The translations under genes and the position numbers were made by a program. 32,000 nt of DNA from Candidatus Methanophagaceae archaeon (GTDB lineage Archaea > Halobacteriota > Syntropharchaeia > Alkanophagales > Methanospirareceae): contig PQXB01000001.1 of the NCBI GenBank assembly GCA_003194425.1, forward strand, positions 850,444 to 882,443, given 5' to 3'. Positions 1-32,000 of the stretch are shown here, piece after piece (positions within the stretch are counted from its first letter, which is position 1; each line of letters opens with the position of its first letter). The notes beneath the pieces were generated by a model. That model saw only the letters and a program-made list of their open reading frames with translations. It was not told the origin of the DNA and searched no databases.

Positions 1-120
1 TAAGGCATCCAAACCTTTTCCCCCGCGCCGCAACTTTTGTGCTTGCAATCTGCCATTTCCTTCGTCCGTTTTGTATTACTTTTTAATTAATTTTATTATT
101 TAACTACGCTTGGTTTAAAC

Positions 121-192
121 TAAAGTAATGTAATCTAAAGTAATGTAATCTAAAGTAATGTAATCTAAAAGGTAATCTAAAGCAATGTAATG
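121..192. repeat. 15-bp tandem repeat array (TAAAGTAATGTAATC x3 perfect, then 2 degenerate copies) running into the rnp3 start codon
   Basis: Read directly: 121-135, 136-150 and 151-165 are identical. 166-177 (TAAAAGGTAATC) and 178-192 (TAAAGCAATGTAATG) are degenerate copies. The ATG at 190 lies inside the last copy. Confidence 0.9.
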
Positions 193-945
193 CTCGACTT
201 CTTTGACCTCAGCCTGCACTTGCGCCCACGCCCAGAGACCGAGACCGAATCGTCTGCGGAAGAATTGATCAAAACAGCGAAGAGGTTCGGGTACGCTGGC
301 GTAGCAGTAACGAACCACAACGACTACGCGGAAATCGGAGCGGGTGCAGGAGAGAGTTCGAATTTCGCCTACAAAGGCATCGAGATAAGGGCTGATTCGG
401 TCGCTGTGCTGAAAAGGAAAATAAAAATTCACTACGGCAGAGTGGCGGTCTTGGCGGTTCACGGCGGCGATGAAAAGATAAACGAGGCGGCGTTGCAGGA
501 CTACCGCGTGGATATTTTGGCGCACCCCTGCGGCGAATTTGGGAGGGGAAAAGGGAAAGGGAGGGGAAAAGGGAAAGGGAGGGGAAAAGGGAAAGGAGGA
601 GGGTTAAACCACGTGCTGGTCCGCTACGCTGCCGAGAACGGCGTTGCGCTAGACTTCAACATGAACGCGATAATTCAGAGTAGGGGGAGAGGGGAGAGGG
701 CGCGAGTTCTTCGGAAAATGCGGGAGAATTTGAAACTCGTGCGCAAATACGACGCCCTCCCGGTGCTAACCAGCCACGCAGAAACGGTCTACGATTTAAG
801 AGCCCCGCGGGAAATGGTTGCGCTGGCGGGTTTGTTTGGAATGACGAGAGAGGAGGCGGTGCGGGCGTTGAGCGAGGTTCCGCGGGGGATTTTGGAGAAG
901 CGGTGGAAGAGGTGGAAGAAGGGGCGGGAGGTGGAGGTTTTGTGA
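190..945 (+). CDS. rnp3: Ribonuclease P protein component 3 (Rpp30 family, PHP/TIM-barrel type)
   Basis: N-terminus MLDFFDLSLH...AKRFGYAGVAVTNH. C-terminal half VDILAHP...GLNHVLVRYAAENGVALDFNM...VLTSHAE...LRAPREMVALAGLFGM follows the archaeal Rpp30 pattern as I recall it. It is directly followed by Pop5 in the usual pairing. Contains a (GRGKGK)3 insert. Confidence 0.85.
   Translation: MLDFFDLSLHLRPRPETETESSAEELIKTAKRFGYAGVAVTNHNDYAEIGAGAGESSNFAYKGIEIRADSVAVLKRKIKIHYGRVAVLAVHGGDEKINEAALQDYRVDILAHPCGEFGRGKGKGRGKGKGRGKGKGGGLNHVLVRYAAENGVALDFNMNAIIQSRGRGERARVLRKMRENLKLVRKYDALPVLTSHAETVYDLRAPREMVALAGLFGMTREEAVRALSEVPRGILEKRWKRWKKGREVEVL
541..594 (+). repeat. In-frame 18-bp tandem repeat x3 (GGGAGGGGAAAAGGGAAA) encoding (GRGKGK)3 inside rnp3
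   Basis: Three identical 18-nt units read directly at 541-558, 559-576 and 577-594. The repeat falls in a loop region just before the conserved GLNHV segment. Confidence 0.9.
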
Positions 946-1304
946 AATTTCAGAGACTGCCGCCAACACTGCGGGAAAGGAAGCGGTACCTCGTGTTTGA
1001 GGTGCGGAGCGAGTGGCGGGGTGAGCGAGAAGTGGAGAAGCGGGAGGTGTTGAGGGAGATTTGGAACTCGGTTTATTCGCTGCACGGTGAGGTAGGGGCG
1101 AGCGAGAGCAATATTTGGCTGATAAATTACGCCGCAGGCGTGGGAATTCTTAGGTGCGCTCACAACAGGGTTGAGGAAGTGCGGGCGGCGTTAGCCTGCG
1201 TTCACTCGCTGAACGACGCAGCAAAGGTCGGCATCCGAGTGCTCGGCGTCTCGGGCACGATAAAAGGTGCGAAGCGACTCGCTCACCTCAGCATTTCAAT
1301 GTAA
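942..1304 (+). CDS. rnp2: Ribonuclease P protein component 2 (Pop5 family)
   Basis: KFQRLPPTLRERKRYLVFEV ... GILRC ... VLGVSGTIKGAKR matches the archaeal Pop5 signature (LPPTLR-x-K-x-RY, VLGVSGTIK). The likely start is GTG at 942, overlapping the rnp3 stop (GTGA). The tracked ATG at 903 would add a poorly conserved extension. Confidence 0.85.
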   Translation: MKFQRLPPTLRERKRYLVFEVRSEWRGEREVEKREVLREIWNSVYSLHGEVGASESNIWLINYAAGVGILRCAHNRVEEVRAALACVHSLNDAAKVGIRVLGVSGTIKGAKRLAHLSISM

Positions 1305-2482
1305 TCCGACAAATCCCGTCGCGTTATAATTCCCACGAACTCGCCACTCACCGCGTCCCTCACTGCCAAGACCTTCCGCCTGCTTTTCATCATCTTTTTC
1401 AACGCCACTGCCGCTGCCTCTTCCGCAAACACGAATTCTTCAACGCTCTCGAACGCAGCACCGCCACCTCTTTCTGCACGAGCCACGACATCCAAAGCCG
1501 TTAAATGCTGCTCGGGTCTCACTTTTTTTATGTCCTCCCAAGTCACGAACCCTCGTAATTCGCCGCCTTCGCTTACCACCGCGAACTCAACAGTCCTCTC
1601 CTCGAGCATCTTTTTCGCAACCTCCGCAACCGTCGCCCCCTCCGGCACGCTCGTTCTCTCGGTCCTCATCACATCCCGCACCTTCACGCCCTCCAACGCC
1701 GCGAAAGTTGCGGTTGCGTTCTCCTCCTCGGTCGCCGCGATGAAGAGGAAAACGGCGAGCAGCGGAAACCAGAAATTCCCAGACACCACCTCGCCACGCA
1801 AGAAAAATGTAATCGGGTCTGCGAGGAAACCGCCAACCGCCATCACGACCGCGAATATTTTTCCGACCAGCACCGCCCGCTTCGTCGCCTTTAGAAACGG
1901 CATTCGCGTCGCGAGGAACGCCCTGAAGACCCGCCCACCGTCCAGCGGGAACGCAGGCACCAAGTTGAAGACGCCCAGCCCTACATTGAGAAACCCGAGA
2001 CTAAAGACCAAAATCGTAACCGGGCGAAGAACAGAGGCAGGAACTCCAAAAATAAGCGTAGCCAATTTTAAGAGCCAAGAAGTGAGAAGAAAGAGACCGC
2101 CGAGTGCAAAACTCATCAACGGTCCCGCAATCGCAATCCGCCACTCCTCTCGCGGGCTCTTCGGCAGGTCTTCCATCATCGCCAAGCCGCCGAAGAAGAA
2201 AAGAGTTATGCTGTGTATTTTCGTCCCGAATTTCATCGCAACGTACGAGTGCGACATCTCGTGCAGCAGCAGTGTGAAGAAGAAGAGAACCGCTGCCGCA
2301 GTGGCGAGCGAGTAGCGGACGAACGGACTCATCGGGATTCCACCCAAGCCCAGCGGAACGCGATATTCGGTGGCAGGAAGGGTCGCAAATCCCCCGATAA
2401 TCCCGACCAAGATGAACAAGAAAGTGAAGTGCAGTCTTATCGGGATTCCGATGAGGGTCCCGACTTGAATTGAGGTTCGCAT
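1283..2482 (-). CDS. Site-2 protease family (M50) membrane metalloprotease with C-terminal CBS domain pair
   Basis: HEMSHS (HExxH) lies in a transmembrane segment, with a NLVPAFPLDGGR motif and multiple hydrophobic helices. The C-terminal about 130 aa has a CBS-pair-like pattern (VRDVM...VVSEGGELRGFVTWEDI...VLAVRDAVSGEFVGIITRRDL). The 3' end overlaps the rnp2 3' end by 22 nt (convergent). Confidence 0.85.
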   Translation of the reverse strand: MRTSIQVGTLIGIPIRLHFTFLFILVGIIGGFATLPATEYRVPLGLGGIPMSPFVRYSLATAAAVLFFFTLLLHEMSHSYVAMKFGTKIHSITLFFFGGLAMMEDLPKSPREEWRIAIAGPLMSFALGGLFLLTSWLLKLATLIFGVPASVLRPVTILVFSLGFLNVGLGVFNLVPAFPLDGGRVFRAFLATRMPFLKATKRAVLVGKIFAVVMAVGGFLADPITFFLRGEVVSGNFWFPLLAVFLFIAATEEENATATFAALEGVKVRDVMRTERTSVPEGATVAEVAKKMLEERTVEFAVVSEGGELRGFVTWEDIKKVRPEQHLTALDVVARAERGGGAAFESVEEFVFAEEAAAVALKKMMKSRRKVLAVRDAVSGEFVGIITRRDLSDYIEMLR

Positions 2483-2566
2483 TGTTTTTGTTTTGTTTTT
2501 TCGTTTGTCGTATTCTGTTTTATTGAATATTTAATTTATATTTCTCCTCCTCTCATAAATAGCATT

Positions 2567-2896
2567 ATGGAAATAGAACTGTCATCGTTGTACGGGCTGG
2601 AAATGTACACAGACAAGGGCGTGCGTGTCGGCGAGATAGAGAATGTGAGTGTGGACATAAAAGAGAAGCGGGTGGCGGGGCTGGCGGTGAAGAACATAAA
2701 TCCAAACGTCTTCGCCTTCGATCTGGGCAGCGAGGGGAGGCGGAGAGGCGTTATCGTTCCGTACCGCTGGGTAACGGCAATCGGGGACATTGTCCTGATA
2801 AAACATGTTAAGAGACGAGTGGGAGCGGCGGAGAGAGGAGAAGCGGAGAGAGGAGAAGGCGAGGAAGAAGAGAGAGAAGAGCAGAGACAAAGATAA
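2567..2896 (+). CDS. PRC-barrel domain protein with charged E/R-rich tail
   Basis: LYGLEMYTDKGVRVGEIENVSVDIKEKRVAGLAV ... VIVPYRWVTAIGDIVLI is the typical small archaeal PRC-barrel pattern. The tail is AERGEAERGEGEEEEREEQRQR. Confidence 0.7.
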   Translation: MEIELSSLYGLEMYTDKGVRVGEIENVSVDIKEKRVAGLAVKNINPNVFAFDLGSEGRRRGVIVPYRWVTAIGDIVLIKHVKRRVGAAERGEAERGEGEEEEREEQRQR

Positions 2897-3674
2897 AGAA
2901 AAAGAGAGGGAGATTTACGCGGAGGTAAGGGCGGTTCCGCCGTTGGTCGTGCGTGCAGACGGACGGGGCTTCAAGCGCGTCTTGGGCGACAGCGGGAAGT
3001 TCGCGAAGCCCTACGACGAGCGGTTTGCGCGGGGAATGGCAAAGGCAGCGGAAATGTTCTTCAAGAAGAGCGGCTTCGACCCCGTGCTCGCTTACACCTT
3101 CTCTGACGAAATAAGTTTCTTCTTCGAGCAAGTCCCGTTTAGAGGGCGAGTGGAGAAGTTGGACTCGGTGGTTGCGGGCTTTTTGGCGAGTGCTTTGACG
3201 ATTGTTTTGGGTTTTGAAGAGCCGGTCGCGTTTGACGCAAGGGTAATTCCTGTCTGCGCGTGCGGGGGTGAGAGGGAAGAAGGAGGAGCGGTTTTGGAGT
3301 ACCTCACGCAGCGGCAGGCAGAGGCGTGGCGAAACCACCTCAACGCTTACGCTTACTACGGGCTGGTGCGAAGCAAGGGGTTAGGGGGCAAGGAAGCAGA
3401 AAAGCGGCTGCGGGGAATGAAGGCGGGGGAAATTCACGAAATGCTTTTTCGCGACTGCGGGATAAACCTGAACGAGACGCCGAAATGGCAGCGACGGGGA
3501 ATTCTCGTCGTCAAGCAGCGCTACGAGAAAGACTACAAAATCGTTCAGCACTGGAACCTGCCGTTGTTCGGAAAAGTTTTTTCTAAAAAGTTTTCTTTTC
3601 TAAAGAAAAGTTTTAGTGGGCCTGAAGGGATTCGAACCCTTGACCGCCCGGTGTCTCACAAGAAAATCGGTTAG
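2805..3674 (+). CDS. thg1: tRNA(His) guanylyltransferase (Thg1 family)
   Basis: EIYAEVRAVPPLVVRADGRGFKR...KPYDERF...AYTFSDEISFFF matches the Thg1 core (RxDGxxF, SDE). The only canonical in-frame start upstream of the core is ATG 2805, which gives a 92-nt overlap with the PRC-barrel gene. The ORF stops at 3672-3674, inside the intron of the antisense tRNA. Confidence 0.8.
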   Translation: MLRDEWERRREEKRREEKARKKREKSRDKDKEKEREIYAEVRAVPPLVVRADGRGFKRVLGDSGKFAKPYDERFARGMAKAAEMFFKKSGFDPVLAYTFSDEISFFFEQVPFRGRVEKLDSVVAGFLASALTIVLGFEEPVAFDARVIPVCACGGEREEGGAVLEYLTQRQAEAWRNHLNAYAYYGLVRSKGLGGKEAEKRLRGMKAGEIHEMLFRDCGINLNETPKWQRRGILVVKQRYEKDYKIVQHWNLPLFGKVFSKKFSFLKKSFSGPEGIRTLDRPVSHKKIG

Positions 3675-3747
3675 GAGGTGATACCAATTCACTTTTTTTG
3701 TTCCTTGTTATGAGCCGGGCGCTCTGACCAGACTAAGCTACAGGCCC
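3617..3747 (-). tRNA. tRNA with anticodon CAT (Met, or Ile2 if the C is modified) carrying a 56-nt intron at the canonical 37/38 position
   Basis: Hand-folded on the minus strand. Acceptor GGGCCTG/CAGGCCC (7 Watson-Crick pairs). D arm GCTT-AGTCTGGTCA-GAGC. Anticodon arm CCCGG-CTCATAA-[intron 3652..3707]-CCGGG. Variable loop CGGTC. T arm AAGGG-TTCGAAT-CCCTT. Discriminator A. CCA is not encoded. Confidence 0.9.
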
Positions 3748-3842
3748 CTTTCTTCTCTCCTTTCTCTTCTCTTTTAGTGCATTTGTATTTTTTATTTAAA
3801 TACTAAATCTTTCGCTATAAAAAGCCTTAGGCAACTTTTATT

Positions 3843-5174
3843 TTATACCGCCTTTGAAATCCTGCTTACCGGCTCCGAAATTGTAAAATTCCCCTCCAAA
3901 ATCTTCTGTTTCAGCACCTCCGCCAGTTTCACCGCTCTTTTTCGGTCCGACTGCCGCAGCGTTACCGGGACCGCTCTACCCAAAACCGAAACCGTGCCGA
4001 GATTGCCGTAAAACGCACCGCCCTCGCAAGACCGAACGCAAGTTCCACAGTTGCAGCACAACTCCTCGCTCACTCGCTTGGTCTGCGGGTCGAACGCGTC
4101 TGTGGGACAAACGCCCGCAACCCGACAGTCCTCGCACTCAAGACACCTCCGCCTGTCAAACCGCACTGAGAGGTCGCAGTCCCGCTGCCAGACGTCCGCG
4201 TAAGTTACTTCTTCTCCCGCTCCTGCACCCTCTCCCGCACCCACCGGCAGCCGGTCGTGAACATCCAGCACGCCCAACTTTATCTCCTCGTCCAGCCTCT
4301 TAACGCTCTCCAAAATCCGCTCGTTCAAGACAGGAATTGGCACTGCCCACGAACTCCAGACCTCCGGTCCCGCGGAAGTGCGAAACCCGCCCAAGTACTC
4401 TGGAAGCATTCCGTGCATTTCAGCAAAGCCCATCAAATTCGGCTTCTCCGCCGTGCTCCGCGTCCCTTCTCCGACGACAAAACCCTCTGCACCGTTCATC
4501 AAAATCCTCGTGCCCACACCCACGGTCTCAAGCAGCGGGTCCTTCTCCAACGGGTTCAACTCGCCACACCCCGAGAAGGTTAATTCCTTTAACGGTCCCG
4601 CGAACTTGCGTACTGAAAAAATCGACGCTACTTCTCCCTCTTGCGAATTCACGAACGCAAAGTAGTTCTTGTAAACGTTACGAGTGCTGCAAAGCCGCGC
4701 AAACGGAATCTCCTCGAGGCTCGTCCTCGTCTCAACCTTCCCTCCCTCCACAGTCTCTACCACGACTTCCACCTCCTCCCCAGCGACCAGCGCCCGAAAA
4801 AGATGCCCTCCCCCGTATTTCTCGTCCCGCCGAGCAGTGCCGTAAACGATGAGGTCAACAATCCCGAGCCGCTCGTTCGGGCAGGGACCCGGAAACGCGG
4901 GCACGCCGTTCAAGAAGACCCGCTCCGCTCTTTCAAACGCTTCTCGCCGCTCCGCAACCTTAAACGAGAGAACTGCAAAAGTCCCACTCTTCACTCCGCA
5001 GGTAGCCGAAGTAACGACATCCACCTCTTCAAACTTCACCTCCTCTCCGCTCCGCACGCGGTCGCAAAGTTCGTCGGCAGACAGCACAACCGCCTCCCCT
5101 TTTTCGATTTTCTCCTTTACCTCGGTTACGGTCTTTTTTTTCTTTTTAGAGCCCATTTTGATGAGTTTTTTCAC
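3843..5174 (-). CDS. Homocysteine biosynthesis protein (COG1900/DUF39 family) fused to a C-terminal 2x[4Fe-4S] ferredoxin-like domain
   Basis: N-terminal EVKEKIEKGEAVVLSADEL...VDVVTSATCGVKSGTFAVLSF resembles the COG1900 signature known from methanogen homocysteine synthesis. The C-terminus has two Cys clusters (CLECEDCRVAGVCP and CCNCGTCVRSCE). Confidence 0.7.
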   Translation of the reverse strand: MKKLIKMGSKKKKKTVTEVKEKIEKGEAVVLSADELCDRVRSGEEVKFEEVDVVTSATCGVKSGTFAVLSFKVAERREAFERAERVFLNGVPAFPGPCPNERLGIVDLIVYGTARRDEKYGGGHLFRALVAGEEVEVVVETVEGGKVETRTSLEEIPFARLCSTRNVYKNYFAFVNSQEGEVASIFSVRKFAGPLKELTFSGCGELNPLEKDPLLETVGVGTRILMNGAEGFVVGEGTRSTAEKPNLMGFAEMHGMLPEYLGGFRTSAGPEVWSSWAVPIPVLNERILESVKRLDEEIKLGVLDVHDRLPVGAGEGAGAGEEVTYADVWQRDCDLSVRFDRRRCLECEDCRVAGVCPTDAFDPQTKRVSEELCCNCGTCVRSCEGGAFYGNLGTVSVLGRAVPVTLRQSDRKRAVKLAEVLKQKILEGNFTISEPVSRISKAV

Positions 5175-5261
5175 TCAACGCCCTTCGTATATTTTTTACA
5201 ATACTCTCATTGTTCTCTTATCAACTCTTTTAAGGAATTTATGACTGCGACTACTAACCTC

Positions 5262-6044
5262 TCACTTCAGCCGCTTCGTGTGAATTCCGCACTCGCCGCC
5301 GCACTTGCTCGTCCCTTTCCAACGTCCCGCCCGCTCCTCCTGCCAGTCGTAAACAGGCACGGTGCAGGGTTCGCAACCGAGCGACCTTATCCGCTTGCCG
5401 CCTGGAAAAACACGGCTGTACCACGGGTGCAACGGCACACCCTTCACCGCCAAGTACCCCAGCACCTCCGCCTCCGTCCAAGTCAAAATCGGGTTCACCT
5501 TCGCCAGCCCCCTGAACTCCACCTCCTTGTAGTCCTTCCTCGTCCGCCCCTCGGTGTTCCGCAGCCCGCAGACCCACGCGTCGTAGTCCTTAACCGCCTC
5601 CTTCGCCGGCTCTACCTTCAGCAACTCGCAGCACCTGTCCGGCGCCACCTCGTAAATCTTCTTCCCGTAAGCCAACTCCGTCTCCGCACTCTCCGCCTCA
5701 AACCGCTCCGCCAACGCCGACAACAACCTCACTTCTAACTCCCCCTGCTCCTCTCTCTCTTTCAGCACCGCCGGGACTTCCGCCTCCCGCGCCACCATAA
5801 AAACCGTCACATTCAAGCCCAACTGCTCGTTCATCCGCACCAAATAGTCAAAGGTCGCCCGCGGCTTGAAGACGGTCATTATCGAGAAGACTGGAATTTT
5901 GGGCTGAACCTCCCGTGCAAGCAGAACCGTCGCCATGCTGTCCTTCCCGAACGAGCAGGCAACCGCGATCCGTCGGTAGTCTCTCACTGCATTTTTCACA
6001 ATCTCTTTTGAATGCTCTACCTTTTCCTGCATTTTTTTATACAT
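5262..6044 (-). CDS. PAPS/APS reductase family protein (CysH-like, with Fe-S cluster type cysteines)
   Basis: The P-loop-like motif SFGKDS is present. CC (DRCCELLKVEP) plus GCEPCT provide CC...CxxC cluster ligands. The C-terminal ECGIH corresponds to the catalytic ECGLH motif of the family. Confidence 0.75.
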   Translation of the reverse strand: MYKKMQEKVEHSKEIVKNAVRDYRRIAVACSFGKDSMATVLLAREVQPKIPVFSIMTVFKPRATFDYLVRMNEQLGLNVTVFMVAREAEVPAVLKEREEQGELEVRLLSALAERFEAESAETELAYGKKIYEVAPDRCCELLKVEPAKEAVKDYDAWVCGLRNTEGRTRKDYKEVEFRGLAKVNPILTWTEAEVLGYLAVKGVPLHPWYSRVFPGGKRIRSLGCEPCTVPVYDWQEERAGRWKGTSKCGGECGIHTKRLK

Positions 6045-6169
6045 TTTTTTACACGACTCTCCCTTACACCTCTCTTTATTTAAAATTTTCTATTTTTGTC
6101 TATTAAATTGCCTAATTGTATAATTTTAAAAAAATAAATAAAAAGTCTTTTGTTTGTTTTATTGCAAAT

Positions 6170-6736
6170 ATGAACATCGCGGACGGCATCGTGACCGAAA
6201 TCTTCAGGAACGGCAAAGAACTGCCTGCACTGCTAACACGGGCGATCAAACAGAGCCTGGGGGTCAGCGTAGGCGAGTTCAGCGAAAAATCGGGCGTCCC
6301 TGCAAGCACGCTCTACAAAATCCTCTCAGGCCAGCGTGACCCGAACCTGCAGACCTTCCGACGAATAATAAACACGATTCGGGCGATTGAGGAGGCAGAG
6401 CTGGGGGGGAAACGTGGGCGAGGGAGTGCGGCGAAAGAGAAGAGGAAATTCATCGCAATTATCTGCTCTCGGGGGTGCTTGGATGTCTTAGAACGAACCA
6501 CGATAACGACTGAAAATCCGAGAGCGACCTTTGACCTCAAGGAGTACGCGGTTGCGAGCATTGAAGAGGCGATTTTAGCCGCGGTGCAAGCTGAGAAGGA
6601 CGGTGCCTCCGCACTTGTCTGCGCCCCGATCGTCAGTTCCACGGTCGAGAAGGTCGTCAGCATTCCGCTCACCACGATTAGACCGAGGTCGAGCGTTGCG
6701 AGGGCGATTGAACTGGCAGCGAAGAAAACGAGTTAA
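6170..6736 (+). CDS. XRE-type helix-turn-helix transcriptional regulator with an uncharacterised C-terminal domain
   Basis: SVGEFSEKSGVPASTLYKILSGQRDPNLQTFRRII is a classic HTH_3/XRE pattern. Start moved to ATG 6170 (MNIADGIV...). The tracked start at 6116 lies in A/T-rich promoter-like DNA. Confidence 0.6.
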   Translation: MNIADGIVTEIFRNGKELPALLTRAIKQSLGVSVGEFSEKSGVPASTLYKILSGQRDPNLQTFRRIINTIRAIEEAELGGKRGRGSAAKEKRKFIAIICSRGCLDVLERTTITTENPRATFDLKEYAVASIEEAILAAVQAEKDGASALVCAPIVSSTVEKVVSIPLTTIRPRSSVARAIELAAKKTS

Positions 6737-6805
6737 AATCACTCTAATTCCCTCCTCTCACCTCTAATCATATAAATTTTTCTCTTCGGCTTCGAAAACA
6801 CTGAA

Positions 6806-6870
6806 CTCTTTACCTCTACTCTTTACCTCTATGTTCTTTTACTCTTCAGGTCAAGTTCTTCAGGTCAAGT
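6806..6870. repeat. Two adjacent short tandem duplications upstream of cdhC (13 bp x2 CTCTTTACCTCTA; 14 bp x2 TCTTCAGGTCAAGT)
   Basis: Read directly: 6806-6818 equals 6819-6831, and 6843-6856 equals 6857-6870. Confidence 0.85.
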
Positions 6871-6960
6871 CCCAAATCATTCGACATTTCATAAATATAT
6901 GCAGTTTCATTTTATAAGGATTGGAAGTAGAAAAAGGAAGAGAAGGCAAGCGCGGCGGAG

Positions 6961-8520
6961 ATGAAAGCAGAGAAGAGGAAAAAGGCGGAGGAGGAAGAGA
7001 AGCAGACGCAGGAGGGAGACCAGGCACGAGAGCAAGCACGAGAGCGGCAGGCGGTCTGGGAGTCGCTGCCTAAAGGAGAGGTCTACTACGCACCAACCGA
7101 CCCAGACGAGTTCTTTAATGGAATAAAATATGACATCTCGCCGAGGCAGTTCGGGCTGCGGGTGCGGAAACACGATATGTTCTGCGAGTTGGGCGGTCCG
7201 AGACACAGGTACAGCAGTTTCTTCTTCATAGAGGTAGTTGCAGACGCTGGCGAGCAGAACGCTGACGGGAACGGGCAGAAAATAAAAATAGAAGACGGGC
7301 GAGTGGAGGTGGTGGGACCTGAGATAAACGAAATCGAAGGGCAGTCGCTCCCGTTTGGGTTTTGGGTGCGGTACTCTGGGAAGGAACTGACCGAGGACTA
7401 CCTTGACCTGCTCACGAGGTGGACTTACTTCGCACTTGAGGAGGGCGAGGGCTGGATGCTTCTTAACACCCGCGACACGATTTGGCTGCGACTGCATAAA
7501 AAGTACGCGGCTAAGCACGACTTCAAGCACCTCGGTCAGGCGATGCTGAACCTCTGCAAGATTCAGTTCCCACTCGTCGAGAAGGCGGAGGTGAAGATTC
7601 TCGTGGCGACCGAGGAGCTGGGCGGTGCGAAACTGACGCGGGAGATTGTGGAGCGTGTTTGCAAGCCGTACTGGGAGCGGGTGGACGAGAGTGCGCGGAA
7701 GTTCTCGGACGAGGACGCGGACACTTTCTACGGCTGCACGATTTGCCAAACCTTCGCACCGAGCCACGTCTGCGTCGTCGCGCCGGACAGACCGCCGTAC
7801 TGCGGAATTATTACTTGGATCGGTGCAAAAGTGATGTGCGACCTCGACCCGTACGGCTACATTTTCGAGATGCCACTCGGCGAGTGCGTCGACAGGTGGG
7901 GCGGGGAGTACACGGGCGTGAACGAGAAGATCTACGAGAAGTCGAACCGGACTTACAAGCGAGTGGTGATGTATTCGGCGGTGACCTACCCGCAGACGAA
8001 TTGCGGCTGTTTCGAGGCTGCGATCTTTTACATCCCCGCGGTCGACGGGCTGGGGCTGGTAGACCGGCGGTACAGCGGCGAGACGCCGTTGGGAATGACT
8101 TTCTCGCGGCTCGCAGGACTCATTAGCGGCGGGCAGCAGAACCACGGCTACTGCGGGATTTCGTTCAGAAGCCCGAGCTCGCGGAAGTTCGTCCGTGCCG
8201 ACGGCGGGTGGCGGCGCGTCGTCTGGATGCCGAAGGAGTACAAGCAGTCGCTCACAGAGTTCATTCCAGCAGAGCTGCAGGAGAAAATCGCGACCGAAGA
8301 GGACTGCGTTGAGCCGAGCGAGTTGAAAGCGTTTCTGAAGCGCGTGGGACACCCTGTCGTGACGTTGTGGAAGAAAAAGGGTGGTGAGGGCGGTGAAGAC
8401 GGTGAGGAGCTAGAACCCGAGCCTCTACAGGTCCCGACGCCAAATTCGGACTGGGACGCGGAGGCGGAGCGGGCGGCGCGGGAGAAGGGACGGAGGTTGC
8501 AGAGCTGGTTGCAGAGCTGA
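6961..8520 (+). CDS. cdhC: Acetyl-CoA decarbonylase/synthase complex subunit beta (CdhC/AcsB-type A-cluster subunit)
   Basis: ISPRQFGLRVRKHDMFCELGGP ... FYGCTICQTFAPSHVCVVAPDRPPYCGIITW ... TNCGCFEAAIFYIPAVDGLGLVDRRY ... ADGGWRRVVWMPKEYK parallels methanogen CdhC almost block for block, from memory of the M. thermophila sequence. It has an extra charged N-terminal region of about 55 aa. No other cdh genes are adjacent. Confidence 0.85.
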   Translation: MKAEKRKKAEEEEKQTQEGDQAREQARERQAVWESLPKGEVYYAPTDPDEFFNGIKYDISPRQFGLRVRKHDMFCELGGPRHRYSSFFFIEVVADAGEQNADGNGQKIKIEDGRVEVVGPEINEIEGQSLPFGFWVRYSGKELTEDYLDLLTRWTYFALEEGEGWMLLNTRDTIWLRLHKKYAAKHDFKHLGQAMLNLCKIQFPLVEKAEVKILVATEELGGAKLTREIVERVCKPYWERVDESARKFSDEDADTFYGCTICQTFAPSHVCVVAPDRPPYCGIITWIGAKVMCDLDPYGYIFEMPLGECVDRWGGEYTGVNEKIYEKSNRTYKRVVMYSAVTYPQTNCGCFEAAIFYIPAVDGLGLVDRRYSGETPLGMTFSRLAGLISGGQQNHGYCGISFRSPSSRKFVRADGGWRRVVWMPKEYKQSLTEFIPAELQEKIATEEDCVEPSELKAFLKRVGHPVVTLWKKKGGEGGEDGEELEPEPLQVPTPNSDWDAEAERAAREKGRRLQSWLQS

Positions 8521-8556
8521 GAGAGCTGAGGTTACAGAGCTGAGAGAGCTGAGGTG
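8497..8556. repeat. Tandem duplication (about 22-23 bp x2, CAGAGCTGAGAGAGCTGAGGT, plus a partial third copy) spanning the cdhC stop and the rad50-like start
   Basis: Read directly: TGCAGAGCTGGT TGCAGAGCTGAGAGAGCTGAGGT TACAGAGCTGAGAGAGCTGAGGT GG. Confidence 0.8.
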
Positions 8557-11337
8557 GAAATGATTCTGAAGACGCTGGCGCTGCGGAATTACCGAAAATA
8601 TAAGGACGCGAATTTGGAGTTCCCGGACGGCGTTCTCGGAATTGTGGGGCTGAACGGCGTAGGGAAAACAACGCTCGTAGAGGCGGTCGGCTGGGCTTTG
8701 TTCGGTCACCACGCGGCTCGGACGACGAAAGAGCTCATAAAACGCGAAGGGGCGTCGCCGCACGAGGTTTGCAGTGTCGCTTTAGAATTCGAGTTAGAGG
8801 GCGACAGCTACAAGGTGGTGCGGAAAATGGCGGGCAGGAATTTAGTGCCAAAAGCGAGCCTCGTCGTGAACGGGCGACTCGAAACAAACAACCCTGACAC
8901 GGTCACGAAAGTCGTAGAAGAGCGAATGGGAATGGACTACAAATCTTTCTTCACCTCGGTCTTCGCAAGGCAGAAGGAGTTGAACGCACTCTCCTCGATG
9001 AAGGCGGCGGAACGGAAACGGCTCGTGCTTCGAATGCTCGGCATTGAACAGGTGGAGAAGGGAGTGCAAGCGGTGAGAGAGGACAGACGCGGGAGAGAAA
9101 AGAAGGTAGAGGGGCTGAAGGCGGCAACCGTTGACAGAGAGGGTAGAGTGAAAGCAAAGGTGCTCGTGGGTGAGCGAGAGGAGTTGGAGAAGGCGAAAGA
9201 GAGGCTCTTACCGCTTCTAAAAAAGACCGAAGCCGCTGGAGTAGCGAAGGAGAGGGAGTTGGCGGAGGCGAAGCAGGAGTTGGAGGCTGCCACGAGGAAG
9301 TACGAAAAATTTGTGGCGTTGAGCAGTGAGTTGACTGAGCGGAGGAGCGTGTTAGAGAACACTAGGGAGCGGAGGGGAGAGAAAGAGCGAGAATTGGAGG
9401 GGTTGGCGGAGAAGAGGAGGCGGCTTGAAGGGCTTGAGGGGAAGGAGGAGGAATATTTTAGGTTGGGTGCGCGGAAGGAGAGGCTGGACGCGGTGCGAGA
9501 AGAGTACCGGCGGAAGCAGGAACTGCTGAAGAGCGAGCGGAAGACAAGGCAGGAAATAACGAGGCGGAAGGGAAAAATAAGCGGGCTGAAGGAGAGTGTG
9601 GCGGGGTTTGAGGGCGTCGAGGAGGCTTTTGCGTCGCAGGTTCGGCTGCGCGGAGAACTGGAGGCGGCGAGGGAGAAATACCAGCGAAAGAGGGAGTTAG
9701 AGAGGCGAGAAGAGCGGACACGACAGGAGGTAAAGGAAAGAGTAGAGAGGACGAAGCGGTTAGAAGAGGCGTGGCAGGGGTTTGTGGCTCTTGAAGTTGA
9801 AGAGCGGGTGGAGGAAGTGAAGCGTGAGGTCGAAGGGCTAAAGAGGGAGCGGGAGCGTGTTCTTTCTTCGCTCGGCGCTCTTAAATCCGCGGTGGCACAG
9901 AACGAGCGGGAGATTGAAGAGGCGAGAGAGAAGTGGCAGAAGGTCGCAGAGTTGGGTCCAGAGGGCGAGTGTCCGCTCTGCGAGCGGGAGTTGGGGCCGC
10001 ACTACGAGGTGCTGAAAAAGAAGTTGTGTGCAGAGTTAAAAACGAAAACAGAGCGTTCAGATTTGCTCTCTGAAGAGCGCAGGCAGAGAGAGGCGGAACT
10101 TGCTTCAAAGGAACGAGAGGAGACTTTGCTTGAAAAGAAGGTCAGGGAGTTGGAACGCGGCGTAGCCAAGAAGCGAGAGTTAGCGTTAAAAAAAGAGAAA
10201 GAGGCAGCGGAGTTAAGAGTGTGGAGGGAGGAGTTAGAGCGGTTAGAAACGGATTTGAAGCCTCTTGCAGGCGTGGAATTTAACGAGGGCGACTACAAAG
10301 AAGTTGTTTTGAAGTTGGGCGAGTTTGAAGACCGAGTTAGGCAGAAGAAGGATTTAGAGCAGACGGTAAGGTACGAAGAGGGTGAGTTGGAGCGGTGGAA
10401 GAAAGAATTAGAGCAGTTAAAAAGAGATTTAACGCTGCTTAGAGAGGTAGAATTTGACGAGCGTGAGTACAAGGGTGTTGTTTCTGGTTTGAAGAATCTT
10501 GAGCAGGTGTACGAGGAAATAATCGGGTTGCGGGCGGAGGTCGGAAGAATTGGCGAGGTGAGCGGCAGTCTGGGGCGGTTAAGCAAGTTGGAAGGGTGTG
10601 TTGCGGAGAGCGTGGCAGCGTTGGAGCGGCAAGTGGCGGAACTGGGGTTTGAGAAGACCGCGTACGAGGAGTTGAAGGCAAGGCACGAGCGGAGGCGGGA
10701 GGAATTGAGCGAGTTGGAGAAGGAGCATTTGAGGAAGAAGAACGAGTTCGAGAATGTGTGCAGGGAGGAGGAGCGAGTGTTGGACAAAATAGAGGAGCAG
10801 AGGTGGTTGCTGGCGGAGAAAGAGAAGGAGGAGACCGAGATAATGTATTTCCGCCTGTTGGAGCGGTTAATGAGCGATTTCAAGGTGCATTTGGTTGGCA
10901 GGATTCGCCCGATGCTCTCTGATTACGCGTCTGAGATGCTTGGAAAGATGACGGACGGAAAATACAGCAAGTTGGAGTTGGACGAGAACTACGATGTTTT
11001 TATTTACGACGAGGGCACACCTTACGAGTTGAGCAGGTTCTCGGGCGGCGAGGAGGACTTGGCGAACCTCTGCCTGCGGCTTGCGATTTCCGCAGTCGTC
11101 GCAGAGAGGAGTGCGATTCAGACAAATTTTATTATTCTCGACGAGATTTTCGGGTCGCAGGACGCTCTTCGGAAACGGAATATTATTACGGCGTTGAACG
11201 AGCTCTCGAAGAAGTTTCGGCAGATATTTCTGATTACGCACATCGAGGAGGTGAAGGATTTTATGGAACACGTGCTGCAGGTGACGGAGGACGAGGCGGG
11301 GGTGAGCTGGGTGGGCGCGGGAAGGGGAGGGGTGTAG
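8554..11337 (+). CDS. rad50: Rad50/SbcC-like SMC-family ATPase with central CxxC zinc hook
   Basis: Walker A is GLNGVGKTT. The Q-loop-like segment is VFARQKEL. The middle is about 600 aa of heptad-rich E/K/R/L coiled coil, with GECPLCERELGPHY (C-P-L-C at 9970-9981) at its centre. The signature is FSGGEEDLANLCLRLAIS, Walker B is FIILDEIFGSQD, and the H-loop is LITHIEE. The probable true start is ATG 8560 (MILKTLALRNYRKY). Confidence 0.8.
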   Translation: MEMILKTLALRNYRKYKDANLEFPDGVLGIVGLNGVGKTTLVEAVGWALFGHHAARTTKELIKREGASPHEVCSVALEFELEGDSYKVVRKMAGRNLVPKASLVVNGRLETNNPDTVTKVVEERMGMDYKSFFTSVFARQKELNALSSMKAAERKRLVLRMLGIEQVEKGVQAVREDRRGREKKVEGLKAATVDREGRVKAKVLVGEREELEKAKERLLPLLKKTEAAGVAKERELAEAKQELEAATRKYEKFVALSSELTERRSVLENTRERRGEKERELEGLAEKRRRLEGLEGKEEEYFRLGARKERLDAVREEYRRKQELLKSERKTRQEITRRKGKISGLKESVAGFEGVEEAFASQVRLRGELEAAREKYQRKRELERREERTRQEVKERVERTKRLEEAWQGFVALEVEERVEEVKREVEGLKRERERVLSSLGALKSAVAQNEREIEEAREKWQKVAELGPEGECPLCERELGPHYEVLKKKLCAELKTKTERSDLLSEERRQREAELASKEREETLLEKKVRELERGVAKKRELALKKEKEAAELRVWREELERLETDLKPLAGVEFNEGDYKEVVLKLGEFEDRVRQKKDLEQTVRYEEGELERWKKELEQLKRDLTLLREVEFDEREYKGVVSGLKNLEQVYEEIIGLRAEVGRIGEVSGSLGRLSKLEGCVAESVAALERQVAELGFEKTAYEELKARHERRREELSELEKEHLRKKNEFENVCREEERVLDKIEEQRWLLAEKEKEETEIMYFRLLERLMSDFKVHLVGRIRPMLSDYASEMLGKMTDGKYSKLELDENYDVFIYDEGTPYELSRFSGGEEDLANLCLRLAISAVVAERSAIQTNFIILDEIFGSQDALRKRNIITALNELSKKFRQIFLITHIEEVKDFMEHVLQVTEDEAGVSWVGAGRGGV

Positions 11338-11438
11338 AGTAAAGTTCGTGAGTTCAAGAGGAGTTACAAGATATAACTTATGTAATCTGATTATAAATAC
11401 TTTTCATTTTGAATAAGAGGCGTATTTCAATTAGTGGA

Positions 11439-12054
11439 TCATTGTTGATCTTGATCACTTTTATTTTTCGTCCATAAAACCACTCTTAACCTTTCATAAA
11501 TTTTCCCAAAAATACAATTTAAAGGAAAATAAGGGTCTATTTTATAATCCAAGCCAAATTTTTCTATGAACTCTTTCCACTCTTTTTTGGTGAAATAACT
11601 TATTCCATTATCCTCTAAAATCAATTTTGATAGGAATCGTTTACCATACCAACTCTCTTTGTTTAGGACTGTAATGTCATCTATTAAAACATTCTTACGT
11701 GCTACCCGCATCATCTCTTTTACCGCTTGATACGGGTCAACGATGTGATGCAGAACCCCATTTGCCGCAACATGATCAAATGAGTTATTTTTGAATGGAA
11801 GAGACCCCGCCACACAGATTACATTATGTTCTGGAGACCTACCCTTTTGAATCGAGTATTTTAGCATAGAAACATTGTACGACATTTCCGGTGCCAGAAC
11901 CGATGTCTAAAAATGTTTCGTTTGATTTTATGTTACCAAGTGCAATCATAACTAAACATTTACGGAAAAATGAGACGATTCGATTATCGGTTAAGATGAA
12001 CTTTTCGTATTCTTCGGGATTCTCATATTATTTATTTTTTATTATTTCTGTCAT
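11439..12054 (-). pseudogene. Class I SAM-dependent methyltransferase, disrupted (in-frame TAA after codon 8 plus a 1-nt frameshift near 11842-11849)
   Basis: Hand translation of the minus strand gives ATG (12054) TEIIKNK-TAA-YENPEEYEKFILTDNRIVSFFRKCLVMIALGNIKSNETFLDIGSGTGNVVQCFYAKILDSKG-stop. The tracked ORF (11439..11885) continues in the next frame as RSPEHNVICVAGSLPFKNNSFDHV...RVARKNVLIDD. Removing one base from the AAAAGGG run restores one frame. The span is 616 nt, not a multiple of 3. Confidence 0.55.
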
Positions 12055-12057
12055 TAA

Positions 12058-12426
12058 TTATCCCTTTATGTAAAATCCAATTATGCACACACCAATCGTT
12101 ATTAAAATTACCCCCACCCACGCACCTCTGCTAAATGGTTCTCCCAACAAAGCATTGCTCATTAAAACAACCAAAGGATAACTTAAACTTAAAAAAGGAT
12201 ACGCATAGCTCACTCGAACGTTTGAAAGAACATACAGCCACAAAATAAAACTTATTACATATAACACTACACCAGCTAAAAAATACACATTCCCGATAAG
12301 TGATTGAATTGTTGCGATGCTGATTAATGGCATATTTTTAGGAATCTCACTCACCCCAAACTTTAATAAAACTTGACCTACTGCAACGATGAATACGCAC
12401 AATAATATACAGATTAAATTTTTCAT
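12058..12426 (-). CDS. Small four-helix EamA/SMR-like membrane protein (ArnE/ArnF-like putative lipid-linked sugar flippase subunit)
   Basis: 122 aa with four hydrophobic helices. The pattern GQVLLKFG...LYVLSNVRVSYAYPFLSLSYPLVVLMSNALLGEPFS...GVILITIGV is typical of single EamA-domain proteins found next to GT-C transferases. The function is an inference. Confidence 0.6.
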   Translation of the reverse strand: MKNLICILLCVFIVAVGQVLLKFGVSEIPKNMPLISIATIQSLIGNVYFLAGVVLYVISFILWLYVLSNVRVSYAYPFLSLSYPLVVLMSNALLGEPFSRGAWVGVILITIGVCIIGFYIKG

Positions 12427-12446
12427 TTTTTAGCTTAGCCTCTCCT

Positions 12447-13037
12447 TTAGCCACTCTTTTTACACACCACAACATAATGAGCATATAAAAGATTTGGAAT
12501 ATTTTTTACAAATTCAGTCACAAAACCGTTCTCTTCTAACAATTTTGTCATCTCTTCTTTTGGAACATAATACATCTCCAAAGATCGTGTCATAATAAAG
12601 TCATGCACATAATTCCAAAGATATTTGTAGAGGGGTTTGTCGTTCATATCCTTCACAATTAGACGCCCGTTCTCTTTTAAGAGTTCGTTTATTTTCTTAA
12701 ATATTGCAAGATGGTCTTTTTTAGGAATGTGATGTATTAAATCCAAGCAGGTTATTACATCGTATCTCTTGTTGGCGGAAAAACATGTAATATCCGCACA
12801 AGCGAAATTCAAATTTGAGTTAGCTGCAACCCTGTTATTTGCGGCATTAACTCTCTTTTTGTCCTTTTCTATTCCTGTTATCTTCAGTTTCGGTCTTTCT
12901 TTTGATAAGATAAAGCAGAATGTTCCGTATCCACTGCCTATGTCAAGAAGTTCTCCTGCTTTTTTAGGAACATTTTCGATTATTTTCTCGAACGGACATA
13001 TTATCGAGCGGAGCCTGTCGTATAATTTTGGATGCAT
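12447..13037 (-). CDS. Class I SAM-dependent methyltransferase
   Basis: Motif I is LLDIGSGYGTF. An acidic post-I residue is present (ITGIEKD). Motifs DVITCLDLIHHI and ENGRLIVKD are also present. Confidence 0.8.
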   Translation of the reverse strand: MHPKLYDRLRSIICPFEKIIENVPKKAGELLDIGSGYGTFCFILSKERPKLKITGIEKDKKRVNAANNRVAANSNLNFACADITCFSANKRYDVITCLDLIHHIPKKDHLAIFKKINELLKENGRLIVKDMNDKPLYKYLWNYVHDFIMTRSLEMYYVPKEEMTKLLEENGFVTEFVKNIPNLLYAHYVVVCKKSG

Positions 13038-13038
13038 G

Positions 13039-14505
13039 TTAATCTCCTATAAAGTTTCCGATGAGAGTCATAATTTTACTCAACCAAAAATATGTTGAAT
13101 AGTACCAACTCGCAATTAAAACTACAGTCAATAAGAGAAATATTATTATCTTTCTTCTCGTCTTGGAATTTCCTAATCTGATTTCAGATCGAACTCTATT
13201 TATCGAACAAGCACCATAAGACGCAAAAATAATTAGGAAAGGCATAATTTGCAAATGATATCTAACTTCTGCGAGTATAAGTGAATGCATAAGTGTATAA
13301 TAAAATATCAATAAGATCAACAAATATGCTTTTCTATCCCATTTTTGATAAAACACGATTCCAAAGATGGCGAGGGGCAGCAATATAATATAGGGAAGAA
13401 CTGTTAATGGTGCTAATATTATAAATAACCATTTTGGGACAGGATTAATAAAACGATTTTCAAAATAATTAGCAAAAAACTTGTTTGGAATTCCCAAAAA
13501 ATAAGCAAATTTTTTAAGATCTAAACATAAAACAGAGATAGGTTTCTCTTTGATAAATTCAAAACCTTTTTTATAAAATAATCTGTCCCTCTCAACTTCG
13601 TTATGAGCCGTCATGTTTAGAGACTTATATGCCTTCGTTTTATTTTCCAAAGCACTACAAGCCATTCCCGTTGCATCGGGATTATTTCCAAGCCAAAAAC
13701 AATGTCCGCCATTTGTGCTCACGGGAACGAATTTATGATGCACATTATAATTCCTTACTGCCCACGGAGATACAACAACCATAATAATAACGAAAATCGC
13801 AATGAAATTCATCAAATTCTTCTTCATCTCTTTTGAGTCTTTTGAGGAGAGTTCTTTTGAAGAGAGTAAGAGCCAAAAAAGTATGAAAGGAATGAATCCC
13901 AGAATAATAGGTCTAACGAGCATTGCAAGACCTAAAGGTACACCAGCCATTAACAGATTTTTTAGCGATGCTTGCTCATAAACTTTTAATAAATATAAAA
14001 TTGATAAGCTAAGTAAAAATATAAATATTGTTTCGGTAAGTAGCAGACTAGAGAAGATGATAAAAGTAGGATAGACAGCAGCAATAAAGCCGGATATTAT
14101 GCCTATCTTTTTATTAAGGACTGTTTTTCCGAGGAAGTAGATCACGATGCAGGTAAGCGAACTGACAAACGCCTGGAATATGCAGGCTATTTGAGGGTTG
14201 TATCCAAAAAGAGAGTAAATAGCTGCGAGAAAGAACGGTTGCCCTGGTGGCCAATACGAGCTTGTACCGCCGCTATTTCCTCCGCCATATCCTTTTCCTT
14301 CTATGAGTCCAATGGCTAAGCTGTCGTAAGCGGTTGCATCGCCAATGACCACAGTAGGAAAAAGAATAACATAAAACAATCGGATAACCAAAGAGATTCC
14401 AAATATGAGAACTAGAACTTTCCACTCCTCTAATTCTCCTAAACGGTCTAAGAAATTTTTGATTTGTTCCCTTTTCACTACCCTTAGCCTTAGCCCAACA
14501 GACAT
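13039..14505 (-). CDS. GT-C superfamily glycosyltransferase (ArnT/PMT-like, GT39/GT83 type), polytopic membrane protein
   Basis: 488 aa with at least 10 predicted hydrophobic helices. The N-terminal loop has DATAYDSLAIGLIEGKGY...YWPPGQPFFLAAIYSLFG, characteristic of ArnT/dolichyl-phosphate-mannose transferase-like enzymes. Confidence 0.75.
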   Translation of the reverse strand: MSVGLRLRVVKREQIKNFLDRLGELEEWKVLVLIFGISLVIRLFYVILFPTVVIGDATAYDSLAIGLIEGKGYGGGNSGGTSSYWPPGQPFFLAAIYSLFGYNPQIACIFQAFVSSLTCIVIYFLGKTVLNKKIGIISGFIAAVYPTFIIFSSLLLTETIFIFLLSLSILYLLKVYEQASLKNLLMAGVPLGLAMLVRPIILGFIPFILFWLLLSSKELSSKDSKEMKKNLMNFIAIFVIIMVVVSPWAVRNYNVHHKFVPVSTNGGHCFWLGNNPDATGMACSALENKTKAYKSLNMTAHNEVERDRLFYKKGFEFIKEKPISVLCLDLKKFAYFLGIPNKFFANYFENRFINPVPKWLFIILAPLTVLPYIILLPLAIFGIVFYQKWDRKAYLLILLIFYYTLMHSLILAEVRYHLQIMPFLIIFASYGACSINRVRSEIRLGNSKTRRKIIIFLLLTVVLIASWYYSTYFWLSKIMTLIGNFIGD

Positions 14506-14507
14506 CC

Positions 14508-15417
14508 TTAATCCCCTCCTCCTGCACCCACAACCCCTACCCTAACCGCCGCCTCAGGAACAGCATAAAGAATCGCCACAACCAAAACCGCCCACGAGAC
14601 CAAGCACAAAACCATCCCTTTGTCCTTAAAAATCATCTCGGTCTCGCCACCGAAGTTCTCTGCGTGAACCAGAAATAAATACCTGAAAAGCCCGTAAATC
14701 GGAAACGGAATCGTGAGCATCAGGTAAATGTCGTCTGCGAGGAAAGTGTAGAGCGAGTAAGAAATTATCAGAGCAGCCGAAGAAATGCCGATCATTTGGT
14801 CGAGCATTTCAGTCGAATACGCTTCAAGAGTCCTGCGATGCCGCCTCGCTTCCTCCTCGCCGAGCAAGACCAGCTCGTGCCTCCGCTTACAGAGAGCCAA
14901 GAACAAGGCGAGCAGGAACGCACAAACAATTAGCCAAGGAGAGGCGAAGAGATTAATTGCCAGGCACCCCGCGATTGCACGAATGACAAAGCCGACCGAG
15001 ATGACCAAAAGATCAACGATGACGAAATATTTAAGAAACAGCGAATAGAGCAGGATTAAAAAGAGGTAGCAAACAGATATTACAAAAAACGATTTATTTA
15101 TTAAATACGACCCCCCCCCCCGCAAAAATAATCATAAGAAGAGCGAAGAACAACGCGTGCGACTTCTTCAACTTCCCAGAGGCAATTGGTCGCTTGCTCT
15201 TCGTCGGATGTTTCCTGTCCTGCTCGAAGTCTAAGATGTCGTTGAGGATGTATTCGCTTCCGGAGAGGAGGGAGAAGAGAGCGAAGGCGGCGAGAACATT
15301 GAGCCACATCTGGAAGTTCAGCAGGTTTACAGAGAAGACGATTCCGACGAATAAGATCAGGTTCTTGTACCACTGCTTCGGTCGCATCGCGGTTACGAGC
15401 TCTTTTAGCATTTTCAT
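14508..15417 (-). pseudogene. UbiA-family prenyltransferase resembling decaprenyl-phosphate phosphoribosyltransferase (DPPR synthase), split by a frameshift in a G11 homopolymer
   Basis: The N-terminal ORF has MRPKQWYKNLILF...NDILDFEQDRKHPTKSKRPIASGKL, the DPPR-synthase-type first Asp-rich motif. The C-terminal ORF (14508..15125) continues the family's transmembrane pattern. The two frames meet at C11 on the plus strand (15111-15121). With 10 G the reading ...IIFAGGGSYLINKSFF... is continuous, giving about 303 aa. Confidence 0.75.
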
Positions 15418-15436
15418 TACATCTATCCTTCTTCTT

Positions 15437-15589
15437 TTATTTATGTTCCACATCTACATTTATCTGCTCACTGACCTTCCCTTGAAGCTTCCTGTCAGCA
15501 GTAATCAACTTGTAATTCCCTTTTACTTTTGAAGTTATATTAACATAAATTGCGTCATAAAATGTTCTTCCAAATTTTCCCGTTTTATT
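15437..15589 (-). pseudogene. C-terminal remnant of a PIN-domain (VapC-like) toxin gene
   Basis: Hand translation gives NKTGKFGRTFYDAIYVNITSKVKGNYKLITADRKLQGKVSEQINVDVEHK-stop. The ...YDAIYV...LITADRKL pattern is the last conserved block of PIN domains. There is no start codon, and an upstream stop lies at 15590-15592. Confidence 0.4.
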
Positions 15590-15753
15590 TTATTTGCTCC
15601 TGCTCTGACATTGCTTAACGCCCTTCTTTAGACTAAATTCATGACATTCTTATCGTTGAGCGATGTAATTTATGCACGCCACCGAAACAGGGCATATTTT
15701 TAGAACTTTACTTAATCCGATATCAAAAGATACAGACGGAAGGAGAAGACAGA

Positions 15754-17514
15754 ATGCCAGTAATAAAATTATTTTACGAGGATTTAGAAAATCTTACGGG
15801 CGTGAGCATTGAGAGGATAAAAGAGCGGCTGCCACTGCTCTGCGCGGATGTGGAGAGGGAAGAGGCGGAGTATTTGGATGTGGAGTTCTTTCCGAACCGA
15901 CCTGACCTCTTCAGCGTGGAGGGCGTCTCGCGGGCACTGAGGCAATTTCTGGAGGTCGAACCAGGACAGGCGGGGGGTAGTTACGAAGGGGAAAAGTTGG
16001 AAAAGTCAGGCATCGAGATGGTCGTAGAGCCTTCGGTTCTGGAGGTGCGACCCTACCTGGCTTGCGGTGTTGTGCGGGGTTTGCGGTTGGATTCGAGTGC
16101 GATCGAGTCGCTGATGCTTCTGCAGGAGCACCTTCACCGCGGACTTGGTCGCAACAGGGCGAAGGTCTCGGTCGGCGTGCACGACTTGGCGAGGGTGAAA
16201 CCGCCGTTCAGGTACCTCGCAGCAGACCCCAGTTTCTCGTTTGTCCCGCTTGACTACGAGGAAGAAATGACGCTGCAGGAGATTTTAGAGCGGCACCCGA
16301 AGGGCGTTGCGTTCCGCTACATTCTCGAGGGCAAGGAAAAATATCCGTTGATTTTGGATTCGTCGGAGGGCGAGGGGAGAACGCTCTCTTTTCCACCGAT
16401 TATCAACGCCGAGCGGACGCGGGTGACCGAAGCCACAGAGGACATTTTCGTGGAGGTTACGGGCTTGAACGAGAATGTCTCGGTGGCTCTAAATATTATT
16501 GCCTGTGCGCTCGCGGAGCGAGGCGGGCAGATTCAGTCGGTGGTGCTTCGCTACCCAAACGAAAAAGAGAAGGAAACGCCTTGTTTGGAGCCGAAGACGG
16601 TGGAGGTCTCGGTGGAGGCGGTCAGGTCGCTTCTGGGACTTGACTTGACTGCGGAGGAGTGCAAGAGGTGCTGTGAGCGAATGGGGCTTGGTGCGGTGGT
16701 GAAATCTGGAGGTGCAGGAGAGGGAGCAGGAGAGAGAGCAGGAGAGAGAGCAGGAGAAGGTGCAGGAGGAGGAATGTTGGAGGTGAAAATCCCGGCTTAC
16801 AGGTTTGACATTCTGCATCCGTGGGACGTGATTGAAGACATCGCGATCGGCTACGGCTACGACCGGCTGAAGCCAGAGCTTCCCAGAACGGCAGGAACAG
16901 GCGAAGTGCATCCGACAGAGGAGAAGAAGCGGGCGGTGCGGGAAATAATGACTGGCTTGGGGTTTTTTGAGGTGCTGACCTTCACACTGACCTCTGAGAG
17001 GAAGCAGTTTGAACTGACGAGACAAACTTTTAGAGAGTTTGAAGTTGTGAAGGTTGCGTCGCCGCTGAGTGCCGAGCACACGATGCTGCGGTGCTCGATT
17101 CTCCCGAACCTGCTGGAAATCCTCTCGCTTAACACGCACCGCGACCTGCCGCAGCGGATTTTTGAGGTCGGTCCCGTAGTGGTGCGGAACTTCAAGGAGG
17201 AACTTCGGCTCGCCGCGGTCTCAACGCACGCTGCAGCGAACTTTGCAGAGGTCAAGTCGGTGGTGGACGCGGTGCTGAAGGAAATGGGGCTGACTGGTAG
17301 CGGGGTTGGTGGTGGTGGTGCGGAAGAGGCGGAGGCGGAAGTAGAAGTAAAAGTGGTGCCGTCGGAGAACGGTGCGTTTTTGGGGGGCAGGAGAGCGGAG
17401 ATAATTTTGGAAGGCAAGAAGGTAGGCGTTTTCGGCGAACTGCACCCAGAGGTGATTCTTAATTTCGGGCTGAGTCAGCCGGTGGTTGGGTTTGAGGTGC
17501 TGCTTAGACAATAA
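15754..17514 (+). CDS. pheT: Phenylalanine--tRNA ligase beta subunit (archaeal type)
   Basis: MPVIKLFYEDLENLTG...FPNRPDLFSVEGVSRALRQFL...VGVHDL...FPPIINAE and the C-terminal FGELHPEV fit archaeal PheT. It contains low-complexity inserts GGAGEGAGERAGERAGEGAGGG (DNA about 16711-16772) and GSGVGGGGAEEAEAEVEV. Confidence 0.9.
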   Translation: MPVIKLFYEDLENLTGVSIERIKERLPLLCADVEREEAEYLDVEFFPNRPDLFSVEGVSRALRQFLEVEPGQAGGSYEGEKLEKSGIEMVVEPSVLEVRPYLACGVVRGLRLDSSAIESLMLLQEHLHRGLGRNRAKVSVGVHDLARVKPPFRYLAADPSFSFVPLDYEEEMTLQEILERHPKGVAFRYILEGKEKYPLILDSSEGEGRTLSFPPIINAERTRVTEATEDIFVEVTGLNENVSVALNIIACALAERGGQIQSVVLRYPNEKEKETPCLEPKTVEVSVEAVRSLLGLDLTAEECKRCCERMGLGAVVKSGGAGEGAGERAGERAGEGAGGGMLEVKIPAYRFDILHPWDVIEDIAIGYGYDRLKPELPRTAGTGEVHPTEEKKRAVREIMTGLGFFEVLTFTLTSERKQFELTRQTFREFEVVKVASPLSAEHTMLRCSILPNLLEILSLNTHRDLPQRIFEVGPVVVRNFKEELRLAAVSTHAAANFAEVKSVVDAVLKEMGLTGSGVGGGGAEEAEAEVEVKVVPSENGAFLGGRRAEIILEGKKVGVFGELHPEVILNFGLSQPVVGFEVLLRQ

Positions 17515-17545
17515 ATATGTTTTATTCATTAAAAGATGAAAAATA

Positions 17546-18985
17546 ATGGACGCGTTTTCGGCTTTCGTGCCGTTCCTGCTGCTCTTCGGCTTTTCGCTGC
17601 TCGGCGTCGCGTTAGGCACAGTAACAGGTCTCGTTCCTGGCTTTCACCCAAATAATGTCGCTTTTATCCTCCTCTCTGTCTCGCCTGTAATTTTAGAAAG
17701 GCTACGTTTTTTAACCGCTCTCGTCCCTTCTGAGACCCTGCTTGTCCTCATTGCTGCTACTGTGGTCGCTGCGTCCGTAGCGCACACTTTTTTGAATTTT
17801 ATCCCAGCGGCGTTTGTAGGCGCCCCAGAAGGCGAGACCGCACTTGCTCTACTCCCCGCACACCGAATGCTTCTGGAAGGACGGGCTTACGAGGCGACGG
17901 TTCTCTCCGCGACAGGCAGTTTTTGGTCGGTTGTCTTCTCGTTTCTGCTCCTCGTTCCGTTCTATTTTTTGTTCTCCTCCTTGAACTTTTACGAGACGGT
18001 TCAGAGCCGAATGCTTTACATTCTCGTCGGAATCTCGGCGTTGTTCATTCTCACCGAGAGTTTCAGCGAGCGGTGGGAGGCACACTGGGCAGTCCTCCTC
18101 GCCTCCGCGGTCTTTCTACTCTCTGGACTGTTTGGCTGTGTGGTGTTGAGAATGCCGGTGCCGGTCTCGCCCTTCCCCCTGTTTTCCTCTCTCCGCTCCA
18201 CTCTGCTTTTTCCTGCTCTTACAGGCTTGTTCGGGCTCTCGGCGGTTTTGTTTTCGCTGCTCTACACGCCCGAAATCCCAGAGCAAGAAACAGAAGAGCC
18301 GGCGGTGGAGCGAGACAGCAGAACAGACAGGACAGACAGGACAGACAGGACAGACAGGACAGACAGGACAGACAGGACAGACAGGACAGAAGAGAGAGCA
18401 GAATTGGTGAAGTCGGCGGTCTCTGGCTCCGCGTTTGGCACACTGGTCAGTTTCCTGCCCGGAATCACTTCGGCACACGCGACCGTGTTTGCGATGCTTG
18501 CACGACGAAACCGGCAGCCTGAGCAGGTAATTACAACCTTGAGTGGCGTTAACACCGCGAACGCGATCTTCTGTCTCGCAACGCTGTTTCTCATTTCCCG
18601 CCCGAGAAGTGGGGCAACAATTGCAATTAGCCAACTCTTGCCTCTTCCTCTTCAGCATTGGGAGACAGCGGTTCCGCCGTTAGCACTGCTTTACCTGCTG
18701 ACTGCGGTCTTGGTCGCGTCTCTCTGCTCGTTCTTCATCACGAAATCCGCAGGAAAGCAGTTCGCACGGGCGTTCGTGAAAATACCGTACCGAAAGATGC
18801 TCGTCGGAATCGCAGTCTTCCTTTTTCTGCAGGTCTTCTTCTTTACGGGCGTTTTGGGGCTGCTGGTTCTTCTCGTGGGAACTTGCATCGGTCTCGTCCC
18901 AATTTATCTCGGCGTGAGGCGGAGTAACTGCATGGGTGTTATTCTGCTAAATGTAATACTTTTTTATATATTCTTTTATATGTAG
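17546..18985 (+). CDS. Polytopic membrane protein, TctA/DUF112-like (COG1784-type)
   Basis: N-terminal LGTVTGLVPGFHPNN and later SFLPGITSAHATV resemble the duplicated G-x-x-PG-[LI] motifs of the TctA/DUF112 family. There are at least 10 hydrophobic segments, and a central loop carries (TDR)7. Confidence 0.5.
   Translation: MDAFSAFVPFLLLFGFSLLGVALGTVTGLVPGFHPNNVAFILLSVSPVILERLRFLTALVPSETLLVLIAATVVAASVAHTFLNFIPAAFVGAPEGETALALLPAHRMLLEGRAYEATVLSATGSFWSVVFSFLLLVPFYFLFSSLNFYETVQSRMLYILVGISALFILTESFSERWEAHWAVLLASAVFLLSGLFGCVVLRMPVPVSPFPLFSSLRSTLLFPALTGLFGLSAVLFSLLYTPEIPEQETEEPAVERDSRTDRTDRTDRTDRTDRTDRTDRTEERAELVKSAVSGSAFGTLVSFLPGITSAHATVFAMLARRNRQPEQVITTLSGVNTANAIFCLATLFLISRPRSGATIAISQLLPLPLQHWETAVPPLALLYLLTAVLVASLCSFFITKSAGKQFARAFVKIPYRKMLVGIAVFLFLQVFFFTGVLGLLVLLVGTCIGLVPIYLGVRRSNCMGVILLNVILFYIFFYM
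18323..18385 (+). repeat. In-frame 9-bp microsatellite (ACAGACAGG x7) encoding (Thr-Asp-Arg)7
   Basis: Seven perfect 9-nt units read directly. They lie in a hydrophilic loop of the membrane protein. Confidence 0.95.
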
Positions 18986-19017
18986 CGACTTCTTGGAGGA
19001 GTTAATAAATCCTCAAC

Positions 19018-19188
19018 TCAAACCCCTGAGACAAGCGTAGCGATGCCGACCGCGCCTGCGTGCTGCGAATTCGGGGGAACGAGAATCTCAACGCCGAGTA
19101 GGTCCTCAAGCTCACGCTTGAATCTGGTTCTCGTAGACCTGCTCAGCAACCGACCTGCAAGCCGCCGCCACATCTTCTCTTCTCTCAT
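19018..19188 (-). pseudogene. Remnant of a BadF/BadG/BcrA/BcrD-type ATPase (acyl-CoA dehydratase activase) C-terminus
   Basis: The hand-translated 56-aa ORF is MREEKMWRRLAGRLLSRSTRTRFKRELEDLLGVEILVPPNSQHAGAVGIATLVSGV-stop. The ...LE-x-LLG-x-EI-x-VPP-x-x-Q-x-AGA-x-G-x-A ending is typical of that family. The preceding GGVA-x-N block is missing. Confidence 0.35.
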
Positions 19189-19466
19189 CCTAATAAATAT
19201 TTTTCGATTAACTTAAAACTTGACTCATTTGTAAATTCTTCCCTTTTTATCCTCTTTCAAGACGAGAACGAGCCTTTCTTTCTCAAATATTGTGTAAAGA
19301 ATCCTGTATTTTCCGACCCTCTCTCTGTAAACGCCTCTCTCTGTAAACGCCCTCTTTTTTTACATTTCCTCGCTCGTTAGCACAGAATCCTCCACAAGTT
19401 GAATGAAGGAATAGGGAGGAAGGAAAGAGCATCCTTCTTCCGCGGACCTTTATGCGTATTTTTTCT

Positions 19467-20528
19467 TCACCCACCCCGAGAAGAGAGGCAGAAAGAAGCA
19501 ATCAGGGCGTCCAACTGAATGCTCTCGTTCGCACCTTCGGTAATTCTGAAATCCGCCTCTCCAATCCGATCCAACAATTCCACCTTCTTCCTCGCCGAGA
19601 GATTCATTTTTATCACGAGCCGGTGCATCTGCGCCAATATTTCGTCGCCCGAAATCCCCCTCTCGGTCAGCACCCGCAACTTCTCCAACGCCGCAAAGAA
19701 CTCGCCGTCCAACGCAGATTTTATCAAACTCTCGACCTCTTCGGGTCTCGCAGTTGCAGTCGTTTCGTAAATCGTCTCGGGCTTTATTTCGCTGCCCAGC
19801 ACCGCAGCACTCTGCAACGCGTTCACTGCTCTTCTCATATCGCCGCCCGCGACATAATTTATCGCCTTGACCGCGTCTTCCGAGAGTCTTAAGCCCTCTC
19901 TGTCTGCGATGAATTTTATGCGTGCCGCAACCGCGTCGTAGGAGAGCGGCTTGAACCTGTAGACCGAGCATCTGGACTGAATTGGCGCGATTATTTTTGA
20001 CGAAAAATTACAACTCAGAACAAACCTGCAAGTCCCCGAGTACCGCTCCATCGTCCTTCGCAGCGCCGACTGTGCGGCGTCGGTCAGAGCGTCTGCCTCG
20101 TCGAGGAAGATGATTTTGAACGCGGCGTCGCCGACTGGCATCGTTCTCGCGAAGTTCTTTATCTTGTTCCGAACCACCTCGATCCCCCGCTCGTCACTCG
20201 CGTTCAATTCCGTGAAATTCTCTGACCAAATCTCGCCGTAGAGTTCGCGTGCAAGGGCGACGGCAGCAGCGGTCTTTCCCACGCCTGCGGGACCGGAGAA
20301 GATGAGGTGAGGTAGGTTTCGCTTGCGGACGTAAGACTGGAGGTTGTTTAGAATTGCTTTCTGTCCTGCTACCTCTGCCAGTTTCCGCGGTCGGTATTTT
20401 TCAGTCCAAACCTCCTCCGTCTTTCTCTTTCTCTCTTTCTCCCCGTCTTCCTTTTTCTCTCCGTCTTTCTCTCCGTCTTTCTCTCCGTCTTTCTCCCCTT
20501 CTCTCCCTCTTTCTCTCTCTTTCGGCAT
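19467..20528 (-). CDS. rfcS: Replication factor C small subunit
   Basis: WTEKYRPRKLAEVAGQ...LPHLIFSGPAGVGKTAAA...IIFLDEADALT...SRCSVYRF are canonical RFC boxes. Start set at ATG 20528 (MPKERERG...). The tracked start at 20696 would translate the upstream 10-bp repeat array. The N-terminal tail contains (GEKD)3. Confidence 0.9.
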   Translation of the reverse strand: MPKERERGREGEKDGEKDGEKDGEKKEDGEKERKRKTEEVWTEKYRPRKLAEVAGQKAILNNLQSYVRKRNLPHLIFSGPAGVGKTAAAVALARELYGEIWSENFTELNASDERGIEVVRNKIKNFARTMPVGDAAFKIIFLDEADALTDAAQSALRRTMERYSGTCRFVLSCNFSSKIIAPIQSRCSVYRFKPLSYDAVAARIKFIADREGLRLSEDAVKAINYVAGGDMRRAVNALQSAAVLGSEIKPETIYETTATARPEEVESLIKSALDGEFFAALEKLRVLTERGISGDEILAQMHRLVIKMNLSARKKVELLDRIGEADFRITEGANESIQLDALIASFCLSSRGG

Positions 20529-20567
20529 CTTTTTGTTACGCTCTATTTTTATAAAATTTAAAATAAG

Positions 20568-20681
20568 GCAGAGTAAGGGGTGTAAAGCAGAGTAAAGCAG
20601 AGTAAAGCAGAGTAAAGCAGAGTAAAGCAGAGCAAAGCAGAGCAAAGCAGAGTAAAGCAGAGCAAAGCAGAGCAAAGAGGG
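20568..20681. repeat. 10-bp tandem repeat array, about 10 copies of G(T/C)AAAGCAGA, in the divergent rfcS / hdrCB intergenic region
   Basis: Read directly. Five GTAAAGCAGA units run from 20582. They are followed by GCAAAGCAGA x2, GTAAAGCAGA, GCAAAGCAGA, and a degenerate end copy (GCAAAGAGGG). A degenerate leader copy lies at 20568-20581. There are no spacers. Confidence 0.95.
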
Positions 20682-20776
20682 GTTGTAACTGCACAAAAAA
20701 ACCGCAAATTATTTATACTGAATAACTTTTATAAGAAGAAGGACGAAAATAGTAAAGAAGAAAAGGAGGAATTGAA

Positions 20777-21325
20777 ATGGGAACGTTGTATGATGAGTTG
20801 GTGGATTACGGAGGGGAAGTGTTTGGCAGGGAGCACTTGGAGACGCTCAGGGAGTGCGTGCAGTGCGGTAAATGCACGGGGGGGTGTCCCTCGGGCAGGA
20901 ACACGGCGTTAAGGACGCGGAAATTGATGCAGATGGCTTTGTTGGACTTGCGGGAGGAGATTTTTAACGCCCCAGAGTTGTGGTTCTGCTCGACCTGTTA
21001 CACCTGTTACGAGCGGTGCCCGAAGGGGGTGAAGGTGACGGACATAATAAGAACGATAAGGAACCTGGCGGCGAAGGAGGGGCATATGTCGGTCCCGCAC
21101 CGAATGATTGGGGTTTATGTGATGAAGACCGGTCATGCGGTCCCGATTGGGCCTGACCAGATGAAGTTGCGAGAGGCGGTGGGTCTCGATTCGCAGCCCC
21201 CGACCGCGCAGAAGCACAAGGACCAGTTGGAGCAGGTGCAGACGATTTTCAAGACGACGGGCTACGACGCGATGATTGATTTCGATTGGGATACGATGAC
21301 TTTGAAGGGGATGGCGAAAAAATAG
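20777..21325 (+). CDS. hdrC: Heterodisulfide reductase subunit C
   Basis: There are two ferredoxin-type motifs, CVQCGKCTGGCP and CSTCYTCYERCP, in a protein of about 180 aa. It is directly followed by hdrB. Confidence 0.85.
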   Translation: MGTLYDELVDYGGEVFGREHLETLRECVQCGKCTGGCPSGRNTALRTRKLMQMALLDLREEIFNAPELWFCSTCYTCYERCPKGVKVTDIIRTIRNLAAKEGHMSVPHRMIGVYVMKTGHAVPIGPDQMKLREAVGLDSQPPTAQKHKDQLEQVQTIFKTTGYDAMIDFDWDTMTLKGMAKK

Positions 21326-21354
21326 GAAAAAATAGGAAAATTAGGAAGAGAAAA

Positions 21355-22257
21355 ATGGCAAAAGAAGCAGAAGCGGAAACGAGGGAGTACGCTTATTTCC
21401 TGGGCTGCATCACGCCGAACAGGTATCCGGGAATTGAAGCGGCGACGAAGAGGATTCTTAAGGAGTTTGGAATAGGGACGCAAGAAATGATTGGGGCTTC
21501 GTGCTGCCCTGCGCCGGGAGTGTTTGGCTCGTTTGATATGCACACTTGGCTGCCGGTGGCGGCGCGGAACCTTGCGATCGCGGAGGAAATGGACTTGGAA
21601 ATCGTGGTAACCTGCAACGGCTGTTACGGGTCGCTTCAGGAGGCAGACCACTTGCTGCGGGAGAACACGAAGTTGCGCGAGAAGACGAACGCGATTTTGG
21701 GGAAGTTCGGGCGGGAGTTTAAGGGCACGACGAAGGTGAACCACTCAATCGTGGTTCTGCACGATGTCATCGGGCTGGAGCGGCTGAAGGAGGCGGTAAC
21801 GAAGCCGATGACTGACGTAAATGTAGCAGTGCACTACGGCTGCCACTTCCTCAAGCCACGCGAGGTGCGGGGGCACGGGTCGTCAGAGACGCCGTACATT
21901 CTGGAGGACTTAATGCAAGTGACCGGAGCGAAGACGCCGGAGTACAAGGACAAACTGATGTGCTGTGGCGCCGGCGGTGGGAACAGGACCGCGGATTCGG
22001 TTCAGTCATTGGAGTGGATGCGGCAGAAGTTAGTGAGTGCGATCGAGGCGGGCTGCGACTGTATGGTTCACCCCTGCGCGTTCTGTCACCTCCAACTCGA
22101 CCGCGGGCAGACGGAAATGGAACAGGCGTTCGGCGTCTTCTTCAACTTCCCAATCCTCTTCACTACGCAGTTCCTCGGTCTCGCGATGGGGCTGAGCGAG
22201 AAGGAACTGGGGTTGGACGCGCAGACGACGACGATGCCGGAGAAGCTGTTGAAGTAG
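21355..22257 (+). CDS. hdrB: Heterodisulfide reductase subunit B
   Basis: YAYFLGCITPNRYPG, ASCCPAPG, CNGCYGSL and MCCGAGGGN (two CCG-type cysteine-rich domains) are present. Start set at ATG 21355 (MAKEAEAE...) rather than 21286, which overlaps hdrC. Confidence 0.85.
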   Translation: MAKEAEAETREYAYFLGCITPNRYPGIEAATKRILKEFGIGTQEMIGASCCPAPGVFGSFDMHTWLPVAARNLAIAEEMDLEIVVTCNGCYGSLQEADHLLRENTKLREKTNAILGKFGREFKGTTKVNHSIVVLHDVIGLERLKEAVTKPMTDVNVAVHYGCHFLKPREVRGHGSSETPYILEDLMQVTGAKTPEYKDKLMCCGAGGGNRTADSVQSLEWMRQKLVSAIEAGCDCMVHPCAFCHLQLDRGQTEMEQAFGVFFNFPILFTTQFLGLAMGLSEKELGLDAQTTTMPEKLLK

Positions 22258-22267
22258 ACTAAAATAG

Positions 22268-22301
22268 AAAAAGGGGAAAAACCCCTTTCCTTTTTATTTT
22301 T
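22268..22301 (+). terminator. Hairpin plus oligo-T tracts downstream of hdrB
   Basis: AAAAAGGGGAAAAACCCCTTTCCTTTTTATTTTT contains a GGGG/CCCC stem followed by T5 and T5 runs, the usual archaeal termination signal. Confidence 0.45.
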
Positions 22302-22319
22302 AGACTTTCTCCTCCCTCT

Positions 22320-22370
22320 CCTGCTACCAAAGTCCTGCTACCAAAGTTACCAAAGTCCTGCTACCAAAGT
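22320..22370. repeat. 14-bp direct repeat CCTGCTACCAAAGT x3 (plus one partial copy) at the 3' end of the 74-aa ORF
   Basis: Read directly: 22320-22333, 22334-22347, partial copy 22348-22356, and 22357-22370. The last copy encodes the final residues and stop of ORF 22361..22585. Confidence 0.85.
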
Positions 22371-22585
22371 TTCGTAGGCAGCGGGAGCACTGCTTTGAAC
22401 TGCCCCTTCTTCTGCCTAACCGCTCGCAAATCCTTCTCCTTCTCGGTTATTTTATTTATCAGTTCAACCTTCTGCCCCTCTTCCGACGCCGCTCTGAACT
22501 CGGTCACTAACTCGCCAATCTCCTTTATCAACGCAGCTATCTCCTCATCCTTCTTCTTTATTTCCTCTTCCGGTACTACACTCAT
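22361..22585 (-). CDS. Hypothetical small coiled-coil protein (74 aa)
   Basis: AGGAGG lies 10 nt upstream of the ATG (GATAAAGGAGGCGAGGGAAAAATG). The sequence is heptad-like and E/K-rich. It lies co-directionally downstream of tuf-rps10. No family was recognised. Confidence 0.45.
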   Translation of the reverse strand: MSVVPEEEIKKKDEEIAALIKEIGELVTEFRAASEEGQKVELINKITEKEKDLRAVRQKKGQFKAVLPLPTKLW

Positions 22586-22654
22586 TTTTCCCTCGCCTCC
22601 TTTATCTTTTATTTTGACTTCTTCTTTTCTCTGACCTACCTTCTATTTATATTT

Positions 22655-22688
22655 TTCTATTTTTATCCGCCTTCTATTTTTATCCGCC
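22655..22688. repeat. 17-bp tandem duplication (TTCTATTTTTATCCGCC x2) immediately downstream of the rps10 stop
   Basis: Read directly: 22655-22671 equals 22672-22688. Confidence 0.85.
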
Positions 22689-23000
22689 CTACCCCTTCAG
22701 CACAATTTCGATGTGAACGTCCTTTGGAATCGGAATGCGCATAAGTTGTCGCAACGCCCGCTCGTCCGCTTCTAAGTCAATCAGCCGCTTGTGAATGCGC
22801 ATTTCCCAGTGGTCCCAAGTAGGCGAGCCCTCGCCGTCTGGACTCTTCCTGCACGGTACCACCAACTTCTTTGTAGGAAGAGGGACAGGACCCAACATTC
22901 TAACGCCCGTCGTCTCTGCGATTTTCTTCACCTGCTGGCAGATGCCGTCCATTTTCTTGTGGTTCGTGCTTGACAGTTTTATCCGCGCTTTTTGATCCAT
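22689..23000 (-). CDS. rps10: 30S ribosomal protein S10 (uS10)
   Basis: [42 protein letters not shown]...RIHKRLIDL is the canonical S10 sequence. It sits downstream of EF-1alpha, as in many archaea. Confidence 0.95.
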
Positions 23001-23056
23001 TCCCCTTCCCTCCCTTTTCTCTCCGTCCTTCCTTTTCCTTTTCTCTCCGCTCTATT

Positions 23057-24322
23057 TTACTTCTCCTTTACATCAATTACCATCCCCGCGGCGACGGTCT
23101 GCCCCATATCGCGGACCGCGAACCTGCCTAACTGCGGAATCTCCTTCACACGCTCGATGACAAGCGGTCGTGTCGGCTTTATTTTGATGATCGCAGCGTC
23201 GCCTGTCTTTATGATGTCTGGGTTCTCCTCTACCACCTGTCCCGTCTTCGGGTCCAACTTCTTTGAAATCTCGATTACCGTAGCAGCGACCTGAGCGGTG
23301 TGGCAGTGGAAGACGGGCGTGTAGCCGATTGTAATCGCGCTGGGGTGCTGAAGGACAACAATTTGCGCGGTGAACTCGTCGGCAACCGTAGGCGGCGTGT
23401 CAGTGTGCCCGCAAACGTCTCCTCGCCGAATCTCAGTCCTGCTTATCCCGCGGACGTTCCAGCCGATGTTGTCTCCCGGAATTGCCTCTTCAATCTCCTC
23501 GTGGTGCATTTCAATCGTCTTCACCTCGCCGACCTTGCCGGGGGGGTTAAAAATGACTTTGTCCCCTTTCTTTATCTTCCCGGTCTCAACGCGACCCACA
23601 GGGACAGTCCCAACGCCTGTAATCGTGTAGACGTCCTGCACGGGAACTCGGAGCGGTAGATTAATCGGCTTCTGCGGGACTTTCATCATATCCATCGCAG
23701 CCAAGAGCGTTGGTCCGTCAAACCATTTCATTTTTTCGCTCTTCTTAACTATGTTCTCTCCCTCGTACGCAGAGACAGGCACGAAGATCACCGAGTCCTT
23801 CTTGTAGCCGACCATCGCCAAGAGCGCCAGAATCTCCTCCTTCAACTCCTCGTACCGCTTCTGATCGTAGTTTATGCGGTCCATCTTGTTCACCGCGACG
23901 ATCAACTGAGTTACGCCCAAAGTCCTGGACAGAAAGACGTGCTCCTTCGTCTGCGCCATTATTCCGTCCTTTGCGTCGACGACCAAGACCGCTGCGTCCG
24001 CCTGCGAAGTCCCTGTAATCATATTTTTCACGAAGTCCCTGTGACCGGGGCAGTCCACGATTGTGTAGTAATATTTGTCTGTGTCGAACCGCTGGTGAGC
24101 GACATCGATTGTAATGCCCCGCTCTCGCTCGTCCTTCAGCGAATCCATCACCCACGCGAACTCGAATGTCGCCTTACCCAACGCCTCCGCCTTCTTCCTG
24201 TACTCGTCGATCAGATGCGGGTCGATTGTTCCTGTCTCTGTCAGCAGTCGTCCTAACAGCGTTGACTTGCCGTGGTCAATGTGCCCAATCATTGCCAGAT
24301 TCATATGCTCTTTCTCTACCAT
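23057..24322 (-). CDS. tuf: Translation elongation factor 1-alpha (aEF-1A)
   Basis: [17 protein letters not shown] and NKMD GTPase motifs are present. The full-length archaeal EF-1alpha pattern continues to the C-terminal [13 protein letters not shown]. Confidence 0.97.
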
Positions 24323-24391
24323 TTCCCTTCTACTCCTTTTTCCTTCTCTTTTAATCTACTAACTTAAACCTTTATTTATTTACTTTTATTT

Positions 24392-25453
24392 TTGTTTTTC
24401 ATTAAGATAGATGAAATGAGACCGAAATCCGATTGCATTGCTTGTTTGGTGGAAAGGACGAAGTACGAGTGCGACCTGGCGTTTAGCAGCAGCGAGAACG
24501 AAAGAGAGAAAATCTCTGCACTGCGGGAGGTTCTTGCGTTTCTCGTTGAGCATTTGGGCGAAGAAGGAAGGTCGCCCGCGTTCTTTGGCACCGAGAGGGA
24601 GCGGATAATAAAAAGACGGAGCAGTGCAAGCGGAGGAGCGAGAGACATTCACGCTGAGGTAAAGCGGAGGAGCAACGAGGTTGCGAGAGGGCTGCTTCCC
24701 GTGGCACGCAAGTTCTACGAGGCTGCCGCTTCAGGAGCGGGGGAGAGAGCAGAGAGGGGAGGGGGGGGTAAAATAGAGGCTTTGGTGCGGATTGCCGCAG
24801 CGGCGAACTCGATGGAATACGGCGTAAAGGGGCATTCCTACGACGACGGGGTTTTTAAGGAAGAGTTCGTGCAGACCGTGAACGAAAGGCTCAACTGGGC
24901 GCGGGAGGAAGTAGTCTCGGCGTTGGAGGGACGGGAGCGGATTTTGTACTTGACAGACAACGCAGGCGAGGTTTTTTTTGACGCTTTTGTAGTGAAGGAG
25001 TTGGTGGAGGAGTTTGGCAAGGCGGAGGTGGTGGTCTCGCCGAAGAGCACGCCTGTTCTGAACGACGCAACGACCAAGGACTTGAAGGAGGCGTTTGCGT
25101 GCGTGGGTGTGGGAGAGAGTAAGGGAGAGAGGGTTCCTGAGGGCGAGGGAGGGGTTCCTGAGGGCGAGGGAGAAGGCTGGAGAGGGAGGGTGAGGGTGGT
25201 TCCAAGCGGCTCGTGCATCGGCGTCTCGTTGGAGGAGGCGGGAGCGGAGTTCTTGGAGGTTTTCAGCGACGAGCGGTATTTGGTCGTAGCGAAAGGAATG
25301 GGAAATTACGAGTCAATCTCGGAGTTTGAGGCGAAGCCGGAGTTGAGGCTGCGTGGCAGGGGCAGGTTGCTTTATATTTTCAGGGCGAAGTGCAAGCCAA
25401 TCGCGAGCAGCGTGGGCGTGAAAAGGGGCGAACTCGTTGCTAAACTCGTGTAG
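24392..25453 (+). CDS. DUF89 (ARMT1-like damage-control phosphatase) family protein
   Basis: The N-terminal CIACLVER, LTDNAGEVFFD and AKGMGNYES blocks are typical of DUF89. The probable start is ATG 24416 (MRPKSDCIACL). It contains a duplicated VPEGEGG insert (21-bp repeat about 25128-25171). Confidence 0.7.
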   Translation: MFFIKIDEMRPKSDCIACLVERTKYECDLAFSSSENEREKISALREVLAFLVEHLGEEGRSPAFFGTERERIIKRRSSASGGARDIHAEVKRRSNEVARGLLPVARKFYEAAASGAGERAERGGGGKIEALVRIAAAANSMEYGVKGHSYDDGVFKEEFVQTVNERLNWAREEVVSALEGRERILYLTDNAGEVFFDAFVVKELVEEFGKAEVVVSPKSTPVLNDATTKDLKEAFACVGVGESKGERVPEGEGGVPEGEGEGWRGRVRVVPSGSCIGVSLEEAGAEFLEVFSDERYLVVAKGMGNYESISEFEAKPELRLRGRGRLLYIFRAKCKPIASSVGVKRGELVAKLV

Positions 25454-25540
25454 TGAAGTGTTTTAATCTAGTGGAGGTTACGGCGACGAAGAACTAAAAA
25501 GTATAAAAAGTTTAGCGTAAAGAGAAACAAAAGAAAAAGA

Positions 25541-26482
25541 TTATTTGTCCCTAAATCCAACCTCCACGCTCATCAACTCCCTCGCAGCCTCGGTGTTCTT
25601 AAAGACCGCCCTCGCCTCTTCCTCCAGTTTGCTCGCACTGCCCAAATCCGAGTACCGAGCGCTGAGGTGCGTTAGGATGAGTTTTCGCACGCCTGCTTTC
25701 TTCGCCACCTCCGCAGCCTCTAAAGCGGTGGAATGCATATATTCTGCCGCGAACTCCTTCGTCTCCTCTGACATCGTGCTGTCGTGAATTAGCAGGTCGG
25801 CGTCCTTGCTCGCTTCTACAACGCTCTCGCAGGGTCTTGTGTCGCCGGTGTAGACGATTTTCCTGCCCGGTCTCGGCGGTCCCAGAACCTGCTCAGGTCG
25901 CACTTCTCTCTCTTCTCGCCCGCCCACCGCCACCGAGACAGAACGCCCGGATTGGAGTTTAGAGAAGAGGGGGCCGGGTTTGACGCCGAGTTCGATCGCG
26001 CGCTCGCGGTTGAACCGCCCAGGTCGCTTGTCTTCTTCCAAAACGTAGCCGAGGCTAACGACATTGTGCAGCGTTCTTACCGCTCGTATTTCGTAGCCCG
26101 CCCTTCTCACGACATCGCCGGGTCGCAGTTCCACCGCCCGCACCTCAAACTTCCTGCTCGCTCCCGCGTAGCCCAGCGAGACGAGGTGGTAGAGGAATTC
26201 CTGCACGTGCTTTGGACCGTAAATCTCGAGCGGCTCCGTCCGACCCTGCAGCCCCATCGTCTGGAGCAGACCTGGAATTCCGAGCACGTGGTCGGCGTGG
26301 AAGTGCGTGACGAAAATCGAATTCAGCCCCATTCCGGTCTTCGCCCGCATCATTTGCCGCTGCGTCCCCTCGCCACAGTCGAAGAGCATCAGCTCGCCCT
26401 CTCGGTTCACCGCCAACGCAGACGGATTCCTGTTCGGCGTCGGCGTCGAACCGCCTGTCCCCAAGAATGTTACTCGCAGCAT
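25541..26482 (-). CDS. rnz: Ribonuclease Z (tRNA 3' endonuclease)
   Basis: MLRVTFLGTGGSTPTPNRN...LFDCGEGTQRQM...IFVTHFHADHVLGIPGLL...ILTHLSARY is the metallo-beta-lactamase HxHxDH and RNase Z pattern. Confidence 0.9.
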   Translation of the reverse strand: MLRVTFLGTGGSTPTPNRNPSALAVNREGELMLFDCGEGTQRQMMRAKTGMGLNSIFVTHFHADHVLGIPGLLQTMGLQGRTEPLEIYGPKHVQEFLYHLVSLGYAGASRKFEVRAVELRPGDVVRRAGYEIRAVRTLHNVVSLGYVLEEDKRPGRFNRERAIELGVKPGPLFSKLQSGRSVSVAVGGREEREVRPEQVLGPPRPGRKIVYTGDTRPCESVVEASKDADLLIHDSTMSEETKEFAAEYMHSTALEAAEVAKKAGVRKLILTHLSARYSDLGSASKLEEEARAVFKNTEAARELMSVEVGFRDK

Positions 26483-26588
26483 AATCTAACCTTTCTTTAA
26501 AAACCCAAAGAAATCTTTACTAAAAAATTGTTTTATGATTTTATATTTAACGCAAAAGTAAAGTAAGAGGAAAAAAGAGGTGTAAAAA

Positions 26589-27797
26589 GTGTTAAGGGAA
26601 AATGTGGTCTACTGCGGGGATTGCAAGAGTGTGCTTGCAGGGTTTCCGGAGAAGTCGGTGGATTTGATTTACGCCGACCCGCCGTTCTTCTCGAACAGGC
26701 ATTACGAGGTCGTCTGGGGCGACGGCTACGAGCTGCGGGCTTTTGAAGACCGCTGGAAGGGCGGGATTGAAAATTACACTGCCTGGATGGAAGACAGGAT
26801 TAGAGAGTGCCACCGGGTTCTGAAGGAGACGGGCTCGTTTTACTTGCACTGCGACTTCCACGCGAACGCGCATTTACGAATCTCGCTCGACCGGGTCTTT
26901 GGGAAGGGAAATTTTAGGAACGAGATAATTTGGTGCTACACTGGACCGTCGAACACAAAGAGATATTTTCCGCGAAAGACAGACACAATCTTTTTTTATG
27001 TCAAAAACAGAGACGCAAATTACTTTTTTGATGTGGAAAAAATTCGTGTTCCCTACAAAAAATTAGAGACAGGAAAAACGAGCGGTATTTTTAAAGGAGA
27101 AGCGACGCTTTCGGAGAAAGGCAAAATTCCAGAGAATTGGTGGGAAGAGAAACGAGACGGAATGTCACCAGTCGGGCGGTTAAAAAGAGAACGGCTTGGC
27201 TACCCGACGCAGAAGCCTGAAGCCCTCCTTGAACGCATCATAAAAGCGTCTTCAAACGAAGGCGATTTGGTCTTAGATCCGTTCTGCGGCTGCGGGACTT
27301 CGATCGCAGTGGCACACAGGCTCGGTCGCCGCTGGGTCGGAATTGATGTCTCGCCGACTGCGTGCAAAGTTATGGTCAGGCGAATGCGAAGAAGTCTTGG
27401 CGTGAGCGTCGGCGAGAGCGAAATAATCGGGCTTCCGAGAACTGTGGAAGAGTTAAAAACGATGAAGCCGTTTGAGTTTCAGAATTGGGTCTGCGAGCAG
27501 TTGAACGGGCAGGTCTCTTCCAAGAAGAGCGGAGACTTCGGGATTGACGGCTGGCTGATCGACGGCAGACCGCTGCAGGTCAAGCAGTCCGAGAATGTTG
27601 GAAGAAATGTGGTTGACAATTTCGAGACGGCGTTGAGACGGGCGGGGCGGAACCGGGGCGTCGTTGTTGCTTTTAGCTTCGGTAAAGGTGCAAACGAAGA
27701 GACGGCAAGGGCTCGACTACAGGACGGGCTGGAGATTGAACTTAAGACCGTAGAGGAGATTTTAAGAGGAGAAAATTACTCGCCTGAGGTTGCGTAG
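26589..27797 (+). CDS. DNA methyltransferase (beta-class N6-adenine/N4-cytosine type, motif IV before motif I) fused to a C-terminal PD-(D/E)xK Mrr-cat-like domain
   Basis: VDLIYADPPFFSN (motif IV, DPPF) precedes VLDPFCGCGTSIAVA (motif I). The last about 110 aa, FEFQNWVCEQL...SGDFGIDGWLIDGRPLQVKQSENVG...GVVVAFSF, fits the restriction-endonuclease (Mrr_cat) core D...(Q/E)xK. GTG start. Confidence 0.75.
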   Translation: MLRENVVYCGDCKSVLAGFPEKSVDLIYADPPFFSNRHYEVVWGDGYELRAFEDRWKGGIENYTAWMEDRIRECHRVLKETGSFYLHCDFHANAHLRISLDRVFGKGNFRNEIIWCYTGPSNTKRYFPRKTDTIFFYVKNRDANYFFDVEKIRVPYKKLETGKTSGIFKGEATLSEKGKIPENWWEEKRDGMSPVGRLKRERLGYPTQKPEALLERIIKASSNEGDLVLDPFCGCGTSIAVAHRLGRRWVGIDVSPTACKVMVRRMRRSLGVSVGESEIIGLPRTVEELKTMKPFEFQNWVCEQLNGQVSSKKSGDFGIDGWLIDGRPLQVKQSENVGRNVVDNFETALRRAGRNRGVVVAFSFGKGANEETARARLQDGLEIELKTVEEILRGENYSPEVA

Positions 27798-28069
27798 ATT
27801 TCGTAGGGCATTATTTTTTTATTCACCTTCTTCTTCCCTTTCAACCTGCTTACGAGGTCGGCGGCTTTCTTCTTCTGCTCCCGCTTCTTCAACCGTTCCA
27901 TTATGCTCGCCATTTCCTTCTCTTTACCCTTCTCCGCCTCAGCACTGCCGCCGTTTTCTCCCTCCGCTTTCTCGCTTGCGTAGCCTCCTTCTGTCTCTTC
28001 TACTTCTTCTTCAACCCCTCCCTCTTCCGCCTCGTCCATTCCTTCAAAAACCATTATTTCTACACCCAT
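27776..28069 (-). CDS. Small charged low-complexity protein ending in ...Ser-Gly-Glu; candidate Pup-like modifier
   Basis: 97 aa. The N-terminal half is acidic and G/E/A-rich (DEAEEGGVEEEVEETEGG...), and the C-terminal half is basic and helical-looking (MERLKKREQKKKAADLVSRLKGKKKVNKK). The C-terminus is YEIYATSGE-stop, verified codon by codon. GGAGGT lies 9 nt upstream of the ATG. It is the last gene of the PafA/Dop-like operon. The function is inferred from context only. Confidence 0.55.
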   Translation of the reverse strand: MGVEIMVFEGMDEAEEGGVEEEVEETEGGYASEKAEGENGGSAEAEKGKEKEMASIMERLKKREQKKKAADLVSRLKGKKKVNKKIMPYEIYATSGE

Positions 28070-28146
28070 TTTAACTCAACCTCCTTTCTTGAAGTTTTTT
28101 GCTGCTGTTTTTTGATAAACCTTTTTCAAAAAAGGACTTAAGGTTC
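28070..28146 (-). promoter_or_regulatory. Intergenic control region: A/T hairpin with U6 tract, TATA-like TTTATCAAAAAA, and the SD GGAGGT of the small ORF
   Basis: The minus strand reads CCTTTTTTGAAAAAGG TTTATCAAAAAACAGCAGCAAAAAACTTCAAGAAAGGAGGTTGAGTTAAAATG. The palindrome is at 28120-28135 and the SD at 28079-28084. Promoter and terminator roles are inferred. Confidence 0.35.
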
Positions 28147-29841
28147 TTAATAAATCACCTTGTCAGGGTGCAACCGTTTCGCGGCTGACAACACCTCTTC
28201 TATTTGCCTCCCCTGCCCTTCTCCTTCTCCCTCTCCTCCTCCCTCTCCTTCTCCCCTGCACATCTCCGCACCAATTTCCGCCTTATTCAGCATAAACGGC
28301 TCGTCCAACGTTACTTTCGCCTCGTTAAGCACCAGCGTTGACCAACTCACACTCCGCACGTGCGACCCAAATCTTCGCAGTATTTCCACCCTGAAGAAGT
28401 CCCTCGTGTTCTCGGGTGCGTTGCTCAGCGCGTATTTCACCCGCTCCGAGAACGACGACCAACCGACCCCCGGCAATTCCCGCTCCGCAAACGCCAGCGA
28501 CTCCTTCTGACTGTAAAGACTCCCGCTACCCCCCCTCCCTCTCCCTCTCCCTCCTTCAGCCCCGAGGTCGAGGCAGTTCAGCACACTCGCGTCCAGCAGT
28601 GCGTACTGGTTGCAGACGCTAATTCCTTCGGACGCGGTCTTCGGCTCGTAATTCACGAGCAGCGCCAACTTCGTCACCCAGTCGAGACCGTCCACAAAAT
28701 CCTCCACTCGCCGAGCCTCCAGCTTCTCTAACGCCTCCTCAAACGCCTTCTTTCCCTCCCCTTCCCACTTCCCTCCCTCCCAACTCCCCTTTTCCTGCAT
28801 TTCCTCAATTTTCTCGAGGTAAAACCGCAGAACCGCGACCGCGTCCGTCCGCTCACCGCCCTTCAACCTCACCCGCCACTCGCACTCCTGCGTGTCCGCG
28901 GAAATCTCCTTAAAACTCCTCACAGGGTCTTCCAACACAGGTGCGTCGTCCAAGAACCCTGCTTCAAACGCGGAAATTACCAACGCCTGCAAAATGTCGC
29001 GCAAAAAAATCGCGTACTCAGAACGGAGAGCCTCAAAATGAATGTCGTGCAGTCGCCAGTACTTGTTGCGTGCTGCGTGAGGCTGGTCTCGTGTGTTCAG
29101 AATGCCTCTACCAGCAGTGGTTGAGAGCGACGACTTGCGAGTAACGAACATCGCTCTCGGCGAAATAACGAACTTCACCCCGCCCCGCTTCCCCCCAACC
29201 GCCCCAACGAAGTCACCAGAGACGACGTCTCCCGAGCCAGTGAGTAGAATTCTCGTGACGACCCACGGAATTAACGCCCGCTCTACACGACTCCAGTCCT
29301 TGCACGCTGCCCGTTTTGTTAGAAAATTTCCGTGCGTGGCGTAAGTGAGGGTCTTTACTCTTCCCGCTTTGCCACTGCCACTGAGTCTGGCTGTGCTGGT
29401 GGCACTGCCTCCGCCACCGGCACTACCACCGCCGCTGCGGTTCACGACCGTGTTCGCGACATTGTTTTTGTGAACTGCTACTCGCTTCTTCAACGCCAGA
29501 CCCGCCTCCCGCGAGCCTACAAAAGCGTAAATCTCAGAGGCTTTGTCGTACGCCACAGCGTCAAAGGGGCTGTTGTAAGAGGGCGTTGAAATCTCAAGAT
29601 GCCCCAAATCGTTGTAAATCCGGCACCCGTTCTCGCCGAACCACGAGGAAATTTTCGACTCGTGCGTCTCTTGTGAAATTTCGGTAGCGGTGTCCCACTT
29701 CACAACCCGCGAAAATCTTCGCCGTCTTAAACCCTGAATCGCAGCGCTGACGAGCAGAGAAGGATTTAAACCCGCTCTCGCACTCACAGGGTACTCCTGC
29801 TCTACTCCTCTTATTTTGTTTTCTGTCCCCTCCATAAGCAC
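28147..29841 (-). CDS. Pup ligase/deamidase family protein (PafA/Dop-like carboxylate-amine ligase fold), paralog B (Dop-like C-terminus)
   Basis: Ordered motifs: GVEQEY, ENGCRIYNDLGHLEISTPSY, ATHGNFL, LIPWVVTRILLTGSG, KFVISPRA, GILNTRDQPHA, WRLHDIHFEALRSE, DPVRSFKEISAD, LDWVTK, and NTRDFFRVEILRRFGSHVRSVSWSTLVL (compare Dop ...TRAYFRGECLRRFG......SW, from memory). An alternative start is ATG 29835. Confidence 0.8.
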   Translation of the reverse strand: MLMEGTENKIRGVEQEYPVSARAGLNPSLLVSAAIQGLRRRRFSRVVKWDTATEISQETHESKISSWFGENGCRIYNDLGHLEISTPSYNSPFDAVAYDKASEIYAFVGSREAGLALKKRVAVHKNNVANTVVNRSGGGSAGGGGSATSTARLSGSGKAGRVKTLTYATHGNFLTKRAACKDWSRVERALIPWVVTRILLTGSGDVVSGDFVGAVGGKRGGVKFVISPRAMFVTRKSSLSTTAGRGILNTRDQPHAARNKYWRLHDIHFEALRSEYAIFLRDILQALVISAFEAGFLDDAPVLEDPVRSFKEISADTQECEWRVRLKGGERTDAVAVLRFYLEKIEEMQEKGSWEGGKWEGEGKKAFEEALEKLEARRVEDFVDGLDWVTKLALLVNYEPKTASEGISVCNQYALLDASVLNCLDLGAEGGRGRGRGGSGSLYSQKESLAFAERELPGVGWSSFSERVKYALSNAPENTRDFFRVEILRRFGSHVRSVSWSTLVLNEAKVTLDEPFMLNKAEIGAEMCRGEGEGGGEGEGEGQGRQIEEVLSAAKRLHPDKVIY

Positions 29842-29856
29842 TTCCTCTCTCCTTCA

Positions 29857-31770
29857 TTATTCTCCCTCTTCTCTCTCTTCTCCTTCTCTCTCTTCTCCCT
29901 CCTCCCTCCCCTTTTTCTCCGCCTTTTTTATCTCTTCAACCTTCCTTTTTATCACCTCCTCGTCCCACCCGTCCAGCTCGTCAAACTTGTAAGTCTTGTT
30001 GTTAGAACACATCAAGTACTCCAAATACGGATTCCTTGCGATTCTGCTCCTTATTTCCTGGCTTATTTCCTCCTCCCACCCCCTAATGTCCTCCTCTTCA
30101 CCCAGAAGTCGCACAAGAACCTCCCTCCTTCTTCCCCCCCGCCCGTCCCTGCTTCTCGACTCGTGCAGAAAGACCACCACCGCACTCGGTCGCCTCCCGA
30201 GTTCAGGGTACTGCTCAAACAACCGCATATATTCCTCCGCACTCGGCGGCCCCATATCTATTTTTATCTTCGGCGCCCGATTTATCGTTATCTTGTTCCA
30301 ACTCAACGCCGCGTCCTCGAACCCCGGCACCGCCGCCAGCCGCACCCGCAATTCCGCTCTCGAACCCTTCGGCGGAGACAACAAAGCCTCCCCTAACTCC
30401 TCTTCAGTCAGTAGCCGCACCACGCCCACTCGGTCCGCTACTTGCTCGTACAAGTCGTGTTCGCCGAGATTGGTAAACTCGAACGAAGCCGCTATTTCCT
30501 TCTCCGCCTGCTCGTCCATTTTATAAAGGCTTCGGTAGTCGAACCGCCCCTTTGGTCTCTCTTCGTACTCAAAATCCGCGAGTTCATTTTTTAACACCCA
30601 CCACTTCAGCACCCACTCCAAACGCCGCACCACAAACGGGTCCTCAAGCAGCCCCTGACCAAACTTGTCGCAAAGCCTCTTAAAAGTGTCCAGCACATAT
30701 TTGTCCCAGTAGGAAGTCTCCCTCTCTGCGAACAACTCCTCAATCGCCGCGAGGTAGTGAGAATTGAGGTAGTCGATCGCTGACTCGGTCCGCCTGTTCA
30801 TCAATTTTATCCGCCACCCGCCTTCCCCGTTCGTGTTCGCCGAGATCTCCTTGAAAGTCTGAAGAGGGTTCCAAATCTCCTCGATGTGTGTAATTTTTCC
30901 GCACTCGATCGCGTCAATTACGTACGAAGTGAGTGCGTTGTTGAGCAGTCGTGTTACTTCAGACCGAACACCCTCACCAGAAGTAACATGCACACGATAA
31001 AAATCCTTCGTACTCAAGGGCTCGTCCCGCGTCGACAAAATCGGCCACTGCGACGGCGACTCTGTGAGAACGCGCTTCGAAACCATCGCTTTCGGCGAAA
31101 TTACATATTTTAAACCTCCTCTCACTCCTCTTTCTCCTCTCCCTGCCCCCCTCTCTCCACCTGCCTTCTCCGCCACGAACCCGCCAGCGCCAAAGAAAAT
31201 CTTACGAAGCACCAAGAACGGCACGAGCAGACCCTCTTTGCCCACGAATTTCTTCCGCTTCACAATGTAGGACTCGTGCGTGCCTCTACTGTACCGCTTG
31301 TCAATCTCGACATTCGCCTTCCAGCACTGAATGCTTACGTGTGTTGCGTGTGCGGAGCCTCCTCGTCCCCCTTTCCCTCGTCCCTGTCCCTGCTTCCCCA
31401 GCCTCTTTCTGAGCCTCTCGTTCGCTTCCTCAACGCCGATTTGCATAAACAACTCCGCCGCCTTGTCGTACTTCAGCACCTCAAACGCGTCCCTGCACTC
31501 CGGCGTCGCGATTTCAAGGTGACCTCCAGTGCAGATGTAAATCCGCGAGCCGTTCCGCAAGAACCCATCGTTCCGCCGCCGCAGCTTCGAGCAGACCGCT
31601 GCCGTGCCGTCAAAAAAAGAGTAATTCTCAAGCGCACGAATCACTTCGTCCACGTGGTAAAATCTGGCGTACCTGTACAACCCCGGCGATTCCGAACTTA
31701 TTCCGACCCTGAATTCGTGCTCCAACCCCTGCCACCTGCTCAAATCCCCTTCCATCTTTTTTCCTCCCAT
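29857..31770 (-). CDS. Pup ligase/deamidase family protein (PafA/Dop-like), paralog A
   Basis: Ordered motifs: GLEHEF, FLRNGSRIYICTGGHLEIATPEC (compare PafA [23 protein letters not shown]), GTHESYI, LVPFLVLRKIFFGAGG, KYVISPKA, PILSTRDEPL, YRVHVTSGEGVRSE, NPLQTFKEISAN, and LEWVLK. ATG 31755 has the better-spaced SD (GGAGGAAAAAAGATG). The protein has G/R-rich inserts and an E/R/G-rich tail. Confidence 0.8.
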   Translation of the reverse strand: MGGKKMEGDLSRWQGLEHEFRVGISSESPGLYRYARFYHVDEVIRALENYSFFDGTAAVCSKLRRRNDGFLRNGSRIYICTGGHLEIATPECRDAFEVLKYDKAAELFMQIGVEEANERLRKRLGKQGQGRGKGGRGGSAHATHVSIQCWKANVEIDKRYSRGTHESYIVKRKKFVGKEGLLVPFLVLRKIFFGAGGFVAEKAGGERGAGRGERGVRGGLKYVISPKAMVSKRVLTESPSQWPILSTRDEPLSTKDFYRVHVTSGEGVRSEVTRLLNNALTSYVIDAIECGKITHIEEIWNPLQTFKEISANTNGEGGWRIKLMNRRTESAIDYLNSHYLAAIEELFAERETSYWDKYVLDTFKRLCDKFGQGLLEDPFVVRRLEWVLKWWVLKNELADFEYEERPKGRFDYRSLYKMDEQAEKEIAASFEFTNLGEHDLYEQVADRVGVVRLLTEEELGEALLSPPKGSRAELRVRLAAVPGFEDAALSWNKITINRAPKIKIDMGPPSAEEYMRLFEQYPELGRRPSAVVVFLHESRSRDGRGGRRREVLVRLLGEEEDIRGWEEEISQEIRSRIARNPYLEYLMCSNNKTYKFDELDGWDEEVIKRKVEEIKKAEKKGREEGEEREGEEREEGE

Positions 31771-31836
31771 TTTTCTTTTACTAAAGCTTTTCCTCCTAAG
31801 AAAAAGTGTTAAGAAAAAAAACTTTAAGAAAAGCTT

Positions 31837-32000
31837 TTAATAATGCATTCCCGTCTCCTCGTCAGGCATCTCGCCGTAGCCCGACGCCAAAATCTCCTCC
31901 GCCCTTCGCTGCACGAACTTGTCAAAACCCTCTTTCAAATGCCGCATATTCACGCCAATCTCCTCCACGCGTTTGTACCGCCGCTCCAAATCCGCAGTCT
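31837..32000 (-). CDS. 3' end of an unidentified gene, truncated by the window edge, directly upstream of the PafA/Dop-like pair
   Basis: Hand translation gives ...TADLERRYKRVEEIGVNMRHLKEGFDKFVQRRAEEILASGYGEMPDEETGMHY-stop (TAA at 31837-31839). It is on the same strand, 66 nt upstream of paralog A. No family was recognised from 53 residues. Confidence 0.4.
   Translation of the reverse strand, partial: TADLERRYKRVEEIGVNMRHLKEGFDKFVQRRAEEILASGYGEMPDEETGMHY

Follow-up and report, generated by a model that had tools for sequence, protein, structure and literature searches.

To our knowledge, pupylation has so far been described in bacteria only. Its actinobacterial form, the Pup-proteasome system (Pup, PafA, Dop, Mpa/ARC, PrcAB), combines two paralogous PF03136 enzymes of the glutamine-synthetase-like Dop/PafA fold with an adjacent small protein ending in G-[EQ], in both E and Q variants, and a linked AAA+ ATPase with a coiled-coil and OB N-terminal architecture. 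These elements have counterparts in the archaeal operon described here, where the coiled-coil and OB architecture is an apparent one. Archaea have other means of covalently tagging proteins with a small protein, possibly for proteasome targeting, namely SAMP/UbaA and the ubiquitin-like systems of Urm1 type. SAMPs are beta-grasp proteins whose C-terminal Gly-Gly is activated by an E1-like adenylating enzyme. Another relevant chemistry, also found in archaea, is that of LysW/LysX, in which an amine is ligated in an ATP-dependent manner to the side chain of a small protein's C-terminal Glu. Among bacterial Pup-like proteins, UBact has the C-terminus R-[TS]-G-[EQ]. Gram-negative Pup-like loci (Nitrospirae, Verrucomicrobia, Planctomycetes and others) are sporadic and place one or two PafA-like genes next to a short disordered G-[EQ] protein (PMC2588565). 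Iyer et al. (2008) characterized Pup by its G[EQ] C-terminus, a length of 50–90 aa and adjoining PafA genes (PMC2588565). PafA homologs were not found in a 2010 survey of archaeal Ubl systems (PMC2948915).

We analysed a window of 32,000 nucleotides from a Candidatus Methanophagaceae archaeon (ANME-1). With a probability of roughly two in three, its AAA+/A/B/small-protein operon encodes an archaeal pupylation-like conjugation system, which in ANME-1 would be coupled to an unfoldase. If true, this would be an archaeal counterpart of bacterial pupylation in a methane-oxidising ANME-1 archaeon. The original prediction had proposed a candidate system of this kind from two adjacent minus-strand ORFs and a small ORF, all three of which lie where it placed them (Table 1). 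That proposal is supported; conjugation itself we infer from the comparisons below. The spacer ahead of the small gene may contain a putative internal promoter. The archaeal housekeeping neighbors named earlier were all identified, and others are RNase P p30, Thg1, CdhC, RFC and PheRS-beta.

Table 1. Coordinates of the operon and of neighboring genes in the 32,000-nucleotide window
Feature	Position	Strand	Remarks
A-type Pup-ligase-family gene	29857..31770	-	637 aa
B-type Pup-ligase-family gene	28147..29841	-	564 aa; start 15 nt past A stop
Spacer between B and small gene	28070..28146	-	A+T-rich intergenic; carries small-gene Shine-Dalgarno; sequence ...caagaaAGGAGGTtgagttaaaATG
Small Pup-like protein gene	27776..28069	-	97 aa; 77 nt after B
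AAA+ ATPase gene, 3' end	31837..32000	-	last 53 codons + stop; window end cuts gene
RNase Z-like gene	25541..26482		neighbor
EF-1alpha gene	23057..24322		neighbor
S10 gene	22689..23000		neighbor

Every motif of the PafA/Dop series listed in the original prediction is found in the two large ORFs, and B has the Dop-like C-terminal block (FFRVEILRRFGSHVRSVSW). Both match the Pfam Pup_ligase profile PF03136 (cutoff 25) strongly, A with 179.5 bits (E 1.5e-52) and B with 221 bits (E 3.6e-65). The structure model of B (pLDDT 89.8, pTM 0.92) gave Dop structures as the best Foldseek matches (7oxy, E 9e-28), with target-normalised TM values of 0.83–0.85 across Dop entries and 0.68–0.73 for PafA. By sequence, A and B match Dop and PafA entries of the PDB, and the best match of B is Dop as well (5lrt/4b0r, E 3e-36). 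The A model (pLDDT 77) matches Dop 7oxy (E 6e-26) and PafA-Pup 4bjr (E 2e-25), with target-normalised Foldseek TM values of 0.73–0.76 for Dop and 0.71 for PafA. By profile and predicted structure, both proteins belong to the Pup_ligase family of enzymes and have the Dop/PafA fold. The earlier claim of PafA/Dop-family paralogs thus stands for family and fold, but orthology to PafA or Dop was rejected: both proteins score far under the PafA and Dop equivalog cutoffs, and in trees they form two separate archaeal clades (100% bootstrap) outside bacterial PafA/Dop. For this reason, function can be transferred at the family level only. This grouping apart from the PafA/Dop-containing radiation is also a difference from the bacterial UBact/Pup-like loci. 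A/B enzymes carry automatic names only in databases, and we found no description of such an archaeal system in the searchable literature.

A survey of archaea for the three-gene arrangement recovered the A–B–small-ORF order in 40 independent ANME-1 loci, a recurrence well beyond chance. The exceptions are four ANME-1 loci without a small ORF directly after B, one of which has only ~520 nt of flank. The full AAA+/A/B/small-protein synteny extends over ANME-1/Methanophagales and one related lineage, L063. Methanomethylicia, Bathyarchaeia and three other groups of loci likewise have tandem A-type/B-type pairs, each next to a same-strand peptide of 30–47 aa that ends in [AS]P[PS]G[EQ]. Across two archaeal phyla, the enzyme pair and a conserved small ORF ending in G-[EQ] are almost always found together. 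The Thermoproteota cassettes are located among metabolic genes, and no linked AAA was found at these loci.

Such a cluster could in principle reflect contamination with bacterial DNA, a chimeric contig or an actinobacterial Pup locus acquired very recently, and a few related records do carry bacterial or other labels (L016 'Desulfobacteria', L030 'Nitrosotalea'). However, these records are 63–72% identical to ANME-1 loci and syntenic with them, and mis-binning of the contigs accounts better for their labels. Because over 40 independent assemblies from archaea show the arrangement between archaeal genes, the locus is not a chimera. Together with the shared composition and the archaeal A and B clades, this effectively refutes an artefact, the chance of which is negligible, as had been argued from the window's composition and neighbors.

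Residues Y76, D78, E83, N127, H170, R197, R251, R263 and H265 of B are invariant among 66 homologs, and the R-x-Y-x-D, H-x-E, K-x-N, H, R, RD[EQ]P and R-x-H elements are all retained in the B-types of seven lineages. B thus lacks none of the catalytic residues of PafA and Dop, and it is probably the active ligase and possibly also the deamidase.

The active site of A is different. Cys80 takes the place of the catalytic Asp of PafA and Dop and is invariant in 34 aligned A homologs and in the 40 ANME-1 loci, while A-types outside ANME-1 also lack the phosphate-binding Arg or His. A has a C-terminal extension of ~130 aa and shares 99% identity with the Methanophagales MAG protein P0121. Judging by these positions, the A-type is a degenerate Pup-ligase-family paralog with its catalytic Asp replaced by Cys, a departure from the actinobacterial enzymes. 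A would be an obligate partner whose active site has diverged, and could act as a deconjugase or regulator, as a Cys-dependent enzyme or as a non-catalytic receptor.

The third ORF has the predicted features, with a Shine-Dalgarno sequence, AAGGAGGT, ~8 nt ahead of its ATG and a protein ending in ATSGE. Differences between homologs fall at 0.09/0.07/0.36 by codon position, which indicates purifying selection; the small ORF is therefore a real gene. Its product is divided in character: a variable, acidic N-terminal half (net charge −15) is followed by a conserved, basic C-terminal half (net charge +9), which closes with an invariant tail, IMPYEIYATSGE-COOH. Across the 40 ANME-1 loci the last ~50 aa are 80–90% identical and end in ...YAT[SA]G[EQ]; among 91 database clusters, 87 end in GE and 4 in GQ. 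The acidic N-terminal extension is seen only where an AAA is linked. Of the proposed likeness to Pup, the G-[EQ] end held up, but homology to Pup was not detectable (no Pfam or NCBIfam match; hhalign probability 0.1%), and no family match was found in PADLOC either. The ligase-proximal half, basic here, is acidic in Pup. UBact/Pup-like loci share the PafA-like gene(s) and adjacent short G-[EQ] protein, and the UBact end is reminiscent of the archaeal T-S-G-E, which we regard as a lead only.

A short protein with a terminal Glu could instead be a carrier or substrate that receives a small-molecule amine on the gamma-carboxylate of this Glu, as LysW does in the LysW/LysX system, or could undergo RiPP-like maturation into a modified product. 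Glu-ending LysW-type carriers occur in archaea, the Thermoproteota peptides are short and encoded among metabolic genes, and some members of the broader fold family, YbdK and GCL for example, are small-molecule carboxylate-amine ligases. The proposed ligation site would also be the same. However, LysX-type ligases are ATP-grasp enzymes of the RimK family, whereas A and B belong specifically to PF03136, not to GCS2 or ATP-grasp, and Pup is the substrate of characterized PF03136 members. The lysine/arginine biosynthesis operon context of LysW is absent at the A/B locus, no conserved biosynthetic or tailoring genes adjoin the cassette in any lineage, and two lineages have a linked unfoldase. Taken together, a carrier role appears quite improbable.

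The translation of the window's end, ...ERRYKRVEEIGVNMRHLKEGFDKFVQRRAEEILASGYGEMPDEETGMHY*, matches the C-termini of AAA genes in L051 and L054, the latter a near-identical contig with the full gene (592 aa). This gene lies directly upstream of A, with 72–96% identity, in all ANME-1 loci whose flank reaches far enough. Its best NCBIfam matches are the PAN subfamily (172 bits, cutoff 500) and pup_AAA (149 bits), and on these scores it is a divergent PAN/Mpa-like AAA+ ATPase, nearer PAN than Mpa and without the GQYL-type tail of Mpa. An N-terminal helix is followed by RSPPLDCGFV, which resembles the PAN coiled-coil/OB junction RSPPLLVGVV (helix-Pro-Pro-Leu-x-x-Gly) into a putative OB domain, although the N-domain match to PAN was not significant (E 0.24). 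The aromatic pore loop, MWLG, is intact, as in PAN. Unlike PAN, the protein is an additional, operon-specific paralog with low-complexity Gly/Arg inserts, and in ANME-1 it ends in G-M-H-[FY] rather than Hb-Y-X. Of the linked genes that the original prediction suggested looking for, the AAA+ was thus present; proteasome genes, part of the actinobacterial system, were found neither in the window nor in the flanks examined. The AAA+ gene at the window end, the Cys in A and the non-orthology of A and B to PafA and Dop had no place in the original prediction.

These features raise the possibility that tagging is not degradative, with the small protein serving as a regulatory or protective mark and the ANME-1 AAA remodeling or extracting tagged proteins without proteasome delivery. 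The unlinked proteasome genes, the missing canonical HbYX motif in ANME-1 and the Thermoproteota cassettes without AAA all fit this. Nevertheless, proteasomal ATPases are the best family matches of the AAA, its L063 ortholog ends in F-Y-V, a canonical HbYX motif for proteasome docking, and 20S proteasomes are encoded by all archaea (PMC12288473). We consider non-degradative tagging unlikely, if less so than a carrier role.

For the favored pupylation-like conjugation system, homology with PafA/Dop chemistry suggests how it might proceed. B would bind the small protein through its conserved basic C-terminal part and use ATP to phosphorylate the gamma-carboxylate of the terminal Glu. Such a gamma-glutamyl phosphate formed by a glutamine-synthetase-fold ligase, and a tag that is not beta-grasp, would set the system apart from SAMP/UbaA. 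Gln-ending variants would require prior deamidation or phosphorolysis by the same chemistry. In ANME-1, the operon's PAN-like unfoldase may engage the tag at its acidic N-terminal extension and unfold tagged proteins, probably feeding the 20S proteasome.

The three minus-strand ORFs predicted from the sequence are present exactly as described, and their coordinates are collected in the table below. Two of them encode the tandem Pup_ligase-family paralogs A and B. The third encodes a short protein with a Gly-Glu end, referred to here as the tag, and is preceded by the Shine-Dalgarno sequence claimed for it, AAGGAGGT. A is 99% identical to a Methanophagales (ANME-1) MAG protein on contig JAOQIL010000012.1. 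The window end cuts the operon's fourth gene, encoding a PAN/Mpa-like AAA+ ATPase (AAA), so only its C-terminus is visible there. The remainder of the window holds archaeal housekeeping and C1 metabolism genes (RNase P p30, Thg1, CdhC, Rad50-like, PheRS-beta, RFC, HdrD-like, EF-1alpha, S10 and RNase Z), and no tRNA turned up when the window was scanned. The operon shows an even G+C content, in agreement with the shared composition noted originally. Artefact and contamination are excluded; related loci elsewhere and the archaeal flanks rule out a foreign or chimeric contig.

Coordinates of features in the window
Feature	Coordinates	Strand	Description
A	29857..31770	-	637 aa ORF
B	28147..29841	-	564 aa ORF; start 15 nt past A stop
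Small ORF (tag)	27776..28069	-	97 aa; 77 nt past B; C-terminus ...IMPYEIYATSGE
AAA 3' end	31837..32000	-	final 164 bases of window, C-terminal 53 residues; 66 nt upstream of A
Methyltransferase/Mrr-like fusion	26589..27797	+	N6/N4 DNA methyltransferase fused with Mrr-like restriction endonuclease domain; convergent with small ORF, 22-nt overlap at small ORF 3' end
Low-G+C island	11400..15500		G+C 0.33-0.46 vs ~0.53 elsewhere; SAM methyltransferases, EamA transporter, PMT_2/STT3-like glycosyltransferase
UbiA-family prenyltransferase	14508..15453	-	two overlapping ORFs, 14508..15125 and 15094..15453

The family assignment, first made from motifs, is confirmed by profile scores. PF03136 matches A at 179.5 bits and B at 221.1 bits against a gathering threshold of 25 bits, no other Pfam family matched either protein, and the archaeal homologs tested from two further loci (L051, an ANME-1 contig, and L052, outside ANME-1) score 169-218 bits. 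Searched by sequence against the PDB, B matches Dop, the bacterial depupylase/deamidase, at 3e-36 and PafA, the Pup ligase, at 3e-15; A matches both alike (~1e-17 to 1e-18). AlphaFold models built from homolog alignments indicate that A and B share the glutamine-synthetase-like beta-sheet cradle fold of Dop and PafA. The B model (pLDDT 89.8, pTM 0.92) is closest to Dop (7oxy, E 9e-28; target-normalised TM 0.83-0.85 over Dop entries) and matches PafA at TM 0.68-0.73, and the A model (pLDDT 77.2) matches both at E ~1e-25 and TM 0.71-0.76. The YbdK/GCL carboxylate-amine ligases are the next-best folds, with much weaker scores.

Database pipelines have already named such enzymes 'PafA2 family protein' or 'Pup--protein ligase'. 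An assignment of A as PafA and B as Dop is nevertheless ruled out by the NCBIfam cutoffs and a bootstrapped tree. Both proteins score below the equivalog cutoffs for PafA (TIGR03686, 551 bits; A 134.8, B 143.1) and for Dop (TIGR03688, 492 bits; A 139.3, B 189.8). Three groups emerge from an unrooted neighbour-joining tree (82 sequences, 100 bootstraps): A-types (100%), B-types (100%) and all remaining sequences, among them the references for PafA and Dop (90%). It is a neighbour-joining tree only, with long branches and partial PafA/Dop references, rebuilt from HMMER alignments. By scores and tree, the two enzymes are ancient paralogs within Archaea that lie outside the PafA and Dop clades and are orthologs of neither. 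An exhaustive HMMER search gave 2163 representatives of the PF03136 family at 50% identity, of which only 25 scored E <=1e-30; these form the archaeal B-like clade, whose named members are Bathyarchaeia and Methanomethylicia. By residue numbering, the spacing between strands beta1 and beta2 is ~38 in PafA and ~77 in Dop. It is ~54 aa in B, whose model shows this stretch as ordered, and ~70-75 aa in Thermoproteota B-types. Dop carries a conserved Dop-loop of 40-65 residues ahead of beta2 (PMC8599861), and its motif could not be aligned with these segments.

With residue roles taken from Dop and PafA (PMC8599861), the catalytic Asp (Dop D94, PafA D64) and the nucleotide and phosphate ligands (equivalents of R90, Y92, R227 and H241) are complete in B and incomplete in A. 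All seven B-type lineages retain the R-x-Y-x-D strand (Dop R90, Y92, D94), H-x-E, K-x-N, the His of the CHENY motif, the TR Arg, RD[EQ]P (R227) and R-x-H (H241). The Glu of CHENY is replaced in B-types (H-G/A/S). A catalytic defect from this loss was set aside: the beta-strand neighbours H and N face in, so the Glu position, judged by its predicted side-chain direction, should point away, and the change is best read as clade-specific, not inactivating. In A-types, Cys occupies the catalytic-Asp position in 40/40 ANME-1 loci, in L063 (a second lineage with the AAA-bearing cassette) and in a solo-gene subgroup. Elsewhere the position is Asp (L046, L055, L057 and L059) or His (L052), and the R227 or H241 equivalents are missing in several A-types. 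The solo A-type paralog (proteins P0232-P0240) lies between GH57 glycoside hydrolase genes (L061 8001-9488; L062 5714-7201). It keeps the Cys but, with the RDEP phosphate-binding motif deleted, is probably a pseudo-enzyme that serves another role.

The tag is conserved at its enzyme-proximal end. Across ANME-1, its last ~50 residues (EMASIMERLKKREKKEKAADLVSKLKGKKKxNKKIMPYEIYATSGE) are 80-90% identical, while the acidic N-terminal half is variable; one genome ends in ATSGQ and another in ATAGE. Differences per codon position (0.09/0.07/0.36) indicate that selection acts on the protein. A profile search with a 10-member tag alignment returned 91 clusters, of which 87 end in GE and four in GQ, all unnamed or 'hypothetical' save one evident misannotation. 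Homology to Pup, the bacterial tag, was not upheld. No Pfam or NCBIfam family, the Pup profiles PF05639 and TIGR03687 included, matched the small protein at E up to 0.1, and hhalign of a 10-member family alignment against M. tuberculosis Pup gave a probability of 0.1%. We therefore call the tag Pup-like by its features only. Iyer et al. 2008 characterise Pup by a C-terminal G-[EQ], a gene beside a PafA-family gene and a length of 50-90 aa (PMC2588565). The tag has both the G-[EQ] end and the PafA-family adjacency, its gene adjoining the enzyme pair on the same strand in every lineage examined. ANME-1 tags are ~74-97 aa; those of Thermoproteota, at 30-47 aa, fall below the length quoted for Pup (PMC2588565). 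Length varies with AAA linkage: where an AAA gene is linked (ANME-1 and L063) the tag is ~73-97 aa with an acidic N-terminal extension, and where none is linked it is 30-47 aa. A rival role for the small protein as a LysW-like carrier, or in peptide maturation, finds no support in conserved biosynthetic neighbours; the ATP-grasp LysX ligase and LysY/Z/J/K genes of a LysW-type system are neither in the operon nor conserved in its flanks. PADLOC left A, B and the small protein unmatched and gave AAA only generic AAA similarity, and an anti-phage defence reading was set aside.

Scanning GTDB with a single genome for each species yielded 50 loci, 47 of ANME-1 type (53-72% identity to B) and three of Methanomethylicota type (31-33%). 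The order A-B-small ORF was found by tblastn in 40 loci; in four others with some flank, one of them ~520 nt, the small ORF is absent directly 3' of B. HicB/HicA-like and PIN-like toxin-antitoxin genes lie between A and B, splitting the operon, in several ANME-1 genomes (L013 6937-7972, L025 7109-7972, L038 7244-7972, L009 466-1849). At another locus (L026 1839-4422) AAA is cut at about residue 295 with B directly next and no A, either a deletion variant or a misassembly. ANME-1-type cassettes at 63-72% identity also occur in records labelled Desulfobacteria (L016), Nitrosotalea (L030) and Bathyarchaeia (L044). The first two hold a complete AAA-A-B-small-ORF operon and the third is cut inside B; all three are likely to be ANME-1 contigs that were mis-binned into public MAGs.

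The arrangement, which the original prediction suggested seeking in other archaea, does extend beyond ANME-1. Tandem A-type and B-type pairs are present in Methanomethylicia (L046-48), Bathyarchaeia (L059/60) and three more locus groups (L052/53, L055/56, L057/58), and each is abutted by a short same-strand ORF. The encoded proteins end in ...KEHAELIAPPGE, ...KEHTQVVAPSGE, ...VHKQVVSPPGE and ...EIHSEVVAPSGE, and one further tag, MGDGKEQGNPGKKRKKLKPEHAVVIAAPGQ, is placed upstream of A. Stop-to-stop segments with a G[EQ] end are few in seven of these loci (1-4 of 170-630), and the segment adjacent to the pair always carries the motif.

A linked AAA+ gene, raised as a question with the original prediction, is indeed present directly upstream of A in related contigs. 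It encodes 512-592 aa there and is 72-96% identical in every ANME-1 locus with enough flank. The protein falls below all cutoffs for PAN (NF003069, 172.5 bits; TIGR01242, 159.9 bits, cutoff 500) and for the Pup unfoldase Mpa/ARC (TIGR03689, 149 bits, cutoff 505), its top NCBIfam families being PAN, CdvC, Mpa/ARC and Cdc48, all sub-cutoff. The Walker motifs are intact and the pore loop, MWLG, is aromatic. The N-terminus has a helix that leads into RSPPLDCGFV, resembling the PAN coiled-coil/OB junction RSPPLLVGVV; the sole PDB match of the N-terminal 193 aa is the PAN N-domain (2wg5), at a non-significant E of 0.24. The C-terminus in 41 ANME-1 loci is G-M-H-[FY], once G-M-H-L, and has no HbYX motif; that of the L063 ortholog, F-Y-V, is a canonical HbYX. 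At the latter locus the small gene is directly followed by one for an M42 (TET-type) aminopeptidase (7843-8892), a hint that the system may be connected with the breakdown of peptides. Upstream of AAA, in divergent orientation, both ANME-1 contigs examined (L051 5321-6355, L054 6777-7844) carry a gene for a MazE/PhoU-domain protein, which may be a conserved neighbour or regulator.

Beyond the conserved genes and residues, we infer all steps of the mechanism. By homology, B would be the competent enzyme. It would bind the tag through its C-terminal part, which is conserved, basic and helix-prone, and activate the terminal Glu as a gamma-glutamyl phosphate, from which the acyl group would pass to the amine of a lysine. 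Where tags end in Gln, amide chemistry like that of Dop is implied as well, and at L057, where the tag ends in Gln and A lacks the R227 equivalent, B may do both jobs. The retention of A everywhere with a drifting active site fits a role as partner, receptor or regulator; alternatively, ANME-1 A could have a Cys-dependent activity. In ANME-1, AAA probably engages the tag by its acidic N-terminal extension and then unfolds the conjugates. Their delivery to the 20S proteasome is plausible from family resemblance and the one HbYX-bearing ortholog; a rival reading is that tagging is non-degradative.

The closest known systems are the actinobacterial Pup-proteasome and the sporadic bacterial Pup/UBact loci, which likewise bring together two PF03136 paralogs, a neighbouring G-[EQ] tag and an AAA of proteasomal type. 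Unlike these, the present cassette has an archaeal host and enzymes in separate clades, a Cys-substituted paralog and no linked proteasome genes. Its tag differs from Pup in having no detectable homology and an enzyme-proximal half of opposite charge. Reviews treat pupylation as a bacterial invention, and archaeal protein tagging is ascribed to beta-grasp SAMP/Urm1/ubiquitin-like systems (PMC2948915). Classic surveys found only bacterial lineages (PMC2588565) and no archaeal PafA (PMC2948915), and our full-text literature search turned up no publication dealing with PafA/Dop homologs in archaea or with the tag beside them.

Taken jointly, these results allow a tentative reading, to which we give roughly one chance in four, of an ancient archaea-specific Pup-type branch that was not borrowed. 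Its A/B duplication would be independent of the bacterial PafA/Dop split, as the three groups of the unrooted tree suggest. Its core would be one fully competent enzyme, B, a partner, A, with a remodelled active site, and a tag that at its shortest has 30 residues and may be the smallest known modifier of proteins. The Cys for Asp in ANME-1 A could be new chemistry for the fold, through a thioester intermediate or as a thiol isopeptidase, and Pup-like tagging would have operated with the archaeal proteasome before, or independently of, Actinobacteria. Through this conserved PafA/Dop-family cassette, which brings its own tag in ANME-1, Methanomethylicia and Bathyarchaeia and additionally its own PAN-like unfoldase in ANME-1, Archaea would gain a second, chemically different tagging pathway. 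It bears on archaeal proteasome substrate selection, a long-standing gap, on the origin of Pup-type tagging, and on how pseudo-enzyme or Cys-substituted paralogs of glutamine-synthetase-fold ligases work. ANME-1 archaea are central to the removal of methane in the sea. With thermophilic enrichments available and Methanomethylicia in culture, Methanosuratincola for example (PMC12244365), the hypothesis lends itself to direct testing.

Several further features were observed in this genome. Gly/Arg/Glu-rich low-complexity inserts break otherwise conserved domains of A (129-142 and 204-217 aa), B (137-156 and 429-437 aa) and the AAA of ANME-1 contig L054 (133-158 and 424-450 aa). Modelled at pLDDT <50 and missing in most orthologs, they appear to be a trait of proteins of this genome. 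The low-G+C island in the window may be a horizontally acquired glycosylation island, and the split UbiA-family gene is a frameshift, a pseudogene or a sequencing error.

Follow-up and report, generated by a model that had tools for sequence, protein, structure and literature searches.

A candidate Pup-analogous modifier encoded beside Pup-ligase-family enzymes in ANME-1 and related archaea

In Pup-type tagging, a disordered protein ends in a Glu whose side-chain carboxylate is ligated to lysines by glutamine-synthetase-fold enzymes. The openly accessible literature treats this chemistry as bacterial, assigning it to Actinobacteria, Nitrospirae and the UBact phyla, and names SAMP, Urm1 and ubiquitin-like proteins as the tags of archaea (PMC3511204, PMC3493965, PMC12288473, PMC11354881). 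Searches of that literature on pupylation, UBact and archaea turned up no archaeal Pup-type modifier. The window analyzed here (the whole stretch of 32,000 nt) nonetheless raises the question of whether such a modifier exists. Amid archaeal genes for EF-1alpha, RFC, RNase P p30, Thg1 and CdhC, it holds an operon of fixed order comprising a CC-OB-AAA ATPase, Pup-ligase paralogue A, Dop-like paralogue B and a small ORF. The genes concerned are as follows:

26589..27797, convergent gene, N6_N4 DNA methyltransferase/Mrr, overlapping the small ORF by 22 nt
27776..28069, minus strand, small ORF of 97 aa, candidate Pup-analogous modifier (homologues, dN/dS, AlphaFold2)
27776-27778 and 27779-27781, minus strand, stop codon and terminal Glu codon of the small ORF
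28147..29841, minus strand, paralogue B, Pup-ligase family, 564 aa, Dop-like (PF03136, E 3.6e-65)
29857..31770, minus strand, paralogue A, Pup-ligase family, 637 aa (PF03136, E 1.5e-52)
31837..32000, minus strand, 3' end of the CC-OB-AAA ATPase gene, first of the operon and cut by the window edge; the protein ends ...ETGMHY

The translation of 27776..28069 on the minus strand matches exactly the 97-aa protein quoted in an earlier note on this DNA, and the 22-nt 3' overlap with the convergent methyltransferase gene described there (27776..27797) was confirmed. A chance frame lying opposite the methyltransferase 3' end and the spacer would fit both the mirror ORF on the plus strand (27790..28074) and the low-complexity N-terminal half of the small ORF. 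We give this reading practically no weight, as it is already refuted by frame-wise dN/dS: the value is 0.056 in frame (computed over the last 46 codons). Of the five other frames, four give 1.5-2.4, and the antisense frame with third positions in common with the small ORF gives 0.17. Variability at third codon positions is 0.28, versus 0.05-0.07 at the other positions. Homologues fall into 62 protein clusters, all from ANME-1/Methanophagales-type MAGs, and gene calls on 6 metagenome contigs include an identical ORF in unchanged synteny. Retention in more than 60 clusters, even where the ORF is unlinked from the operon, likewise argues against a chance frame. The small ORF is a real gene under strong purifying selection.

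Three signals lie between this gene and paralogue B:

28079..28084, minus strand, Shine-Dalgarno motif GGAGGT, 9 nt 5' of the start codon (28069), kept in relatives
28112..28126, minus strand, candidate archaeal promoter AAAAAGG-TTTATCAA (BRE-like plus TATA-like box)
28120..28135, minus strand, A/T-rich palindrome CCTTTTTTGAAAAAGG with a T6 tract, read from sequence only

The small ORF does have the Shine-Dalgarno motif of its own that had been ascribed to it (28084..28079), which in relatives takes the form GG[G/A]GGTTGAGTTAAA followed by GTG or ATG. Internal Met codons are present and had been thought to leave the N-terminus open, but the start region kept in relatives (GGGGGTTGAGTTAAA, then GTG or ATG at the equivalent position, then ...VFEGM) supports the first ATG (28069) as the likely true start. 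Further upstream, the previously described A/T palindrome with its U6 tract and the TATA-like TTTATCAAAAAA, which begins at 28119 on the minus strand, were both found. The palindrome follows directly 3' of the paralogue B stop codon and may act as a terminator or attenuator for the operon that precedes it. The candidate promoter stands ~47 nt upstream of the small-ORF ATG, with a predicted 5' UTR of ~20 nt. At the equivalent position, AAAG(T)TTTATCAA occurs in loci L012, L013, L018, L023, L025, L026, L030, L037 and L050, and other clades have GAAAATATAAATAG or GAAAATGATAAATAG; from these sequences we infer a promoter function. Many relatives conserve a TATA-like box in this intergenic spacer, which supports the suggestion that the small ORF has a separate promoter.

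The adjoining enzymes are broader PF03136 members and not PafA or Dop equivalogs, as their scores of 134.8-189.8 bits compare with equivalog cut-offs of 492 and 551 for PafA (TIGR03686) and Dop (TIGR03688). Paralogue B scores 190 bits against the Dop model and 143 bits against the PafA model, both under cut-off, and 128 and 59 bits against Dop and PafA, respectively, in the PDB. It retains the Asp of the Y-x-D-x-x-H-x-E loop and carries HGN in place of HEN (HGN/HSS across paralogue B) and RDQP in place of RDEP. Paralogue A, at 70 bits to Dop and 64 bits to PafA in the PDB, has a loop of PafA-like length and keeps HES, TRDEP and RVH. Its alignment sets a Cys (YICTGGHLE) against Asp in the catalytic column, PafA D57/Dop D94, and Cys or His occupies this column in paralogue A, a substitution in the PafA-like enzyme that hints at altered ligation chemistry. 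When the canonical motif set (GxExE, Y-x-D-...-H-x-E, HEN, RDEP and RxH) was checked, neither paralogue A nor paralogue B contained it in full. The C-terminal ...EEGE of paralogue A was considered as a fused tag and rejected: only 3 of ~70 orthologues end in GE, so the ending is a coincidence.

For the third cassette component, the ATPase fragment in the window scores 70 bits to the AAA of locus L003; full-length homologues occur in relatives, and the gene is complete in L093 and L090. The AAA module is nearest to Cdc48/VAT D2. The ATPase C-terminus, TGMH[FY] in the window and in relatives, lacks both the HbYX proteasome-docking pattern (PMC3493965) and GQYL. No proteasome genes are present in the locus. 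The unfoldase type of this ATPase also bears on whether the small protein might be a carrier whose C-terminal Glu is joined to a small-molecule amine or amino acid instead of protein lysines, as with a LysW-type amino-group carrier or RimK-type tailing. The membership of Pup ligases in the glutamine-synthetase/GCS2 carboxylate-amine ligase superfamily, and the terminal G-E that LysW also has, would suit a carrier, and the acceptor cannot be read from sequence. Nevertheless, we judge a carrier role improbable, since its partners would be an unfoldase-type ATPase and homologues of PafA/Dop, not ATP-grasp LysX or RimK, and the cassette has no biosynthetic enzymes.

The layout of the small protein was predicted using AlphaFold2 with a 37-sequence alignment. 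Residues 1-40 have pLDDT <50, a helix spans residues 43-82 with pLDDT about 90, and a second short helix is placed at 88-95; the pI is 4.05 for residues 1-50 versus 10.1 for residues 51-97. The disorder prediction that the earlier note had proposed as a check therefore agrees with its description of an acidic, likely unstructured N-terminal half followed by a basic helix, a Pup-like overall layout with a basic rather than acidic helix. The predicted disordered half and helix-forming C-terminal part correspond to a variable acidic head (residues 1-45), a conserved basic helix (43-82), Pro88 and the tail ...YEIYATSGE, with a conserved core of IMERLK...AADLVSKLKGKKK.NKKIMPYEIYATSGE. Among relatives the C-terminal half is ~87% identical, versus only 56-72% for the adjacent enzyme. 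This combination of invariant C-terminus and variable N-terminus is the opposite of that in RiPP precursors, which have a conserved leader and a variable core. A RiPP-type precursor, or a basic nucleic-acid-binding protein fortuitously linked to the enzymes, would be small and Lys-rich and could adjoin ATP-dependent ligase-fold enzymes as observed here, but linkage to the enzyme pair is kept across three archaeal lineages and the cassette has no protease, transporter or tailoring gene. We accordingly regard both as very improbable.

At the C-terminus of the small protein, the final 14 residues, KKIMPYEIYATSGE, hardly vary among ANME-type homologues, and the final codons, GGC GAG TAA, confirm the Gly-Glu ending reported earlier. 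Across the 62 ANME-type clusters, endings are SGE in 57, SGQ in 3 and AGE in 2, and the tail follows the pattern E-Phi-Phi-A-x-x-G-[E/Q], terminating exactly at the stop codon. In background, G[EQ] endings make up only 0.82% of 20,724 stop-terminated ORF segments from the collected loci.

A search for orthologous small ORFs beside archaeal PafA/Dop homologues, also suggested by the earlier note, placed the ORF directly downstream of paralogue B in 45 of the 53 ANME-1/Syntropharchaeia loci with room for it. It is not adjacent in the remaining 8/53, lies elsewhere than beside the enzymes in AMOR lineages, and was not found in the two Alkanophaga loci. A second peptide family adjoins the enzyme pair in 16/16 Bathyarchaeia/Methanomethylicota-type loci with room, and both peptide types are encoded 3' of orthologous A/B pairs. 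These peptides (27-64 aa, mostly 37-40 aa) read ...LFPSFKKRKLKR..IKKEH.EVVAPPG[E/Q]. Like the ANME-type proteins, they run from a basic stretch into E-Phi-Phi-A-x-x-G-[E/Q], which forms the exact C-terminus; unlike them, they have no acidic disordered N-terminal half. Operons that include the AAA ATPase encode a modifier with a long disordered N-terminal extension, and the Bathyarchaeia-type operons are without both. Small ORFs of these kinds carry only a "hypothetical protein" annotation, and the archaeal versions of 27-40 aa may often be overlooked altogether.

Conservation of the terminal Gly-Glu/Gln, which had been singled out for checking, extends to every one of the 62 ANME-type clusters and of the 120 listed Bathyarchaeia/Methanomethylicota-type clusters. 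The Gln-to-Glu ratio at the last position is 3/59 in the former and 63/57 in the latter, so that Q and E are about equally common at the end of the listed Bathyarchaeia-type peptides. That a terminal Glu would dispense with deamidation is an idea that holds for this genome but not family-wide: some orthologues end in Gln, and the Dop-like paralogue is never lost. Pup and UBact are marked by just such Glu/Gln alternation at a free C-terminus. Common descent of the two archaeal families is left unproven by profile and hhalign comparison, and we treat their likeness as a shared motif: the ANME-type profile matches no Bathyarchaeia-type peptide, and hhalign brings no more than the final 9 residues into alignment, at a probability of 1.3%. 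When 1.84 billion representatives were searched with a profile, only 4 matched, all of them ANME-type.

The small protein lies outside the Pup and UBact sequence families. Searches of Pfam and NCBIfam at E<=10 gave no match to the Pup models (PF05639/TIGR03687), for which M. tuberculosis Pup as positive control scored 3e-22 and 4e-21, or to the UBact models (PF20513/NF033388), for which a UBact-like sequence scored E 1.8e-18 and 2.3e-17. The Bathyarchaeia-type family likewise matched neither set of models, although the controls did. Using hhalign, the probability was 0.2% against Pup and 0.2% against UBact; a pairing of ASIMERLKKR with UBact DSLLKRMRKV at E 0.36 was regarded as noise.

Like Pup, the archaeal protein is small and is predicted to be disordered toward its N-terminus and helix-forming toward its C-terminus. 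Its ORF ends exactly in G-[E/Q] with Glu/Gln swapping between species, and no C-terminal processing is needed. As with PafA, Dop and Mpa/ARC of Actinobacteria, its partners are paired PF03136 enzymes, one of them Dop-like, and a coiled-coil/OB ATPase. In contrast to Pup, whose helix is acidic, the archaeal helix is basic (pI 10) and Lys-rich, and the tail reads ...YEIYATSGE rather than ...YVQKGGQ. The Gly-Gly-Gln/Glu end of Pup is replaced by Ser-Gly-Glu (or SGQ, AGE), which keeps G-[EQ] but not the Gly before it. Further differences from the Pup system are the archaeal host, enzymes that fall far below the PafA/Dop equivalog cut-offs and bear catalytic-motif substitutions, and an ATPase with a Cdc48/VAT D2-like AAA module and no HbYX/GQYL in a locus devoid of proteasome genes. 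UBact, also a small protein adjoining PafA/Dop homologues and also known from comparative genomics only, likewise has a basic region close to its end and finishes in [ST]-G-[E/Q] (...RQRTGE in UBact, ...YATSGE here). Its conserved core differs, however, and the predictions of UBact come from Gram-negative phyla, Nitrospirae and Verrucomicrobia among them, rather than from Archaea. SAMP, Urm1 and ubiquitin-like modifiers are folded beta-grasp proteins with a Gly-Gly end whose alpha-carboxylate is activated by E1-like adenylation. The present protein would resemble them in being a small archaeal protein tag whose C-terminal Gly lies close to the point of attachment, but it is predicted to be disordered and helical, has a Glu/Gln end and is linked to glutamine-synthetase-fold ligases.

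Overall, we consider it likely that the small ORF encodes a modifier that works like Pup or UBact and belongs to a novel sequence family of ANME-1 and their relatives. The comparative checks on synteny, C-terminus and disorder all agree with this interpretation, first put forward in the earlier note, and none refuted it. Weighing against it are the missing homology to Pup and UBact, a helix that is strongly basic where that of Pup is acidic, a very high Lys content, unusual in a tag, the incomplete catalytic motif sets of both enzymes, an ATPase end that departs from HbYX, and the 8 of 53 loci in which the ORF is not adjacent. By analogy with the bacterial systems, we infer covalent conjugation of the small protein. 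A non-covalent cassette partner (a regulator, inhibitor or adaptor) would instead occupy the Pup groove of the enzymes or the coiled coil of the ATPase and never be ligated. The exact G-[EQ] end, and the free Glu/Gln swapping in two unrelated-looking peptide families, would then go unexplained; both are expected of a modifier because the side-chain carboxylate, from deamidation, would be the reactive group. We consequently hold a non-covalent role to be unlikely, even though the conserved helix and tight synteny fit it equally well and the deviation of both enzymes from canonical catalytic motifs and the lack of homology to Pup or UBact count in its favor.

In the modifier reading, one Pup-ligase-family paralogue would bind the helix of the small protein and use ATP to convert the terminal Glu gamma-carboxylate to an acyl phosphate, from which the activated Glu would pass to the lysine epsilon-amine of target proteins. 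Dop-like paralogue B, having kept the catalytic Asp, would deamidate Gln-ending precursors and probably remove the tag. The coiled coil of the CC-OB-AAA ATPase may recognize the tag and thread the disordered acidic N-terminus, and the tagged protein would be unfolded or delivered to a 20S proteasome.

More broadly, we lean slightly toward the view that ANME-1/Syntropharchaeia, Bathyarchaeia and Methanomethylicota run complete pupylation-like tagging, alongside or instead of SAMPs. At least two previously unrecognized modifier families would be involved, having in common only a basic helix and E-Phi-Phi-A-x-x-G-[E/Q], possibly with altered ligation chemistry. Since these lineages are deeply separated and yet have an orthologous A/B pair, tagging of the pupylation type may go far back in Archaea and not be an actinobacterial invention. 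If true, Archaea would have a second, mechanistically unrelated tagging system, and the origin of pupylation and its relation to the archaeal proteasome would be reopened. Post-translational regulation would become testable in unculturable, methane-oxidizing ANME-1, and the basic helix and Ser-Gly-Glu tail would offer a natural comparison for tag recognition in the PafA/Dop groove.

The remnant masses to be expected on any modified lysines were computed for both families. For the ANME-type protein these would be +445.18 Da with chymotrypsin (ATSGE), +721.33 Da with GluC (IYATSGE) and +1354.61 Da with trypsin (IMPYEIYATSGE), and for the Bathyarchaeia-type peptides the remnant VVAPPGE would give +649.34 Da.

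The 97-aa ORF at 27776..28069 on the minus strand translates exactly as the earlier note quoted it, ending ...YATSGE before the stop, and it does overlap the convergent gene (26589..27797) by 22 nt. Its neighbors, including two Pup-ligase-family genes designated paralogues A and B, are as follows.

Genes adjoining the small ORF
26589..27797, plus strand: N6/N4 DNA methyltransferase (N6_N4) fused to an Mrr-type restriction endonuclease domain, convergent with the small ORF
28147..29841, minus strand: paralogue B, 564 aa, PF03136 Pup_ligase, E 3.6e-65
29857..31770, minus strand: paralogue A, 637 aa, PF03136 Pup_ligase, E 1.5e-52
31837..32000, minus strand: 3' end of the AAA ATPase, the first cassette gene

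The overlap of methyltransferase and modifier genes also occurs on L091, an independent metagenome contig. Archaeal markers on the contig studied here include EF-1alpha, RFC, ribosomal S10, RNase P p30, Thg1, CdhC and HcyBio.

Among 5.8 billion proteins searched, relatives of the small ORF formed 62 clusters (74-123 aa). All are annotated as hypothetical proteins, and every named source is a MAG labelled ANME-1/Methanophagales, Methanospirareceae or similar. Their acidic, Glu/Gly-rich N-terminal half varies both in length and in sequence; identity is ~87% over the last 48-50 residues, which end in an invariant ...KKIMPYEIYAT[S/A]G[E/Q]. Nei-Gojobori analysis of the last 46 codons in 48 distinct DNA copies revealed a dN/dS of 0.056 in the small-ORF frame (pS 0.65, pN 0.08) and of 1.5-2.4 in four of the five alternative frames, with variability at third codon positions 4-5 times that at first and second positions. 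The value of 0.17 in the antisense frame is expected, because that frame and the small-ORF frame have third positions in common. These frame-wise ratios identify the minus-strand ORF as the gene and show a mirror ORF on the plus strand (27790..28074) to be the artefact. Furthermore, existing gene calls on six independent metagenome contigs include the same 97-aa product, with its neighbors unchanged. We are very confident that the small ORF encodes a real protein with a functional tie to the Pup-ligase pair.

Scanning one genome per GTDB species with an alignment of the 564-aa enzyme afforded 478 relatives; the 79 best loci, which were retained, comprised ANME-1/Methanophagales, Syntrophoarchaeum, Methanoxibalbensis and Alkanophaga (56-72% identity), Bathyarchaeia (34-41%), and Methanomethylicota (31-33%) with one Thermodesulfobacteriota MAG. 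Gene order is constant in the first group: AAA ATPase, paralogue A, paralogue B, small ORF. Orthologous small ORFs beside archaeal PafA/Dop homologues, as the earlier note's reading predicts, were found directly after paralogue B in 45 of 53 loci with room, meaning at least ~300 nt of sequence downstream of that gene. Several of the eight exceptions are AMOR-vent MAG lineages. Sister AMOR MAGs (cf. L052, L054, L063) have no ORF downstream of their AAA-A-B operons, and related AMOR MAGs carry the small gene flanked by a PhoU/TrkA gene and PRPP synthase (L001:10001-10267, L002:10001-10267), overlapping the PRPP synthase start by 4 nt, so the modifier is retained even when unlinked. Two of the eight are Alkanophaga loci, where no recognisable modifier candidate was found. 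In both species, the stretch coding for the acidic tail of A at the A/B junction gives, in another frame, a basic segment that ends ...RGGE or ...RRGE (segments of this type at L060:5865-5930, L064:5910-6011 and L010:7922-8023); GAA/GAG repeats probably produce this as a frame artefact. A further, more distant archaeal contig, with an enzyme 44% identical, preserves the four-gene order with a 73-aa ORF ending ...KSIMPYEIHAKSGE. Contigs with ANME-type or Bathyarchaeia-type cassettes also appear under unrelated MAG taxa (L028, Desulfobacteria; L043, Nitrosotalea; L080, Patescibacteria; L070, Bathyarchaeia), most likely through binning error, and a taxonomic census of the system would have to take such misfiled contigs into account.

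The orthologous A/B pair of Bathyarchaeia and Methanomethylicota is followed within ~100 nt by an ORF of 27-41 aa encoding ...LFPSFKKRKLKR..IKKEH.EVVAPPG[E/Q] (27-64 aa across the family; L072-L089 and L007, for example L081:7572-7697 and L087:7572-7667), which was present in 16 of 16 such loci with room. The Thermodesulfobacteriota contig has a longer version (...KKVHEEIIAPPGQ) just upstream of the pair (L088:4171-4500). Profile searches detected at least 120 clusters of these Bathyarchaeia-type peptides, all hypothetical proteins, and synonymous change over the last 14 codons is saturated with few replacements (pS 0.85, pN 0.17). Conservation of the C-terminal Gly-[Glu/Gln], which the earlier note proposed as a check, extends to every listed cluster of this second family (63 Gln and 57 Glu); by comparison, G[EQ] endings occur in just 0.82% of ORF segments across all collected loci. 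Both families have a basic stretch and, after it, E-hydrophobic-hydrophobic-A-x-x-G-[E/Q]; homology between them was not demonstrable by profile searches or profile comparison.

The chemistry of Pup deamidation and ligation is in part established knowledge. Dop deamidates a C-terminal Gln to Glu, and PafA phosphorylates the Glu side-chain carboxylate and ligates it to lysine, with Gln or Glu encoded depending on the species (PMC3511204). Folding or binding alone does not readily account for an obligatory last residue, an invariably preceding Gly and a Glu/Gln toggle; a reactive gamma-carboxylate would give just this pattern. Seen in two peptide families tied to one enzyme pair, the pattern makes the strongest case that the role is Pup-like. 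The main rival, in which the small protein acts as a non-covalent partner, appears unlikely, and we consider covalent conjugation of the modifier through its terminal Glu the probable reading.

Paralogue B is far closer to Dop than to PafA, both against PDB sequences (128 versus 59 bits) and NCBIfam models (190 versus 143). The Asp of its Y-x-D-x-x-H-x-E loop is kept in 82 of 82 sequences examined, HEN is replaced by HGN/HSS, and RDEP is mostly RDQP. Paralogue A is equidistant (Dop 70 bits, PafA 64; PDB), with a PafA-like loop length and retention of HE[SN], RDEP and RxH. The column of the catalytic Asp (PafA D57/Dop D94) holds Cys in essentially all Syntropharchaeia (YICTGGHLE; loop NGSRIYICTGGHLEIATPEC in 29857-31770, minus strand, with orthologues in L011-L089) and His in Bathyarchaeia; just a few sequences have Asp there. 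Besides the motif comparison with PafA, HMMER against the Dop structure sequence independently gave the Cys-versus-Asp pairing. Both paralogues, named PafA2 family proteins by NCBI, score well short of the equivalog cut-offs for PafA and Dop. By resemblance only, B is a putative deamidase/deconjugase and A a putative ligase; Cys/His in A and HGN/HSS in B may reflect altered chemistry or mean that the two enzymes divide the work.

Control sequences for Pup and UBact matched their profiles with E values of 1e-17 to 1e-22, and none of five archaeal peptides matched Pfam PF05639 (Pup) or PF20513 (UBact) or NCBIfam TIGR03687 or NF033388 at E<=10. Profile-profile comparison of the small protein with Pup/UBact yielded a probability of 0.2%, and its conserved half retrieved nothing outside the ANME-type family from 1.84 billion representatives. 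On present evidence the small protein seems to work like Pup or UBact, yet it belongs to neither family. The archaeal cassette has the same enzyme family and logic as Pup-type systems but differs in modifier family, domain of life, helix charge and active-site residues. Reviews assign Pup to Actinobacteria and a few other bacteria, with SAMPs as the archaeal tags, and we found no description of a Pup-type modifier or pupylation in archaea in the openly accessible full-text literature. Overall, comparative genomics supports the interpretation in the earlier note to the extent that this approach allows.

AlphaFold2 prediction from a 37-sequence alignment agreed with the proposed disorder, giving pLDDT < 50 for residues 1-40, a confident helix at 43-82, a break at Pro88 and a short helix at 88-95. 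The predicted layout resembles that of Pup, with pI values of 4.05 for residues 1-50 and 10.1 for residues 51-97, the helix charge being opposite to that of Pup, as proposed. Full-length copies of the cassette ATPase (L003:4823-6454, L093:6236-8002, L009:3122-4660) comprise a heptad-rich segment, SPPLD, an OB-like stretch (GFVVEKLEDGAVVNLNG) and one AAA module, a coiled-coil/OB N-terminal layout in common with PAN, Rpt and Mpa. The nearest solved relatives of the AAA module are VAT/Cdc48 D2 domains. Of 57 copies, 54 end in TGMH[F/Y] and one more in TGMHL, and TGMH[F/Y] does not fit the HbYX pattern of archaeal proteasomal ATPases, [LVIMGAPFYW][FY]x (PMC3493965); delivery of tagged protein to the 20S is thus plausible but unsupported. 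Modifiers in operons with the ATPase bear a predicted disordered acidic N-terminus of 30-50 residues, and peptides in operons without it are little more than a basic stretch and tail; no AAA gene lies near Bathyarchaeia-type peptides in the collected loci. This correlation fits a threading role, in which the modifier N-terminus would be the threading end, as in Pup.

The expression signals described earlier are in place, with GGAGGT at 28084..28079, 9 nt ahead of the ATG at 28069, a palindrome CCTTTTTTGAAAAAGG at 28135..28120, and TTTATCAAAAAA from 28119. Relatives keep GG[G/A]GGTTGAGTTAAA in the spacer, then GTG/ATG at the position of the window ATG and ...VFEGM, which fixes at Met1 the N-terminus that had been left open. 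About 45 nt upstream of the start, AAAG(T)TTTATCAA is kept in many relatives, and the corresponding site in other clades carries GAAAATATAAATAG or GAAAATGATAAATAG. These motifs look like candidate archaeal BRE/TATA elements, and their conservation favors the suggested dedicated promoter. The T6 tract right after the paralogue B stop could mark the end of the upstream transcript.

Away from the cassette, positions 11400-15500 form a low-GC island (33-46%, against ~53% elsewhere) whose genes encode SAM methyltransferases, a PMT_2/STT3-like glycosyltransferase, a fragment of EamA and a UbiA prenyltransferase. The last of these is broken into two ORFs that overlap (14508-15125 and 15094-15453), pointing to a frameshift or pseudogene. 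On the plus strand at 8554-11337, the gene for a 927-aa SMC/Rad50/SbcC-like ATPase has an unusually strong GC skew (+0.49), plus AT skew, over 9-11 kb.
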